Assembly: GCA_002919235.1 (NCBI GenBank)
Contig: PKEX01000037.1
Location: 1 to 64,000 of the forward strand
Origin: Clostridia bacterium
GTDB lineage: Bacteria > Bacillota > Limnochordia > DTU080 > RSA5
DNA: 64,000 bases
Direction: 5' to 3'
In this document: positions 1-64,000 of the stretch, in pieces
Position numbering within the stretch: the first letter of the stretch is position 1
Layout of the letters: each line of letters starts with the position of its first letter
The notes under the pieces: generated by a model
What the model was told of the DNA's origin: nothing
The model's database searches: none
The model's input: the letters and a program-made list of their open reading frames with translations, nothing else
Translations under genes and position numbers: made by a program

Positions 1-330
1 GCAGCCCCGGCCGCGGTCCAGGCCCCGCCGTCCTCCAGCCCCGCGGCAGGGGGACAGGCCGCCGCGAGCGGGGCCGCCTCCCGGCAAGGCCAGGTGGCTG
101 CCACCGTATACCGCGTCCACGTGGGCCACTTCCGCACGCGCGACGAAGCCGTGCGGGTGGCGGACGCCCTGAAGACGGGCACCCCGGCGGTCCCCGACGC
201 TTGGGTGCTCCGGGATGCTGCCACCGGCGAGTACCGGGTGCAGGCGGGGGCTTTCAGCAGCCTCCAGCGGGCCCGGGATTTCGCCGAGCAGCTCATCTCC
301 ATGGGCCACGACGCCTACATCGCCCAGTGA
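1..330 (+). CDS. SPOR-domain protein, 5'-partial (C-terminal SPOR repeat)
   Basis: Frame 1 is open from window position 1 to TGA at 328-330. The C-terminal about 75 aa (VYRVHVGHFRTRDEAVRVADALK...YRVQAGAFSSLQRARDFAEQL) matches the SPOR peptidoglycan-binding repeat pattern. Confidence 0.6.
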   Translation, partial: AAPAAVQAPPSSSPAAGGQAAASGAASRQGQVAATVYRVHVGHFRTRDEAVRVADALKTGTPAVPDAWVLRDAATGEYRVQAGAFSSLQRARDFAEQLISMGHDAYIAQ

Positions 331-404
331 CTCTCCGGCATACTCGCTTCCCAGCAGCCATACGCTTTCCCGCGGGTTTGGGGACCGCGTGGAGGGCACC
401 GGAT

Positions 405-1406
405 GTGAGAAGGTACTGGCGGCGTCGCCGCGCAGAGCGGCGGGTCCCGCTGCGCTGGACCGTCTTTTTGATGATCGCCTCGGGGATTCTGGGCTGGTGG
501 GTGGGGCGGATGCACGCCGTCCCGGAGCGGCCGCCCATCCTGCTCCAGGTGTACCGGCACGATCTCGGCCGCGTGGTCACCATGGACTTGGAGGACTACG
601 TGAAGGGCGTTATCGCCGCCGAGATGCCCACGACGTTTCACATCGAAGCCCTCAAAGCGCAGGCCGTGGCCGCGCGGACGCTGGCTCTGAACCTGCTCAA
701 CCAAGGCCGGCCCCTGCCCGATCATCCCGAGGCGATCATCAGCACCGACCACCGCACGCACCAGGCGTGGCGCTCGCCCGAATCGGCGCGCGAGGAGTGG
801 GGACTCTCCTTTTACTGGCGCTGGGCCAAGATCACCCGGGCGGTCTCCGAGACGCGGGGGCTGGTGATGGTCTACGGCGATGAGATCATCTACCCGGCCT
901 ATCACGCCTCCAGCGGCGGCCGGACTGAGGACTCCGAGAACTACTGGCCGTCGTACGTGCCTTACCTGCGCAGCGTGGACGACCCGTACTCGGCCAACGA
1001 CCGGTACCAGCGGACCGAGACCGTGGTTTCCAAAGCGCACCTGGCCGAAGCCGTCGCCGGTCTGGCCGGCCGGGACGCGCTGCCCGTCAGCGGGGGCGGG
1101 GCGGCAGGCGCCGCAAATCTCACGGTCCAGGTGCTCTCCCGTTTTCCCAGCGGCCGGGTGGAAAGAGTGCGGGTCGGCGAGGCGGTGGTGACCGGAAGGC
1201 AGCTCAGGGAGGCCCTGGGCCTGCGGTCCAACTGGTTCGACGTGGAGGATTTGGGCGATGCCGTCCGCTTCGTCGTGCGGGGCTACGGCCACGGCATCGG
1301 AATGTCTCAATACGGCGCCGACGCGATGGCCCGGGCAGGCTTCGGATTTGACCAGATCTTGACCCACTATTATACTGGGGTGGAGATCGTAAGTTTTTAC
1401 GAATGA
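405..1406 (+). CDS. spoIID: Stage II sporulation protein D (SpoIID lytic transglycosylase family)
   Basis: Strong family resemblance (AEMP, HASSGGRTE, GHGIGMSQYGA motifs). GTG at 405 preceded by GGAGGG (391-396); alternative ATG at 471. The longer listed ORF (201) overlaps the SPOR gene and was rejected. Confidence 0.8.
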   Translation: MRRYWRRRRAERRVPLRWTVFLMIASGILGWWVGRMHAVPERPPILLQVYRHDLGRVVTMDLEDYVKGVIAAEMPTTFHIEALKAQAVAARTLALNLLNQGRPLPDHPEAIISTDHRTHQAWRSPESAREEWGLSFYWRWAKITRAVSETRGLVMVYGDEIIYPAYHASSGGRTEDSENYWPSYVPYLRSVDDPYSANDRYQRTETVVSKAHLAEAVAGLAGRDALPVSGGGAAGAANLTVQVLSRFPSGRVERVRVGEAVVTGRQLREALGLRSNWFDVEDLGDAVRFVVRGYGHGIGMSQYGADAMARAGFGFDQILTHYYTGVEIVSFYE

Positions 1407-2518
1407 GCGCCCGTCTCGCCCTCGCCGTGACGGCGGGCGAAGGAGGCTGGCTGGTTTTGGTCACTCGTGAGGCAGTCCTCAAGGTGCTGGAGTCGGTTCA
1501 CGACCCCGAGCTGAAGCGCAGTTTGGTCCAACTCAACATGGTGGAAGACGTCGAAGTCGAGGGCGGGCGGGTGCGCGTCACCATCGCGCTCACCACCCGC
1601 GGGTGCCCGCTCCAGGACCACATCGCGGCCGACGTAGAGCGAGCGGTGCGGGGCCTTCCCGGCGTCGAGGACGTCGAAGTGCACATGGTGGAGATGTCCA
1701 AGGAGAAGCGGGACCAGCTCTTTGGACAAACCCTCTCGGCGCCCATCGCCGCGGCCGACTCGCGGACCCGCATCATCGGCGTGGCCAGCGGCAAAGGCGG
1801 CGTGGGCAAGTCGACCGTCACCGTAAACCTGGGCGCCGCCCTGCACCGCATGGGTTTCGACGTCGCCATCCTCGACTGCGACATCTACGGCTTCAGCGTC
1901 CCCCGGATGATGGGCATCGAAGGCCGGCGTCCCGTGGTGGTGGACGGGAAGATCATCCCCATCCCGGCCCACGGCATGAAGGTGCTCTCCATGGGCAACT
2001 TCGTCGACGAGAACACGCCGGTGGTCTGGCGCGGGCCGATGCTGGGCAAGATCCTGCGGCAGTTCTTGAACGACGTGGTCTGGGGCGAGCCTGACTTCCT
2101 CCTCCTGGACCTTCCCCCCGGCACCGGCGACATGGCGCTGGACGTGGCCCAGCTCCTGCCCAAGGCGGCGCTGCTGGTGGTGACCACGCCGCAGGTGGTC
2201 GCCTCCAACGTGGCGCTCAGGGCCGCGCAGATGGCGTTCAAGACCAACCAGAAGCTGCTGGGCGTGGTCGAGAACATGTCGGCGTTCGTCTGCCCCTGCT
2301 GCGGCGAGGCGACGCCCATCTTCGGGGAAGGGGGCGGGCGCGCCGTGGCCGAGCAGCTGGGCGTGCCGCTCCTGGGCACCATCCCGCTGACGATGGAAGC
2401 CCGCACCTACGGCGACAAGGGGATTCCCGTCGCCCTGGCCGACGGGTCTCCCGCCCAGGCGGCGTACCTCGCGCTGGCCCAGCGGGTCACCGCGGAGCTG
2501 GGGGTCACCGCGGGCTAG
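1403..2518 (+). CDS. mrp: Mrp/NBP35 (ApbC) Fe-S cluster carrier ATPase with N-terminal DUF59/MIP18 domain
   Basis: GKGGVGKST P-loop, CPxC (CPCCGEA) and N-terminal DUF59-like segment. ATG 1403 overlaps the spoIID stop (ATGA); an alternative TTG at 1457 follows AGGAGG (1441-1446). Confidence 0.8.
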   Translation: MSARLALAVTAGEGGWLVLVTREAVLKVLESVHDPELKRSLVQLNMVEDVEVEGGRVRVTIALTTRGCPLQDHIAADVERAVRGLPGVEDVEVHMVEMSKEKRDQLFGQTLSAPIAAADSRTRIIGVASGKGGVGKSTVTVNLGAALHRMGFDVAILDCDIYGFSVPRMMGIEGRRPVVVDGKIIPIPAHGMKVLSMGNFVDENTPVVWRGPMLGKILRQFLNDVVWGEPDFLLLDLPPGTGDMALDVAQLLPKAALLVVTTPQVVASNVALRAAQMAFKTNQKLLGVVENMSAFVCPCCGEATPIFGEGGGRAVAEQLGVPLLGTIPLTMEARTYGDKGIPVALADGSPAQAAYLALAQRVTAELGVTAG

Positions 2519-2561
2519 AGCCCGGGGACGACAGCATCCAGGCAAGAGTGAACAGAGTGAA

Positions 2562-2597
2562 CACGGGCGGCTCATGGGAGCCGCCCGTGCCGCGTTT
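2562..2597. terminator. Bidirectional intrinsic terminator between convergent mrp and trxB
   Basis: Perfect 12-bp stem cacgggcggctc / gagccgcccgtg with loop atgg, followed by cgcgTTTT on the plus strand and a T-rich tract on the minus strand. Confidence 0.7.
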
Positions 2598-2628
2598 TCA
2601 CGGTCCTCCGGGTGTTTCACGAGGAGCC

Positions 2629-3567
2629 TCACGTGGCGAGGCCCTGCTCGATGAGCCACTTTTCGCAGTCGATGGCGGCCATGCAGCCGGAGGCCGCCGC
2701 CGTGATGGCCTGCCGGTAGAGATAATCCTGGACGTCGCCGGCGACGAAGACCCCGGGCACGCTGGTGCGGGTCCTGTCGTACGCCTTGATGTAGCCCTGC
2801 GGGTCCATTTCCAGCTGGCCCTGGAAGATCTGGGTGTTGGGCGTATGGCCGATGGCGACGAAGAGGCCGTCGCAGGGGAAGTCGCGCTCCTGGCCCGTGA
2901 CCACGTCGCGCAGCCTCACGCCCGTCACTTTCCCCTCCTCCGCGCCGAGGACGTCCACGACCACGGTGTTCCAGATGAAGTCGATCTTGGGGTTGGCGAA
3001 CGCCCGCTCCTGCATCACCTTGGAGGCGCGCAGCTGGTCCCGGCGGTGAACCACCGTCACCGAACTGGCAAACTTGGTGAGGAAAAGGGCCTCCTCCATG
3101 GCCGAGTCGCCCCCGCCTACCACCACCACCTTCCGGTCGCGGAAGAAGAAGCCGTCGCAGGTGGCGCAGGTGGAGACGCCCCGCCCCACCAGGGCTCTCT
3201 CGTTGGGAAGCCCCAGGAGCTTGGCGGAGGCTCCCGTGGCGACGATGAGCGAGTGGGCTTCGTACGTCTCGCCCCGCTCCGTGGTGACGCGGAACGGCCG
3301 CGAGCTGAGATCGCACGAGACGGCGTTGCCGGGGACGTACTCGGCGCCGAACCGCGCCGCTTGCTGGCGCATGTTGTTCATCAGGTCAGGTCCCATGATC
3401 CCTTCGGGAAAGCCGGGGAAGTTCTCCACCAGGGTGGTGAGGGTCAGCTGGCCGCCGGGCTCGTTCCCCTCGATGACCAGCGGCTTGAGGTTGGCGCGCG
3501 CGGCGTACAAGGCGGCGGTGAGTCCCGCCGGCCCGGAACCCAGGATGATGCAGCTGCGTACACTCAC
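2629..3567 (-). CDS. trxB: Thioredoxin-disulfide reductase
   Basis: GSGPAG FAD motif, redox-active CATC, GGGDSA NADPH motif. Start chosen at GTG 3567 (GGAGGT SD 11 nt upstream); the listed ORF extends to 3627 without an SD. Confidence 0.85.
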
Positions 3568-3777
3568 GATCAAAGGACACCTCCGGCGCGATGTTGGACC
3601 TCTCGGGAACGTATTCGCCGGCGGCACCAGCGATCCTGTGCTCCCGCCGGCGCCCTCTCCCGGCCGGTGCCGGCATAAAATATTACGAAACCGAGCGGAT
3701 TACACGGAAGGACACGGGGGGTGGTATGGTGAACCATCCGTCTATAGCGCACCCTGTCACGGAAGGAGGTCGTCACC

Positions 3778-4056
3778 ATGGCGGTCACCATCCGCATCCC
3801 TGCGCTGCTTCGCGCGCTGGTGGGCGACAAGAGCGAGGTGAGCGTCGAGAGCGGCGCGGTGGGCGAGGTCCTCGCCCGGCTGGTCTCCGAGTACCCGGAC
3901 GTGAAGGACCGGCTCTACGATGAAGACGGAAACCTCAGGCGGTTTGTCAACGTTTACGTCAACGGGGAGGACATCCGCGCCCTGGACGGCGAAGCGACCC
4001 AGCTCAAGGACGGCGACGAAGTCGCTATCGTCCCCGCTATTGCCGGGGGGATCTGA
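3778..4056 (+). CDS. MoaD/ThiS/CysO-like ubiquitin-fold sulfur-carrier protein with C-terminal GG plus one extra residue (..AIAGG-I)
   Basis: ATG 3778 with GGAAGGAGG SD. 92 aa, beta-grasp-like, ends VPAIAGGI. The extra residue after GG implies proteolytic maturation. Confidence 0.7.
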   Translation: MAVTIRIPALLRALVGDKSEVSVESGAVGEVLARLVSEYPDVKDRLYDEDGNLRRFVNVYVNGEDIRALDGEATQLKDGDEVAIVPAIAGGI

Positions 4057-4162
4057 CCCCTTCTCGCTCCCTTGGCCGGCGGGGACGGGCCGCGGGCACG
4101 AAGGCGGCCGCACCCCGGTCCGGCCAGGGGCGCCTCCCCGGCGGCTCTGGATCGAGCGCCCC

Positions 4163-4555
4163 GTGCTGGACGCGATGTTCGCCGCCAGCCTGCAGGCGGC
4201 GCCGGCGGAAGCCTGCGGCCTTCTGGGCGGCCGGGACGGCGTCGCGACCAGCCACTACCCGGTGCCCAACGTGGCCCCCGAGCCCACGGAGCGGTTCGTC
4301 ATGGACCCCGCCGGGCAGCGGGAGGCCTTCACGGCCATGGAGCGCCGGGGCGAAGAGCTGGTGGCCATCTACCACTCCCATCCTTCGACGGGGGCGTCGC
4401 CCTCCAAGGCGGATCTGCTTTCCGCACACTACCTGGACGCCTTCTACCTCATCGTCGGCCTGCGGCAGGGCAGGCCCTACCTGCGCGCCTTCCGCATTCA
4501 CCCCCGGACCCGGGCGGCGGTGGAAGTCCGCTGGCTCGCCGTCCGCCCCCGCTGA
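4163..4555 (+). CDS. JAMM/MPN+ (Mov34) metalloprotease, Mec+/QbsD-like
   Basis: JAMM motif E..HSHPSTGASPSKADL (HxHx7Sx2D) and N-terminal EACGLLGG. Start uncertain: GTG 4163 or ATG 4175. The listed ORF start 3920 overlaps the moaD-like gene and was rejected. Confidence 0.65.
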   Translation: MLDAMFAASLQAAPAEACGLLGGRDGVATSHYPVPNVAPEPTERFVMDPAGQREAFTAMERRGEELVAIYHSHPSTGASPSKADLLSAHYLDAFYLIVGLRQGRPYLRAFRIHPRTRAAVEVRWLAVRPR

Positions 4556-4623
4556 GCGCAAAATGAGCCTTGGCCTCGGGCCCCAGCGCGCGTACACTAG
4601 TGAGTGAAACGGAGTCGACAGCC

Positions 4624-5223
4624 ATGCCCCATGGGACAAGCCCTTCGCCGCCAAAGATCGTCTTGGCCTCCGCGTCGCCCAGGCGCCGGGCGCTCTTGAG
4701 CGACCTGGGCCTTTCGTTTGCCGTCGAGCCGGCCCGCTTTGATGAATCGCAGGTGACGGACGGGGATCCCGTCGCGCGGGTGAAAGCCCTGGCCGACGGA
4801 AAAGCCCTGGACGTGGCCGGCCGCCACCCGGACGCTTTGGTCATCGGCGCCGACACCATTGTGGTCATCGACGGCACCATTTTGGGCAAGCCCGAGGACG
4901 AAGAGGATGCCCGGCGCATGCTCAGGCTCTTGTCAGGCCGGACGCACCGGGTGTATACGGGCGTGAGCCTGCGGCACCTGGCCAGCGGCCGGCACGCCCT
5001 GGAGGTGGAAGCGACCGACGTCACCTTCGGGCCCCTCACGGACGAGCAGATCGCCCGGTACGTGGCGACGGGAGAGCCGATGGACAAGGCGGGCGCGTAC
5101 GGGATCCAAGGGTACGGCGCGACGCTGGTCCGGGGCATCCACGGCTGCTACTTCAACGTCGTCGGCCTCCCGCTTTACCGGCTCGCCCGCATGCTGGCGC
5201 TCTTTGGCGTCGAAGTGTTTTAG
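4624..5223 (+). CDS. maf: Maf-like nucleoside triphosphate pyrophosphatase (septum formation protein Maf)
   Basis: IVLASASPRRRALL...GADTIV motifs. ATG 4624 with GGAG 9 nt upstream. Confidence 0.8.
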   Translation: MPHGTSPSPPKIVLASASPRRRALLSDLGLSFAVEPARFDESQVTDGDPVARVKALADGKALDVAGRHPDALVIGADTIVVIDGTILGKPEDEEDARRMLRLLSGRTHRVYTGVSLRHLASGRHALEVEATDVTFGPLTDEQIARYVATGEPMDKAGAYGIQGYGATLVRGIHGCYFNVVGLPLYRLARMLALFGVEVF

Positions 5224-5270
5224 CAATTTCGCGGGTTGAACCGTTCCAAGACAGGGAGGTTGGGCATGGC

Positions 5271-5975
5271 TTGTCGAATCAGTTGAACGATTTGCGGGTC
5301 CTGCCGGGCATCCGGGAGCTCCCCGCGGTGGAAAGACCCAGGGAAAGGCTGGTGCGCTTCGGCGCGGACCGCCTGGAAAACCGGGATCTCCTAGCCCTCC
5401 TGCTCGGCACCGGCACGCGCGAGCTTTCCGCGCTGGGGCTGGCCGACCGCCTGCTCGCTCTCTTCGGATCGTTCGACCGGGTCCTCGGCGCCAGCATCGA
5501 GGAGCTCACGGCCGTCCCGGGCGTGGGAATCGCCAAGGCGGCGCAGATCAAGGCGGCGTACGAGATCGGCCGCCGGCTCCAGGCGCCCAGCCGTCCCGAT
5601 CTGGTGATCCGCAGCGCCTACGACGCCGTCGCGGTGGCGGCGCCCCGCATGCGGGGCCTGGAGCGCGAAGAAGTGTGGGCCCTGCTGCTTGACGTCAAGA
5701 ACCGCCTCATCGGGGTGCACGTCGTCTCGGTCGGGCACCTGAGCGGCGCGCCCGTCCACCCGAGAGAGCTTTTTAAAGAGGCGGTCCGCCGCAGCGCCTT
5801 CGCGGTGATCGTGGTCCACAACCACCCGAGCGGCGATGCGACGCCCAGCGCCGACGACATCGCCCTGACGCGCCGGCTGCGGGACGCCGGCGAGCTCCTC
5901 GGCATCGCGCTGCTGGACCACATCGTGCTGGGCGACGGGACCTTTACCAGTCTCAAAGAATCCGGATACTGGTGA
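5271..5975 (+). CDS. radC: RadC-like JAB-domain protein (UPF0758)
   Basis: HhH N-terminus plus JAB motif [17 protein letters not shown] 5271 after GGGAGG. Confidence 0.8.
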
Positions 5976-6021
5976 GCATGGGACGCCTTGCGCGCCGGCT
6001 CATAAGGGAAGGGGACACGAG

Positions 6022-7047
6022 ATGTTTCGAGGATTCTCCCGCGACATGGGCATCGATCTTGGCACCGCCAACACCCTGGTGTTCGTCAAGGGCAAGGGAG
6101 TCATCGTCCAGGAACCGTCGGTCGTCGCGATCGACGCCGAGACCAAAGAGGTGCTGGCCGTCGGGGAAGAAGCCAAGCGCATGGTCGGGAGGACTCCGGG
6201 GAACATCATCGCGGTGCGTCCCCTCAAGGACGGGGTGATCGCCGACTTCGACGTCACCGAGCGGATGCTGCGCCACTTCATCGCCCGGGCCAGCCGGCGG
6301 CGCAGCTTCTTCCGGCCCCGGGTGGTGGTGGCGGTCCCGTCCGGCGTGACTGAGGTGGAAAAGCGGGCGGTGGTCGATGCCACCCGGGCTGCGGGGGCGA
6401 AGGACGCCCGGCTGATCGAAGAGCCCATGGCGGCCGCCATCGGCGTCGGCCTGCCGGTGCAGGAGCCCCGGGGGAACATGATTGTCGACATCGGCGGGGG
6501 CACCACGGAGGTCGCGGTCATCTCCCTGGGCGGGATCGTCTCCCACCGCTCCATCCGCATCGGCGGCGACGAGATGGACGAGGCCATCGTCCAGCACGTG
6601 CGGCGCACGTACAACCTGTTGATCGGCGAGCGGACCGCGGAGGAGATCAAGAAGACCATCGGCACGGCCATCCAAAGCGAAGGAAAGACCATGGAGGTCC
6701 GGGGCCGGGACCTGGTGACGGGGCTGCCCAAGACCGTCGAAATCTCGCAAGAAGAGATCCGGCAGGCGCTCTCCGAGCCGGTCCAGGCCATCGTCGAAGC
6801 GGTCCGCATCACGCTGGAGCGGACCCCGCCCGAGCTCGCGGCGGACATCGTCGAGAAGGGGATTTTCATGGCCGGGGGCGGCTCGCTGCTCCACGGACTG
6901 GACCGGCTCCTGGCCGAGGAGACGGGGATGCCGGTGCACGTGTCGGAGAACGCCCTGAGCGCGGTGGCGGTGGGCACCGGCATCGCCCTGGAGCACTTCG
7001 ACGTGATGCAGCGGGTGCTGGTCAACCCCCGGCGCCTCAACCAGTGA
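6022..7047 (+). CDS. mreB: Rod shape-determining actin-like protein MreB
   Basis: [12 protein letters not shown]-terminus, full-length actin/Hsp70 fold. AGGGGA SD. Confidence 0.9.
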
Positions 7048-7066
7048 GGCCTAAGAGAAGCAGGAC

Positions 7067-7951
7067 GTGGGCGATGTGAAACCGGGCAAGTGGCACGCCC
7101 TGGCGGTGGTCGCGCTCTTCCTCGCGCTCGCGGGCTTGTCGTACGTGACGTCCGACCCCAGGGCGGCGGTGAGCCGTCCTGAGCGCTGGCTGCGGGACGC
7201 GGTGGCACCGGTGCAGGCGGCGCTTTCCGCGGCGGCGCGCTGGGTGGAGGATACGGTGGAGACAGTGGCCTCCGTCGGGCGGCTGCAGGAGGAAAACCGG
7301 GCGCTCCGGGAGGAAGTGGCCCGGCTCCAGGGCCAGTTGAGAGAGCTGGAACAGGTCCGGCGGGAAAACGAGCGGCTGCGGGAGCTGGCCGGCGTCAACC
7401 AGCGGCTCGAGCGGGAGTTCGTCGCCGCCCGGGTGATCGCCCGTTCGCACAGCCAGTGGTTCTCGGCCGTCACCATCAACCGGGGGGCGGTCGACGGCCT
7501 CCGGCCCGGCCTTCCGGTGGTGAACGCCCAAGGCGCGGTGGGCCACGTGGAGAGCGTGACGGCCCGGACTGCCCGGGTGCTGCTCCTCACGGATCTCAAG
7601 AGCGCCGTGGGCGGGATGATCAAGGATTCCGAGATGCCGGTCCTGGTGGAGGGGACAGGAGATCCGGCTGGCCGCGAGGCCCTGGTGCGGCCGCTGGTGG
7701 TGGGGCACAGGCTCGAGCCCGGGGACGAGGTGGTCACGTCCGGCCTCTCGCACATCTTTCCCAAGGGTGTGCCCATCGGCGTCATCGAAGAGGTGCGCGA
7801 CGACGCGCAGGGGCTCAAGCAGCTGGCGGTCCTGCGCCCGCACGTCGATTTCACCCGGCTGGACTGGGTGACGGTGATCCTGGACGGCGAGGACGGCGAG
7901 GTGAGATGGTGGCCCGAGGACGAGGCGGAGGAGGATTCCGCGGAGCAGTGA
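7067..7951 (+). CDS. mreC: Rod shape-determining protein MreC
   Basis: N-terminal TM, coiled-coil region and C-terminal beta domains. Position after mreB. Start is GTG 7067 or GTG 7076. Confidence 0.75.
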   Translation: MGDVKPGKWHALAVVALFLALAGLSYVTSDPRAAVSRPERWLRDAVAPVQAALSAAARWVEDTVETVASVGRLQEENRALREEVARLQGQLRELEQVRRENERLRELAGVNQRLEREFVAARVIARSHSQWFSAVTINRGAVDGLRPGLPVVNAQGAVGHVESVTARTARVLLLTDLKSAVGGMIKDSEMPVLVEGTGDPAGREALVRPLVVGHRLEPGDEVVTSGLSHIFPKGVPIGVIEEVRDDAQGLKQLAVLRPHVDFTRLDWVTVILDGEDGEVRWWPEDEAEEDSAEQ

Positions 7952-8484
7952 CGGCGGCGCGGGCCCGCCGGGGCCTGACGCTGCTGGCTGCCCTCCTCGC
8001 GCTGGCCGTCCAGACCAGCCTTTTCGCCGGGCTGGACCTGGGCGGGATCCGGCCCGACCTGGTCCTGGTGGTGGTGGTCGCGTACGCCCTGGCCAGCGGT
8101 GCGTGGGAAGGGGCGCTGCTGGGCCTTGCGGCCGGCTTTCTGGTCGATCTCTACGGCGGCCGCCTCATCGGAGTGGGCACCCTGGCCAAGGCGGCGGCGG
8201 GCGCGCTGGCAGGGTTTCTGGGAGAGAAAGCCTTCCGGGAGCACGCGTTGGTCCACGCCGCGGCCATCTTCGTTTCCTCGTTGGGTTCGAACGGGGTCTA
8301 CCTGGTCCTGGCGCGGGCCTTCGGGCTCGATTGGCCGCTGGGGTGGGGCATCGGGCGAGTGATCCTCTCCGGGGCGCTCTACGACGCGCTGGCCGGGATC
8401 GTCCTCTACCCGCTCCTCGCCCGGGCGTACCGCGCCGGCAACCGGTTGGACGACAGGATCCTGCCGTCGGCGGAAGGCGGCTAG
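7948..8484 (+). CDS. mreD: Rod shape-determining protein MreD
   Basis: Polytopic membrane protein of about 178 aa. GTG 7948 overlaps the mreC stop (GTGA). The longer listed ORF (7456) is in another frame from mreC and was rejected. Confidence 0.7.
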   Translation: MTAARARRGLTLLAALLALAVQTSLFAGLDLGGIRPDLVLVVVVAYALASGAWEGALLGLAAGFLVDLYGGRLIGVGTLAKAAAGALAGFLGEKAFREHALVHAAAIFVSSLGSNGVYLVLARAFGLDWPLGWGIGRVILSGALYDALAGIVLYPLLARAYRAGNRLDDRILPSAEGG

Positions 8485-8497
8485 GGAGGGGCGCGCG

Positions 8498-10357
8498 GTG
8501 CCTGAGCACGAGCGGCCGGTGCTGAAAGAGCGGGCAAAGCAGTTCGCACTGGTGATCTTCGCCGTCTTCCTGGTCCTCTGGGGGCGGCTCTGGCAGCTCC
8601 AGGTGGTGCGGGGCGACAGCTTCGAGACGCTGGCCGAAGTGAACCGGGTCCGCACGGTGCCGATCCGCGCGCCCAGGGGGGCGATTTACGACGCCCGGGG
8701 CCGGGTGATCGCCGCCAACCGCCTGGCGTTCACGGTGTCGGTGGTCCCGTCGGGCCTGCAGGATCCCGACGGGTCCGTGGTGGCCCGCCTCAGCGAGCTT
8801 CTGGAGATGGAGCCTGGAGAGATCATCGACCTGGTCCGGCGGGGCGGCGAGTACCCGTACACTCCCATCCGGCTCAAGAGGGATGTGCCCATCGAAACGG
8901 CGGTGGCCATCGAGGAGGCCAGGAGCTCTCTCCCGGGCGTCTTGGTGGAAGAGGAATGGGTGAGGGAATACCCTTACGGCCCCTTGGGCGGGCACCTCAT
9001 CGGCTACCTGGGCCTTGCGGATCGCAGCGACCTCCAGGCGGGCTACCGGCCCACGGATTTGGTGGGCAAAGCCGGCTTGGAGCAGGCTTTCGAGCACTTC
9101 CTGCGCGGCGCCGACGGCGAACGGCGGGTCGAGGTGAACGCCCTGAGCCGCCCCACCCGGGAGCTGGAGATCGTACCGCCTCGCCCCGGGATGGACCTCT
9201 ACCTCACCCTGGACCTCGAGTTCCAGCAGGTGGTGGAAGAGGCGCTGAAGCGGGGCCTCGAGCGCATGGCCGCCCAGGCCGAGCACGGGCTGGCCGGCAA
9301 GGGGGCGGCCGTCGTCCTGGACGCCAAGACCGGGGGAATCTTGGCCTTGGCCAGCTTCCCGGCGATCGATCCCGCGCGCCTCACGGGGGAAGACCGCTCT
9401 TCTTACGTGGAGGAATTGAACCAGGATCCCATGAGCCCGTGGCTCAACCGGGCGCTGCGGGCCTTCCCGCCCGGCTCCACCTTCAAGGTGGTGACCGGCA
9501 TCGCGGCGCTTGAGAGCGGCGCGATCGGCCCGGACGAGGTGTACAACGCCGTAGGCTACCACAAGTACGGCAAGCGGGACTGGACGGTGAGGAGCGGGCT
9601 GCCGCCGGCGGGGCCCATCACCATCGTGGAGGCCTTTGGGCGCTCCACCAACGACTTCTTCTGGGAAATCGCCCTCCGGCCGCAGACGGGCGGCATCGAA
9701 GGGATTGCCCGGTGGGCGCAGCGGCTGGGCCTGGGCGGGCCCACCGGCATCGAGCTGGCCGCGGCCGAAATGCACGGGCTCATCCCGACGCCCGAGTGGA
9801 AGCGGCAGGTCTACCGGCAGCCCTGGTACGAGGCGGAGACCATGGACGTCGCCATCGGCCAAGGGTTTCTCCAGGTGACGCCTCTCCAGATGGCCCGCCT
9901 TTACCTGGTGGTGGCCACCGAAGGGCTGCTGCGCCCCGTCCACCTGGTGCATCACGTGGAGGCCCCCGACGGCAGCGTGTCGGTGGACCTCCGGGGGGAC
10001 CAGGGCGAACGGGTGCCGGCCAAGGCCAGCACGTGGCGGGCGTTGAAGGAGGGCCTCCGCCACGTCCTCCAGTGGCCGCGGGGGACCGCCTACTCGGCCT
10101 TCGCGGGAGCGGAGTACGATCCGGCGGGCAAGACGGGAACGGCCCAGACGGAGACGGCGGCGCACGGCTGGTTCGCCGGCTTCGCGCCGGCTCACGACCC
10201 GGAGATCGTCGTCGTGGTCTTCGCCGAGCACGGTGAAAGCGGGGTGGAGGCGGCTCGCGTCGCCCGGGAGATCATGGACTGGTACTTCGATCCCCACCGG
10301 GAGCAGCCGGGGCCCGAGAACGCCCGGAACGGGCAGGAGATCGGCATTTCAGGTTGA
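8498..10357 (+). CDS. mrdA: Penicillin-binding protein 2 (elongasome transpeptidase)
   Basis: N-terminal TM, PBP dimerisation domain, STFK, SxN-like and KTGT motifs. GTG 8498 after GGGAGGGG. Confidence 0.85.
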   Translation: MPEHERPVLKERAKQFALVIFAVFLVLWGRLWQLQVVRGDSFETLAEVNRVRTVPIRAPRGAIYDARGRVIAANRLAFTVSVVPSGLQDPDGSVVARLSELLEMEPGEIIDLVRRGGEYPYTPIRLKRDVPIETAVAIEEARSSLPGVLVEEEWVREYPYGPLGGHLIGYLGLADRSDLQAGYRPTDLVGKAGLEQAFEHFLRGADGERRVEVNALSRPTRELEIVPPRPGMDLYLTLDLEFQQVVEEALKRGLERMAAQAEHGLAGKGAAVVLDAKTGGILALASFPAIDPARLTGEDRSSYVEELNQDPMSPWLNRALRAFPPGSTFKVVTGIAALESGAIGPDEVYNAVGYHKYGKRDWTVRSGLPPAGPITIVEAFGRSTNDFFWEIALRPQTGGIEGIARWAQRLGLGGPTGIELAAAEMHGLIPTPEWKRQVYRQPWYEAETMDVAIGQGFLQVTPLQMARLYLVVATEGLLRPVHLVHHVEAPDGSVSVDLRGDQGERVPAKASTWRALKEGLRHVLQWPRGTAYSAFAGAEYDPAGKTGTAQTETAAHGWFAGFAPAHDPEIVVVVFAEHGESGVEAARVAREIMDWYFDPHREQPGPENARNGQEIGISG

Positions 10358-10430
10358 AAGACAGAACGACTGTGAATGCACGGATGCGCGTGGGTGGGTG
10401 ACGGCGAAGGTGGCGGGGCAAGGCGCAGTG

Positions 10431-11093
10431 ATGCTGAAGGGCAGCCGCGAGGGCGTCGCCATCGTCATCGACGAAGCGGTGAGCATCGAGACGGCCATCG
10501 CGGAGCTCCGGGCCAAGCTCCAGGAGTCGGGTGAGTTCTTTCGCGGAGCGGCCTTTCGCCTCGATGCAGGGCGCCGCCGCCTGACGGAAGAGGAGCGCGA
10601 GGCCCTTTCGCAAGCGGTGCGAGAGTTCGGCATCGAGCTCCACGTGGTGGACGATACGCCGCGAGGGGGCGGGCCCGTCGCCTTCCCGCGCCGGGAGCGC
10701 TTGCCGCAGGTCACGGCAGGGCGCGCCGCACGGGGACGGGGTGAGGAGATGGCCTCCGAAGAGCGCACGCTGTATCTGAGGAGGACCCTCCGGTCGGGTC
10801 AGCGGGTGGACTTCGACGGCAACGTGGTCATCATGGGCGATGTGAACGCCGGGGCGCAGATCACGTGCACGGGCGACATCATCGTCCTGGGAACCTTGCG
10901 CGGGCTCGCGCACGCGGGAGCCGCCGGCAACGAGGAGGCCATCGTCATGGCCTTCCGCCTGGAGCCGACGCAGCTCCGCATCGCACATTACATCTCCAGG
11001 GCGCCGGACGAGGCTGAGCCGAGGCCCGTGGGACCGGAGATCGCCCGGGTGAAGAACGACATGATCCTGATTGAGGCTTACGACCCGCGATGA
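10431..11093 (+). CDS. minC: Septum site-determining protein MinC
   Basis: MinC N- and C-terminal domains (beta-helical C-terminus GDVNAGAQITCTGDIIVLG). Start chosen at ATG 10431; the upstream in-frame extension overlaps pbp2. GTG 10398 is an alternative. Confidence 0.7.
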   Translation: MLKGSREGVAIVIDEAVSIETAIAELRAKLQESGEFFRGAAFRLDAGRRRLTEEEREALSQAVREFGIELHVVDDTPRGGGPVAFPRRERLPQVTAGRAARGRGEEMASEERTLYLRRTLRSGQRVDFDGNVVIMGDVNAGAQITCTGDIIVLGTLRGLAHAGAAGNEEAIVMAFRLEPTQLRIAHYISRAPDEAEPRPVGPEIARVKNDMILIEAYDPR

Positions 11094-11111
11094 CGAGGAG
11101 GTCCGTCTCCG

Positions 11112-11921
11112 ATGGCAGGTAAAGTCTTGGTTGTGACCAGCGGCAAGGGAGGCGTCGGCAAGACGACCACCACGGCCAACCTGGGCACGGGGCTCGCGCT
11201 GCTGGGAAGAAGGGTGTGCCTGGTCGACGCGGACATCGGCCTGCGCAACCTGGACGTGGTGATGGGCCTGGAAAACCGGATCGTCTACGATCTGGTGGAT
11301 GTGATCGAAGGCCAGTGCAAGCTGCGGAACGCGCTGATCAAGGACAAGCGGGTGGAAAACCTCTTTCTCCTCCCGGCCGCTCAAACCCGGGAAAAGGACG
11401 CCGTCACTCCCGCGCAGATGAAAGAGCTCTGCGACACGCTCAAACAGGAGTTTGACTACGTTCTGGTGGACTCGCCCGCCGGCATCGAGCACGGTTTCCG
11501 CAACGCGATCGCCGGCGCCGACGACGCCCTCATCGTGACGACCCCCGAGGTCTCCGCCGTCCGGGACGCGGACCGGATCATCGGCATGCTGGAAGCGCAC
11601 GAGATCCGTTCGCCCAAGCTCATCGTCAACCGCATCCGCCCCGACATGGTGAAGCGGGGCGACATGATGGACATCGACGACGTCATCGAGATCCTGGCCA
11701 TCCAGCTGATCGGGGTGGTGCCTGACGATCAGGAAGTGATCGTGGCCACCAACAAGGGGGAGCCGGTCATCTTCGACCGCAGGACCCGCTCCGGCCAGGC
11801 GTACTACAACATCGTGCGCCGCCTGGAAGGCGAGGACGTCCCGTTCATGCAGATCGGCCCGGACGGCTTTGTCGAGCGGCTCCGCCGCCTTCTGAGCCGC
11901 GACGTGCGCCGGAGGGCTTAG
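11112..11921 (+). CDS. minD: Septum site-determining ATPase MinD
   Basis: Deviant Walker A motif SGKGGVGKTT. GAGGAGG SD. Confidence 0.9.
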   Translation: MAGKVLVVTSGKGGVGKTTTTANLGTGLALLGRRVCLVDADIGLRNLDVVMGLENRIVYDLVDVIEGQCKLRNALIKDKRVENLFLLPAAQTREKDAVTPAQMKELCDTLKQEFDYVLVDSPAGIEHGFRNAIAGADDALIVTTPEVSAVRDADRIIGMLEAHEIRSPKLIVNRIRPDMVKRGDMMDIDDVIEILAIQLIGVVPDDQEVIVATNKGEPVIFDRRTRSGQAYYNIVRRLEGEDVPFMQIGPDGFVERLRRLLSRDVRRRA

Positions 11922-11965
11922 ACACGGCGGCCCGCACCGGACTTGCGGGCGATGGGGGGATCGTG

Positions 11966-12247
11966 ATGCGCGACTTCTTCGGCAGGCTTTTCAGCAGGGA
12001 AGAAGGGAGCAAGAAGGCAGCCAAGGACCGCCTGCGCCTGGTGCTGGTGCACGACCGGACCAGCCTCTCGCCGCACCTGCTCGACACCCTGAAGGAAGAC
12101 TTGATCCAGACCATCTCGAAGTACCTGGAGATCGACACCGAAGGCCTTGAAGTCAACATCGATCAAGAGGAGGAGACGATGGCCCTCGTCGCCAGCATCC
12201 CGATCCGCTCCGTGCGGCGGGGTGTCGTCGCGAAGGCCAACTCGTAA
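11966..12247 (+). CDS. minE: Cell division topological specificity factor MinE
   Basis: MMRDFFGRLFSREEGSKK... typical MinE. ATG 11966 with GGGGGGA SD 5 nt upstream. Confidence 0.85.
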   Translation: MRDFFGRLFSREEGSKKAAKDRLRLVLVHDRTSLSPHLLDTLKEDLIQTISKYLEIDTEGLEVNIDQEEETMALVASIPIRSVRRGVVAKANS

Positions 12248-12250
12248 CCC

Positions 12251-13378
12251 TTGGACATCGATCGCCGCTTGTTCCGCAATCTGGACGTCCCCCTGATCGC
12301 CGTCACGCTCCTTCTGGTCGTCTTCGGTCTCGTCGCCGTGTACAGCGCCACCTTTTCGCTGGATCCCGGTGATCCCTACCGGTACGTCCGCCGGCAGCTG
12401 GCCTGGGCCGCCGCCGGCGGGATGGTCGCGGCGGTCTCGCTTCTTTTCGATTACCAGCAGTGGGCCAGGGCCGCTCGCTTGATCTACCTGGCCACTCTAA
12501 TCATCCTGGCCGCGGTGCCCCTGTTTGCCCCCAGCATCCAAGGCGCGCGCCGCTGGTTCGTCGTGGGACCCGTGCAGCTCCAGCCGTCGGAGTTCGCCAA
12601 GCTGGCCATCATCGTGACGCTGGCGCGGCTCCTGGCGGCCCGGGAGGAGCTGGCCCGCCCCACAGGTCTCATCGGCCCGCTGATCCACGTAGGTCTTCCC
12701 ATCGGGCTCATCCTGCTGCAGCCGGATCTGGGCACGTCGCTGATCTTCATCGCGATCCTGTTCGGGATGCTCTTTGCCGCGGGGGTTCCTCTGCGCTACT
12801 TGGTGGCGCTGGGGGCAGGGGGAGCCGCGCTGTTCGCCGTCGCTGCGTACGCCTCGCTGCAGGGATGGTTCCCGCTCCTGAAAGAGTACCAGCTCCGCAG
12901 GCTCTTGGTCTTCCTCGATCCCTACAGCGACCGCACCGGCGCGGGCTGGAACGTGATCCAGTCGATGATCGCCATCGGTTCGGGCGGCTTCTTCGGCAAA
13001 GGGCTCTTTTCGGGGTCGCAGACGCAGCTCCGGTTCTTGCCGGCCCGCCACACGGACTTCATCTTCTCGGTCATCGGCGAAGAGCTGGGCTTTCTCGGCG
13101 CGTTCCTCCTGCTGGGACTCTACTTCCTCCTCATGTGGCGCTCGTTGCGGCTGATGGCCCAAGCGAAGGACACGTTCGGCGCGCTGATCATCGCCGGCGT
13201 CGTCTCGATGATCTTCGGCCACGTGCTGGTGAACGTGGGCATGACCCTGGGGATTATGCCCGTCACCGGCCTTCCCCTGCCCTTCGTCAGCGTCGGCGGG
13301 ACGTCGCTGGTCACCAACCTCCTGGGCGTGGCCATGATCCTCAACGTCCACATGCGCCGCCACAAGATCCTCTTCTGA
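12251..13378 (+). CDS. rodA: SEDS-family peptidoglycan polymerase RodA (FtsW/RodA/SpoVE)
   Basis: About 10 TM segments, SEDS motifs. TTG 12251 sits 3 nt after the minE stop. Confidence 0.8.
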   Translation: MDIDRRLFRNLDVPLIAVTLLLVVFGLVAVYSATFSLDPGDPYRYVRRQLAWAAAGGMVAAVSLLFDYQQWARAARLIYLATLIILAAVPLFAPSIQGARRWFVVGPVQLQPSEFAKLAIIVTLARLLAAREELARPTGLIGPLIHVGLPIGLILLQPDLGTSLIFIAILFGMLFAAGVPLRYLVALGAGGAALFAVAAYASLQGWFPLLKEYQLRRLLVFLDPYSDRTGAGWNVIQSMIAIGSGGFFGKGLFSGSQTQLRFLPARHTDFIFSVIGEELGFLGAFLLLGLYFLLMWRSLRLMAQAKDTFGALIIAGVVSMIFGHVLVNVGMTLGIMPVTGLPLPFVSVGGTSLVTNLLGVAMILNVHMRRHKILF

Positions 13379-13448
13379 GCTGCCCCCTGAAGGCTACATA
13401 GGCCCGCCCGGCCGCCCATATATTGGGCAGAGGAAAGGGGAGAGGGGC

Positions 13449-13634
13449 ATGGATCTCCTGCGCGCCGCAGCCAACGTCCTCTTCGCCCTGGCCTTGGCGC
13501 TCCTGGCCGCCTGGGCCGTCTTCCGGGGCTTTCCGGTTACCCCGCGGTTTGAGGAGTACCTCGCGTTCGTCGTGTCCGGCGGGAGGCACGATCTCCCGGC
13601 CGTGGCGCACCCGGCCGCGGGACCGCTGCGCTGA
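13449..13634 (+). CDS. Small hypothetical membrane protein (61 aa, one TM helix)
   Basis: ATG 13449 directly after the purine-rich SD ggaaaggggagagggg. Hydrophobic core LFALALALLAAWAVF. Lies between rodA and the SpoIVFB-like gene. Confidence 0.5.
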   Translation: MDLLRAAANVLFALALALLAAWAVFRGFPVTPRFEEYLAFVVSGGRHDLPAVAHPAAGPLR

Positions 13635-13668
13635 GCGCCTTGACGCCCGCCGGGGAGCGCTCCCGCCG

Positions 13669-14559
13669 GTGACCGTCGCCCGCCTCTTTGGCGTCCGCAT
13701 CGTCCTCAGCGGCTGGTTTCTCCTCCTTTTCGCCTTCCTCGGCGCGGCGGGGGTGCTGGCCGAGGCGGCGCTGCTCTTCGCCGTGGCGCTCGCCCACGAG
13801 CTGGCCCACGTCGCGGCCGCGCGGCTGTGCGGCCTGGAGGTCGCGGAAGTGGAGCTGTTTCCTTTCGGCGGGGTGGCCCGCCTGGAAGGACCACTGGAGC
13901 TGGACCCCGCCGCCGAAGCCAAGGTCGCTCTCGCGGGGCCCCTGGCCAACGCCCTGGCCGCCGGGGCCTTGCTGGCGCTCAAAGGATGGGAAGCGATGCC
14001 GTCCGAGCTGGCCCGCCGTCTGCTGGAAGCCAATCTCCTCATCGGAGGGTTCAACCTGATCCCCGCCCTGCCTCTGGACGGCGGCCGGGTCTACCGGGCG
14101 TGGCTGTCGGAGCGGGCCGGGTTCTTGCGGGCGACGGAGCGCGCCGCCCGCCTGGGCCGCCGCTTCGGCCTGGCCATCGCCGCCGCCGGGCTGCTGCTGC
14201 TGGTCCTCGGGGTCACCAGCGCCAGCGTGCCGGCGGTAGGCGCGTTCCTTTTCGCTGCCGCCCGGAAGGAAGAAGAGCAGGGGCCGTACGCCTTTATGCG
14301 GTACCTGGCCCGGCGCCGGGAGGTGCTGGGCCGCCTGCCCGTCCAGGCCGTGCGGCACGTGGTAGCCTCCGAAACGGTGCCGGTCAAGGACGTGCTGGCG
14401 CGGCTTGCACCCCGGCGCTACCACATCGTCTGGGTGGTGGGGCGGGACGGGCGGCTCGCGGGCTTCGCCGGGGAGCGAGAGCTGATCGACGCCTTGTTCG
14501 CGGGCGGGATCGAGACCCCGCTGGGCGCGGTCCTGGGTCCCTCGCGACCGGGGGGCTGA
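13669..14559 (+). CDS. spoIVFB: M50B site-2 protease, SpoIVFB-like, with C-terminal CBS-like region
   Basis: HELAH in a TM helix plus NLIPALPLDGGRV (LDG motif). Position after minCDE-rodA matches B. subtilis spoIVF. Start chosen at GTG 13669; the listed 5' extension from 13423 is Arg-rich junk. Confidence 0.7.
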   Translation: MTVARLFGVRIVLSGWFLLLFAFLGAAGVLAEAALLFAVALAHELAHVAAARLCGLEVAEVELFPFGGVARLEGPLELDPAAEAKVALAGPLANALAAGALLALKGWEAMPSELARRLLEANLLIGGFNLIPALPLDGGRVYRAWLSERAGFLRATERAARLGRRFGLAIAAAGLLLLVLGVTSASVPAVGAFLFAAARKEEEQGPYAFMRYLARRREVLGRLPVQAVRHVVASETVPVKDVLARLAPRRYHIVWVVGRDGRLAGFAGERELIDALFAGGIETPLGAVLGPSRPGG

Positions 14560-14625
14560 AGGCGGAAGGCCCGCCCGCCGGAGGGGGGCAAGAGGCCGGA
14601 AGCCGCTTGGCATCGGCGTTTGGGA

Positions 14626-14654
14626 TTGACAGGGACGCCGGCATATGATATGGT
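14626..14654 (+). promoter_or_regulatory. Sigma-A-type promoter: TTGACA, 17-nt spacer, extended -10 TGaTATGGT
   Basis: TTGACA at 14626-31, 17-nt spacer, TG at 14646-47, TATGGT at 14649-54. About 345 nt upstream of rng. Confidence 0.55.
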
Positions 14655-14998
14655 AAACCCATACAGGTGTTCGAAAAACGCTCCCCCGAGCATACCTCAA
14701 CTGGCGGCTAGGCATACTAGATCCGGAAGACGTTGGCACATCCGGCCGGATGTGCCGAAGCTTTAGGTGCGGGGCAAGAGGCGCGGCGCGGCGGCGTGAG
14801 CGGGCGCGGCCCGGCGTCCAGGGTTTGTGCCGCGTGCTTGACGAAAGTTTTGCACGATTTTGACGGATGGTAGGCATTGCTACCGTTTTGGGTTTCGCTC
14901 CCCGAGAAGCCAGGGAAGCCCCCGCGAGCGGGCGCGGCCAGGTTTTCCAGGGAAAAGGGGAGGTGCCCGGGGTTTGGAGTGATTGGGAGTGACATTTC

Positions 14999-16690
14999 AT
15001 GAAAAAGGAGATTGTGGTCAATGTCGGCCTGGGTGAGACGCGCGCGGCGCTCCTCGAGGACCGGCGTTTGGTCGAGTTTTACGTGGAGCGCCAAGAGGAC
15101 CAGCGCGTCGTAGGAAACATTTACAAGGGCCGGGTGGAGAACGTCCTGCCCGGCATGCAGGCGGCGTTCGTCAACATCGGCCTCGAGCGGAACGCCTTTC
15201 TCTACGTCGACGACGCCCTCGCCTACAGCAAAAACGGCTCGCAGAACGGCGACGGGCACGTCCATTCCATCAAGGACATCCTCAAGGAAGGACAGCACAT
15301 CATCGTACAGGTGACCAAAGAGCCCATCGGCACCAAGGGCGCCCGCGTGGTCACCAATCTCACCCTCCCTGGACGCTATTTGGTATTGATGCCCACCGTG
15401 GAATACATCGGGGTCTCCCGGAGGATCGGGTCCGAGCGGGAGCGAAACCGCCTCAAGGCCATCGCCAAGCGGATCCGGCCCAAGGGGATGGGGCTCATCG
15501 TCCGCACGGTGGCCGAGGGGAAGTCGGAAGAGGAGCTCCTGCAGGACTGCCGGTTTCTCCTGGGGCTGTGGGACCGCATCCAGCAGCGGGCCCGCAAGGC
15601 CTCCCCGCCCGCGCTGCTCTACAAGGATTACGACCTGGTCTACCGGCTGGTCCGCGACACCTTCACCCCCGACGTCGACAAGTTCGTCATCGACAGCGAA
15701 GAAGAGTACCACAAGACGCTGGAGCTGTTGGACCACCTCTCGCCGCAGCTCAAGAACCGGGTGTACCTCTATCACGAAGGCCCGCCCATTTTCGAGGCCT
15801 ACGGCATCGAGCCCGACATCGAGCGGGCGCTGCAGCGCAAGGTGTGGCTGGACTGCGGCGGCTACATCGTCATCGACCACACGGAGGCGCTGATCAGCAT
15901 CGACGTCAACACGGGCCGCTACACCGGCAGCACCAACCTGGCGGACACCGTGCTCCGGACCAACCTGGAGGCGGCGACGGAGATCGCCCGGCAGCTGCGG
16001 CTGCGGGACATGGGCGGCATCATCATCGTCGACTTCATCGACATGGAGTCGAAAGAGCACGAGAAGATGGTGCTGGAACGGCTGGAGCGGGAGATGCGCA
16101 AAGACAAGACCCGCACCCACATCCTCGGCTTCACCAACCTGGGCCTGGTGGAGATCACCCGCAAGAAGGTGAAGCAGGACATCGGCGACTTCCTCCACAA
16201 GACCTGCCCGATGTGCGAGGGGTCCGGCCGGATCCTCTCCGAGGCGACCGTGGCTCACCGGGTGCAGCGGCAGATCAAAAAGATGGCCCGGGAGACGGAT
16301 GCCGAGGCCATCCTGGTGGCGGTGAACCCGTCGGTGGCGGCCTTGATCATCGGCGCGGGCGGGTCGGGCCTGAGGGCGCTGGAGGAGCAGACCGGAAAGA
16401 GCATTTACGTGAAGGGGAGCGCGGACTACGCCATCGACCAGGTGAACTTCTTGGCCGTCGGCACCAAGGAGGAAGTGGAGGCCAAGGCGCTGCCCGTCCG
16501 CCAGGGACAGGTCCTGGACATGGAGGTGGAGGAGCCGCACATCTCCAACCCCCGGGACGGCATCGCCCGGGTCCACGGGTACGTCATCGACATCGAAGGC
16601 GCGGGCAGCATGGTGGGGCAGAAGCTGAAAGTGGAGATCACCAAAGTGTTCCGGACCTACGCGAAGGGCAAGGTGCTTTCCAGGGCGTGA
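14999..16690 (+). CDS. rng: Ribonuclease G/E family endoribonuclease (RNase G-like) with C-terminal extension
   Basis: S1 domain plus RNase E/G catalytic core, 563 aa. ATG 14999. Confidence 0.85.
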   Translation: MKKEIVVNVGLGETRAALLEDRRLVEFYVERQEDQRVVGNIYKGRVENVLPGMQAAFVNIGLERNAFLYVDDALAYSKNGSQNGDGHVHSIKDILKEGQHIIVQVTKEPIGTKGARVVTNLTLPGRYLVLMPTVEYIGVSRRIGSERERNRLKAIAKRIRPKGMGLIVRTVAEGKSEEELLQDCRFLLGLWDRIQQRARKASPPALLYKDYDLVYRLVRDTFTPDVDKFVIDSEEEYHKTLELLDHLSPQLKNRVYLYHEGPPIFEAYGIEPDIERALQRKVWLDCGGYIVIDHTEALISIDVNTGRYTGSTNLADTVLRTNLEAATEIARQLRLRDMGGIIIVDFIDMESKEHEKMVLERLEREMRKDKTRTHILGFTNLGLVEITRKKVKQDIGDFLHKTCPMCEGSGRILSEATVAHRVQRQIKKMARETDAEAILVAVNPSVAALIIGAGGSGLRALEEQTGKSIYVKGSADYAIDQVNFLAVGTKEEVEAKALPVRQGQVLDMEVEEPHISNPRDGIARVHGYVIDIEGAGSMVGQKLKVEITKVFRTYAKGKVLSRA

Positions 16691-16740
16691 CGGGCCGCCG
16701 CGGGGCGGCCCCGGGGGAAGCGGCGCTGCCGGTCCGGGCT

Positions 16741-16769
16741 TTGACAGGGAAGGACGGGCGTGGTACAAT
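16741..16769 (+). promoter_or_regulatory. Consensus sigma-A promoter TTGACA, 17-nt spacer, TGgTACAAT
   Basis: TTGACA at 16741-46, 17-nt spacer, extended TG at 16761-62, TACAAT at 16764-69. Confidence 0.7.
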
Positions 16770-16775
16770 CTCAAA

Positions 16776-16916
16776 GTGGCTCTCTGCTGCCCCGCTGGCT
16801 TTTTGCTTGCGAGGGCCGGCGGCCGCTTTTGCCGCACGGGTGAGGCAGCCAATGGCGCCGCGCGCCGCGGCGCAGCCTCTCGCCGGCGAGCCTAAAGCCT
16901 GGAGGAGATTTTTCGT
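16776..16916 (+). ncRNA. Putative ribosomal protein L21 leader (autoregulatory 5' UTR of rplU-prp-rpmA)
   Basis: About 140-nt structured GC-rich leader between a consensus promoter and the rplU SD. Firmicutes are known to carry an L21 leader here. Fold not verified. Confidence 0.4.
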
Positions 16917-17228
16917 ATGTACGCCATCGTGGAGACCGGCGGCAAGCAGTACCGGGTCGCCGAGGGCGACGTGATTACCGTCGAGCGCCTCGCGGCCCAA
17001 GAAGGCGAGGAAATCACCCTCGACCGGGTCCTGCTGGTCGCGAGCGAGGACGGGGTGAAGGTAGGAAGGCCCGTGGTGGAAGGGGCCAAGGTGAAGGCCA
17101 CGGTGACCGGCCACGGCAAGCACCCCAAGATCCTGGTCTTCAAGTACAAGCCCAAGAAGAACTACCGGCGCCGCTACGGCCATCGCCAGCCGTACACCCA
17201 GCTCAAGATCACCAAGATTGAGCTCTAA
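16917..17228 (+). CDS. rplU: 50S ribosomal protein L21
   Basis: [14 protein letters not shown]...; GGAGGAG SD. Confidence 0.95.
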
Positions 17229-17242
17229 AGCGGGCGAGGCGG

Positions 17243-17587
17243 TTGGTCAGGGTCACGCTGCACCGGCGCCGGGAAGCCGGGGATCTGGTAGGGTTTGACG
17301 CCCTGGGACACACGGGGTACGCGGAGCACGGCTCCGACATCGTCTGCGCCGCGGTGTCGGCGTTGACCACCGTCACGGTCCTCGGGCTGCAAGCCCGCCT
17401 GGGCCTCGACCCTTACGTCGAGGTGGACGAAGAGAGCGGCCGGCTGGTGTGCCGGCTCGATCCCGGTGCGGTGGACCCGGGGCGCTGGCAGAGGGCGCAG
17501 GACCTTTTGGAAACGCTGGCCCTGGGCCTTCGGGAGATCGAAAGGGATTACCGAGGCTACGTCGCCGTGGAGGAGGTCGCGAGATGA
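17243..17587 (+). CDS. prp: Ribosomal-processing cysteine protease Prp (YsxB/DUF464)
   Basis: [18 protein letters not shown] catalytic His/Cys motif. Sits between rplU and rpmA. TTG 17243. Confidence 0.8.
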
Positions 17588-17874
17588 TCCGCGTGAACTT
17601 GCAGCTCTTCGCGCACAAGAAGGGGATGGGCAGCACCCGCAACGGCCGGGATAGCCACTCCAAGCGTTTGGGCGTCAAGGCCCACACCGGCCAGCTGGTG
17701 ACGGCGGGGAGCATCCTGGTCCGCCAGCGGGGGACCAAGTTCCATCCCGGGCGCAACGTCGGCCTGGGCAAGGACGACACGCTGTTTGCCAAGATCGACG
17801 GCTACGTCCGCTTTGAGCGCTTGGGCAAGGATCGAAAGCGCGTCAGCGTCTACCCCGAGCCGGTCCTCTCGTAA
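17584..17874 (+). CDS. rpmA: 50S ribosomal protein L27 with N-terminal propeptide
   Basis: MIRVNLQLF|[15 protein letters not shown]; ATGA overlap with prp; GGAGGAGG SD. Confidence 0.95.
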
Positions 17875-19257
<1,383 letters not shown>

Positions 19258-19359
19258 CTCCCGGATCCGGCCCAGGCCGGCTCCGGGGACCCGGAAGGAT
19301 CAATTCCCGCCCGCGAGAATTGCTACAGCGATTTCGACACCTCTGGGGGTCGACGTCTT

Positions 19360-20562
19360 GTGAGCCAACGTGCGATGCACGACGGGAACGCAGCCAAGGC
19401 GGCGTCCCCGGCCCAGACCGGCGCTGGGCCTTGGGCGCCGTACACGCGCTTATTGACCGGAGCCAAGCGGGTCGTCGTCAAGGTGGGGACGAGCACGCTC
19501 ACTCACCCCGGCGGAGGCCTCAACTCGGCCCGGATGGAGGACCTGGTGCGCCAGCTGGCGGACGCGGCCGGCAGCGGGCGGGAGGTGGTGCTGGTCACCT
19601 CCGGGGCCATCGGCGCCGGCATGAGCCGGCTGGGGATGGCGCGAAAGCCCCGCTCGATCCCGGAGAAGCAGGCCGTGGCCGCAGTGGGCCAAGGGATTCT
19701 GATGCAGACCTACGAGAGTCTTTTCGCTGACTGCGGCTACGTCGTGGGCCAGCTGCTGCTCACCCGGGACGACCTGACCCACCGCAAACGCCATCTCAAC
19801 TGCCGCAACACCATCGAAAGCCTCTGGCGGATGGGCGCGATCCCCATCGTGAACGAGAACGACACGGTGGCGGTGGAGGAGATCAAGTTCGGTGACAACG
19901 ACACGCTGGCGGCGCTGGTGGCCGGGCTCATCGCTGCAGACCTCTTGATCATTCTTTCCGACGTGGACGGCGTGTACGACAAGAACCCCCGCCTCCACCC
20001 GTCCGCGACGCTCCTGCAGGTGGTGGAGGCGGTGACGCCGGAGCTCATGGAAGCGGCCGGCGGTCCCGGATCGCTATACGGCAGCGGCGGGATGGTCACC
20101 AAGCTGCAGGCGGCCAAGATGGCCATGGCGGGCGGTACGGCTGCAGTCATCGCCAACGGCGCCCGGCCCGGCGTCATCCGCTCCATTCTCGAAGGGGAAA
20201 CCGCCGGGACGCTCTTTGTGCCCAGGCCGGAGAAGATGGCGGGCCGCAAGCGCTGGATCGCGTTTTACCTGCCGGCTCAAGGGCAGATCCGGGTGGACGC
20301 CGGCGCGCGCAAGGCGCTGGTGGAGGGGGGCAAGAGCCTCTTGGCCGCGGGGATCGTGGGCGTCTCCGGGCAGTTTGAGGAAGGCGACGTGGTGCAGGTC
20401 CTCGATGAGGACGGCCGGGAGCTGGCCCGCGGTCTGGTCAACTACGGAGCGGAGGAGCTCGCCAGGATCCAGGGCCGCAGCACGCAGGAGATTCACGAGA
20501 TCCTGGGCTACAAGTACTTCGACGAGGTGATCCACCGGGACAACCTCGTCCTCTCGGTCTGA
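19360..20562 (+). CDS. proB: Glutamate 5-kinase with PUA domain
   Basis: [12 protein letters not shown] amino-acid kinase N-terminus and PUA C-terminus. GTG 19360 gives about 30 extra N-terminal residues; ATG 19375 is an alternative. Confidence 0.8.
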
Positions 20563-20617
20563 GAAGAGAAGACTGCGCCCGGAGCAGATGCTCCCGCGGC
20601 GCCGGGAGGGATCCGAC

Positions 20618-21922
20618 ATGAGCACGCAACCGATGGAGCGGGCACCGGCGGGCGCGCCGCCGGCGCAGGAGCCCGAGAGCGAGGTGCGCCGCAAGGCCAG
20701 GCTGGCCAAGGCCGCGGCCAGGCGCCTCGCGCTGCTGTCGACGGAGCGAAAGGACGCCGCGCTGCGGGCTATCGCCGCGGAGCTGGAGGCGAAGGCGGAT
20801 GAGATCATCGCCGCCAACGGGAAGGACCTGGAGAACGCCCGGCAGAAGGGCGTGAGCGCCGCCCTCTTGGATCGCCTGGCGCTGACCCGTGAGCGGATCC
20901 AGGGGATCGCTGCCGGCGTGCGGGAGGTGGCCGAGCTGCCCGATCCGGTGGGCGAGACGGTGCGGGCCTGGCGGCGGCCGAACGGCCTTGAGATCAGCCA
21001 GGTGCGCGTCCCTCTGGGCGTCGTGGGAATCATCTACGAGGCCCGGCCCAACGTGACCGCGGACGCAGCGGCTCTCTGCCTCAAGTCCGGCAACGCCGCC
21101 CTGCTGAGAGGCAGCTCGGAGGCGCTCGAGTCCAATAAGGCCATCGCGGCCGCGATCCAGGACGCCCTGGAGCAGTCGGGGCTTCCCCGGGAGGCGGTGC
21201 AGCTGATCGAGGACACCGACCGCTCGGCCGCGCAGGAGATGATGCGGCTCAACGGCCTCATCGATGTCCTGATCCCCCGGGGCGGGGCCGGCTTGATCCA
21301 GGCGGTGGTGCAGAACGCCACGGTCCCGGTGATCGAGACCGGCGTGGGCAACTGCCACATCTACGTCCACGCCGACGCGGACCTGGACAAGGCGGAGGCC
21401 ATCGTCATCAACGCGAAGACCCGCCGCTGCTCGGTGTGCAACGCCGTGGAGACGCTGCTGGTGGACGCAAAGGTGGCGGAGGCGTTCCTGCCCCGCATCG
21501 GGCGGGCGCTGGAGGAGGCGGGGGTCGAGATCCGGGGCTGCGAGCGGACCCGCCGGTGGATTCCCCAGGCCAAGCCCGCCGTGGAGGAGGACTGGTACGC
21601 GGAATACCTCGCCCTCATCCTGGCGGTCAAGGTGGTGGACGGCATCGACGAGGCCATCGACCACATCGAGCGGTACGGGTCGCACCACTCGGACGCGATC
21701 GTCACGGAGAACTACTCCGTGGCCCGGCGGTTCACCCGCGAGGTGGACTCCGCCGCCGTGTACGTGAACGCCTCCACGTATTTCACCGACGGCAACCAGT
21801 TTGGTTTCGGGGCGGAGATCGGCATCAGCACCCAGAAGCTGCACGCCCGCGGGCCCATGGGGCTGCCCGAGCTCACCTCCACCAAGTACGTGATCCACGG
21901 CGACGGGCAAATCCGCGTGTGA
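20618..21922 (+). CDS. proA: Gamma-glutamyl phosphate reductase
   Basis: Aldehyde dehydrogenase-like with catalytic Cys ([14 protein letters not shown]). ATG 20618 after GGGAGGG. Confidence 0.85.
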
Positions 21923-21928
21923 GAGGCG

Positions 21929-22651
21929 GTGACGGGCGGCGTGGGCAGCGCGAAGCGGGTAGGGATCATGGGCGGCACCTTCGACCCGGTTCACATAGGC
22001 CACCTCATCGCCGCGGAGAGCGCCCGCGAGGCGGCAGGCCTCGACCGGGTGGTCTTTGTCCCGGCGGGCGAGCCGCCCCACAAAGCCAAGGAGGAGCTCG
22101 CACCCGCCCGGGACCGCTACGTGATGACGCTGCTGGCCACCGTGGGCCATCCCTCCTTCTCCGTGAGCCGGATCGAGCTGGACCGGCAAGGCAAGAGCTA
22201 CACGGTGGACACTCTCGAGGCACTCCACAAGGAGCTGGGCGATGCGGTGGAGCTCTACTTTATCCTGGGGTCCGACGCCATGGCCGGGCTTTCCGGGTGG
22301 CACAGGCCCCAGCGGCTGTTTGAGCTCTGCCGCTTTCTGGTGATCCGCCGGCCGGGCTGGGACCCGGCGCGGCTGCGGGAGAGCCTCGGTGGGCTGTACG
22401 ACGCCCACCGGGACCGGATCCAGGTGGTGGACGTCCCGGGAGTGGACGTGTCCAGCAGCGAGATCCGGGCGCGGGTCCGGGAGGGGCGCTCCATCCGGTA
22501 CCTGGTCCCCGAGATGGTGGAGCGGTACATCAGAGAGCACGGGCTGTACGGGCGGGGGCAGGGGCCCGTTCCGGCCGCCGCCGCAGGAGAGGAGACCGCA
22601 CGTGCCGGCAGTTCCTTTCGACCGGGCTTGGTTTCAAAAGACGGAGAGTGA
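21929..22651 (+). CDS. nadD: Nicotinate-nucleotide adenylyltransferase with about 35-aa C-terminal extension
   Basis: GIMGGTFDPVHIGH (HxGH) motif. Start is GTG 21929 or, by family alignment more likely, GTG 21941. The 3' end overlaps yqeK by 50 nt. Confidence 0.8.
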   Translation: MTGGVGSAKRVGIMGGTFDPVHIGHLIAAESAREAAGLDRVVFVPAGEPPHKAKEELAPARDRYVMTLLATVGHPSFSVSRIELDRQGKSYTVDTLEALHKELGDAVELYFILGSDAMAGLSGWHRPQRLFELCRFLVIRRPGWDPARLRESLGGLYDAHRDRIQVVDVPGVDVSSSEIRARVREGRSIRYLVPEMVERYIREHGLYGRGQGPVPAAAAGEETARAGSSFRPGLVSKDGE

Positions 22652-23213
22652 CGTGCGGGCCCGGATGGACGGCCCGCGCTTTCAGCACACCCTGGGCGTG
22701 GTGGAGACCGCGGCGCAGCTGGCGCGGCGGTTCGGCGTGGACGAGGCCAAGGCCCGCGCCGCGGCGCTCCTCCACGACGTGGCCCGGGGATACAGCAGGG
22801 AACGCTTGTTGAAAGAGGCGGACGAGTTTGGTATAGTTTTGACAGAGCTCGAACGCAGGGCTTGGGTGTTGGCCCACGCTCCGGTGGGAGCGGAAGTGGC
22901 CCGGCGCGAGTTCGGCGTGGACGACCCGGAGGTCCTCGCGGCGATCCGCTATCACACCACCGGGAGGGCGGGGATGTCCAAGCTGGAGAAGGTCGTCTTC
23001 GTGGCCGATTACATCGAGCCCGGGCGCTCCCATCCCGGCGTCGGGCCCGTGCGGCGCGCGGCCGAGAGCGACTTGGACCAGGCGGTCCTTCTGGCATTGG
23101 ACCAGACCATCGTCTACCAAGTGGAGCGCGGCCAGCTTATCGCGCCAGAGTCTTTAGAAGCCCGCAACGAGATCGTGATGCAACGGGTGTTGCCGAGCGC
23201 TTCGCCGGAGTGA
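22602..23213 (+). CDS. yqeK: HD-domain hydrolase YqeK (Ap4A hydrolase family)
   Basis: RFQHTLGV...HDVARG HD motif. GTG 22602 preceded by AGGAGAGGAG; the longer listed start 22389 was rejected. Confidence 0.75.
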   Translation: MPAVPFDRAWFQKTESDVRARMDGPRFQHTLGVVETAAQLARRFGVDEAKARAAALLHDVARGYSRERLLKEADEFGIVLTELERRAWVLAHAPVGAEVARREFGVDDPEVLAAIRYHTTGRAGMSKLEKVVFVADYIEPGRSHPGVGPVRRAAESDLDQAVLLALDQTIVYQVERGQLIAPESLEARNEIVMQRVLPSASPE

Positions 23214-23239
23214 ACCGGCGGGGCCGTTCGGCGTTTTTT
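23203..23239 (+). terminator. Possible intrinsic terminator after yqeK
   Basis: Stem cgccgg / ccggcg with the stop codon in the loop and a T6 run at 23234-23239. The stem is imperfect. Confidence 0.3.
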
Positions 23240-23260
23240 GTCTGAAGGCCGGGTGAGACG

Positions 23261-24523
23261 GTGCTTTCGCCACAGGACTTGGAGGCCAAGCGTCGAGAGC
23301 TGGAGGAGAGGCGGCGGCTGCGCCGGGAGATGCGGCGCAAGCGGCTTCTCTTCTACGCGTTCTGCGTCCTGCTGGGCCTGATCTTGATGCTGATCGCGGC
23401 CTACTGGAGCTACTATGGGGAGCTTCCCTTCGGCATCGGGCGGGGCCGGGCGGAGAGCCCTATCGTCAACGTGCTGCTCCTGGGGGTCGACTCGGGAGTC
23501 GGGCAGGGAAACCGCTCGGACACCATCATTCTCTTCAGCTTTGACAAGCGGGACGGCCACGTGAGCGCCCTGGCCATTCCCCGGGACACGCAGGTGCGCA
23601 TTCCGGGGCGGCGGGGCGTCGACCGCATCAACGCCGCGCACGCCATCGGCGGTCCCGCGCTGGCGGTCCGCACCGTCGAGCAGCTCTTGGGCGTCGACAT
23701 CGACTACTACGTGCGGGTGGACTTCGACGGGTTCCGGGCCATTGTGGACGCCTTGGGCGGTGTGGTCCTGGACGTGGAGCGCCGCATGTATTACGAAGAC
23801 AAGGCGCAGGGGCTCAAGATCGACCTGCAGCAGGGGCTCCAGCGGCTCAACGGCGACCAGGCGCTGCAGTACGTCCGGTACCGCTCGGACGGGATGGGGG
23901 ACATCAGCCTGGTGGACCCGGTAAAGGGCGAGTACGCCGGCCGGGTGGAGCGGCAGCTTAAGTTTGTCCGCGCCCTGGCCAGGCAGGCCATCTCCATCCA
24001 AGCGGTCTTGAACGCGCCGGAGCTCGTGACCCAGCTGCTTCGCACCGTCTCCACCGATATGCCTCCCGACGTGGCGGTCCGCCTGGCGCTGCTGGCCAAG
24101 CAGATGGCGGTGCAGGACGTGGAGACGGCGGTCCTGCCCGGCACCGGGGCGACGGTGGGCGGCGCCAGTTATTGGCTGGTGAACGAGGCCAAGATGAAAG
24201 AAGTGGTGAACAAGCTGGTCCTGCGCCGCAGCGACATGGTGCGGGTGCAGGTGCTGAACGGCAGCGGCATCGACGGGCAGGCCGCGAGGGCCGCCGACGT
24301 GCTGCGCCGGGAGGGCTTCGAAGTGGTGACGGTGGGCAACGCCGACCGGTTCGACTATGAAACCACCGTGGTGATCCCCCGGCCCGGCCGGACCGCCGAG
24401 GCGGAGCGGGTGGCCGGCGTCCTGGGCGGCCGGGTGCAGGGGCCGGAACCGGCGGCGGGAGGACAAAGCGGTGCGGACGTGACGGTGATCATCGGCCGGG
24501 ATGCGCCGGGCAGGCGGCTCTGA
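23261..24523 (+). CDS. LytR-CpsA-Psr (LCP) family cell-envelope phosphotransferase with C-terminal LytR_C domain
   Basis: N-terminal TM, LCP core (NVLLLGVDSG...RSDTIIL...PRDT), C-terminal LytR_C-like. Confidence 0.8.
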   Translation: MLSPQDLEAKRRELEERRRLRREMRRKRLLFYAFCVLLGLILMLIAAYWSYYGELPFGIGRGRAESPIVNVLLLGVDSGVGQGNRSDTIILFSFDKRDGHVSALAIPRDTQVRIPGRRGVDRINAAHAIGGPALAVRTVEQLLGVDIDYYVRVDFDGFRAIVDALGGVVLDVERRMYYEDKAQGLKIDLQQGLQRLNGDQALQYVRYRSDGMGDISLVDPVKGEYAGRVERQLKFVRALARQAISIQAVLNAPELVTQLLRTVSTDMPPDVAVRLALLAKQMAVQDVETAVLPGTGATVGGASYWLVNEAKMKEVVNKLVLRRSDMVRVQVLNGSGIDGQAARAADVLRREGFEVVTVGNADRFDYETTVVIPRPGRTAEAERVAGVLGGRVQGPEPAAGGQSGADVTVIIGRDAPGRRL

Positions 24524-24571
24524 CGGCGACACGGCGTCAGGGCGCATGAACATCGGGAAAAGGGCGGTGTC

Positions 24572-24973
24572 GTGCCACTGAAACTCACGGCAGAGGAGAT
24601 CGCGCTCGCCGCGGCGCGCGCAGCCAGCGACAAGCGGGGGAGCGGCATCGTCGTCCTGGACTTGCGGCAGATCAGCGTGATCACGGACTACTTCGTGATC
24701 GTGGACGCCGGCACCGAGGTGCAGGTGAGGGCCATCGCGGAAGCCATTCAGGAGGCGCTCGTGGAGCGGGGGGTCACCACCTTGCGCCGGGAAGGCTGGG
24801 AGGACGCCCGCTGGGTGCTCTTGGACTACGGCGACGCCGTGGTGCACGTCTTCCGGACCGAGGAGCGGGAGTATTACGATCTTGAGCGGCTTTGGGGCGA
24901 TGCGCCCCGCCTCGTCCTGGACGAGGAGGAAACGGGACTGGTGCTTGAGGAGAGGCGCGATGGGCGCCCGTGA
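24572..24973 (+). CDS. rsfS: Ribosomal silencing factor RsfS (Iojap)
   Basis: DYFVIVDAGTEVQVRAIAE...GDAVVHVF typical. Confidence 0.85.
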   Translation: MPLKLTAEEIALAAARAASDKRGSGIVVLDLRQISVITDYFVIVDAGTEVQVRAIAEAIQEALVERGVTTLRREGWEDARWVLLDYGDAVVHVFRTEEREYYDLERLWGDAPRLVLDEEETGLVLEERRDGRP

Positions 24974-25745
24974 CCGGACCGAGAGCTACCGGTGGCTGGC
25001 CGCCTATTACGACCGGCTGATGAGCCACGTCGACTACGGCGCTTGGGTATCCTACGCTCTGAAACGGTTGGAGCTGGCGCCGGCGGCGGAAGAACCGGGA
25101 GAGGGCAGGGAGCCGCCCCTCATCTTGGACCTGGCCTGCGGCACCGGCACCTTTGCCGTGGAACTGGCACGGCGGGGCTTCCGGGTGATTGGCCTGGATG
25201 CCTCAGAGGAGATGCTGGCGGTGGCCGACGCCAAGGCCCGGCAAGCGGGAGTCGACGTCTTCTTCACGTGCCAGGACCTGACCGCGTTCGAACTGGCCGA
25301 GGAGGCCGACGCCGCCGTCTGCTTCTTTGACAGCCTCAACTACCTCACCCGCGTGGAGGAGCTGGAGCAGGCGCTGGCGTGCACCGCCCGGGCGCTCCGT
25401 CCGGGGGCTCCTTTCCTGTTCGACCTCCACACGGAGGACCGGCTGCGGGAGTACGGGGCCAGCACCTTCGGTGACAGCGGCGAAGACGTGGCGTACCTCT
25501 GGGAAAGCGAGTACGACGAGGAGCGGCGCCTGTGCACCATGTACCTGACGCTGTTTGTCCGGGAGGCGGACGGGCGCTACGCGCGCTTTGACGAGGTGCA
25601 CGAGCAGCGGGCGCACGCGGGGCCGGAGGTGACCCGCGCGCTGGAGCGAGCCGGTTTTCAGCTGGAAGGCGTGTTCGGGGAACTCACGGAGGAAAAGCCT
25701 CGGCCCGGCGAAGGCCGCGTGTTCTACCTGGCCCGCCGGCGCTGA
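24960..25745 (+). CDS. Class I SAM-dependent methyltransferase
   Basis: LDLACGTG motif I. ATG 24960 after GAGGAGAGG; overlaps the rsfS end by 14 nt. Confidence 0.7.
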   Translation: MGARDRTESYRWLAAYYDRLMSHVDYGAWVSYALKRLELAPAAEEPGEGREPPLILDLACGTGTFAVELARRGFRVIGLDASEEMLAVADAKARQAGVDVFFTCQDLTAFELAEEADAAVCFFDSLNYLTRVEELEQALACTARALRPGAPFLFDLHTEDRLREYGASTFGDSGEDVAYLWESEYDEERRLCTMYLTLFVREADGRYARFDEVHEQRAHAGPEVTRALERAGFQLEGVFGELTEEKPRPGEGRVFYLARRR

Positions 25746-25804
25746 CGGGCGGAAAGCACAGCCATCGACAGGCTGCACCACCCATCCCAGGAGGGGAGCC
25801 GCAC

Positions 25805-27220
25805 ATGGCCGTCGCGCAGAGGACCTCGTTCTTGGAGAGCGTCAACCTGATGTTTGACCGCGCCGCCGCGCTGCTGGATGTGCCCCCCGGTCTGGCTGAG
25901 TTTATCAAGCGGGGCAACTCGGTCATCCAGGTGCGCTTTCCCGTCAAGATCCGGGGAGAGTACCGGGTGCTGACGGGGTGGCGGGCCACGCACAGCGAGC
26001 ACCGGCTGCCGGCGAAGGGCGGCATCCGCTACTCGCCCCACCTGACCCAGGCCGACGTCGAAGCCATGGCCGCCCTGATGACCTACAAGTGCGCCATCGT
26101 CGACGTGCCCTTCGGGGGTTCAAAGGGCGGCCTTCGCATCGATCCCAAGGAGTACACCGAAGAGGAGCTGGAGGTCATCACCCGCCGCTTCGCCCGGGAG
26201 CTGGCGGTGAAGGGGTACATCAGCCCGGCGCTGAACGTGCCCGCGCCCGACCTGGGCACGGGGCCGCGGGAGATGGTGTGGATCGCCGACACCTACCGGA
26301 CCCTGTTTCCGGATGACCTCAACGCCATCGCCTGCGTGACGGGCAAGCCGGTGACGCAAGGGGGCATCCGGGGCCGGGAGGAAGCCACCGGCCGGGGGGT
26401 GGAGTACGCCATCCGGGAGTTCTTCCGCCACCCAGAGGACGTGGAGCGCGCGGGGCTTTCCGGCGGGCTGGAAGGAAAGCGCGTCATCGTCCAGGGGTTC
26501 GGGAAAGTGGGCTACCACGTGGCGAAGTTCCTCGACGAGGAAGACGACGCCAAAGTGATCGCCATCATCGAACGGGACGGCGCCGTGGTGGACGAACGAG
26601 GGCTGAAAGTGGAGCACGTGGCCCAGTACTTCCGGGAGCACGGGACGCTGCGGGGGTATCCCGACGCCCTGTTCGTCGAGGACGGCCGGACGCTTCTGGA
26701 AGAGGAGTGCGACATCCTGATCCCGGCGGCCGTGGAAGGGCAGATCACCCTGGAGAACGCGCCGCACATCAAGGCCCGGCTGATCGTGGAGGCGGCCAAC
26801 GGGCCCACCACCTACGAGGCGGACAACATCCTGCGCGAGCGGGGGATCACCATCATCCCCGACGTGTACGCCAACGCCGGCGGGGTGACCGTCTCGTACT
26901 TCGAGTGGATCAAGAACCTCTCCCATATGCGCTTCGGACGGCTCCAGCGGCGCCTCGAAGAGATGAGGGGCGAGCAGGTGATCAAGGCCATCGAAGCCGC
27001 CGTCGGCCGGCCGATCCCGGATCACCTCAAGGCGGGCCTCACCCGGGGCGCCGATGAGCTGGACCTGGTCCGCTCGGGGCTGGACGACACCATGCGCCAG
27101 GCGTACAACGAGATCCGGGAGGTCTACCTCAGCCGCAGGGACGTGCCGGACCTCAGGACCGCGGCCTACGTCCTGGCCATCGACAAGATCGCCCGCTCGT
27201 ACCGGGAGACGGGCGTGTGA
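25805..27220 (+). CDS. gdh: Glutamate dehydrogenase (Glu/Leu/Phe/Val dehydrogenase family)
   Basis: KGGIRYSPH...FGGSKGG catalytic-Lys motif and GFGKVG Rossmann motif. AGGAGGGGAG SD. Confidence 0.9.
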   Translation: MAVAQRTSFLESVNLMFDRAAALLDVPPGLAEFIKRGNSVIQVRFPVKIRGEYRVLTGWRATHSEHRLPAKGGIRYSPHLTQADVEAMAALMTYKCAIVDVPFGGSKGGLRIDPKEYTEEELEVITRRFARELAVKGYISPALNVPAPDLGTGPREMVWIADTYRTLFPDDLNAIACVTGKPVTQGGIRGREEATGRGVEYAIREFFRHPEDVERAGLSGGLEGKRVIVQGFGKVGYHVAKFLDEEDDAKVIAIIERDGAVVDERGLKVEHVAQYFREHGTLRGYPDALFVEDGRTLLEEECDILIPAAVEGQITLENAPHIKARLIVEAANGPTTYEADNILRERGITIIPDVYANAGGVTVSYFEWIKNLSHMRFGRLQRRLEEMRGEQVIKAIEAAVGRPIPDHLKAGLTRGADELDLVRSGLDDTMRQAYNEIREVYLSRRDVPDLRTAAYVLAIDKIARSYRETGV

Positions 27221-27272
27221 GGCGGCTCCCCGAACGCCGAACAAGACGGGCGTCCGAGGGGGCGCGCGGGGT

Positions 27273-27301
27273 TTGACACGCTGGGCGAAACGCGCTATAC
27301 T
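27273..27301 (+). promoter_or_regulatory. Sigma-A promoter TTGACA, 17-nt spacer, TATACT for tRNA-Ala
   Basis: TTGACA at 27273-78, exact 17-nt spacer, TATACT at 27296-301. A 9-bp leader hairpin (27312-27338) precedes the tRNA. Confidence 0.65.
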
Positions 27302-27345
27302 AAGTCGTGAACTCAGCCGCTCGACCGCAGCGGCTGAGCCCGTGT

Positions 27346-27421
<76 letters not shown>

Positions 27422-27434
27422 GAAGACCACGAAA

Positions 27435-27463
27435 GGGCCTGCGAAAGCAGGCCCTTTCTCTTT
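27435..27463 (+). terminator. Intrinsic terminator after tRNA-Ala
   Basis: Stem GGGCCTGC / GCAGGCCC, loop gaaa, then TTTCTCTTT. Confidence 0.8.
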
Positions 27464-27663
27464 CCCGCATTCCGACTGGATTTTCGAGTGAACCGGCATC
27501 ACCCAATCACGGCCGGCGCCCGTCTTGACGCCGGTGGAGATGGTCCGCCGCTCCAGGTCCACTGAGAGCGGGTACGCGAGCGGAACTCGCCGCTGCGAAA
27601 CCCGGAGTAGATGAGGATGATCCCGGCCTAAATGTCGCCGGAGGTGGGTGTGGAGGAGAATAG

Positions 27664-27692
27664 GTAGGCCCCGGTGGTGAACCGGGGCCTAC
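27664..27692. terminator. Perfect 12-bp hairpin at the left edge of the AT-rich islet
   Basis: gtaggccccggt-ggtga-accggggcctac, followed by attgcttacttcttatt on the plus strand and ctattctcc on the minus strand. It is immediately 3' of the minus-strand 66-aa gene. Confidence 0.55.
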
Positions 27693-27697
27693 ATTGC

Positions 27698-27898
27698 TTA
27701 CTTCTTATTGAGATAGGCCGATGCTAATTCACGAACGGCCCTTTGCGTCGGCTTCTCCAAGATTGCCATCGCTAGCATTCTCGTGTGTTGCTTCTGAACC
27801 GGCAATGAAGGGAGTTCAATGAATCGCATTCCTCGCGGCAATGGGCGCTCCAAATTATCCCTTTTTGCCTTTATCGCCCACCATCTCTCATAATCCAT
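27698..27898 (-). CDS. Hypothetical 66-aa protein (second gene of the islet)
   Basis: ATG 27898 preceded by GGGAGACG with a 5-nt spacer. AT-rich codons atypical for this genome. No family recognised by eye. The listed ORF start 27913 is TTG. Confidence 0.5.
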   Translation of the reverse strand: MDYERWWAIKAKRDNLERPLPRGMRFIELPSLPVQKQHTRMLAMAILEKPTQRAVRELASAYLNKK

Positions 27899-27952
27899 TA
27901 TAACGTCTCCCAATCATCCGCGCAAAGCTTGTCATCAATAGCGCCGTCTCTT

Positions 27953-28507
27953 TCACAATTTCCTCGCTCTGGGTAAACAGGCAAGACTGTGGCGGGTTGG
28001 TATCATCAAGAGAGTAAGAACTCCGATCACATCTTCACTATCGCCCCTAAATATGGGTACAGATAAGACCACACCCATTTGCCTGGTTACTTCCCAGTGG
28101 CTCTCCGTGATACCCCACATCTGTGGTGGATCACTACTTGCCGCTACCTCATGGTAAGTGGATCCGTGTAGATGGCTCAAGTCGGCAAGAATTGGCTTCT
28201 TGTCCTCGTAGACCCTCCCAATCACACCTTGCCCTCTGTTCCAACGCAGTTTTCGTTCCCGAGGGGAATAATTCCCTATCCAATACTTGATTCTCAGGCC
28301 GGACGACGGGATCGAGCTTGGAACCGCTATATTGCAGCGTACGTTTCTAGCTTCGATGGTCTTGCCTTTGACAATCAAGTCCCTCAACTCATGCAGGACC
28401 ACTTCAATGTCGGTCCTCTTTTGCACCCATTCACTGCGGATATGGCTAGCGAAACCAGATAAGGTCATCCATGTTACACCGGTCAAATGGACGAGCTTGA
28501 CCGCCAC
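27953..28507 (-). CDS. Stand-alone GAF-domain protein (about 170-184 aa)
   Basis: GAF-like pattern: GQGVIGRVYEDKKPILADL ... MGVVLSVPIFRGDSEDVIGVLTL. Start is GTG 28507 or ATG 28468. Lower G+C than its surroundings. Confidence 0.55.
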   Translation of the reverse strand: MAVKLVHLTGVTWMTLSGFASHIRSEWVQKRTDIEVVLHELRDLIVKGKTIEARNVRCNIAVPSSIPSSGLRIKYWIGNYSPRERKLRWNRGQGVIGRVYEDKKPILADLSHLHGSTYHEVAASSDPPQMWGITESHWEVTRQMGVVLSVPIFRGDSEDVIGVLTLLMIPTRHSLACLPRARKL

Positions 28508-28672
28508 GGCTCACTCTGACGACTGGGTGCATGTGAGCAGTGGAAAGAAGAGAGAGGTTGTGTGAAAAGCCGGATGGCTGCGTGAATACGGGGAAGTGTC
28601 ACGCGGTCGCAAGCCGAATACAGTCGAGCGACCGGACCCAGCTGCTCCAGGCGTCTTGGACAATCGAAAAAA

Positions 28673-28769
28673 TGGAGACTGGTTGCGGAATCGAACCGCA
28701 CAGCCGATCGTGCAAGATCGGCCCGACGGGTTTGAAGCCCGCGGCCAGCACCAGCTAGCTCAACCAGCC
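28673..28769 (-). tRNA. selC: tRNA-Sec (selC-like, anticodon UCA), 97 nt
   Basis: Manual fold of the minus strand: 13-bp coaxial acceptor/T helix (8/5 or 9/4), 6-bp D-stem gctagc / gctggc with a 4-nt loop tggt, anticodon stem-loop gcggg-cTTCAaa-cccgt, 25-nt variable arm with a 7-bp stem gccgatc / gatcggc, T-loop ttcgatt, 3' tcca. Confidence 0.65.
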
Positions 28770-28960
28770 TCGAAGAGAAACGTCGATCACATGTGGAGGG
28801 CTTGACAGCGAGGCTTGCGCCTCGGGTACCATTGTAGCAGACGGACAAGGGACGACTCAAGCCGGCGGCGCCGCTGTCCGCCGGAGCTGCGGGCAGCGGA
28901 GTTCAAGCCTTCGCCAGGCTTTCCACACGGCGCGCCATTCGGACGCAAAGGAGTGAGACC

Positions 28961-29383
28961 GTGGTCGACAAGCTCATCCTGAGCGAGGAAGAGTGGAAAA
29001 AGCGGTTGACGCCCGAGGAGTACCGGGTGCTGCGGCAGGCGGGGACCGAGCCGCCGTGGACCGGCTGCTTCGTCGGCACCAAGGAGCCGGGCACGTATGT
29101 CTGCCGGGCCTGCGGCAACCCGCTGTTTAAGTCCGGCGCCAAGTTTGAGTCGGGCACCGGGTGGCCGTCGTTTACGGAGCCCATCTCGCCTGACGCCTTG
29201 ACGGAGCACGAGGACCGTTCGTACGGCATGATCCGGACCGAGGTGCGCTGCGCCCGCTGCGGCAGCCACCTGGGGCACGTGTTCCCCGACGGCCCGCCGC
29301 CCACGGGCCTGCGCTACTGCATCAACTCCATCGCCATGAAGCACGTGCCCGAAGGCCAGCCCATCCCGCTGGTCACGGAGTGA
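28961..29383 (+). CDS. msrB: Peptide-methionine (R)-S-oxide reductase MsrB
   Basis: Two CxxC zinc motifs (CRACGNP, CARCGSH) and catalytic RYCINS. GTG 28961 after AAAGGAGTGAG. Confidence 0.9.
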
Positions 29384-29763
29384 AGGGCTTCCTCGGGGAC
29401 GGCCAGCAGGTGGCCGCCGCACCGGCAGTCGCTGGCGCCGAAGCGGGGGACGGCCCGCAAGGCGCCCCAGCGTTCGATGAGGTAGTTGGCCAGGCGGCAC
29501 TCGTCGGCCTTGGCGCCGTCCGAGAGCGTGACCGCCACCACGTCCCCGTACGGCCTGAGGTAGTCGATGTGCCACCGCTTCACCTTGTCGCGGCGGAGGT
29601 GCCTCCGGACGCGGGCCAGGCGGTTTCGCTGCGCGCTGCCCACGTAGGCGTAGACGCCTTTCTCCAGCGACACCTCGCCCAGTGCTCCTACGGGAACGCG
29701 CACGTCCCGCGGAAGCCGCAGCCAGAGGATATAGAGTCCTGAGTCGCTGCGATGTCCGGTCAT
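29314..29763 (-). CDS. GIY-YIG-like nuclease-fold protein (DUF123 family)
   Basis: GLYILWLRL...[10 protein letters not shown]...[12 protein letters not shown] motifs. The 3' end overlaps the msrB 3' end (convergent, about 70 nt). Start chosen at ATG 29763. Confidence 0.55.
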
Positions 29764-29857
29764 CGTACCATCGATTCGCCCCGCAGGCTTCACCGCCTGC
29801 CGGGCGGTCGTCGTAGCGGAAAGGGGACCGGCGATCCGCCGGTCCCCGCTCTTCTAT

Positions 29858-30067
29858 CTATCCGGGTGACGGGGTGCTCTCGTCCCCGTCGCGCCGCTCT
29901 GGGTCCTTTCGGCCTCCGGGTTTCAGCCGGCCCGCCTTGATCAGCGCCTGCCGCAGGAGGTACTCGATGTGCGCGTTGACGCTCCGCAGCTCGTCGGCAG
30001 CCCATTTTTCCAGCGCCGCGTGGACGGCCGGGTCGATCCGGAGCAGAAAGGCCTTCTTCTTCGCCAA
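29858..30067 (-). CDS. Arc/MetJ-type ribbon-helix-helix DNA-binding protein
   Basis: KKKAFLLRIDPAVHAALEKWAADELRSVNAHIEYLLRQAL is a beta-strand plus two helices, typical of the Arc family. Confidence 0.6.
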   Translation of the reverse strand: MAKKKAFLLRIDPAVHAALEKWAADELRSVNAHIEYLLRQALIKAGRLKPGGRKDPERRDGDESTPSPG

Positions 30068-30082
30068 CGGGATCGCTCCCGG

Positions 30083-30949
30083 CTAGTAGATCGTCCCGGT
30101 GTTCACGATGGGCTGCGGATTCCGGTCGGCGCACAGCACCACCAGCAGGTTGCTCACCATCTGGGCTTTGCGCTCTTCGTCCAGCTCCACCACGCCCCGC
30201 TTGGCCAGGTCTTCCAGGGCCATCTCCACCATGCTGACGGCTCCTTCCACAATCTTTTGCCGCGCGGCGATGACGGCGTTGGCCTGCTGGCGCTGGAGCA
30301 TCGCGCTGGCGATCTCGGGGGCGTAGGCCAGGTGGCTGATGCGGGACTCGATCACCTCGACGCCCGCCTTGCTCAAGCGCTCCTGGATCTCTTGGGTGAG
30401 CTTTTCCGAGATCTCGGCGGCGTTGGCCGAAAGGGAGAGCTGGCCCTCCTCGTGCGCGTCGTACGGGTAGTTGGTGGCGAGGCCCCGGAGCGCCGCTTCG
30501 CTCTGCACTTCCACGTACTGGGCGTAATCGTCTACTTCAAACAGGGCTTCCGCCGTGTCCACCACCCGCCAGACTACCACCGCGGCGATCTCGATGGGGT
30601 TCCCGTCCTTGTCGTTCACCTTTAGCTTCCCCGTCTCGAAGTTGCGCACGCGCACGGAGACGTTGGTCTTGGAGTAGAAGGGGTTGGCGTAGTGGAGCCC
30701 GGGCCGGCGGACCGTGCCGACGTACTTGCCGAAGAGCTGGAGCACCTTGGCCTCGTTGGGGTTGACCACGAAAAGCCCGAACCACGCGATGAGGACCACC
30801 ACCAGCGCCACCGCCGAGATCACGGTGAAGACCACGGATTCGGCGAGGATGCTCTTGACCAGCCCGTAGATGAAACCGGCGGTCAGGAGCAGGAGAATGA
30901 GGAGCATGGGCAGGCCGGGCATCGTCCTCTTGTCCATCTCTTTGATCAC
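30083..30949 (-). CDS. SPFH/band-7 (stomatin/prohibitin-like) membrane protein
   Basis: N-terminal TM segments plus SPFH core ([29 protein letters not shown]...[18 protein letters not shown]). Confidence 0.8.
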
Positions 30950-31160
30950 AGCGGGACACTCCTTTCCTTATGAACCACTGCGATGTCGGAACTGCGGCCG
31001 CATGGGCTGTGATGGGCGCGGCGTGCGCTCGGCGCCGCATACGGACGCCGCTACCAATATGATATCATACTGGTATGTTTTTGCAAGCCTCTGGCCTGCC
31101 AGGACATTTGTCCCTTTTGGCTGGCCCGTTGGTGAGATACATTAGGCGAGAGCGGCGAGC

Positions 31161-32219
31161 ATGAATAAGGAGGCGCGCACCGTGGCTCTCAAGAACGACC
31201 GGTTCTTGAAGGCCTGCCGCCGCGAACCGGTGGACCGGACCCCGGTCTGGTTCATGAGGCAGGCCGGCCGGTACCAGGCGGAGTACCGGGCGCTCAGGGA
31301 GCGGTACACGCTTCTGGAAATTTGCCGCCGGCCGGAACTCTGCGCCCGGGTGACGGCGCTTCCCGTCCGCCAGCTGGGCGTCGACGCGGCCATTCTCTTC
31401 TCCGATATCATGGTGCCTCTGGGCCCGATGGGCATCGACTACGAGCTCAAAGAGAACGTGGGCCCGGTCATCGCCAACCCCATCCGCTCGCTGGAGGACG
31501 TGGAGGCGCTGCGCCCGCTGGAGCCGGAGGCGGAGCTCCCCTACGTCTTCGACACCATCCGCCTGCTGGTCCAGGAGCTCGACGTGCCGCTCATCGGGTT
31601 CGCCGGCGGGCCGTTCACCCTGGCCAGCTACGTGATCGAGGGGAGACCTACCCGCACGTTCGTCGAAACGAAGAGCCTGATGTACCGGGCGCCTGACGTG
31701 TGGCACGCGCTGATGGAGCGCCTGACGGACGGCGTGGTGCGCCACCTTCGCGCCCAGGCCGCGGCAGGGGCTCACGCGCTGCAGGTCTTCGACAGCTGGG
31801 TGGGCGCGCTGGAGGTCAGAGATTACCAGCAGTACGTCTTGCCTTACATGCGCCGCCTGTTTGCGGAGACGGCAGATCTGGGCGTCCCTCGCATCCACTT
31901 CGGCGTCGGCGCCGGCCACCTGCTCCCCTGGATGCGGGAGGCGGGCGGGGAGGTGATCGGCGTCGACTGGCGGGTGCCGCTGGCCGACGCCTGGGAGCGG
32001 GTGGGCGACGGCGTGGCGGTTCAGGGAAACCTCGATCCGGTGTTGCTTTTGGCCCCGGACCACGTGCTGAAGGCCCGGGTCGAGGAGATCCTGGATTCGG
32101 TCCGGGGGCGGCGGGGCCACATCTTCAACCTGGGCCACGGCGTGCTGCCGGCGACGGACCCGGACAAGCTCAAGCGGGTCGTCGAATGGGTCCACCAGCG
32201 AGGAGGCGATACACGTTGA
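31161..32219 (+). CDS. hemE: Uroporphyrinogen decarboxylase
   Basis: PVWFMRQAGRY motif, full length. Confidence 0.9.
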   Translation: MNKEARTVALKNDRFLKACRREPVDRTPVWFMRQAGRYQAEYRALRERYTLLEICRRPELCARVTALPVRQLGVDAAILFSDIMVPLGPMGIDYELKENVGPVIANPIRSLEDVEALRPLEPEAELPYVFDTIRLLVQELDVPLIGFAGGPFTLASYVIEGRPTRTFVETKSLMYRAPDVWHALMERLTDGVVRHLRAQAAAGAHALQVFDSWVGALEVRDYQQYVLPYMRRLFAETADLGVPRIHFGVGAGHLLPWMREAGGEVIGVDWRVPLADAWERVGDGVAVQGNLDPVLLLAPDHVLKARVEEILDSVRGRRGHIFNLGHGVLPATDPDKLKRVVEWVHQRGGDTR

Positions 32220-33181
32220 GCCTGCAGCGGATCGGCATCCTCTTGACCGCGTACGGCACTCCGGATTCGCTCGAGGACGTCGAACCGTACCTGACGCACA
32301 TCCGGGAGCACTACGCCTACATCAAGGGCGACAAGCGGCCGTCGCCGGAGATGGTGCAAGACCTCCAAAACCGCTACCGGGCCGTGGGGGGCCGCTCGCC
32401 GCTCACGGAGATCACCCGGCGGCAGGCGGAGGCCCTGGAGCGCCGGCTCAACCAAGGAGCGGGCGAGGCCCGGTTCAAGGCGTTCGTCGGCATGAAGCAC
32501 TGGCATCCCTTCATCCACGACACGGTGGCGGCCATCGCCCGCGAGGGGATTCAAAGGCTCGTGGGCCTCGCTCTGGCGCCGCAGTACTCCCGCATGAGCG
32601 TGGGCAGCTACAAGGAGGAAGTGGAGAAGGCGATCAAGGCCAGCGGCGCCCCCATCGAGCTCCGCTTTGTCGAGCACTGGCACGACCGCCCCGAATTCTT
32701 GGATGTCCTGGGCGAAAGGGTGCGCCGGGCCAAGCAGCGCCTGCCCGAGGATCTCCGGGACGAAGCGCCCGTCGTCTACACGGCGCACAGCCTGCCCGCC
32801 CGCATCCTGGAGTGGAATGATCCTTACCCCCGCCACCTGGAGGAGACGGCCCGGGCTGCCTCCCAGCGCGCCGGGGTGCGCACCTGGAGGGTCGCGTGGC
32901 AGAGCCAGGGGGCGACGCCCGTCCCGTGGCTCAAGCCGACGCTGGAGGAGACCCTGGTGGAGCTGGCCCGGGAGGGCGCGAAAGCGGTGGTCGTCTGCCC
33001 GGCGGGCTTTGTCGCCGATCACCTTGAAGTGCTCTACGACATCGACATCTCCGCGCAGGAACTGGCTGCGGAACACGGCCTCACCCTGGTGCGGACCGAA
33101 TCGCTCAACGACGATCCGGCCTTTATCGATGCGCTGGCGGCGGTGGTCCGCGACCACCTGCAAGGAGCCGGTTGGGGATGA
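32216..33181 (+). CDS. hemH: Ferrochelatase / coproporphyrin ferrochelatase
   Basis: GILLTAYGTPDSLEDV N-terminus, HSLP and HxE C-terminal motifs. TTG 32216 after GAGGAGG; overlaps the hemE stop. The longer listed ORF start 31700 was rejected. Confidence 0.85.
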   Translation: MSLQRIGILLTAYGTPDSLEDVEPYLTHIREHYAYIKGDKRPSPEMVQDLQNRYRAVGGRSPLTEITRRQAEALERRLNQGAGEARFKAFVGMKHWHPFIHDTVAAIAREGIQRLVGLALAPQYSRMSVGSYKEEVEKAIKASGAPIELRFVEHWHDRPEFLDVLGERVRRAKQRLPEDLRDEAPVVYTAHSLPARILEWNDPYPRHLEETARAASQRAGVRTWRVAWQSQGATPVPWLKPTLEETLVELAREGAKAVVVCPAGFVADHLEVLYDIDISAQELAAEHGLTLVRTESLNDDPAFIDALAAVVRDHLQGAGWG

Positions 33182-34677
33182 GAGTCGCGATCATCGGGGG
33201 CGGGATCACGGGGCTTTCCGCGGCCTACCAGCTGGCCAAGCGGTGCCGGGAGAGCGGGACCGCCGTCGAGATCGTCCTGTACGAATCGGCCGGGCGCCTG
33301 GGCGGCAAGGTGCTCACCCGGCGCGAGCCCGGCGTGATCATGGAGGGCGGGCCCGATTCGTTTCTCGTCCGCAAGCCGTGGATGAGGGAGCTCTGCGTCG
33401 AACTGGGGCTTGAAGAGAGTTTAGTCTCCTTCTACGAAGGGAGCCTGCCGACCCTGATGCGCTTTCGCGGCAAGCTCCGCACGGTCCCCCCGGGGCTCGC
33501 CGCCGGCGCGCCCAGCCGTTGGGGGGCCGTCTTCGCGTCAGACCTCCTCTCCTGGCGGGGCAAGCTCCGGCTGGCCGCGGAGCGGTTCGTCCCGCCCCGC
33601 CGGGACGGCGCAGACGAGACCATCGCCCAGTTCGCCCGGCGCCGGCTGGGCCGGGAAGCGGCGGAGCGGGCGCTCGAACCGATGCTGGCCGGGATCTACG
33701 GCGGGGAAGCCGAGCGGCTGAGCATTCTGGCGACGTTCCCGGCCTTGGCGGAGATGGAGCGGCTTTACGGAAGCCTCTGGGCGGGCGTGCGGAAGGCCCG
33801 GGCCTCCCGGACCCGGCCGCAGGGCGGGAACGGGGCCCATGCGGGCGGGCCGCCGCCGGCCTTTCAGACCCTGGTGCAGGGGCTGGACGCCGTGGTCGAT
33901 GCGCTGGTGCGAAAGGCGGAAGGCGTCCGTTTCGAGCTGGGGCGGGAGGTGACCGGATGCGAACCGGTGCCAGCTGCCAGGGAGGGGGCGCCAGCAGCGC
34001 CCGGGATCCGGGAGGACGGGGCTGCCTCGCCGGGAATCGGCGGGGCGGGAGGAAAGCCGGTCCGCTATGCGCTGGCGTTCAGCGATGGCACCGCCGAGCT
34101 GTTTGACCGGATCATCGTGGCCGCTCCGGCGCCTGCGGCCGCCAAGATTTTGGCCGGGGCGGCGCCCGAAGCCGCCGCCGAGCTCCGGGCGATCCCGTAC
34201 GCGTCCTCCGTCTCGGTCTACCTGGCTTTCCGGAAAGAAGAGGTGCGCCACCCGCTGCGGGGCAGCGGCTATCTTTCCGTCGCGGAGTCCCGCGACAACC
34301 CGGTGCGGGGGACGACCTGGGTCTCTTCCAAGTGGCCCCACTGTGCAGATCCGGACAAGGTGCTGGTCCGCTGCCACATGGGGAAGATCGGGGGCCTTCC
34401 GCCGATCGAGTGCGACGACGACCTGCTGATCCGGGAGGCCAGAGAGGAGCTCCGCCGCGTCCTGGGCATCGACGCGGAGCCGGTGATCACCCACGTGTTC
34501 CGCTGGCGGGAGGCGTTCCCCCAGTACCTCGTCGGCCACCTCCACCGGGTGGCGGCTATCGAGCGGGCGCTGCCACCGGGCATTTGGATGGCCGGGGCGG
34601 CCCTTCGCGGCTTGGGACTTCCCGACTGCGTCCGCCAGGGCCGCGCCGCGGCGGACCAGGTGTTTGAGACGCTGTGA
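33178..34677 (+). CDS. hemY: Protoporphyrinogen/coproporphyrinogen oxidase (HemY-type FAD oxidase)
   Basis: [18 protein letters not shown] motif. ATG 33178 (ATGA overlap with hemH). Contains a Gly/Ala/Pro-rich insertion. Confidence 0.85.
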
Positions 34678-34790
34678 CTCGGCGCTGCGGCCCGGGAGGT
34701 TCCCCCTCGCAGGCGTTTTCCAGCCGGATAGGGAAAGAATGCAAGAGGGATTTGGCCGGCTGCTGCGCGGCAGAGGGAGTGAAACCCGTT

Positions 34791-35864
34791 ATGGAGCTTG
34801 GCATTTACACGTTCGTGGAGAACACGCCCGATCCCGCCACGGGCAAGACGCTCCCGCCCGAAGTGCGGGTGCGGAACCTGATGGAAGAGGTGGTCCTCGC
34901 GGACCAGGTGGGGCTGGATGTGTTCGGCATCGGCGAGCACCACCGGCCGGATTACATATCTTCGGCTCCGGCCGTGCTCCTGGCGGCTGCCGCGGCCCGC
35001 ACCGAGCGGATCCGGCTCACCAGCGCAGTGACCGTCCTGAGCTCCGACGACCCCGTCCGGGTCTTCCAGGATTTCGCCACGCTGGACCTGCTTTCGGGCG
35101 GCCGGGCGGAGATCATGGTGGGCCGGGGCTCGTTCATCGAGTCTTTCCCCTTGTTCGGTTACGACCTGGCCGACTACGACGAGCTCTTCGAAGAGCACTT
35201 GGCCTTGCTCCTCAAGGTGAGGGAGTCGGAGATCATCACGTGGTCGGGCAAGCACCGGCCGCCCATCGACGGCCGCGGCGTGTACCCGCGCCCCGTCCAA
35301 GACCCGCTCCCCATCTGGGTCGCGGTGGGCGGGACGCCCCAGTCGGCGGTGCGGGCCGGGGCTTTAGGCCTGCCGATGGCCATCGCAATCATCGGAGGGC
35401 TTCCCGAGCGGTTTAAGCCCCTGGCGGAACTGCACCGGAAGGCGGCGGAAAAGGCAGGGCACCCCATCCCCCGCCTCAGCATCAACTCCCACGGCTTCAT
35501 CGCCGACACCTCGCAAAAGGCGGCCGACCTCGCCTTTCCCGCGCTGAAGTACCAGATGGACCGGATCGGCCTTGAGCGGGGCTGGCCGCCCATGACCCGG
35601 GAGCAGTACGACTTCTCCATCACCCTGCGGGGCGCCAACTTCATCGGAAGCCCGCAGCAGATCGTGGAGAAGATCCTCTTCCAGCACGAGATCTTTGGCC
35701 ATGACCGGTTCCTGCTCCAGCTGACGGTGGGGACCCTGCCGCACCGGGAGGTGCTGCGGGCCATCGAGCTCTTCGGGACGGAAGTCGCCCCCGCGGTGCG
35801 GCGGGCCCTAGGCAAGGGAAAAGAAGAGAAGGCCCCGGCGGGAGACGGCGTCACCGCCGACTGA
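34791..35864 (+). CDS. LLM-class (luciferase-like) flavin-dependent oxidoreductase
   Basis: TIM-barrel LLM signature (MELGIYTF...GIGEHH...). ATG 34791 after GAGGGAG; the listed 5' extension was rejected. Confidence 0.75.
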
Positions 35865-35866
35865 AA

Positions 35867-35900
35867 GGCGGCCGGAGGAGCACCCCTCCGGCCGCTTCTT
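35867..35900. terminator. Bidirectional terminator between convergent LLM and tpx
   Basis: About 11-bp GC stem ggcggccggagg / cctccggccgc, loop agcac, then ttcttg. Confidence 0.6.
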
Positions 35901-35935
35901 GCCTGTCGGTGAAAACCCGGCTGCGGCAGCGCCCG

Positions 35936-36433
35936 TTACTTGGCGGCCTTGGCCGCCTCCAGCGCCGCTTCGTAGTTGGGGTGAGAGGTCACTTCGGGCA
36001 CGTACTCCACGTAGGTGACGGTGTTGCTCGAGTCCACCACGAAGACGGCGCGGGCCAAGAGCCGCAGTTCCTTGATGAGGACGCCCCAGTTGGTGCCGAA
36101 GGAGGCATCGCGGTGGTCCGAGAGGACGACGACGTTGTCGATGCCGGCTGCGCCGCACCAGCGCTTTTGGGCGAAGGGGAGATCCATGCTGATGGTGTAC
36201 ACCTTGACGCCGTCCAATTTTGCGGCTTCCTCGTTAAAGCGGCGGACTTCCGCGTCGCACACCCCGGTATCCAGCGAAGGCACCGTGAGGAAGAGCCGGA
36301 CTCCGGAGGTATCCTGCAGCGTCACCGGGTTCAGATCGTTGTCGATGACCGTGAAATCGCGGGCCTTGTCGCCCACCTTCACCTCGTCGCCCACCAGGGT
36401 GACGGGGTTGCCTCTCATCGTGACGTTGGCCAT
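35936..36433 (-). CDS. tpx: Thiol peroxidase (atypical 2-Cys peroxiredoxin Tpx)
   Basis: SLDTGVCDAE (peroxidatic Cys) and resolving Cys. ATG 36433 after GAGGAGGA. Confidence 0.85.
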   Translation of the reverse strand: MANVTMRGNPVTLVGDEVKVGDKARDFTVIDNDLNPVTLQDTSGVRLFLTVPSLDTGVCDAEVRRFNEEAAKLDGVKVYTISMDLPFAQKRWCGAAGIDNVVVLSDHRDASFGTNWGVLIKELRLLARAVFVVDSSNTVTYVEYVPEVTSHPNYEAALEAAKAAK

Positions 36434-36627
36434 GGTGCATCCTCCTCTTGCACGTGGATTCCAGTTCCAGTCCCCGGCGGCCGCGCCAAGGACACCCAAT
36501 AGTGTTCGACACAAAGGTGCAAAGACCTTGGCCCTTTGGCCTGCCTGCACGAGGAAGAGGGGGCGGGCAGGAGAAACCCTTGTGCCGGGACGCATCGGGA
36601 GGAACCTGCAGTACGGAGGGACGCCGC

Positions 36628-37845
36628 ATGAAACCCCAGATCCCCACCTTAGACGACATCGAGGCCGCCCGGGCCCGGATCGGGCCGCACCTGGTTCCGA
36701 CGCCGCTCCTGGAGTCCCGCACCCTGGGCGAGCTCTGCGGGCGGCAGGTGCTGTGCAAGTTTGAAAACCTCCAGATGACGGGATCGTTCAAGGAGCGGGG
36801 CGCGCTCAACAAGCTGCTCTGCTTGAGCGACGAAGAGAAGGCGCGGGGCGTGGTGGCGGCGTCGGCGGGCAACCACGCCCAGGGGCTGGCTTATCACGCC
36901 AGGCGGCTGGGGATCCCGGTGACCATCGTCATGCCGCTTTACACGCCGGTGGTGAAGGTGGTTCACACGCAGCAGATGGGAGCCCGGGTGATCCAGGCCG
37001 GGGACGACTTCGACCAGGCGTACGAGCTCGCCTGCGACCTGGCGGAGCGGGAAGGGCTCACCCTCGTGCATCCCTTTGACGATCCGGCCGTCATCGCCGG
37101 ACAGGGGACCATCGGCCTCGAGCTTGTGGAAGCCGCGGAGTTTGACTCGGTGCTGGTGCCCGTGGGCGGGGGCGGCCTCATCTCGGGCATCGCGATCGCG
37201 CTGAAGGCGCTGCGGCCCTCCGTAAAGGTGATCGGGGTCGAGGCCGAGCTGTGCGCCAGCATGAAGGCGGCGCTGGCGGGAACGCCGTTCGCGCCCCGGG
37301 GCCGGACCATCGCCGACGGTATCGCCGTGCGCAACGTGGGACGTCTCACCGCCGCCGTCGTCCGGGAGCTGGTGGACGGCATGGTGTCGGTGAGCGAAGG
37401 GGAGATCGCCCACGGGGTCCAGCTGCTGCTGGAGATCGAAAAAACGCTGGTGGAAGGGGCGGGCGCGGTGGGCCTTGCGGCGCTGCTGCACCACGGGGCA
37501 GAGGTGCCGGGAGAGCGCAGCGTGGTCCTGTTGAGCGGCGGCAACATGGACATCACGATGCTGGCGAAGATCATCGAGCGGGGGCTGATCGCGGACGGCC
37601 GGCTCGCCCGCCTGGTAGTGCGGGTGCCCGATGTCCCCGGAGGGCTGGCGGCGGTCACGGAGTGCATCTCAAAGGAGCGGGGCAACATCCGGGACGTGGT
37701 TCACCACCGGGCCTTCAGCCAGACGCCCCTGGGCGAAGCCCTGGTGGAGTTTACCGTGGAGACCCGCTCGCACCAGCACGTGGCCCAGATCGAGGCCGCG
37801 CTGAAAGCGCAGGGCTACGAAGTGCGGCGGTTCGCACTGGTCTGA
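36628..37845 (+). CDS. ilvA: Threonine ammonia-lyase (PLP-dependent) with C-terminal ACT-like domain
   Basis: SFKERG PLP-lysine motif and GGGGL glycine loop. ATG 36628 after GGAGGG. Confidence 0.85.
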   Translation: MKPQIPTLDDIEAARARIGPHLVPTPLLESRTLGELCGRQVLCKFENLQMTGSFKERGALNKLLCLSDEEKARGVVAASAGNHAQGLAYHARRLGIPVTIVMPLYTPVVKVVHTQQMGARVIQAGDDFDQAYELACDLAEREGLTLVHPFDDPAVIAGQGTIGLELVEAAEFDSVLVPVGGGGLISGIAIALKALRPSVKVIGVEAELCASMKAALAGTPFAPRGRTIADGIAVRNVGRLTAAVVRELVDGMVSVSEGEIAHGVQLLLEIEKTLVEGAGAVGLAALLHHGAEVPGERSVVLLSGGNMDITMLAKIIERGLIADGRLARLVVRVPDVPGGLAAVTECISKERGNIRDVVHHRAFSQTPLGEALVEFTVETRSHQHVAQIEAALKAQGYEVRRFALV

Positions 37846-37918
37846 CGAAGGAAGTGCATGGACTCGCTCCCCTCCCGGCGGGGGTGGCCCGGCGCCGGCA
37901 CCCGGCGCTCCCGGGGCT

Positions 37919-38914
37919 TCAGGCGGAGCCGCGCACCACGATCTCCGTGTCGAGCACCACGCGCCTGGCCTCCAGGGGCTTGCCTTCGATGAGCCGGAGG
38001 AGCATGCGGATGGCGGTCTGCCCCATCTCCCGGATGGGCTGGCGCACGGTGGTGAGCGGCGGGCGGGTGTGCTGGGCGAGCGGAAGGTCGTCAAAGCCCA
38101 TCACGGCCACGTCCTCCGGGACGGAGATCCCCGCCTCGGCCAGGGCCTGCAGGACGCCCGCCGCCATCAGGTCGTTGGAGCAGAACCAGGCGTCGGGCAT
38201 GGGTTTTCCTTGCTTGATCCACTCCTTGATCAACCGGTAGCCCGTCGGCTGCTGGAAGTCGCCGCTCAGGACCAGCCCTTCGTCAAAGCCGATGCCCGCT
38301 TCCTCCAGAGCCAAGCGGTATCCCCGGAGCCGGTCGCGGGCCGACTCAATCTCCAGCGGCCCGGTGATGAAGCCGATGCGCCGGTGCCCGCGGGACACGA
38401 GATAGCCGGTGGCCTGGAGCGCCGCCCGCAGGTTGTCGACGGTGACGTGGGGAAACTTGGTCCCCTCGGAGCGGTGGTCGACGATGACCGCGTTCACGGG
38501 CGGGTCCCCACCCAGGTCCCGGAGCATCTTGTCCTCTTCGTGCCGGGGCGTGACCACCACCAGGCCGCTGTGTCTCATCTCCAGCAGCCGCTGGACGACG
38601 TTCTCCCGGGACCGGCCCCGGGTGGTGTAGAGGACCAGGTCGTACCCGCGAGAGAACGCCTCCGCCTCCACGCCCTCCAGGATGGCACAGTAGAACGGGG
38701 AGCTGACGTCGGGGACGATCAGCGCCAGGATGCGGCTGGCCGGACCGTTCTTTCCTTTCCGAGCGCGGCCGGGATCGTAGCCCAGCGCTTTGGCCGCCTC
38801 CAGCACGCGCCGGCGGGTCTCTTCGCTCACCTGGTGGTGGCCGGAGAGGGCCCTCGACGCCGTGGACGGGCTGACTCCCGCCGCTTTCGCCACCTCTCTC
38901 AAGCTGCTGCGCAA
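37919..38914 (-). CDS. LacI-family transcriptional regulator
   Basis: HTH (LREVAKAAGVSPSTASRAL) plus periplasmic-binding-fold sugar domain. TTG 38914 after GGGGGGA. Confidence 0.85.
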   Translation of the reverse strand: MRSSLREVAKAAGVSPSTASRALSGHHQVSEETRRRVLEAAKALGYDPGRARKGKNGPASRILALIVPDVSSPFYCAILEGVEAEAFSRGYDLVLYTTRGRSRENVVQRLLEMRHSGLVVVTPRHEEDKMLRDLGGDPPVNAVIVDHRSEGTKFPHVTVDNLRAALQATGYLVSRGHRRIGFITGPLEIESARDRLRGYRLALEEAGIGFDEGLVLSGDFQQPTGYRLIKEWIKQGKPMPDAWFCSNDLMAAGVLQALAEAGISVPEDVAVMGFDDLPLAQHTRPPLTTVRQPIREMGQTAIRMLLRLIEGKPLEARRVVLDTEIVVRGSA

Positions 38915-39126
38915 AGACCATCCCCCCGTGGGCCGTTATGGTAGAGGGCGTGTGGTGTGAGATTCCATACGCGGCGCCCTTTTCCTAGCCTGCGTTGCTG
39001 GATGCGGCCAGATGCCCCAGGACTTGCTCCAAGGTGACGGCCGTCGCCGCGGCGAACGCGCCCGCCATGGTATACTGGTTTTCCCGGGGGCAAACGAGAC
39101 AGCTCTACCGGACGAGCAGGAGGAGG

Positions 39127-39915
39127 ATGAGAGCGTTGACGCAGCGGGACAGCCAGGCCTGTGGCGCGAGGGAAAGGAAGAAGGGGCTCGAGGCTGTGGC
39201 GTGGATGGTGGTGGCAGCGGTCGCGGCGGTGCTGGCCGCCAGCGCTCCCGCCGCTCTGGCCGGTGAGCCTGGAACGCTGGTGGTGACGGGCCAGGCGGAA
39301 GTGAAGGCGGAGCCCGACATGGCCGTCTTTCGAGTCGGGGTCGACACGCGGGCGGAGACGCTGGAGGAGGCCCGGGCGGCCAACGCCGCCGCGATGAACC
39401 GGGTGCAGGAGCGGCTCCTCGCGTCGGGAGCGGAGCCGCGGGACCTCCGGACGGAAGGGTTCAGCGTGCAGCCGGAGTGGCACTACAACGAGGAGGACGG
39501 CACGCGGACCCTGGTGGGCTACCGGGTGAGCCACACGCTGGTGGTGACCGTCACCCGCCTCGACCAGCTGGGAGCGCTGCTGGACGCGGCCATGGAGGAA
39601 GGGGCCAACCGGGTTTCGGGGCCCACGTTCGGTGTCCGTGATCCCGAGGCGCTGGAGCTCGAAGCCCTGCGGGAGGCCGTTCGCCGGGCGAAGCGAAAGG
39701 CCGAGGCGTTGGCGGAGGCCGCCGGGACGTCGCTGGCCGGCGTCGCCGAAATCCGGGAGAGCGTCGTGACGCCGTACGCCGGCGGGATCCGGCTCGCGAC
39801 GGCGGCGGTTGACGCCGCCGAACGGGCCGGGACCTCGATCGCTCCCGGCGAGGTGACAGTGTCGGCGACGGTGACCATCGTCTACGCGATCGACGGCGGC
39901 CCGGGCGCCGAGTGA
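39127..39915 (+). CDS. SIMPL-domain (DUF541) secreted protein
   Basis: Signal peptide followed by the SIMPL fold. Start is ATG 39127 or TTG 39136 (AGGAGGAGG SD). An extended -10 TGgTATACT at 39068-76 lies upstream. Confidence 0.7.
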   Translation: MRALTQRDSQACGARERKKGLEAVAWMVVAAVAAVLAASAPAALAGEPGTLVVTGQAEVKAEPDMAVFRVGVDTRAETLEEARAANAAAMNRVQERLLASGAEPRDLRTEGFSVQPEWHYNEEDGTRTLVGYRVSHTLVVTVTRLDQLGALLDAAMEEGANRVSGPTFGVRDPEALELEALREAVRRAKRKAEALAEAAGTSLAGVAEIRESVVTPYAGGIRLATAAVDAAERAGTSIAPGEVTVSATVTIVYAIDGGPGAE

Positions 39916-40055
39916 GAAGGGGCCCGCCGCGACGGGCGGGCCAGGAACGGAACGTACCGCGGCGAACACGGATGAGGAGACGCACGGGCCGGCGAGGCGT
40001 CTTCCCCGGTTAGGAAGGCGCCTCGCCGGCGCCGGTCGACGGGGGTGGACTGTGG

Positions 40056-40616
40056 ATGACCGAGGCAAAGCGGGGCAGAAACGGTTTGGACGTTGCCACG
40101 CTGGGCGGCGGATGCTTCTGGTGCCTGGAGGCGGTCTTCAAAGAGGTAGAAGGCGTCGAGCAAGTGGTCCCGGGCTACTCGGGCGGGCACGTGCCTCATC
40201 CCACGTACGAGCGAGTGTGCACCGGCGACACGGGGCACGCCGAGGTGGTGCAAATCACGTTCGATCCCGAAATCATCAGCTACCGGGAGCTGCTGGAGAT
40301 CTTCTTTGCCATCCACGACCCCACCACGCTCAACCGCCAAGGAGCTGACGTCGGTACCCAATACCGCTCCATCATCCTGTACCATTCACCGGAGCAGCGG
40401 GAGACCGCCGTCCGGCTCATTGAGGAGCTGGACGCCTCCGGCCTCTGGGAGGATCCCATCGTCACCCAGGTGGAGCCGTTCTCCGCCTTTTATCCCGCCG
40501 AGGAGTACCATAGGGACTACTTTGCCCGCAACCCCAATCAACCGTACTGCAGCCTGGTCATCGCGCCGAAGGTGCGCTCGTTCCGGCAGAAGTTCGCCGG
40601 GCGGCTGAAAGCGTGA
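40056..40616 (+). CDS. msrA: Peptide-methionine (S)-S-oxide reductase MsrA
   Basis: [12 protein letters not shown] catalytic motif. Confidence 0.9.
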
Positions 40617-40617
40617 G

Positions 40618-40956
40618 TCAGCCCGAGCCGAAGATCCGCTCAACCGCCCGCTGCAGGTGAGGGCTGAGGTAGACTCTCACGAAATAGCTGGCTCCGAACG
40701 TGACCAGCGTGTATTCGAGCCACGGGCGGAAGTGCTTTTTCACGAACTCCCCGGGCTTGTTGAGCTCGCGGAAGTAGACGACGACGTGCGCGGCGGCGAC
40801 GATGGCCGCCAAGGACGCGAGATGCAGGTACCACGGAAGCGAGTGTGCCATTCTCGTGTCGCACCGACCTTCGCGCCAGCCGGCGAGCAGTGCGGGCCCG
40901 CCGCTCGCCGGCTGGTTTTTTCGGATGTCATCCAAGGACGAGGCCGGAGGCCTCAC
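40618..40956 (-). CDS. Small hypothetical membrane protein
   Basis: Two predicted TM helices. GTG 40956 overlaps the upstream gene stop (GTGA, translational coupling); ATG 40851 is an alternative. Confidence 0.45.
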   Translation of the reverse strand: MRPPASSLDDIRKNQPASGGPALLAGWREGRCDTRMAHSLPWYLHLASLAAIVAAAHVVVYFRELNKPGEFVKKHFRPWLEYTLVTFGASYFVRVYLSPHLQRAVERIFGSG

Positions 40957-41402
40957 GGGCGAAGGTGCGAGAGCGCCCCCTCCAGCGCTCCTTCCACCAA
41001 GCCGACGAACGCGTCGTAGACCACGTCCGCCGCCTTGATCGCGGTCTTGCCGGCCTCGGCCACGACCTTCACGGTCCTGAAGGCTCCCGAGACGGCGCCC
41101 ACCACCGCCCCCGTGGCCGCCGCGGCGGCGATCCCTCCGACCGACGTATCGCCTGACGACGCCACGTAGGCCACCGCCGAACTGACGGCGCCGATGGCCG
41201 CGGACACGGCGATCCGCACCGCGTCGCCCGATACCGATTCCAGCTCCTCATCGCTCACAGGCACCGCGCCGTCCCCGAACCACGCCGCGGCGGGTGCGGG
41301 ATGGGAGAGCGCCCCGGGAGCGGCCGCGGCGGCGAACGCTCCCCACGGGACAGCCAAGACCAGCACCCACGCCAGCGTCACCCTGGCAAGACGCACCCAC
41401 AT
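40953..41402 (-). CDS. Hypothetical secreted Gly/Ala-rich protein (149 aa)
   Basis: Signal-peptide-like N-terminus MWVRLARVTLAWVLVLAVPWGAFA followed by a Gly/Ala/Val/Ser-rich repetitive region. The listed ORF 5' part (to 42014) is antisense to dacB and was rejected. Confidence 0.45.
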   Translation of the reverse strand: MWVRLARVTLAWVLVLAVPWGAFAAAAAPGALSHPAPAAAWFGDGAVPVSDEELESVSGDAVRIAVSAAIGAVSSAVAYVASSGDTSVGGIAAAAATGAVVGAVSGAFRTVKVVAEAGKTAIKAADVVYDAFVGLVEGALEGALSHLRP

Positions 41403-41733
41403 CACCCGGACGAACCCCTTTCGCCCCTCACGGGCAGGGCTGTACCAGTAAGTGTAAGTTCCCGGGTGCGCCGAAGCAACGACCGAATTGGCCGGAGGAT
41501 CGCCCGTTTCGGCGGATGCGGAGAGGCGAAAGAGAAGCAAAATCGCGGCCGGTCTCCCGTTTTCTCCAAATTGCACCATTGTCTGTGCACGAGGTCTGTC
41601 CGCAGGCAGCGGCCCCGTAGCCCACCGCGTCCAGCCGCACAGGAAACGGCAGGTACTTTCCCGCGCGATACGGAACAATCCGGTGATGCATCCGTTCGTC
41701 CCTGCGGCCGAGAATGGGGAGGGATCGCGCACC

Positions 41734-42903
41734 ATGAGGAGCCCCGCGCGGGTCATAGGGATCGCGGCGCTGCTGCTGGCGGCGGTCTCGTCCGGCGTCT
41801 GTGCACAGGCTTTTTTTGACGTCAGCGCACCGTCGGCCATCTTGATCGCGGCCGACACGGGACAGGTGCTCTTTGAAAAGGACGCGGACCGGCCGTTCCC
41901 GCCGGCGAGCCTGGCGAAAGTGATGACGCTGCTCGTCGCGCTGGAAGCGGTGAACGCCGGCGAGGTGAGCCTGGACGATCCGGTCCGGGCCAGCGCCCGG
42001 GCCAGCTCCGCCACGGGCTCCGTGGTCTATCTTTCGCTGGGAGAGGTGCAGCCCCTGAGGCAGCTCCTCAAAGCCGTGGCCATCGCCGGAGCGAACGACG
42101 CGGCCATCGCCGTGGCAGAGTACGTGGCGGGCAGTGAAGCCGCTTTCGTCGAACGGATGAACCGCAGGGCACGGGAGCTGGGCATGATCGGCACGGTGTT
42201 CGCCAACTCCCACGGCCTGCCTCCCGGACCGGGAGAGCGGGAGGCGGTGACCACCGCCCGGGACATGGCCGTGGCGGCCCGGGCTTTGATCTCCGCCCAT
42301 CCCGAGGTGCTGGAGTGGACCAAAGTGCGGGTAGAGCCCTTCCGGCAGAGCCCGCCGTTCAACCTGTACAACACCAATGAACTGGTGGGACGGTACGAAG
42401 GACTGGACGGGCTACGGGCCGGATACCTCGAGGCGTCAGGTTGGCTTCTGATCGCCACGGCCCAGCGGGGAGAAACCCGGCTGATCTCCGTGGTGATGGG
42501 CGCCCGGGACCAGGCGGAGCGGCAAAGCGCCACGGTCACGCTCCTGGACTACGGGTTCCAGCGGTTCGTCCCGGTGACGCTGGCCGCGGAAGGGGTAGGG
42601 GAGCTCCAGATCCGGACGGGACAGCCCGAGCGGGTGCCGGTGCGCCTGGGGGAACCGCTGCGCCTCTTGGTGCCCCGGGGCGAGACCCGGGACGTGACGG
42701 CGGAGATCGTGGTGCGGGAGGGGCTCTCGCTGCCGGTGGAGGCGGGGGCCCCGGTGGGAGAGTACGTGGTCTCCATCGGCGGGCGGGAAGCGCTGCGGGT
42801 CCCGGTCTATACCGAACATGAAGTGAGGCGGGCCGGCTTTTTCGTGCGGCTTTGGCGCCAGGTAAGGGACTGGGCGGCGTCGCTCTTGGACAGGGCGAGC
42901 TGA
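41734..42903 (+). CDS. dacB: D-alanyl-D-alanine carboxypeptidase (S11, PBP5/DacB-like)
   Basis: Signal peptide, SLAK (SxxK), SHG (SxN) and KTG-like motifs. ATG 41734 after GGGGAGGG. Confidence 0.85.
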   Translation: MRSPARVIGIAALLLAAVSSGVCAQAFFDVSAPSAILIAADTGQVLFEKDADRPFPPASLAKVMTLLVALEAVNAGEVSLDDPVRASARASSATGSVVYLSLGEVQPLRQLLKAVAIAGANDAAIAVAEYVAGSEAAFVERMNRRARELGMIGTVFANSHGLPPGPGEREAVTTARDMAVAARALISAHPEVLEWTKVRVEPFRQSPPFNLYNTNELVGRYEGLDGLRAGYLEASGWLLIATAQRGETRLISVVMGARDQAERQSATVTLLDYGFQRFVPVTLAAEGVGELQIRTGQPERVPVRLGEPLRLLVPRGETRDVTAEIVVREGLSLPVEAGAPVGEYVVSIGGREALRVPVYTEHEVRRAGFFVRLWRQVRDWAASLLDRAS

Positions 42904-42956
42904 CGTCCCTCCGGCCGGCTCTATCTGGAACAGCGACACACGAGGAGGAGTGCGCC

Positions 42957-44474
42957 TTGGCAGGAAGCCGAGTCGAAGATCATCCGTCGTACCAAAAGCT
43001 CTTGGAGATCATGGGGACCCTCGAGGACCTGGGCGGGGCCTTGGCCTTGCTCAACTGGGACCAGAGCGTCAACATGCCCCAGGCCGCCGCGGCCGAGCGG
43101 GCTCGGCAGAGGGCGACGCTGGCCCGGTTCATCCACGAGATGGCCACCTCCGACCAGGTGTTGGGCTTGCTTCAGGAACTCGCGAGCCAGGTAGACCTCG
43201 ACTCCCTGGAGGACGCTCCCAGCATGATCCGGGTGGCGCTGCGGGATGTGGAGAAGCGGCGCAAGCTCCCGGCCGAGTTCGTCGCCCGCAAGGCGGAGGC
43301 GGTGGGGATCGCCCAGACCCATTGGGAGCAGGCGAAGCAGGCCAAGGATTTTTCGCTCTTTCGGGACGATCTCAAGCGCATCGTCGAGCTGGCCATCGAA
43401 GAGGCGGAGCTCCTGGGCTACGAAGAGGACCCCTATGACGCCCTGCTGGACAACTACGAGCCCGAGACCCGTACGGCCGACGTCGAGCGGGTGTTCCGCG
43501 AGCTTCGCGACGAACTGGTCCCCATGATCCGGGCCATCGGCGAGCGGCCGCAGGTGGACGACAGTTTCCTTTACCTCGCCTACGACCGGAAGAAGCAGTG
43601 GGACTTCGGCATCGAAATGCTGAAGGCCATCGGCTTTGACCTCGAGCGAGGGCGGCAGGACTACTCGGCCCACCCGTTCACCATCGGCATCTCCGGGAGC
43701 GACGTGCGGATTACCACCTTCGCCGCGGACGACCTGAAACCCGCGCTCTTCGCGACGCTCCACGAGGGCGGGCACGGGATCCACGACCAGGGGACGCCGG
43801 CGCGCTACCGCCGGACGGTGCTGGGGGGCCCGCCGGGCCTGGGCATCTGCGAGTCGCAGTCCCGGCTGTTCGAGAACGTCATCGGCCGGTCCAAGCTCTT
43901 CTGGTCGCACCATTACCCCAGGCTGCAGGAGTACTTCCCCGAGCAGCTGGGCGGGGTGGACCTCGACCGGTTTTACAAGGCCATCAACAAGGTGGAGCCC
44001 TCGCTGATCCGGGTGGAGGCGGACGAGCTCACGTACCACCTGCACATCATCATCCGCTTTGAGCTAGAACGGGCGCTGATCCACGGCAAGCTCCGCGTGG
44101 ACCAGCTGCCGGAGGCGTGGGACGCCAAGATGGAAGAGTACCTGGGCATCCGGCCGCCCGACCCGTCCCAGGGCGTCCTCCAGGACACCCACTGGGCCAT
44201 CGGCGCCATCGGCTACTTCCCTACGTACAGCCTGGGTTCGCTGCTGGCCAGCCACTGGTACCAGCTGGCCGTGACCGAGCGGCCGGAGGTGGAGGAGGAG
44301 CTGGCCCAGGGCCGCTGCGACGCCTTGCGGGCCTGGCTCGAAGAGCGGGTCTACAGCTACGGCCGGAAGCTCTCCCCGCCCAAGCTGGTGGAGGCGGTGA
44401 CGGGAGGCCCGATCACCCCGAGGCCGTTCCTGGAGTACGCCCGGGCGAAGTTCGGAGAGATCTACGGCTTCTGA
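42957..44474 (+). CDS. M32 carboxypeptidase (carboxypeptidase Taq family)
   Basis: HEGGHGIHD (HExxH) with M32 architecture. TTG 42957 six nt after GAGGAGGAG. Confidence 0.85.
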   Translation: MAGSRVEDHPSYQKLLEIMGTLEDLGGALALLNWDQSVNMPQAAAAERARQRATLARFIHEMATSDQVLGLLQELASQVDLDSLEDAPSMIRVALRDVEKRRKLPAEFVARKAEAVGIAQTHWEQAKQAKDFSLFRDDLKRIVELAIEEAELLGYEEDPYDALLDNYEPETRTADVERVFRELRDELVPMIRAIGERPQVDDSFLYLAYDRKKQWDFGIEMLKAIGFDLERGRQDYSAHPFTIGISGSDVRITTFAADDLKPALFATLHEGGHGIHDQGTPARYRRTVLGGPPGLGICESQSRLFENVIGRSKLFWSHHYPRLQEYFPEQLGGVDLDRFYKAINKVEPSLIRVEADELTYHLHIIIRFELERALIHGKLRVDQLPEAWDAKMEEYLGIRPPDPSQGVLQDTHWAIGAIGYFPTYSLGSLLASHWYQLAVTERPEVEEELAQGRCDALRAWLEERVYSYGRKLSPPKLVEAVTGGPITPRPFLEYARAKFGEIYGF

Positions 44475-44590
44475 GCGGGACGCCTTCTGGACGGCACCCG
44501 TCAAAATGTGGGAAAATAGGCGCGTCCGCCGCGGGCGGCGCGGGGGAAAGCCGCGGGTTCGCGGCCGCAAGGCGCTGGCGAGGTGAGAGG

Positions 44591-45994
44591 ATGCAAGCAG
44601 ACATCGGGCTGATCGGCCTGGCCGTGATGGGCCAGAACCTGGTCCTGAACATGGAGAGCAAAGGGTACACGGTGGCCGTGTATAACCGCACCACCAGCAC
44701 CACCCAGGCCTTCGTGAGCGAGAGAGCGGCGGGAAAGGCGGTCATCCCCGCCTACACCCTCGAGGAATTCGTCCAGGCTCTCAAGCGTCCCCGGAAAGTG
44801 ATGCTGATGGTGAAGGCCGGCGCGCCCGTCGACGCCGTCATCGAGCAGCTGCTGCCGCTGCTGGAGCCGGGCGACATCGTCATCGACGGGGGCAACTCCT
44901 TCTTCAAAGACACCATTCGCCGGCACGAGGCGCTGAAGGCCCGGCAGGTCCACTTCCTCGGCGTCGGAATCTCGGGCGGGGAAGAGGGCGCGCTCAAAGG
45001 GCCCAGCATCATGCCGGGGGGACCTAAAGAGGCGTGGGACGCGGTCAGCTCGATCTTTACCGCTATCTCCGCCAAGGTGAACGGCGATCCGTGCTGCGCG
45101 TACCTGGGCGGCGACGGGGTCGGGCACTTCGTCAAGATGGTGCACAACGGCATCGAGTACGGCGACATGCAGCTCATCAGCGAGGCCTACTTCCTCATGA
45201 AGGAGCTGGCCGGCATGAGCGCCGCGGAGATGAGCGAGGTGTTCGCCCGGTGGAACGAAGGCGAGCTCCAGTCGTACCTCATCGAGATCACCGCGGACAT
45301 CCTGCGGCGCGTCGATCCTGAGACCGGAAAGGCCCTGGTGGACGTGATTCTCGATGAGGCGGGGCACAAGGGGACCGGGATGTGGACGTCTCAAGTCGCC
45401 CTGGAGCTCGGGGTTCCGGCGCCGACCATCACGGAAGCCGTCTACGCCCGCTACATCTCCGCCCTGAAAGCCGAGCGGACGGCGGCCGCGGCCGTCCTCC
45501 AGGCTCCCGAGACCCGGGTCTCCGTGGACCGGGAGGAATTGGTGGAACAGGTCCGGCAGGCGCTTTTCGCCGCCAAGGTCTGCTCCTACGCGCAAGGGTT
45601 CGCCATCTTGGACCGGGCGGCAGAAGAGTACGGCTGGCAGTTGGACAAGGGCGTCATCGCCTCCATTTGGCGAGGCGGATGCATCATCCGGGCGCAGTTC
45701 CTCGACTCGATCCGCGAGGCGTACGACCAGGATCCGGGGCTCAAGAACCTCCTGCTGGCCCCGTATTTTAAGGAAGTGGTCACCCGGGCGCAGGAGGGGT
45801 GGCGGCGCGTGGTGGGGCTGGCGGCGGCCGCGGGCCTGCCCGTGCCCGGTTTGAGCTCGGCTCTGGCGTACTACGACCTGTACCGTCACGCGCGGCTGCC
45901 GGCCAACCTCATCCAGGCGCAGCGCGACTACTTCGGCGCCCACACCTACCGGCGGGTCGACAAGGAAGGCGTCTTTCACACCCAATGGGTTTAG
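44591..45994 (+). CDS. gnd: 6-phosphogluconate dehydrogenase, decarboxylating
   Basis: IGLIGLAVMGQNL Rossmann motif, full length (467 aa). Confidence 0.9.
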   Translation: MQADIGLIGLAVMGQNLVLNMESKGYTVAVYNRTTSTTQAFVSERAAGKAVIPAYTLEEFVQALKRPRKVMLMVKAGAPVDAVIEQLLPLLEPGDIVIDGGNSFFKDTIRRHEALKARQVHFLGVGISGGEEGALKGPSIMPGGPKEAWDAVSSIFTAISAKVNGDPCCAYLGGDGVGHFVKMVHNGIEYGDMQLISEAYFLMKELAGMSAAEMSEVFARWNEGELQSYLIEITADILRRVDPETGKALVDVILDEAGHKGTGMWTSQVALELGVPAPTITEAVYARYISALKAERTAAAAVLQAPETRVSVDREELVEQVRQALFAAKVCSYAQGFAILDRAAEEYGWQLDKGVIASIWRGGCIIRAQFLDSIREAYDQDPGLKNLLLAPYFKEVVTRAQEGWRRVVGLAAAAGLPVPGLSSALAYYDLYRHARLPANLIQAQRDYFGAHTYRRVDKEGVFHTQWV

Positions 45995-46013
45995 GCGCCG
46001 GGACGGGCGAAAC

Positions 46014-46047
46014 AAAGGACCGCACGGGGTTTCCGTGCGGTCCTTTT
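46014..46047. terminator. Strong bidirectional intrinsic terminator
   Basis: 14-bp stem aaaggaccgcacgg / ccgtgcggtccttt with loop ggttt, then a T-run. Serves gnd (plus strand) and the convergent small ORF (minus strand). Confidence 0.85.
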
Positions 46048-46089
46048 AGGGGGGGAGGGTGTATTGGGTTGTTGCAGGAAACTTGTATG

Positions 46090-46209
46090 TTATCGCACCG
46101 CGCTGTGAGGCCGGGGTTTCATCGCCTCGCGGGCAGTGCGCTCGCGTTCGGCTTCACGAAGCAGTTCGCTGTAGTGGCTCTTGGCCATCAGGGTCCACGC
46201 CTGGATCAT
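46090..46209 (-). CDS. Candidate 39-aa small protein (MIQAWTLMAKSHYSELLREAERERTAREAMKPRPHSAVR)
   Basis: Below the ORF-track size cutoff. ATG preceded by GGAGGTGG with a 7-nt spacer; upstream TTGTAG, 16-nt spacer, TATACT. Ends at the bidirectional terminator. Confidence 0.35.
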   Translation of the reverse strand: MIQAWTLMAKSHYSELLREAERERTAREAMKPRPHSAVR

Positions 46210-46353
46210 CTCTGGACCACCTCCAAGCGCGGGACTCGTCGTGTCCCACAGGGATCATCATCGTCCCTTCGCTTCCAGTATACCGCGTTTCGCGGTGGCT
46301 ACAAGGTCTCAGGGCGAAGATTAACAAAACCTTAACAAAGCCGGTGAATCAGG

Positions 46354-47010
46354 GTGTGGATGGATCGAAGCGCCTCGCTGGCAAAGGCGAGCAAAGGCCT
46401 GAAACGGCAGGTCGTGCAGGGGATCGCCGCCGTGCTTTGCACCGTGCTGGCGGCCGTGGCCTTCCCGGCTCTCGGGTCCGGTTTGCCCGAGTCCTCGGCG
46501 CTCATCGCGCGCTACTGCGAGCCCGAGGACGGCCTCCGGCGGGGAGTGACCGAGGCGTGGTGCGCGATGGAGCTTTCCCGGATCCGGCTCCGCGGGTCCG
46601 GCGAGGACGGGCCGGAGGAAAGCGTGTCCTTGGAGGTGCTGGTCGCGGCCGACGAGCGGAGCCGGCTCGCCGGCTACCAGTGGATCGATCCTGCGCTGGC
46701 CGGATCCACGGCGACGCTCTTCCTCTTCCCGCGCCCGGTGCACGGGGCGTTTCACATGTGCAACGTGGATGCGCCCCTCTGGATCGTCTGGTACCGGGAA
46801 GACGGGAGCCCGCTGGACGTGGCGCTGATGCTCCCCGGCCAGGACGTCCCGGCGGCCCTGTGCCGCGACCTCTATGCGCCTCGCCGCCCGGAGACGTACC
46901 GGTACGCCTTGGAGATCGGCGTCGAGCTGGCGCAGCGGCTCGGCCTCGACCGGCAGCGGCTCTCCCGGCTCCGGCTGGAGCTTGAGCCGTGGATGAACGA
47001 AGCCCGCTGA
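46354..47010 (+). CDS. DUF192 (COG1430) domain protein with N-terminal signal/TM
   Basis: DUF192-like core (...FLFPRPVHGAFHMCNVDAPLWIVWYREDGSPLD...YRYALEIGV...). Start is GTG 46354 or ATG 46360. Confidence 0.6.
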   Translation: MWMDRSASLAKASKGLKRQVVQGIAAVLCTVLAAVAFPALGSGLPESSALIARYCEPEDGLRRGVTEAWCAMELSRIRLRGSGEDGPEESVSLEVLVAADERSRLAGYQWIDPALAGSTATLFLFPRPVHGAFHMCNVDAPLWIVWYREDGSPLDVALMLPGQDVPAALCRDLYAPRRPETYRYALEIGVELAQRLGLDRQRLSRLRLELEPWMNEAR

Positions 47011-47032
47011 CACCGCGAGAGGAGGGATCGAC

Positions 47033-48211
47033 GTGCGAAACCCAAGAGCGTGGAGATGGCTTGCGGGCGCCGCACTTTGGCTGCTCGTCGTAGGGCTCTC
47101 GCCCTGGGCCCGGGCGCAAGAGACCCTTTCGGTTCCCCGCTTTCGCTTGGAGCCGGTGGCGTCCGGCTTTGTGCAGCCGCTGTGGGTGACGTATGCCCCG
47201 GGGGATCCGGACAGCCTTTTCGTGGTGGAGAAGGTCGGGCGGATCCGGCGGGTGGCGGGCGGGCAGGTGGACCCCGAACCCTTGCTGGACCTGCGGCATG
47301 AGGTTTCGGGCGGGTACGAGCAGGGCCTTCTATCCCTCGCCTTCCATCCCCGTTTTGAAGAGAACCGCACGTTCTTCGTGTACTACACGGACCGGCAGGG
47401 GACGGTGCGGGTAGTCCGCTTCCGGGCGTTTCCCGACCGGTACGCGGCGGACCCGTCGAGCCGCACGGAGATCTTGGCCATCCCCCAGCCGGCGGCCAAC
47501 CACAACGGCGGCATGATGGCCTTCGGCCCCGACGGCTATCTCTACATCGGGACCGGCGACGGCGGCCGGGCGGGCGATCCGTGGGGGAACGCTCAAAACC
47601 TTTCGAGCCTGCTGGGAAAGGTGCTCCGGATCGACGTGGACGGGGGAGAGCCGTACGCGATCCCGCCGGACAACCCCTTCGTGGGCCGCAGGGACGCCCG
47701 GCCCGAGATCTGGGCCTACGGCTTGCGCAATCCGTGGAGGTTCTCCTTCGACCGGGAGACCGGTGATCTTTACATCGCCGACGTCGGCCAGGAGAACTGG
47801 GAGGAGATCAACTATGCGCCCCGGTCGAGCACCGGGGGTGAAAACTACGGCTGGAATATCATGGAGGGCAGGCACTGCTATCCTCCGGGCTCCCGCTGCC
47901 GTCCGGACGGCCTGGTACTCCCGGTGGCCGAGTACCACCACCGGGCGGAACAGGCATGCTCGATCACCGGCGGGTACGTCTACCGGGGAAGCCGCTATCC
48001 GGAGCTTCGGGGTTGGTACTTCTTCGGCGACTATTGCTCGGGGCAGATCTACGTGATGGAGACGCCCGGCATGGCGGGAAACCGCGGCGAGCTGCGCTGG
48101 GCGCGCGCCCTGGCCACGTCGATCCGCATCTCTTCCTTCGGCGAGGACGCTGCCGGTGAGCTGTACGTCACTGACCTTCAGGGCGGCGGTGTCTACCGCA
48201 TCGCCCGCTGA
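47033..48211 (+). CDS. PQQ-dependent soluble sugar (glucose/sorbosone) dehydrogenase, secreted
   Basis: Signal peptide plus GSDH beta-propeller motifs (HNGG, GDGG...DPW, YGLRNPWR). GTG 47033 after GAGAGGAGGG. Confidence 0.8.
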   Translation: MRNPRAWRWLAGAALWLLVVGLSPWARAQETLSVPRFRLEPVASGFVQPLWVTYAPGDPDSLFVVEKVGRIRRVAGGQVDPEPLLDLRHEVSGGYEQGLLSLAFHPRFEENRTFFVYYTDRQGTVRVVRFRAFPDRYAADPSSRTEILAIPQPAANHNGGMMAFGPDGYLYIGTGDGGRAGDPWGNAQNLSSLLGKVLRIDVDGGEPYAIPPDNPFVGRRDARPEIWAYGLRNPWRFSFDRETGDLYIADVGQENWEEINYAPRSSTGGENYGWNIMEGRHCYPPGSRCRPDGLVLPVAEYHHRAEQACSITGGYVYRGSRYPELRGWYFFGDYCSGQIYVMETPGMAGNRGELRWARALATSIRISSFGEDAAGELYVTDLQGGGVYRIAR

Positions 48212-48278
48212 CTCCTGCCGGGACCATCAGGCCCCGCACGAAACGGTCGAGGCGCCCAAACCGGGCGCCTCGTTCGCT

Positions 48279-48980
48279 CTAGGCCTGCTGCACCTCGTTG
48301 GCGGCGGGAGCGAGCCGCTGCACCCGCACCTCCGCCAGCGCCTCCCGGGAGATGGCCTTGCGCTGGCCGCCGATGGTGATAAACATGGGGCCGTTGAAGG
48401 GAGCGATCTCGTCCACGCGCACCTCGACGCCGGGCAAGATCCCCTGTTCCGTCAGGTACTGGAGCAGCTCGCTGTCCCTTTCGGGCAGGCTGATCACCCG
48501 GGCCTCGTCGCCGGGCTCCAGCACGCTCATGCTTTCCAGGAGCGGGCAGCTCACCCGGCCCTCCAGCGACGGGATGGGAAAGCCGTGCGGGCAGGTCTCC
48601 GGATCGCCCAGCACCTCGACGAGGCGCTCCTCCACGATGTCGCTGAGGGCGTGCTCCAGCTTGCACGCTTCGTCGTAAATCAGCGGCAGCGGCAGGTGGA
48701 GGATGTCGCTGAGGAGACGTTCGGCCAGCCGCATTCTCCTCACCAGCCGGCGGGCGTCGGCCGCTCCCTGTTCGGTGAGGGTGATCCCGTCGGAGCCGGT
48801 GGTGTCCACCAGGCGGTTCTGCTCCATCCGCTTGATCATCTCCGACGCGGAGGCGGGGGATACGCCCATGAACTCCGCCACCTTGGTCACCGTCACCGGG
48901 GGGGACTCCTGCCCAAGGAGGAGGATCGCCTTGAGATACATCTCAGCCTTCTCGGTCCTACCGATGTTGTGAGTTGCCAC
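48279..48980 (-). CDS. DtxR/IdeR/MntR-family metal-dependent regulator with C-terminal FeoA/SH3-like domain
   Basis: HTH (TEMYLKAI...VAEFMGVSPASASEMIKRM), metal-site residues, FeoA-like C-terminus. GTG 48980 after AAGGAGGGTG. Confidence 0.8.
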   Translation of the reverse strand: MATHNIGRTEKAEMYLKAILLLGQESPPVTVTKVAEFMGVSPASASEMIKRMEQNRLVDTTGSDGITLTEQGAADARRLVRRMRLAERLLSDILHLPLPLIYDEACKLEHALSDIVEERLVEVLGDPETCPHGFPIPSLEGRVSCPLLESMSVLEPGDEARVISLPERDSELLQYLTEQGILPGVEVRVDEIAPFNGPMFITIGGQRKAISREALAEVRVQRLAPAANEVQQA

Positions 48981-49452
48981 TCACGTCACCCTCCTTGAGA
49001 AGTACGGCCTCGCCCGTCTCCTGGGAGCGGCAGGCCGCGCAGCGCCCGCGGTAGATCACGTCGCGCTCTTCCACCACGAACCCCAGGTCGGATTCGAGCG
49101 CGCTCTCCGTGTCGTCGTCCAGGTCCAGGGGATGGTCGATGATCCGGCCGCAGCTCCGGCAGACGAAGTGCGCGTGAGGCGCCGGGTTGGGATCCACCCG
49201 CACGCTTCCCGTCCCCAGGGCCACCAGGCGGATCATGCCCAGCTCGGCCAGTTCGGCCAGGGTGGAGTAGACGGTCTTTAAAGAGATGGTGGGCATCTCT
49301 TCCATGGCCCGCAGGTGAAGCGCCTCCACCGTGGGGTGCTCGTGCTGGTCGTGCGCCTTCTCCACCAGCGTGCAGAGGAGCTGCCTCTGGGGCGTGATCT
49401 TCATTCCCTTGCGGCGAAACGCCGCGATGAGCTCTTCCGCCAGGACGGCCAT
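48958..49452 (-). CDS. fur: Fur-family metalloregulator (Fur/Zur/PerR)
   Basis: HxH metal motif and two CxxC pairs (CRSCGRII...CAAC). Overlaps the dtxR-like gene by 23 nt. Start is ATG 49452 or GTG 49461. Confidence 0.8.
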   Translation of the reverse strand: MAVLAEELIAAFRRKGMKITPQRQLLCTLVEKAHDQHEHPTVEALHLRAMEEMPTISLKTVYSTLAELAELGMIRLVALGTGSVRVDPNPAPHAHFVCRSCGRIIDHPLDLDDDTESALESDLGFVVEERDVIYRGRCAACRSQETGEAVLLKEGDVSGNSQHR

Positions 49453-49481
49453 ATGGATCACCGCGTTCTGCGACGTAATCT

Positions 49482-49533
49482 ACAATGATTGTTAACTACT
49501 ATCGATTATAGATACGGTCGCTGCCGGGGTCAA
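49482..49533 (-). promoter_or_regulatory. fur promoter (TTGACC, 17-nt spacer, TATAAT) with palindromic operator ACAATCATTGT at the TSS
   Basis: Minus strand: TTGACC (plus 49528-33), exact 17-nt spacer, TATAAT (plus 49505-10). An 11-bp perfect palindrome at plus 49482-92 resembles Fur/PerR-box half-sites. Confidence 0.6.
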
Positions 49534-49637
49534 GGGAAGGCGGGCGGGGAGGAGTTGGGCGGTCCGGGGCGGAAGTGAAGTGATTCACAGGTTCAAGCCA
49601 GGCAGTTCACAGGGGCCAGAGGCGGGAGGTGGGGTGC

Positions 49638-50390
49638 GTGGAGCAGCTCTATCCCGTGCGCCGGAGCGTCGCCGATCCCCTTTCCATCTACGACGATCTC
49701 CAGCTTCCCGGGGAGATGGAAGGCAGGCCCTTCGTCGCCGTCAACATGGTCTCCACCGTGGACGGGAAGATCACACTGAACAAGAAGGAACGGGCAGAGC
49801 CCATCGGAAGCCCCGTCGACCGGGAGCTGATGAAGCGGATCCGCTTCCATTTCGACGCGGTCCTGCGGGGCGCCGAGACGGTCCGCGCCAACCCGCACTT
49901 TCCCGGGGTGCCCGGGCCGCTGGCGGACCGCCGGGAACACGCGGGAAAGAGCCGGCAGCCCCTGGGCGTCATCGTCTCGGGCTCGCTGGACCTTCCCTTT
50001 GAATCCCCCTACTTCGAAGCCGGGCCGGCCGTCATCTTGACGACGGCCTCCTCCGACCCGGAAAAGCGGCGCCTGGCCGGCCGGTATGCCCGGGTGGAGG
50101 TGGCGGGAGAGGATGCCGTCGATCCGCGGCGGGCCCTCGACATCCTTTACCGGGAGTACGGCGTCAAGCGGCTGCTGGTGGAGGGCGGGGCAGCGCTCAA
50201 CTACAGCTTTGCCCGGAGCGGCGCCCTGGACCTGCTCTTTTGGACCTTGGCTCCCAAGATCGGCGGCTTTGGGGAAGACCTGACCATGGTGTCGGGACCC
50301 GCGGTCATCCGGCCCCTGCCCAGGCTGGAGCTGGAGAGTCTCTATCTCCACCAGGACGAGCTCTACTTCTGCTGGCGCTTCGCCCGGTGA
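49638..50390 (+). CDS. RibD C-terminal-domain / dihydrofolate-reductase-like protein
   Basis: DHFR-like fold (PFVAVNMVSTVDGKITL...). GTG 49638 eight nt after GGGAGG. Confidence 0.65.
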   Translation: MEQLYPVRRSVADPLSIYDDLQLPGEMEGRPFVAVNMVSTVDGKITLNKKERAEPIGSPVDRELMKRIRFHFDAVLRGAETVRANPHFPGVPGPLADRREHAGKSRQPLGVIVSGSLDLPFESPYFEAGPAVILTTASSDPEKRRLAGRYARVEVAGEDAVDPRRALDILYREYGVKRLLVEGGAALNYSFARSGALDLLFWTLAPKIGGFGEDLTMVSGPAVIRPLPRLELESLYLHQDELYFCWRFAR

Positions 50391-50402
50391 CGTGCAGCCC
50401 GG

Positions 50403-51134
50403 CTAGCGGGACGGCTCGGCTTCGCTTTCGTCTTCGATGACGATGGAGAGCCTCAGGGGCTTGCCGGGTGCCGAGACCGAGATGAACTCTTCGGTACTCC
50501 CCTCGCGAAACAGCACCCAAGCGGCTTCCAGCGTGGAGTCCTCCCGCTCCACCGTGACGTCGCCCCTCATCAGGATCAGGCGGTCCTCCTCGCCCAGCCC
50601 GGCGAGGAAGCCCAGGACGATCTCCCGCGTCTCGCCCGGGGGCAGCGATTCGAGGAGCTCCTGAAGGAGCTGCTCCACCCGGGAGCGGCGGTCGACGATC
50701 AAGAGCTCTCCGAAGGCCTTCATCCCCTCGCTGTGGTAGAGGACTTCCCCTTCGGCCCGCAGCGTTTCGTCCTCGAACGCGATAGAAATCATTTGGATCG
50801 CGGAGACTGTGAACGCGTCTTCACCCGAACGGGAGAGAGTGGCGGGCCGGTCCTTCGTCCCGGTCGCGACGAACAGCTCCGTGCTGCTGTCGAAGCGGCC
50901 CGCGGCGCCGCTCACGGTGTACTCTTCCGATTCGGCGACAAATTCGGGCAAGATCAGGATCTGGGCGCCGTCAGCCTGCTCGACCCGCAGGGCCGGGGCG
51001 TCGATCACCACGGTCCGGGCCGCCGCGGCCGGCGCGGCCGCGACGACGGCAGCTGCCACCAGGCCGGCGGCGAGGCGAACGAGGCGAAAGGCGCGTGCCG
51101 CGAACCGGCGGGACGGGGGACAGGAGGATCGCAT
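50403..51134 (-). CDS. Hypothetical secreted protein, possibly OstA/LptA-like beta-jellyroll
   Basis: Signal peptide MRSSCPPSRRFAARAFRLVRLAAGLVAAAVVAAAPAAAA, then a beta-rich body. ATG 51134 after GAGGTGAGG. Family assignment is weak. Confidence 0.4.
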   Translation of the reverse strand: MRSSCPPSRRFAARAFRLVRLAAGLVAAAVVAAAPAAAARTVVIDAPALRVEQADGAQILILPEFVAESEEYTVSGAAGRFDSSTELFVATGTKDRPATLSRSGEDAFTVSAIQMISIAFEDETLRAEGEVLYHSEGMKAFGELLIVDRRSRVEQLLQELLESLPPGETREIVLGFLAGLGEEDRLILMRGDVTVEREDSTLEAAWVLFREGSTEEFISVSAPGKPLRLSIVIEDESEAEPSR

Positions 51135-52179
51135 GGCCAAGAAGCCTCACCTCAGGGAGCGTGATATCTCGCGAAGGATGGTCGAAGACTTCGGTTCCTC
51201 CCGACCTGCCTCCTCCCCGGGGCGGTGCTCCCGCATGAGCCGTGATTTTCCAGGCGAGGCCGGCCGGGACCGGCTCCGGTCGGCGTTGGAACAGGCGCTG
51301 GCCGAGGGACGCCGCCATGTGAACAGGGGAAAGGTGGCCGCGTACATCCCGCCGCTGGCCCGGGCCGATCCGGACGCCCTGGGCGCGGCGATTGCCTTGC
51401 CCGGCGGGGAGGTGGTCGCGGCCGGCGACTGCCGGCACCCGTTCACCCTTCAGAGCGTCTCAAAGGTGTTTTCCCTTCTCTTGGCGCTGGAGCGGCTCGG
51501 TCCCGGAGCCGTCTTCTCCCGGGTGGGCATGGAGCCTACCGGCGACCCGTTCAATTCGGTCCTCCGCCTGGAACTGGCGGAGCCCCCGCGGCCCCTGAAT
51601 CCTATGATCAACGCCGGCGCCGTGGCCGTCTGCGGCCTTCTCGTCGAACAGCTGGGGCCGGGGAGCTTTGGGGAGCTGGTGGAGCTGGTCCGCGCGGCGG
51701 CGCAAAGCGGCTCCGTGGACGTGGACGAGGAGGTGTACCTGGCCGAAAAGGAGACGGGCCATCGCAACCGGGCGCTGGCGTACTTCCTCAAAGACCTGGG
51801 CGTCCTGCGGGCCGGCGTCGAGGAGACGCTGGACTACTACTTCCGGCAGTGCGCCCTGCGGGTGACCTGCGTCGACCTGGCCCGCATGGGATTGTTCCTC
51901 GCGGCGCCGCCGGGAAGCCCCGCCCCGGTCTGCCGGGAGCTGATCCGGATGGTCAACGCCTTCATGGTCACCTGCGGTATGTACAACGGGTCGGGCGAAT
52001 TCGCCGTGCGGGCGGGCATCCCCGCGAAAAGCGGCGTGAGCGGCGCGGTCATGGCGGTGGTCCCCGGCAGGCTGGGCGTGGGGGTGTACGGCCCGGCGCT
52101 GGAATCCAGAGGCAACAGCGTCGGAGGGGTCGAACTCCTGGTGGCGCTCAGCCGCCGGCTGGATTGGAGCGTTTTCTGA
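51133..52179 (+). CDS. glsA: Glutaminase
   Basis: YIPPLA, QSVSKV and NPMINAGA glutaminase motifs. ATG 51133 after CAGGAGGA, but family alignment favours the later ATG 51235. The listed ORF start 50809 was rejected. Confidence 0.75.
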   Translation: MAKKPHLRERDISRRMVEDFGSSRPASSPGRCSRMSRDFPGEAGRDRLRSALEQALAEGRRHVNRGKVAAYIPPLARADPDALGAAIALPGGEVVAAGDCRHPFTLQSVSKVFSLLLALERLGPGAVFSRVGMEPTGDPFNSVLRLELAEPPRPLNPMINAGAVAVCGLLVEQLGPGSFGELVELVRAAAQSGSVDVDEEVYLAEKETGHRNRALAYFLKDLGVLRAGVEETLDYYFRQCALRVTCVDLARMGLFLAAPPGSPAPVCRELIRMVNAFMVTCGMYNGSGEFAVRAGIPAKSGVSGAVMAVVPGRLGVGVYGPALESRGNSVGGVELLVALSRRLDWSVF

Positions 52180-52251
52180 GCTTTGACGATGGCCCACGAA
52201 AGGGGACAGCGGCCCATCACCGAATACCAACGCTATCCGAGGTGATCGGCC

Positions 52252-53580
52252 GTGGCCTTTCAGCTCCGGCGGGCATCCGCCGTTTTTCTCGCATGCGCGG
52301 TTTTGGCCTTCGGCGGGGTCTGCGGCTGGGCCGCCGGCGGAACGCCGGACGGCGACGAACCGCTGGACCCTGCCGCGAGAGCGGAGCGGTATGCTGCCCT
52401 CTTTGAGACGGTCTGGCTCTCCGTCTACCAGCGGTACGTGGGCGCGGGAGTGGAGCGAGTGGACTGGTTCGCGGTGCGGGGCGTCTACAAACCGCGGGTC
52501 ACCGGCGCCCGGGACGACGAGGAGGCCTACCGGTACCTCGAGGAGATGGTGGCCCTGCTGGAGGATCCGCTCACGTTTGTCCGCTCGCCGGCGGAGGCCG
52601 CGGCGCTGCGCTCGCCGGAGGAGGACGCCTCGCGGTACTCCGGCGTCGGGATTCTCCTGAGGCAGTTCCCTGACGGGAGCGCGGTGGTCGCAGGCGTCTT
52701 TGACCGAAGCCCTGCCGCCCGGGGCGGCGTGCGCAAAGGGGAACGCATCGTGGCGGTGGACGGTGAGCCCGCGGCGGGCAAGAGCCTGGACGAGGTGGCC
52801 GGGAAGATCCAGGGTCCCGTGGGAAGCCAGGTGGCGCTCACTCTGGCCGACCCCTGGGGCGCGGAGCGCACCGTCACCCTGCGGCGGGCCGAGATCCAGG
52901 TGCGCGCGGAGGTCGTCTCGGAGCGCCTTCCGGGCGGCATCGGCTATCTCTCCATTCCCCATTTCAACGCCGGCACGGCGGCGCAGGTCCTGAGCCACCT
53001 GCGCCGGCTGTACCGGATGAACGGGTTGATCATCGACCTGCGAGGGTTGGATCCCGGCGCCAGCCTCACCGATTTCGCCCGGATCGCGGGCTTGTTTACG
53101 GAGGAGGATTTAGGCGGCATCTTCTTATCCGGCGGCGTGTTCCCCTTGCGCCCGGACCGGGAATGGCAAGGCGGTACCGGGGCTTTCGGAGTGCCTCCGC
53201 CCACGCGGCTTGACTACTGGGAAAAACCGATTGCCATCATCGTCGACGGCAGCGTGGCGCGGTCCCAGTACGCGATGGCATTGGTGACAGGCCTCGCGGG
53301 TTCGGGAAAAGCGGTGGTGGTGGGCCGGGGCGTGGAGCCTTCCCCTCTGGTGGCGACGGGACAGTGGGTGGAGGAGCTGCCGGGGGGCGGTCTCTTGGCC
53401 ATCGCCGCCAGCAAGCTGGTTTCGCTGACGGACGGCAGGGTCATCGACGGGCTGGCAGTGGACGTGGAGGTGCCGCTGGACGCGCGCTACGTCGAGGCGT
53501 GGTACCGGGGGAGCGATCTGGACGTCGAAGCGGCTCGGGAAGCGTTGGCGGCGCGCCTTGGCCGTGGACGGGCGGAATAG
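52252..53580 (+). CDS. ctpA: S41 carboxyl-terminal processing protease with PDZ domain
   Basis: Signal peptide, PDZ (GVGILL...VVAGV...GDRIVAVDG) and S41 catalytic region. GTG 52252 after GAGGTGA. Confidence 0.75.
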   Translation: MAFQLRRASAVFLACAVLAFGGVCGWAAGGTPDGDEPLDPAARAERYAALFETVWLSVYQRYVGAGVERVDWFAVRGVYKPRVTGARDDEEAYRYLEEMVALLEDPLTFVRSPAEAAALRSPEEDASRYSGVGILLRQFPDGSAVVAGVFDRSPAARGGVRKGERIVAVDGEPAAGKSLDEVAGKIQGPVGSQVALTLADPWGAERTVTLRRAEIQVRAEVVSERLPGGIGYLSIPHFNAGTAAQVLSHLRRLYRMNGLIIDLRGLDPGASLTDFARIAGLFTEEDLGGIFLSGGVFPLRPDREWQGGTGAFGVPPPTRLDYWEKPIAIIVDGSVARSQYAMALVTGLAGSGKAVVVGRGVEPSPLVATGQWVEELPGGGLLAIAASKLVSLTDGRVIDGLAVDVEVPLDARYVEAWYRGSDLDVEAAREALAARLGRGRAE

Positions 53581-53693
53581 GACTTGTGTCCTATGGACTC
53601 CCCGGGCGAAACAGCCGTTAAGGTATAGTAGGTTAGACCGCAGGTACAAGCCGGTTTGCGGCGCAAGCCGGCGCATGGAGTGGAAGGTGGGCT

Positions 53694-54632
53694 ATGCGAA
53701 GCTCTCGGGTCCGGGCAGCGTGCGCTGCGGCGCTGTTCCTGGGCGTCTTATCGTTCTATCCCGCCTATGCTCAAAGCCAAAGCCATGCCGGCCTCCAGCT
53801 GCTAAGCGGGGTCGGCTACCACACCAACGGCCGTACGCCTTCGGTCCTCATCGGCCTGGAATATGTCGCGACGTCGCGGGAAGGCAGCATTTTTTCAGGG
53901 ATGGACGAGAAGCGGATCGCGCTTCACGTCTCCGACGTCCTCTCTTTTGACAAGACGGCGCGCACCTACACGCTAGGCGTCGAAGGGGCCTGGCATCGCC
54001 GGCAGGGCGTGTTTCAACTGGGTGCCGAAGGAAGTCTCTACTTGCGCCGCGGGGCGGCGGGATGGGCGCGGATCGCCGGGTTCGGGGCCCGGGGCGTCAC
54101 CGGCCGCGTGCAGGGGAATCTCGGCCTCGACTACGTGGAGAACGCCTTCTCCACGTTCCCCTGGTTTCTCAAGGACTTGAACGGCGTGGCGCCCCGGGAC
54201 GGGGACGACTCGTTCTTCCGGGCGACGGTCAGCGTCTCGGCCCTGGTCCTGCCCGCGTATAACTTGATTTGGAGCCAGGAGATCCGCTGGCGCAAGCCGG
54301 TGTCGGACCGGGGAGGCAACCTGGCCATGGCCACGGGTCCCGAGTTCTGGCTGGGCGACGGCAGGCTCGCCACCCAAGCGGGGGTTCTCCTCAAGCCCGA
54401 CGGCGTCCGGCCTCTGGTTCAAGTCCGTTACGAGCTCCTGAACGGGGAGGGCCGCCGCAATTTCTACCTGGCCGCGGCCAGCGCCTCGGTCGAAGGGGAC
54501 GGCCCGGTCCTCTACGGCTGGTGGGAGACGGAGAACGAGGGGATCGGCCTTGCCGCCGCCGTCCGGCTTGAGGGCACGACGGAAGGCGGCCTCAACCCCG
54601 CGGTGTATTTTTCGATTCAGCCTAAATTCTGA
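53694..54632 (+). CDS. Hypothetical secreted beta-rich protein with outer-membrane-barrel-like C-terminal signature
   Basis: Signal peptide ending AYAQ, amphipathic beta-strand periodicity, C-terminal ...VYFSIQPKF (terminal Phe, alternating hydrophobics). Confidence 0.45.
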   Translation: MRSSRVRAACAAALFLGVLSFYPAYAQSQSHAGLQLLSGVGYHTNGRTPSVLIGLEYVATSREGSIFSGMDEKRIALHVSDVLSFDKTARTYTLGVEGAWHRRQGVFQLGAEGSLYLRRGAAGWARIAGFGARGVTGRVQGNLGLDYVENAFSTFPWFLKDLNGVAPRDGDDSFFRATVSVSALVLPAYNLIWSQEIRWRKPVSDRGGNLAMATGPEFWLGDGRLATQAGVLLKPDGVRPLVQVRYELLNGEGRRNFYLAAASASVEGDGPVLYGWWETENEGIGLAAAVRLEGTTEGGLNPAVYFSIQPKF

Positions 54633-54940
54633 GGCGGGCGCCGGGGGCCGCCGCGCCCGGCCGTGACGGGCGCCGCGCCCGCTGCGTGCCGGAAAGGGGG
54701 ACCGGGAATGCAGCTCTTGGCGTTGATCGGCTTCATCACCGTGCTGCTCTGGCTCTTGGAGCGCTTGCCGTGAGCGCCCGGCAGGCGTGCGGGAGACGCT
54801 GCCCCGTTCACGGCTGACGGGGCCTTTGGTGAAACCGGCGGGAACTGCAAGGAGGCCACAAGGTAACGCCGCGTTCGGCGTCGAAGGAATTGGCCGCGAA
54901 GCCCTTGCACGTCTCTATATGACAGGGGGGAAATGTGGCG

Positions 54941-55372
54941 ATGGCGAGAAAGGTCGCACTGTGGGCCCTGGCCGTGCTGCTGGCGCTGGGCACGACCCTC
55001 ACGGCCGCCGCCCAGGACGGAACGGTGGCGCGGCTTCCCGTCGATGTTCCGGGGACCAACGTCGTGTTCATGTCCGTCCGCTGGGCCCCGCCGGGCCAGA
55101 CGCTGTACGACGTCCGGGCGGAGATCTGGAAGCGGCTGGTGGAAGTGCTCGCGCAGGCCGAGCGGTCGGGCGTCCCGGTCAGCGGGCAGTCGGTCTCGGT
55201 GGAGCTCCCGGAGGACGGCGATCCCCGCATCCTCGTCAACGGCATGCTGATCGTGGAGGTCGACGCGAGGCACGCGGAGCTGAACCTGACCACCCAGGAA
55301 GGACTGGCGCAGGTCTGGGCGGCCAACCTCGCGCGGGCCCTCGACCGCTGGGCCGAGATCAACAGCTTGTAA
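54941..55372 (+). CDS. Hypothetical secreted protein (signal peptide, 143 aa)
   Basis: ATG 54941 ten nt after GGGGGGAAA. Signal peptide MARKVALWALAVLLALGTTLTAAAQ. Confidence 0.5.
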   Translation: MARKVALWALAVLLALGTTLTAAAQDGTVARLPVDVPGTNVVFMSVRWAPPGQTLYDVRAEIWKRLVEVLAQAERSGVPVSGQSVSVELPEDGDPRILVNGMLIVEVDARHAELNLTTQEGLAQVWAANLARALDRWAEINSL

Positions 55373-55411
55373 GGCGGGCCGCCGCCGGCAGGAAGAGGAG
55401 CGGTCCGCTAG

Positions 55412-55440
55412 GAGCGCTCGGAAACCCCGGGCGCTCTTTT
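55412..55440 (+). terminator. Intrinsic terminator
   Basis: 10-bp stem gagcgctcgg / ccgggcgctc (one G-U pair), loop aaacc, then TTTT. Confidence 0.75.
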
Positions 55441-55472
55441 CGCGTGCTATAATGGGCGGCGGAGGGAACGAC

Positions 55473-55628
55473 ATGGACGAGCGGCCGGATGCCGCTGCCC
55501 GTGACGGTGCCCCGGAGGGCGGCGCCCGGGACCCGCAGGAGACGCGGGACCTGGAAGAGCGGGTGCGGCAGCTGGTGAGCGAACTTCATCCGGTGTTGGA
55601 GGAGCTGGCCGATGATCCTCCCTCATGA
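55473..55628 (+). CDS. Putative antitoxin (51 aa, acidic) partnered with Doc
   Basis: Below the ORF-track cutoff. ATG 55473 after GGAGGGAA. Its 3' end overlaps the doc start (ATG 55612) by 17 nt, a typical TA arrangement. Extended -10 TGcTATAAT at 55445-53. Confidence 0.45.
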   Translation: MDERPDAAARDGAPEGGARDPQETRDLEERVRQLVSELHPVLEELADDPPS

Positions 55629-56040
55629 GGCGGAGGCGGTCCAGAAGGTGGTGGCCGAAGCGTTCGGCGACCCCGCCGGGGTGCGGGACCCCGCCGCCCT
55701 GCGGGAGGCGTTGGCCAGGCCCTTCGCGACCCAAAACGGCATCCCGGTGTACCCCACCCACTTCGCCAAGGTGAGCGCGCTCTTCCAATCGCTGTTGGAG
55801 AAGCGTCCGTTCGCGGGGGCCAACCGGCGGACCGCGCTGGTGATCGCCGCCCTCTTGCTGGAGCAGAAGGGCTACCGGCTCAAGGCCACGGCCGGGCAGC
55901 TGAAGCCGCTCTTGGTCGGGATGGAACTGGGCTTTACCACGTGGCACCGGGTGTCCGCCTGGATCAAGGCCCACACGGAGAGGGTGACGCGGCCCCGGGG
56001 AGGGAGTAGCCATCGGGAAGGCGTGGGGGCAGGCGGCTGA
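55612..56040 (+). CDS. doc: Doc (death-on-curing) / Fic-fold toxin
   Basis: Doc signature ...[16 protein letters not shown]...YPTHFAKVSALFQSLLEKRPFAGANRRTALVIAALLL. Confidence 0.75.
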   Translation: MILPHEAEAVQKVVAEAFGDPAGVRDPAALREALARPFATQNGIPVYPTHFAKVSALFQSLLEKRPFAGANRRTALVIAALLLEQKGYRLKATAGQLKPLLVGMELGFTTWHRVSAWIKAHTERVTRPRGGSSHREGVGAGG

Positions 56041-56056
56041 CGCGCGGGCGTGGTTG

Positions 56057-56725
56057 ATGGAAGTGTTTGAGCTTCTCCTGGCGCACTTCGGACCCCGGCA
56101 CTGGTGGCCGGCGAAAAGCCCGTTCGAAGTGGCGGTGGGGGCGATCCTGGTCCAATCGGTGTCGTGGGAGAACACCGCGCGCGCCGTCCGCAACCTGGAG
56201 GATGCGGGCTGTCTCGATCCGCACCGGCTGGACGCGCTCTCCGAGGAGGAGCTGGCCCGGCTCATCGTGCCCAGCCTCTACTTCCGGCAGAAGGCGAAAA
56301 AGCTGAAGGCCTTTGTCCGGGTGCTGGTGGAAGAGCACGGGGGCGACCTGGCCGGTATGCTCTCGGGCGCCACCGGCGATGTGCGGCGAAAGCTCCTTTC
56401 GATTTGGGGGATCGGTCCCGAGACGGCCGACAGCATCCTGCTGTACGCGGGCGGGCATCCGGTGTTTGTGGTCGATGCCTACACCCGCCGGATCTTTGCC
56501 CGGCTCGGCGTGTGGGACGAATCGGTCACCTACGACGAGATGCAGCGCTACTTCCACCGGCACCTGCCCGCGGACGTCCCGCTCTTCAACGAGTACCACG
56601 CGCTCCTGGTGGCTCTGGGGAGCCGCTACTGCGCCAAGACACAGCCCCGCTGCGGCGGCTGCCCCCTCGCCGCGCACTGTCTTTATGCCCGCTCCGGGCG
56701 GGGTGAAGGAGGCGAGCCCGGATGA
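56057..56725 (+). CDS. HhH-GPD base-excision DNA glycosylase (endonuclease III-related)
   Basis: HhH-GPD with GIGPETAD and C-terminal 4Cys cluster (C..C..C..C). Confidence 0.75.
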   Translation: MEVFELLLAHFGPRHWWPAKSPFEVAVGAILVQSVSWENTARAVRNLEDAGCLDPHRLDALSEEELARLIVPSLYFRQKAKKLKAFVRVLVEEHGGDLAGMLSGATGDVRRKLLSIWGIGPETADSILLYAGGHPVFVVDAYTRRIFARLGVWDESVTYDEMQRYFHRHLPADVPLFNEYHALLVALGSRYCAKTQPRCGGCPLAAHCLYARSGRGEGGEPG

Positions 56726-56988
56726 GGATCATGGGCCTCATCGCGGCCCTGCTGGTCTTGTTTGCCGTCTTCGTCGGGATCACCAGCCTTGCGGCCTTCG
56801 GCTTTAGCGCCTGGGAGATCGTGAGCCTCTTGGCGCCCGTCGCGGCCGGAGTGGTGCTCTTTGTGGCGGGCGTCATGTACTTGGCATTGCTGTGGGTCCG
56901 CCGCCTCAATCGCGCCGCGGGGGAGCCGGGCAGGAACGGCGGCGAAGCGGGGGCCGGCGACGGGCCCTCCGGGGGCCGGGAGGATTGA
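56722..56988 (+). CDS. Small hypothetical membrane protein (88 aa, two TM)
   Basis: ATG 56722 (ATGA overlap) after GAAGGAGG. Confidence 0.5.
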   Translation: MRIMGLIAALLVLFAVFVGITSLAAFGFSAWEIVSLLAPVAAGVVLFVAGVMYLALLWVRRLNRAAGEPGRNGGEAGAGDGPSGGRED

Positions 56989-57013
56989 CCATCCCGCGGC
57001 GTCATGGTACACT
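56985..57013 (+). promoter_or_regulatory. Sigma-A promoter TTGACC, 17-nt spacer, TGgTACACT for the leuS T-box leader
   Basis: TTGACC at 56985-90, 17-nt spacer, extended TG at 57005-06, TACACT at 57008-13. Confidence 0.6.
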
Positions 57014-57019
57014 AATGAA

Positions 57020-57305
57020 TCAATCGAGGGCGTATCGCCCTGCAGGAAAGACGATGAAGGGGAAAAGTAGGCGGGGACGTCCCTTTCGAGAGAGCCGCCG
57101 GCCGGTGCGAGGCGGCAAGGGACCCGCCGCCGAAGCTCGCCCTGGAGTCGCAGGCTGAACGGGCCCCCGGGCCCCTGTAGGCCGTGCCGGCTGCCCGCCG
57201 TTATCCAAGGGCTGGACGAGGGAGCGCTCGCCCGCCGAGCGCTAATAAGAGTGGTACCGCGGAACGCACGCATTCCGTCTCTTAACGAGGCGGCTTTTCT
57301 TTTTT
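57020..57305 (+). ncRNA. T-box riboswitch leader (Leu-specific candidate) with terminator
   Basis: AGAGA K-turn-like element near 57084. Candidate CUC specifier at 57136-38. Conserved T-box sequence aagaGTGGTACCGCGg at 57247-62. Terminator stem ccgtctc / gaggcgg (57275-93) then CTTTTCTTTTT. Confidence 0.65.
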
Positions 57306-57339
57306 GTGGGGATTTTACGCGCAAAGAGGGGTGGATGGC

Positions 57340-59811
57340 GTGGCGCACTACGATCACAAGACGCTGGAGATGAAGTGGCAAAAGCGCTGGGAAGAGCAGG
57401 GGATTTACCGTCTTGACGCCGGCGGCGGCCGCCCCAAGTACTACTGCCTGGAGATGTTCCCTTACCCGTCGGGGCGCTGCCACATGGGCCACGTCCGCAA
57501 CTACTCCATCGGAGACGTGGTGGCCCGCTTCAAACGGATGAACGGCTGGAACGTGCTCCATCCCATGGGTTGGGACGCCTTCGGCCTGCCGGCGGAGAAC
57601 GCGGCCATCAAGAACAACATCCCGCCGAAAAAGTGGACGTGGGACAACATCGACGCCATGCGCCGGCAGCTCAAGCGGCTGGGTTTCGCCTACGACTGGG
57701 AGCGGGAAGTGGCCACGTGCCATCCTGACTATTACAAGTGGACCCAGTGGCTCTTTCTCCAGTTCTACAAGAAAGGACTGGCCTACAAGAAGAAGGCGGC
57801 GGTCAACTGGTGTCCTCAGTGCCAGACGGTCCTCGCCAACGAACAGGTGGTCCAGGGCGAGTGCGAGCGCTGCGGCACGCCGGTGACCAAGCGCGAGCTG
57901 GTCCAGTGGTTCTTGCGCATCACGGAGTACGCGGAGCGGCTCCTCCGCAACCTGGAAAAGCTGGAAGGCTGGCCCGAGCGGGTCAAGACCATGCAGGCCA
58001 ACTGGATCGGCCGGTCGGAAGGGGTGGAGATCCGCTTCCCCGTCAAGGGGACCGGCCGGGCCCTTCCCGTGTTCACCACCCGCCCCGACACCGTCTACGG
58101 CGTCACGTACATGGTGATGGCGCCGGAGCATCCGTGGGTGGAGGAGCTTATCGCGGGCAGCCCCCGGGAGGCGGAGATCCGGGCCTTCATCGAGCGGGTG
58201 GCCCGGCAGGACGAGATCACCCGCACGGCCGAGGACCGGGAAAAGGAGGGCATCTTCACCGGCGCGTACTGCGTCAACCCCATGACCGGGGAAGAGATCC
58301 CCATCTACTTGGGAGACTACGTCCTGGCCGGCTACGGCACCGGGGCCATCATGGCGGTGCCCGCCCATGACCAGCGGGACTTCGAGTTTGCCCGCAAGTA
58401 CGGCCTCCCGATCCGGGTGGTGATCCAGGGCGACCAGCCCCTGGACGGCGAGACGATGCAGGAGGCGTACACGGAGCCCGGCGTGATGGTCAACTCCGGC
58501 CCGTTCGACGGGATGCGGAGCGAGGAGGCGTGGCACGCCATCGCGGACGAGCTGGAGCGGCGGGGCATCGGGGAGCGCAAGGTGAACTACCGCCTGCGGG
58601 ACTGGCTCATCTCCCGGCAGCGGTACTGGGGCGTGCCCATCCCCATCATCAACTGCCCGCAGTGCGGCCACGTCCCGGTGCCCGAAGAGGACCTTCCCGT
58701 CTTGCTGCCGGAGAACGTCAACTTCAAGCCGACCGGGCAGTCGCCCCTGGTGGACCTTGAGGAGTTCGTCAAGACCACCTGTCCCCGCTGCGGCGGCCCC
58801 GCGGAGCGGGAGACCGACACCATGGACACCTTCGTCGATTCGTCGTGGTACTTCCTGCGGTACATCGACCCGCACAACCAGGAGGCCCCGTTCGACAAGG
58901 AGCTCGCGTCGGCCTGGATGCCGGTGGACCAGTACATCGGGGGCGTGGAGCACGCCATCTTGCATTTGATGTACGCCCGCTTCTTCACCATGGTCCTTTA
59001 CGACCTGGGGCTGGTGGACGTCGAAGAGCCGTTCCAAAACCTTCTCACGCAGGGGATGGTGCTCAAGGACGGCGCCAAGATGTCCAAGTCCAAGGGGAAC
59101 GTGGTCGACCCCGACGAGATGGTGGAGAGGTACGGCGCCGACACCGTGCGGCTCTTCATCCTCTTTGCCGCGCCTCCCGAGCGGGACCTCGAGTGGAGCG
59201 ACGCCGGCGTCGAAGGAGCGTACCGCTTCGTCAACCGGGTGTACCGCATGGTGCGGGACGCCGCGGCCTTTGTCCAGGGGGCGGGCCCCGTCCAAGGCGC
59301 CCTGGAGGGGCCTGCGGCGGAGCTCCGCCGCAAGGTGCACTCCGGCCTCAAGCGGGTGACCACGGACATCGCCGAGCGGTTCCAGTTCAACACCGCGATC
59401 AGCGCCATCATGGAGATGGTGAACGCCGTCTACGCGTACAGGGAGCTTCCCGAAGATCAGCAGGACCCGGCGGCGCTCCGGGAGGCCCTGGAGCTCATCG
59501 TCCTCGCACTGGCTCCCTTTGCGCCCCACGTCGCCGAAGAGGCGTGGGAGATGCTGGGGCACTCGTCGTCGGTGCACCTTGAGGCCTGGCCCCAGTACGA
59601 TCCGGCGGCGGTGGTGGAAGCCGAGATCGAGCTGGTGGTGCAGGTGAACGGGAAGGTGCGGGACCGGGTGCGGGTGCCCCGGGACGCGGACGAGGAGACG
59701 GTGCGGCAGGCCGCCCTGGCCTCCGCCAAAGTGCAGGAGTTCTTGAACGGCAAAGAGGTAGCCCGGGTGATCGTGGTCCCCGGCCGCCTGGTGAACGTGG
59801 TCGTGCGGTAG
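57340..59811 (+). CDS. leuS: Leucine--tRNA ligase
   Basis: Class I HMGH ([13 protein letters not shown]) and KMSKS ([10 protein letters not shown]) motifs, 823 aa. GTG 57340 after AAAGAGGGG, chosen by N-terminal family alignment (TTG 57304 listed). Confidence 0.9.
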
Positions 59812-59876
59812 CCGGAACACGCGGGCCGAATCGGAGCTGCGGGACCCGGGGCATGCTGGTGGAGGAGGCGTGCCCC

Positions 59877-60728
59877 GTGTCCTTTTTTGAGCTGCTCTGG
59901 ATCTTCTTCATCGCCACGTCGCTGGCGCCGCTCCTGCAGCAGAAGCGGGTGGAAAGCCAGCGCATCCGGCTGCTCCACCGGATGCAGGAGGAGCGGCATA
60001 GCCGGGTCATCACCATGATCCACCGGCAGGAGTCGTACAGCCTGCTGGGGATGCTCTCCCGCCGCTTCATCACCATCGAGGACTCCGAGGCGGTGCTGCG
60101 GGCCATCCGCCTGACGCCGCCGGACGTCCCCATCGACCTGATCCTGCACACGCCCGGCGGGCTGGTGCTCGCGAGCGAGCAGATCGCCCGCGCCCTGGTG
60201 AAGCACCCGGCCAAGGTGACGGTGTTCGTGCCGCATTACGCCATGTCCGGGGGGACGCTGATCGCACTGGCCGCCGACGAGATCTGGATGGACGACAACG
60301 CGGTCCTGGGCCCCGTCGACCCCCAGCTGGGAGGGTATCCCGCCGCTTCGATCCTTCGAGTGGCCGAGCAGAAGGAAAAGAACAAGGTGGACGACGAGAC
60401 GCTGATCCTGGCGGACATCGCCGCCAAAGCGGTGGAGCAGGTGCGGGACGTGGTGACCAGCATCCTCCGGGACAAGATGGGCGAAGAGAAGGCGAGGGAG
60501 CTGGCGCACATTCTGACCTGCGGGCGCTGGACCCACGACTATCCTCTCACGTGCGAAATGCTCCAGTCCTTTGGCCTGCCGGTGGTCTGCCGCATGCCCA
60601 AGGTGGTCTACCAGCTGATGGAGCTGTACCCGCAGGCGGGAGGGCGGCGCCCGTCGGTGCAGTACGTGCCGGTGCCCTACCGCGCGCCGGGGCCCGAGCC
60701 GGTGCGGGGGGACGACGGCGCCCTCTGA
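59877..60728 (+). CDS. Clp-fold serine protease of the SDH (serine dehydrogenase proteinase) family, membrane-anchored
   Basis: ClpP/crotonase-like fold with HTPGG..SGG motifs. GTG 59877 eight nt after GGAGGAGG (ATG 59853 listed). Confidence 0.65.
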   Translation: MSFFELLWIFFIATSLAPLLQQKRVESQRIRLLHRMQEERHSRVITMIHRQESYSLLGMLSRRFITIEDSEAVLRAIRLTPPDVPIDLILHTPGGLVLASEQIARALVKHPAKVTVFVPHYAMSGGTLIALAADEIWMDDNAVLGPVDPQLGGYPAASILRVAEQKEKNKVDDETLILADIAAKAVEQVRDVVTSILRDKMGEEKARELAHILTCGRWTHDYPLTCEMLQSFGLPVVCRMPKVVYQLMELYPQAGGRRPSVQYVPVPYRAPGPEPVRGDDGAL

Positions 60729-60844
60729 TCTTTTTGCAAGGTTAGATCACGGCGGGCGGCGGCGTCCCCGAGGAGATACGCGCCCGGCAGCGAAGCCGTA
60801 CCGGTGCCTCCAGCCGGCCTTCGTGGGGGGACGGAGGTGTCGGC

Positions 60845-61342
60845 ATGGTCGCGACCTCCCCTTGTGAACGGGCGGTGCTCATCGGCGCCGTCGCGTGCCT
60901 CTTTTTCGCCTCGTGCGTAGGCCTCGCCGCCCGGATGAGACTCTCACCCGCGGCTTGGATCCGGGCGGAAGCCGCGGCCGCCCGGGAGGAGAGCGCGCCG
61001 GAGGAGCGCGCGGAGCCGGGCGGCGTTCCGGGCGACGCGGCAGGCGAGGCGCCGGCCGCTCCTTCCGCGGGGGCGCTTCCGCCGGAGGCGGCCGGCGAAG
61101 CCGCTGAGCTCGATGAAGCCGGCTTTCCGCACCGGGTCGATCTCAACTCGGCCACGTGGGACGAGCTTCTGGCCTTGCCCGGGATCGGCCCGGCCCTGGC
61201 CGCCCGCATTCTCGAGTACCGGGAGAGCCGCGGCGGTTTTCGAAGCGTCGACGAGCTCCTCAACGTCAAAGGGATCGGCAAGAGCCGGTTCAGCCGGCTT
61301 CTCCCGCTGGTGACGCTGGAGCCGCCGGCGGCGGGATCGTGA
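60845..61342 (+). CDS. comEA: Competence protein ComEA (tandem HhH DNA-binding)
   Basis: N-terminal TM plus C-terminal VDLNSATWDELLALPGIGPALAARILEYRESRGGFRSVDELLNVKGIG. Confidence 0.85.
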   Translation: MVATSPCERAVLIGAVACLFFASCVGLAARMRLSPAAWIRAEAAAAREESAPEERAEPGGVPGDAAGEAPAAPSAGALPPEAAGEAAELDEAGFPHRVDLNSATWDELLALPGIGPALAARILEYRESRGGFRSVDELLNVKGIGKSRFSRLLPLVTLEPPAAGS

Positions 61343-63945
61343 ACCGGGGACCGGCGGCCGGCGTCCGGTGGTGGGCGCAGAAGCGAAGGAGCCTCTTTTG
61401 GCTGGCCGCCTCGCTGGCGGGAGCCTGGGCGGGGTGCCGTGCGAGCCTTCCTCCCTGGAGCTGGGCTCTGGCGGGGGGCGCCTGTCTTGCGGGGCTCATC
61501 GGGGGACGGCGGCGGGGTCACCGCGCCTGGTACGCCCTGCTCCTCGCCGCCTTGGCGGCATCGACCGCCCTTTCGGCGTCGCTCTCCGCGGCGGAGTACG
61601 CCTGGAGGGAACGGCACTACCCCCGGGGCGAGCGGCGGCTTCTCGAGGCCCGGATCGTCGACGTCGTCCCCCACTCGGGCGGCCGGCTCGCGCTGCTGGC
61701 GGTCGACCTCTCCTTGCCGCCTCCGCCGCCGTTTGCCGGCCCCTACTGGGTCAGGGTCGTCGGTGAGCCCCGCCGGCTGCTGGAGATGCTCGAGCTCTAT
61801 CCCCCCTCCCCCGGCGGTGCCGTCACGTGGCCGGTGAGGGTGTACCCCTTTTCGCCCCGGGGAAACCCGGGCGAGTTCGACGCCCGGGAGTGGGCGATGC
61901 GCCGCGGGTATGTGGCCACGGCGTATCTCGAGGCTGCCGGAAGCGAACGCGGGGCCGGAGAAGAGGGGCCGTGCGCGCTCTCCCGTGCGGCGCTCCGCCT
62001 CTACGACGCACTGGAGATCGGCAGCCCCTGGGGCCGCCTGGCGTGGCGGTGGCGCTGCCGGCTGGCCGGGAGCGAGGCCTCCGACAGCGGCGCGATCGCC
62101 GTCGCGATGCTCCTGGGCCACAAGGACCTGATCGCTCCCGAGCTGCAGGAGGCCTTCAGCCGGGCGGGGATCAGCCATCTCCTGGCCGTCTCCGGGCTTC
62201 ACATGGGCTTCGTCCTGGCGATGGCCCTGCCGTTCATCGCCCGGGTGCAGGGGCCGGCGGGGACCGCGGGCCGCTGGGCGCGCGCCCGGCGGTGGGCGGG
62301 GTTCGGCCTCCTGGGCGCGACGGTCCTGGGTTATGTCGCGTTGACCGGCGGGCCGGCCTCTGCCGCCCGGGCGGGCCTCATGGCCCTGGTGGGCTTTGGG
62401 GCGCGCCAGATGGGCCGGCCGCTGGACCCGTGGCACGCCTTGGGCGTGGCGGGGACGGCCCTTCTGGCTTACCAGCCCCTGTTCGCGCTGGACCTCGGGT
62501 TTCAGATGTCCTTTCTCGCCGTAGGCGGGATCTTGTGGGCACTGGGAGCGGGAAGAGCGCGGCCGGGGGAAGCGAGGATGGGCGCGCCGGGCCCCCAGGG
62601 GACGGCGGCTCTGCCGCGGCGGCCGGGGGGCGCCGGGGGAATCGCCGGGCGGGCGGCCCGCGCGGCCGCCGCCGGCATCAGGGTGAGCGCCGGCGCACAG
62701 CTGGCCACCGCGCCGCTGGTCGCCGCGGCGTTTTCGGAAGTCTCCTGGATCGCCCCGCTGGTCAACCTGGCCGCGGTGCCGCTGGGGGGCGCGGCGGTGA
62801 TGTTCCTCGCGGCGGGCGCCCTTCTGGGCGAGCTCTCGCCGGGGCCGGGAGACGGGCTGATCGCCGTGGGCCGCCGGGCGGTGGACCTCCTGGTGGCGCT
62901 GGCGCGGCAGGTTCCCCCGTGGGGCGCAGCGGAGACGCCCATGCCCTCTGCCGCCGCCGCGGCCGGCTGGTACCTGCTGTGGTTCGGCGTCACGGCGCTG
63001 GGCCGCTGGAGCCGCCACCCGGCGCCCGCCGGCCTGGTGCGGCTGGCCAAGCGGGCGGCGCTGGCAGGCGCCGTCCTGGCGGCGGGCACACTCCTTTGGC
63101 CGGCGGTGAAAGGCCTTCTGGGCGTCGCCGAAGTGTGGGTGTTGGACGTGGGGCAAGGCGACGCCGTGCTGGTCCGGAGCGGCTGGGGCCGGGCGGTGAT
63201 CATCGACGGCGGCGGCGTTCCGGGCGCCGCGGCCTCAGGCGGGTTCGACGTGGGGGACCGCCGGGTGGTGCCGGCCCTCAAGCGCCTCGGGGTGCGGCGG
63301 CTGGAGGCGGTGCTCAACACGCATCCCCACGAGGATCACGTGCACGGCCTCGCGGCAGTGATCGCCCAGCGGGAGGTGAACGGCGTCTTTGCCGCCGAGA
63401 TCGAGGGGAGCGGTGCGGCCTACCGCATGTTTCTCCAGGCCGCGGCGGCGAAGGGGCTCCCCGTGCAGCCGCTGAAGGCCGGGATGGAGCTGGTGCTGGA
63501 GCCCGGCCTGAGCCTTGTGGTGCTGGCCGCAGGGGACTTCGACGGAGCGAGCGGCGGGCGCCGGCCGTCCGTCAACGACCGCTCGGCGGTGCTCCTCCTG
63601 CGGCACCGGGCCGGCAGCGCGCTCTTTCCGGGCGACATCGAAGAACGGGGCCAGAGGCGGCTCCTGGCGCAGGAGGCGGGCCGGGGCGAACTCGCCCTCT
63701 CCGGCGTGGACGTGCTGCTGGTGCCCCATCACGGCGACAGGGTGACCGCGTTCACGGGCCTGCTCCCGGCGGCAAGACCCAAGATCGCGGTGATCTCCGT
63801 GGGCCCCAACCGCTACGGCCATCCCGCGCGAGAGGTGCTGGAGCATCTGGAGTCCCTGGGCGCCCGGGTGTGGCGGACCGACCGCCACGGAGCGGTCAAG
63901 ATCCAGTTCTGGCCGTGGGGCCTTTGGGTCCGGTCCGTGCGCTGA
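61339..63945 (+). CDS. comEC: DNA internalisation competence protein ComEC/Rec2 with C-terminal metallo-beta-lactamase domain
   Basis: Polytopic competence domain plus MBL motif HPHEDHVHG. GTG 61339 overlaps the comEA stop (GTGA). The listed start 61156 is inside comEA and was rejected. Confidence 0.8.
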   Translation: MNRGPAAGVRWWAQKRRSLFWLAASLAGAWAGCRASLPPWSWALAGGACLAGLIGGRRRGHRAWYALLLAALAASTALSASLSAAEYAWRERHYPRGERRLLEARIVDVVPHSGGRLALLAVDLSLPPPPPFAGPYWVRVVGEPRRLLEMLELYPPSPGGAVTWPVRVYPFSPRGNPGEFDAREWAMRRGYVATAYLEAAGSERGAGEEGPCALSRAALRLYDALEIGSPWGRLAWRWRCRLAGSEASDSGAIAVAMLLGHKDLIAPELQEAFSRAGISHLLAVSGLHMGFVLAMALPFIARVQGPAGTAGRWARARRWAGFGLLGATVLGYVALTGGPASAARAGLMALVGFGARQMGRPLDPWHALGVAGTALLAYQPLFALDLGFQMSFLAVGGILWALGAGRARPGEARMGAPGPQGTAALPRRPGGAGGIAGRAARAAAAGIRVSAGAQLATAPLVAAAFSEVSWIAPLVNLAAVPLGGAAVMFLAAGALLGELSPGPGDGLIAVGRRAVDLLVALARQVPPWGAAETPMPSAAAAAGWYLLWFGVTALGRWSRHPAPAGLVRLAKRAALAGAVLAAGTLLWPAVKGLLGVAEVWVLDVGQGDAVLVRSGWGRAVIIDGGGVPGAAASGGFDVGDRRVVPALKRLGVRRLEAVLNTHPHEDHVHGLAAVIAQREVNGVFAAEIEGSGAAYRMFLQAAAAKGLPVQPLKAGMELVLEPGLSLVVLAAGDFDGASGGRRPSVNDRSAVLLLRHRAGSALFPGDIEERGQRRLLAQEAGRGELALSGVDVLLVPHHGDRVTAFTGLLPAARPKIAVISVGPNRYGHPAREVLEHLESLGARVWRTDRHGAVKIQFWPWGLWVRSVR

Positions 63946-64000
63946 GCCGCCGGCCGGGCCCTGAGCGGCCCGGAGGAGCGGGAGGCGGCGGCGGCGAAGG

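What the first reader, a model, noticed from the sequence alone, without database searches (positions are those of the whole stretch)
27560..28672. AT-richer two-gene islet (GAF-domain protein plus 66-aa partner) wedged between the 3' ends of tRNA-Ala and tRNA-Sec
From about 27.66 to 28.56 kb the base composition drops sharply by eye, from about two-thirds G+C to roughly even, and codon usage changes (ata, aat, tat, aaa, agg). The 3' ends of a plus-strand tRNA-Ala and a minus-strand selC-like tRNA-Sec both face this segment, and tRNA 3' ends, selC in particular, are classic integration sites. The islet carries one operon on the minus strand: a stand-alone GAF-domain protein (27953-28507) and a 66-aa protein (27698-27898), closed by a perfect 12-bp hairpin (27664-27692). 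I see no integrase and no obvious att duplication, so it may be a decayed remnant or a minimal cassette. A bare GAF sensor plus tiny partner on foreign DNA is not a module I can assign to any described toxin-antitoxin or defence system. It is the best candidate in this window for something undescribed, for example a ligand-gated two-component toxin or defence cassette.
Basis: partly seen in the sequence, partly recalled or inferred. Interest (0 to 1): 0.75.

Follow-up and report, generated by a model that had tools for sequence, protein, structure and literature searches.

The report
Decayed foreign membrane-GAF two-gene remnant
The AT-rich islet between tRNA-Ala and tRNA-Sec is real foreign DNA, but it is a broken leftover of a rare, unstudied two-gene operon (a membrane-anchored GAF protein plus a tiny basic partner) whose layout resembles the SpoIISA/SpoIISB toxin-antitoxin pair, not a working cassette.

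Summary
The tRNA-Ala(GGC) and tRNA-Sec 3' ends face an 805-bp segment (27698-28502) with GC about 0.50 against 0.68. GC3 is 0.55-0.56 against 0.88-0.93 in native genes, and this is the lowest-GC stretch of the window.

The two minus-strand ORFs form a real conserved pair. In all 13 related loci a GAF-like gene of about 232 aa is followed within 4-18 nt by a very basic gene of about 57 aa, with different neighbours each time.

- It lacks the first ~32 codons (TM1, start, promoter) at the islet edge.
- A +2 frameshift in a (CT)3 run removes the last helix.
- In sister strains IS256-type elements interrupt it.

Sister strains with identical flanks carry other cargo here, including a complete tyrosine integrase next to tRNA-Ala.

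The closest described analogue by architecture is SpoIISA/SpoIISB: a membrane GAF toxin plus a 56-aa disordered antitoxin. Profile comparison shows no detectable homology to it. I read the islet as an inert remnant of an uncharacterised, probably toxin-antitoxin-like, mobile module. The locus has modest interest; the family is worth testing from an intact copy.

The parts
27346..27421 (+). tRNA-Ala (anticodon GGC). Its 3' end faces the islet. In sister strain L025 an integrase-bearing element starts immediately after base 27421.
   Evidence: ARAGORN, Rfam. L025 is identical up to 27421 and then diverges. A promoter-like site lies at 27273-27301.
27422..27697 (.). Native-GC (about 0.65) non-coding spacer shared at 100% identity with sister haplotypes that carry other cargo. 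It contains a tRNA-Ala terminator-like hairpin (27431-27458) and the 12-bp perfect hairpin (27664-27692). It ends at the constant breakpoint 27697/27698.
   Evidence: L024, L026 and L027 are identical to the window through 27697 and then diverge or end. Hairpins are I2 and I3. No Pfam or Rfam match. It is not repeated elsewhere in the 1.7 Mb held.
27664..27692 (.). Perfect 12-bp stem, 5-nt loop hairpin lying 5 nt beyond the small ORF's stop. It belongs to the shared flank, not to the islet. It could still act as a terminator.
   Evidence: The terminator scan does not call it. The same hairpin precedes different DNA in L024 and L026.
27698..28502 (-). The foreign islet proper (805 bp): a remnant of a two-gene operon.
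   Evidence: GC and GC3. Contigs of MAG GCA_047459375.1 end at 27697 and start at 28503. Protein homology to relatives starts at 28504. All 10 differences between the window and L003 lie inside it, at 27707-28482.
27698..27898 (-). Small partner gene, intact: 66 aa here. The conserved core of about 57 aa corresponds to a start near 27873, which is ATG in L003 and ATA in the window. pI is 10.4. It has an extended Pro-rich middle (RPLPxGMxF(I/V)(E/D)LPS) and two C-terminal helices.
   Evidence: It is homologous to the gene directly downstream of the GAF-like gene in all 13 loci L001-L013 and in L116; alignment A4. No Pfam or PDB relatives. AF2 pLDDT is 58. pI.
27953..28507 (-). 184-aa ORF: the truncated GAF-domain gene. 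It lacks about 32 N-terminal codons (TM1) and reads out of frame after VIGVLTL.
   Evidence: tblastn of P0002 aa 33-209 matches 28504-27980 at E 8e-59. GAF_2 E=0.022. No N-terminal hydrophobic segment, unlike all full-length relatives. A TGA lies two codons upstream of the GTG.
28009..28014 (-). Frameshift site: a (CT)3 run with 2 extra nucleotides relative to the frame kept by all homologues.
   Evidence: The two tblastn segments lie in frames offset by +2, ending at 28010 and starting at 28013. Sequence read. The same shift is present in the independent assembly L003.
27888..28010 (-). Out-of-frame 3' part of the GAF gene. It encodes LDDTNPPQSCLFTQSEEIVKETALLMTSFARMIGRRYNGL*, the last GAF helix. 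Its stop overlaps the window's small-ORF start.
   Evidence: tblastn of P0002 aa 196-236 matches 28013-27891 at E 8e-13. Translation.
28503..28672 (.). Spacer between the islet and the tRNA-Sec 3' end, shared by sister strains. It contains a 60-bp indel (28563-28622) that is absent in L015 and L018.
28674..28770 (-). tRNA-Sec (selC-like), on the same strand as the module and upstream of it. A promoter-like site lies at 28860-28831, so read-through into the remnant is possible.
   Evidence: Read-through is an inference.

Best explanation
**Shown**
- Bases 27698-28502 are horizontally acquired DNA lying in a strain-variable island between tRNA-Ala(GGC) and tRNA-Sec. The host is a high-GC compost bacterium whose GDH is closest to Limnochordia-like Bacillota MAGs.
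- The DNA is a remnant of a rare two-gene operon. Its intact form encodes (i) a protein of about 232 aa with N-terminal transmembrane helices, a long connecting helix and a canonical GAF domain, and (ii) a very basic protein of about 57 aa, 4-18 nt downstream.
- In this genome gene (i) is dead or crippled. Its first ~32 codons (TM1, start codon, promoter) are cut off at the islet edge. A 2-nt expansion in a (CT)3 run shifts the frame before the last GAF helix. In sister strains IS256-type elements sit inside it.
- Gene (ii) is still an intact ORF.

**Inferred**
- The intact operon is an autonomous toxin-antitoxin-like module of the SpoIISA/SpoIISB type. The membrane-anchored GAF protein would oligomerise through its GAF helices and damage the membrane or the division machinery. 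The small, largely unstructured partner would bind the cytoplasmic GAF domain and hold it inactive. The GAF pocket may receive a small-molecule trigger.
- In the window the toxin half was lost first, as is usual for decaying toxin-antitoxin loci. What remains is inert. At most, the small ORF is still expressed by read-through from the selC promoter.
For: **Foreignness:** GC and GC3.

**Variable island**
- Contigs with 100% identical flanks diverge at 27421, where an integrase plus an M78 peptidase follow (L025).
- They diverge at 27463 (integrase fragment, L030).
- They diverge at 27697 (5'-truncated ABC-2 gene plus 5.5 kb of other cargo, L024 and L026).
- Nearly all MsrB-side contigs break inside or next to the islet.

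**Conserved pair**
- The partner lies directly downstream in 13 of 13 close loci with different neighbours and in L116.
- The three more distant relatives examined also have a small gene just downstream (L117, L118 and, cut by the contig end, L122). These small genes are not homologous to each other or to the window's partner.
- The module has lower GC than its flanks in 4 of 5 loci.

**Architecture**
- AF2 model of P0005 (pLDDT 73) has helices 2-26 and 31-80 followed by an alpha/beta domain.
- Pfam GAF is above threshold for P0005, and 11 of 21 relatives hit GAF_2.
- All full-length relatives have N-terminal hydrophobic segments.

**Decay**
- Two tblastn segments lie in different frames and there is no match to aa 1-32. 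The frameshift is shared by the independent assembly L003.
- A Mutator-family transposase (E 1.1e-13) abuts window position 28327 in L014. A second IS end abuts 28402 in L015 and L016.
- All 9 substitutions and 1 indel between the window and L003 fall inside the islet, with none in 373 bp of flank. All three in the GAF ORF change the amino acid.

**Analogy**
- SpoIISA is a 248-aa protein with 3 TM helices and a cytoplasmic GAF fold. It is followed by the 56-aa, natively disordered SpoIISB, which wraps the GAF dimer. Truncated SpoIISA is non-toxic. Orthologues are so divergent that partners were found by position (PMC6562991; PMC3057836).
- toxFtsL_D9 is a validated TM+GAF toxin (PMC10440598).
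- Some contexts are defence or mobile islands: an NsnA-like gene in L011, Wadjet-type and toxin-antitoxin genes in L117, and an integrase plus excisionase-like HTH_17 in L118.
Against: - No toxicity, binding or ligand data exist for any member.
- There is no detectable sequence or profile similarity to SpoIISA. hhalign gives probability 0.1% against the 3O6Q_A sequence. Pfam's scans returned only GAF-type and a few unrelated weak matches, none to a toxin or antitoxin family.
- The proteins have two predicted TM helices rather than three, and the second is weak in the close clade.
- Both proteins are basic (GAF part pI about 9.4, partner pI about 11). That would also fit a nucleic-acid-binding regulator.
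- There are no hits in PADLOC, plasmids or phages, IMG/VR or 185,579 GTDB species genomes. Mobility and defence association therefore rest on a handful of metagenomic contigs.
- The AF2 model rests on 7 sequences.
- The 184-aa ORF is still open, so residual function cannot be excluded.
Confidence: 0.55

Rival explanations
1. Working minimal cassette. The 184-aa soluble GAF protein and the 66-aa partner are expressed and act together in this genome as a ligand-gated toxin or defence pair.
For: - Both ORFs are open.
- The small ORF keeps a start codon in both variants through start-codon turnover, and its conserved core shows only one, synonymous, change.
- The module lies downstream of, and on the same strand as, the tRNA-Sec promoter.
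Against: - The gene lacks the TM1 segment that every full-length relative has, and it loses the last GAF helix by frameshift.
- No promoter-like site lies upstream of it.
- IS insertions in it are tolerated in sister strains.
- All three substitutions in the GAF ORF are non-synonymous.
- In the analogous SpoIISA, neither domain alone is toxic (PMC6562991).
Confidence: 0.1
2. Signalling pair rather than toxin-antitoxin. In the intact module the membrane-anchored GAF protein senses a small molecule and sequesters or releases the small basic partner, which acts as a DNA- or RNA-binding regulator, in the manner of an anti-sigma or anti-regulator. The window copy is still a decayed remnant.
For: - The GAF domain is closest to ordinary sensor GAFs.
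- The partner is very basic, pI 10.4-11.9, with a C-terminal helix-turn-helix-like hairpin.
- Regulators lie next to some copies: a wHTH-like 249-aa gene in L004-L009 and a Mor-like gene in L116.
Against: - Neighbouring genes differ in every locus, so there is no conserved regulatory target.
- The partner has no match to any DNA-binding family.
- The partner is not conserved in sequence across the wider family, while its position is. That is typical of antitoxin-like binders.
- The module behaves as autonomous mobile cargo with a deviant GC.
Confidence: 0.2
3. Remnant of a phage lysis-control pair of the holin/antiholin type. The membrane protein with a GAF-like soluble domain would act as a T4 T-type holin and the small protein as an RI-type antiholin.
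For: - SpoIISA itself has been proposed to be holin-like (PMC3057836).
- A Mor-like late activator lies upstream in L116. An integrase-bearing element occupies the same site in sister strain L025.
Against: - There are no relatives in IMG/VR for three clades or in INPHARED phages, and only sub-significant PHROG matches (E 0.2-0.3).
- No endolysin or other phage genes lie next to any copy.
- Two TM helices would put the GAF domain on the same side as the positively charged N terminus (MR..R; sequences). By the positive-inside rule, which is my inference, that side is the cytoplasm, unlike the periplasmic domain of T.
- Ordinary GAFs score higher than T.
Confidence: 0.05
4. Native genes with odd composition, or an assembly artefact.
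For: None beyond the fact that most of the data are metagenomic contigs.
Against: - An independent assembly (L003, ENA ERZ27256727) spans both junctions with 99.2% identity.
- Sister strains with identical flanks lack the islet.
- GC3 differs by more than 0.3 from native genes.
- Homologues exist in unrelated contexts.
Confidence: 0.02

Closest known systems
SpoIISA/SpoIISB(/SpoIISC) type II toxin-antitoxin system of Bacillus (PDB 3O6Q; Pfam SpoIISA_toxin and SpoIISB_antitox, family names from my own knowledge)
   Same: - Gene order is large gene then small gene, tightly linked.
- The large protein is about 230-250 aa, with N-terminal TM helices, a long helix and a cytoplasmic GAF-fold domain ending in a C-terminal helix.
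- The partner is about 56 aa, hydrophilic, without a stable fold of its own, and has a C-terminal helix.
- Partners diverge beyond recognition while keeping their position.
- The host is a Bacillota-like organism.

Sources: PMC6562991 and PMC3057836.
   Different: - There is no detectable sequence or profile similarity, and Pfam scans gave no match to any toxin or antitoxin family.
- Two predicted TM helices rather than three.
- Function is untested.
- The window copy is truncated and frameshifted.
toxFtsL_D9 : PanA toxin-antitoxin pair of Gelidibacter mesophilus (WP_027127282.1 / WP_027127283.1; Ernits et al. 2023, PMC10440598)
   Same: A membrane-localised helical N-terminal region plus a GAF domain in a toxin of about 281 aa. 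The toxin causes filamentation and delayed lysis and is neutralised by a partner that binds it directly.
   Different: - The antitoxin there is a Panacea (DUF4065) domain protein. No such gene lies next to any copy here.
- I could not obtain the TD9 sequence, so homology was not tested.
Phage T4 holin T / antiholin RI (PDB 6PXE, 6PSK, 6PX4)
   Different: - In T there is one TM helix and the domain is periplasmic.
- The genes are phage-borne and not adjacent.
- No phage context or phage homologues were found here.
tRNA-associated genomic islands (classically at selC and other tRNA 3' ends)
   Same: Deviant composition, location between two tRNA 3' ends, strain-to-strain replacement of cargo, and a tyrosine integrase next to the tRNA in a sister strain.
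   Different: - There is no integrase and no att repeat in the window.
- The islet is only 805 bp.
- The islet's edges are deletion or recombination scars that cut genes, not att sites.

Membership tests
GAF domain (Pfam PF01590 / PF13185) | Sequence match above the curated gathering score | tested here: inconclusive
   Window ORF: GAF_2 15.4 bits against a cut-off of 28.6, E 0.022. Restored 206-aa version: 17.3 bits. The full-length relative P0005 passes PF01590 (24.0 against 22.4). Of 21 family members, 8 hit GAF and 11 hit GAF_2 at E<=0.01.
GAF domain (Pfam PF01590 / PF13185) | GAF fold: antiparallel sheet flanked by an N-terminal and a C-terminal helix | tested here: met
SpoIISA/SpoIISB toxin-antitoxin family | Homology to SpoIISA (cytoplasmic domain, 3O6Q_A) or to SpoIISB | tested here: not met
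   hhalign of family alignments A2 and A3 against the 3O6Q_A sequence gives probability 0.05-0.13%. The sequence was verified. Pfam scans at E<=10 and at E<=0.01 returned no toxin or antitoxin family.
SpoIISA/SpoIISB toxin-antitoxin family | N-terminal membrane-spanning segments (three in SpoIISA) required for toxicity | tested here: inconclusive
   Full-length relatives have one strong and one weaker N-terminal hydrophobic helix, not three. The window copy has none.
SpoIISA/SpoIISB toxin-antitoxin family | A small (~56 aa) hydrophilic gene immediately downstream, unstructured alone, with a C-terminal helix | tested here: met
   A 56-57-aa gene lies 4-18 nt downstream in 13 of 13 close loci and in L116. 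AF2 gives low confidence, with an extended middle and C-terminal helices. Disorder itself was not measured.
SpoIISA/SpoIISB toxin-antitoxin family | Toxicity of the large protein, neutralised by direct binding of the small one | not testable with these tools
   This needs expression and rescue assays, and a multimer prediction or pull-down.
PanA-associated toxFtsL_D9 toxins (NetFlax) | Adjacent Panacea (DUF4065) antitoxin; homology to WP_027127282.1 | tested here: not met
   No Panacea-domain gene was recorded among the called neighbours of any locus. Homology to TD9 was not tested because the sequence was not obtainable.
tRNA-integrated genomic island or integrative element | Integrase gene next to the tRNA | tested here: not met
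   None in the window. tblastn with the sister-strain integrases found nothing significant (best E 0.031, a short stretch on the opposite strand inside the islet). Pfam found nothing on 27460-27660 translations. A complete integrase is present at the same tRNA-Ala in L025.
tRNA-integrated genomic island or integrative element | Direct repeat of the tRNA 3' end (attL/attR) | tested here: not met
   The 25-27-nt 3' ends of both tRNAs occur once each with up to 3 mismatches allowed. No flanking direct repeats.
tRNA-integrated genomic island or integrative element | Deviant composition and presence/absence polymorphism among close relatives | tested here: met
Integron gene cassette | attC with R''/R' core sites travelling with the ORF; crossover at G|TTRRRY | tested here: not met
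   The hairpin stays with the flank while the ORF side changes. The junction ATTGC|TTAC (window) against ATTGC|CGCT (L024) shares no GTTRRRY core (sequence read).
Known anti-phage defence systems (PADLOC-DB 2.0) | HMM match to a catalogued defence protein | tested here: not met
   The GAF proteins give 0 families. The small ORF gives only DrmMI at E 0.025 over 46 residues, which I treat as noise.

The most novel reading that the evidence does not exclude
The intact operon (two-TM canonical GAF protein plus a ~57-aa basic partner) and its wider family are a previously unrecognised, independently evolved class of membrane-acting, small-molecule-gated toxin-antitoxin or abortive-infection modules. 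The wider family comprises about 100 clusters at 50% identity, all annotated 'hypothetical'. The four more distant members whose surroundings were examined each have a small gene immediately downstream. In this reading the GAF pocket senses a stress- or phage-derived ligand and releases the protein from its small inhibitor. That would make 'TM helices + GAF + tiny wrap-around partner' a recurrent design, alongside SpoIISAB, toxFtsL and T4 T/RI.
Probability: 0.3. Interest if true: 0.6.

Novelty: new variant of a known kind. Interest (0 to 1): 0.4.

Why it matters
**For this genome.** The islet is a scar. It marks the tRNA-Ala/tRNA-Sec interval as a hot spot where sister strains differ by an integrase-bearing element, IS256-type insertions, deletions and replaced cargo. 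It also shows the usual order of decay of an addiction-type module: the large gene breaks first and the small gene survives.

**More generally.** The islet led to a small, unannotated protein family with a membrane anchor and a canonical GAF domain. In the loci examined, each member has a tiny gene directly downstream. The family is found almost only in metagenomes.

If the intact pairs prove to be toxin-antitoxin or defence modules, they would add a second, sequence-unrelated lineage to the SpoIISA/SpoIISB design. They would also offer a tractable case of a GAF ligand pocket controlling a membrane toxin. If they do not, the family is simply another orphan sensor.

Tried and rejected
1. **Integrase fragment at 27460-27660 (minus strand).** By eye the translation 'LSVDLERRTISTGVKTGAGRDWVMPVH' looked like a tyrosine-recombinase motif. 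Pfam found nothing, and tblastn with the two sister-strain integrases found nothing there. I dropped the idea. The segment remains unexplained.
2. **Decayed TM1 upstream of the GTG** ('RIHAAI' and 'SRSHPAFHTTSLFF' against MRIHAALFNTLML). Only a 6-residue match at E 2.9. The contig-break and homology boundary at 28503/28504 explains the truncation better.
3. **Small ORF as a fragment of an MmeI/DrmMI-type methyltransferase.** The hits were weak (E 0.18 and 0.025). Conserved full-length small homologues contradict it.
4. **Integron cassette or attC reading of the hairpin.** Rejected on junction sequences.
5. **The 276-bp flank as a MITE or PATE.** No second copy in the 1.7 Mb of held sequence.
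6. **Free methionine-R-sulfoxide reductase role.** fRMsr is a top fold hit and MsrB is a neighbour. However, the neighbour is native and the islet is foreign, the relatives are membrane-anchored, and they do not travel with msr genes. I did not pursue it.
7. **Wider searches.** GTDB species genomes, IMG/VR, plasmids and phages gave nothing for the family. The JGI metagenome scan gave two loci, one of them already known.
8. **Synteny beyond the species.** GDH-tRNA-Ala(GGC) is conserved in a Limnochordia MAG and a Clostridia MAG, but the downstream genes are unrelated and there is no tRNA-Sec. No 'empty site' could be defined.
The single-sequence model is too poor for fold search. The afdb50 library was unavailable.
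Full report
**1. The observation.**
ARAGORN finds exactly two tRNA genes in the window: tRNA-Ala(GGC) at 27346-27421 (+) and tRNA-SeC(TCA) at 28674-28770 (-). Rfam confirms both. Their 3' ends face each other across about 1.25 kb.

In 200-bp windows GC drops from 0.65-0.73 to 0.48-0.52 between about 27.7 and 28.5 kb. The 800-bp window starting at 27701 has GC 0.496 and is the lowest in the whole 64 kb (mean 0.681, sd 0.033). Third-position GC is 0.56 and 0.55 for the two ORFs, against 0.92, 0.93 and 0.88 for GDH, MsrB and the DUF123 gene.

No integrase and no repeat of either tRNA 3' end is present.

**2. The two ORFs are a conserved pair.**
The word-indexed search of 5.8 billion clusters found only three relatives of the 184-aa ORF. 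A profile search added four more. One of them (P0001, locus L003) is the same locus in an independent ENA assembly. The others are 230-236 aa and about 50% identical.

In every locus that carries such a gene (L001-L013), tblastn finds a homologue of the window's small ORF immediately downstream. The gaps are 4-18 nt. Its consensus is MKTAKSSAARPLPPGMQFVDLPSLREQKKVARDLARAILKHPTRSAARALAKRYLSE.

The surrounding genes differ from locus to locus:
- an ABC transporter;
- an MMPL/DUF1302/DUF1329 cluster and purA;
- DUF2589 genes and an APH;
- a DUF262/NsnA-like defence gene.

The module has lower GC than its flanks in four of five loci. It therefore behaves as an autonomous, mobile two-gene unit.

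**3. What the proteins are.**
An exhaustive HMMER search of 1.84 billion representatives gave 103 clusters at E<=1e-3. Only 2 reach E<=1e-30, and most are 225-260 aa. Named members are all 'hypothetical protein'.

The family shares an N-terminal hydrophobic region and these motifs: RxN(I/L)M, GQG(V/C)xG, WG(I/L)TxxxWxxT, S(V/I)P(I/V) and (V/I)IGVLNxDD.

The AF2 model of P0005 has mean pLDDT 73, and 83-90 over most of the GAF core (residues ~100-200). It shows helices 2-26 and 31-80 followed by an alpha/beta domain ending in a helix at 212-228.

The partner has no Pfam, PDB, PHROG, NCBIfam or credible PADLOC relatives. Its pI is 10.4-11.9. A low-confidence single-sequence model shows an extended middle and two C-terminal helices.

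Four more distant relatives were examined in their loci:
- P0009 (L116) has a homologous 56-aa partner.
- P0012 (L117) and P0014 (L118) each have a small gene directly downstream that is not homologous to it.
- P0017 (L122) has one that is cut by the contig end.

**4. The window copy is broken.**
tblastn of P0002 against the region gives two segments in different frames. Residues 33-209 match 28504-27980 (E 8e-59). Residues 196-236 match 28013-27891 (E 8e-13). The offset is +2 and falls in a (CT)3 run at 28009-28014. The second frame reads LDDTNPPQSCLFTQSEEIVKETALLMTSFARMIGRRYNGL*, which is the last GAF helix. The frameshift is also present in L003.

Residues 1-32 of the relatives (TM1) have no counterpart. 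The ORF's frame has a TGA two codons upstream of its GTG. The 184-aa product has no hydrophobic N terminus. No promoter-like site lies upstream of it.

The point where homology starts (28504) coincides with the point where sister-strain contigs start (28503 and 28508).

Between the window and L003 there are 9 substitutions and 1 indel, all at 27707-28482. There are none in the 373 bp of flank covered. All three substitutions in the GAF ORF change the amino acid. The conserved core of the small ORF has one, synonymous, change. Its start codon has moved: ATG at 27898 in the window, and the homologue-like ATG near 27873 in L003.

**5. The surroundings are a strain-variable island.**
Exact look-ups of the window's MsrB and GDH proteins returned dozens of contigs of the same species from compost-type metagenomes and two NCBI MAGs. 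Nearly all of them end at or inside the islet.

*On the tRNA-Ala side*
- L024, L026 and L027 are 100% identical to the window up to 27697. L024 and L026 then continue with a 5'-truncated ABC-2 membrane gene, and L024 carries about 5.5 kb of other cargo in all. L027 ends at 27697.
- L025 is identical up to 27421, the last base of tRNA-Ala. It continues with a complete 437-aa tyrosine integrase (Pfam E 1.6e-18), an M78 peptidase gene and more.
- L030 diverges at 27463 into an integrase fragment.

*On the tRNA-Sec side*
- L014 has the end of an IS256/Mutator-type transposase gene (E 1.1e-13) and an IS terminus joined to window position 28327, inside the GAF gene.
- L015 and L016 have another IS end joined at 28402.
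- A 60-bp indel (28563-28622) also segregates.

MAG GCA_047459375.1 has one contig ending at 27697 and another starting at 28503. These points delimit the islet as 27698-28502.

The hairpin lies in the shared flank. It precedes different DNA in the other haplotype, so it is not part of the islet.

By GDH similarity the host is closest to an unnamed 'bacterium RSA8' (81%), a Limnochordia MAG (75%) and a Clostridia MAG (75%). The species itself is not among the GTDB representatives.

**6. Mechanism.**
The shown facts are these:
- The DNA is foreign.
- The gene pair is conserved elsewhere.
- The intact large protein has a membrane anchor and a GAF domain.
- The window copy is broken.
- The interval between the two tRNAs varies among sister strains.

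The function of the intact pair is inferred from its architecture and its behaviour. The closest described design is SpoIISA/SpoIISB.
- SpoIISA is a 248-aa toxin with three TM helices and a cytoplasmic GAF-fold domain that dimerises through its first and last helices.
- It is followed in the operon by SpoIISB, a 56-aa natively disordered antitoxin that wraps around the dimer.
- Neither half of SpoIISA alone is toxic.
- Orthologues diverge so far that partners were identified by position (PMC6562991; PMC3057836).

A second precedent is toxFtsL_D9. This TM+GAF toxin is neutralised by PanA and causes filamentation and lysis (PMC10440598). A third is T4 holin T with antiholin RI.

I therefore propose that the intact module is a toxin-antitoxin-like pair, and that the window retains a disabled toxin gene and a surviving partner gene. 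For the degraded-foreign-remnant part my confidence is about 0.85. For the toxin-antitoxin-like mechanism it is about 0.35-0.4.

**7. Membership as opposed to resemblance.**
I obtained the CSpoIISA sequence by recalling it and verifying it at 100% identity against PDB 3O6Q_A. Profile comparison with the family alignments gives a probability of about 0.1%.

The module is therefore not a demonstrable member of the SpoIIS family. It is an analogue with a more canonical GAF domain and two rather than three predicted TM helices. It is absent from PADLOC, plasmids, phages, IMG/VR and GTDB species genomes.

**8. Verdict.**

It is not a functioning stand-alone GAF cassette, and its design is not without precedent. 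The locus itself is of modest interest, as a scar in a hot spot. The family it points to is uncharacterised and testable from intact copies elsewhere.

Novelty: new variant of a known kind, namely a membrane GAF protein with a small downstream partner. Function is untested.

Noticed in passing
L014:1-315 joined to window 28327; L015:1-196 and L016:1-134 joined to window 28402: In sister strains IS elements sit inside the GAF gene. L014 carries the 3' end of a Mutator/IS256-family transposase (Pfam E 1.1e-13) and an IS terminus (…TTACACCACTTGACGGGACACTATC). L015 and L016 share a related 25-nt terminus (TTACACCATCATACCGGACACTACT) at the same junction, but their interiors differ. This may mean the two ends of one IS, opposite orientations, or a solo end.
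   Followed up: partly
window 27697/27698 (5 nt beyond hairpin 27664-27692): The same breakpoint is used in two haplotypes, and in both the DNA to the right begins with a cut or abutting gene. In the window it is the stop codon of the small ORF. In L024 and L026 it is a 5'-truncated ABC2_membrane_6 gene (profile positions 49-229 of 229). A hairpin-adjacent recombination or deletion hot spot is possible. No repeat, att or integron core was found.
   Followed up: partly
window 28563-28622: A 60-bp indel in the spacer between the islet and tRNA-Sec. It is present in the window, L014, L016 and L017 and absent in L015 and L018. L021 starts at 28623.
   Followed up: no
window 27707-28482 compared with L003: All 10 differences between the two assemblies lie inside the 805-bp islet, while the flanks are identical. 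Five of them cluster in 40 bp around the start of the small ORF, where the start codon has switched position (ATG 27898 in the window, ATG near 27873 in L003). This suggests relaxed constraint or a small recombination tract.
   Followed up: partly
window 27460-27660, minus strand: This native-GC, apparently non-coding 200 bp gives a translation that looks by eye like a tyrosine-recombinase motif, split over two frames. Neither Pfam nor tblastn with the sister-strain integrases supports this. Its origin is unexplained.
   Followed up: yes
window 28961-29383 (+) and 29314-29793 (-): The MsrB (SelR) gene and a convergent DUF123 gene overlap by about 70 bp at their 3' ends. The same overlap is called in all sister contigs.
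   Followed up: no
L025:11699-14138: A sister strain with an identical GDH/tRNA-Ala flank carries an integrated element starting right at the tRNA-Ala 3' end: a 437-aa tyrosine integrase, a Peptidase_M78 (ImmA/IrrE-like) gene and further small genes. This shows that tRNA-Ala(GGC), rather than selC, is the demonstrable attachment site in this species.
   Followed up: partly
L117 (GCA_000987045.1, Clostridiales bacterium PH28_bin88), 285-12711: A distant family member (P0012) and its 62-aa downstream gene sit between two sets of DUF2397/DUF2398/DUF2399/SbcC-type (Wadjet-like) genes. A DUF4258 gene and a PhdYeFM-Uma2 gene lie nearby. This is a defence and toxin-antitoxin island context.
   Followed up: no
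L116:5303-5575: A Mor-like late transcriptional activator (PHROG E 3e-7) lies directly upstream of the P0009 pair. This is a phage-type regulator next to one copy of the module.
   Followed up: no
L118:960-1151 (also L119-L121): In the P0014 clade the small downstream gene overlaps the GAF gene by 14 nt. It encodes a 63-aa protein with a C-terminal transmembrane helix, unlike the soluble basic partner of the window's clade. An integrase and an HTH_17 gene are nearby.
   Followed up: no
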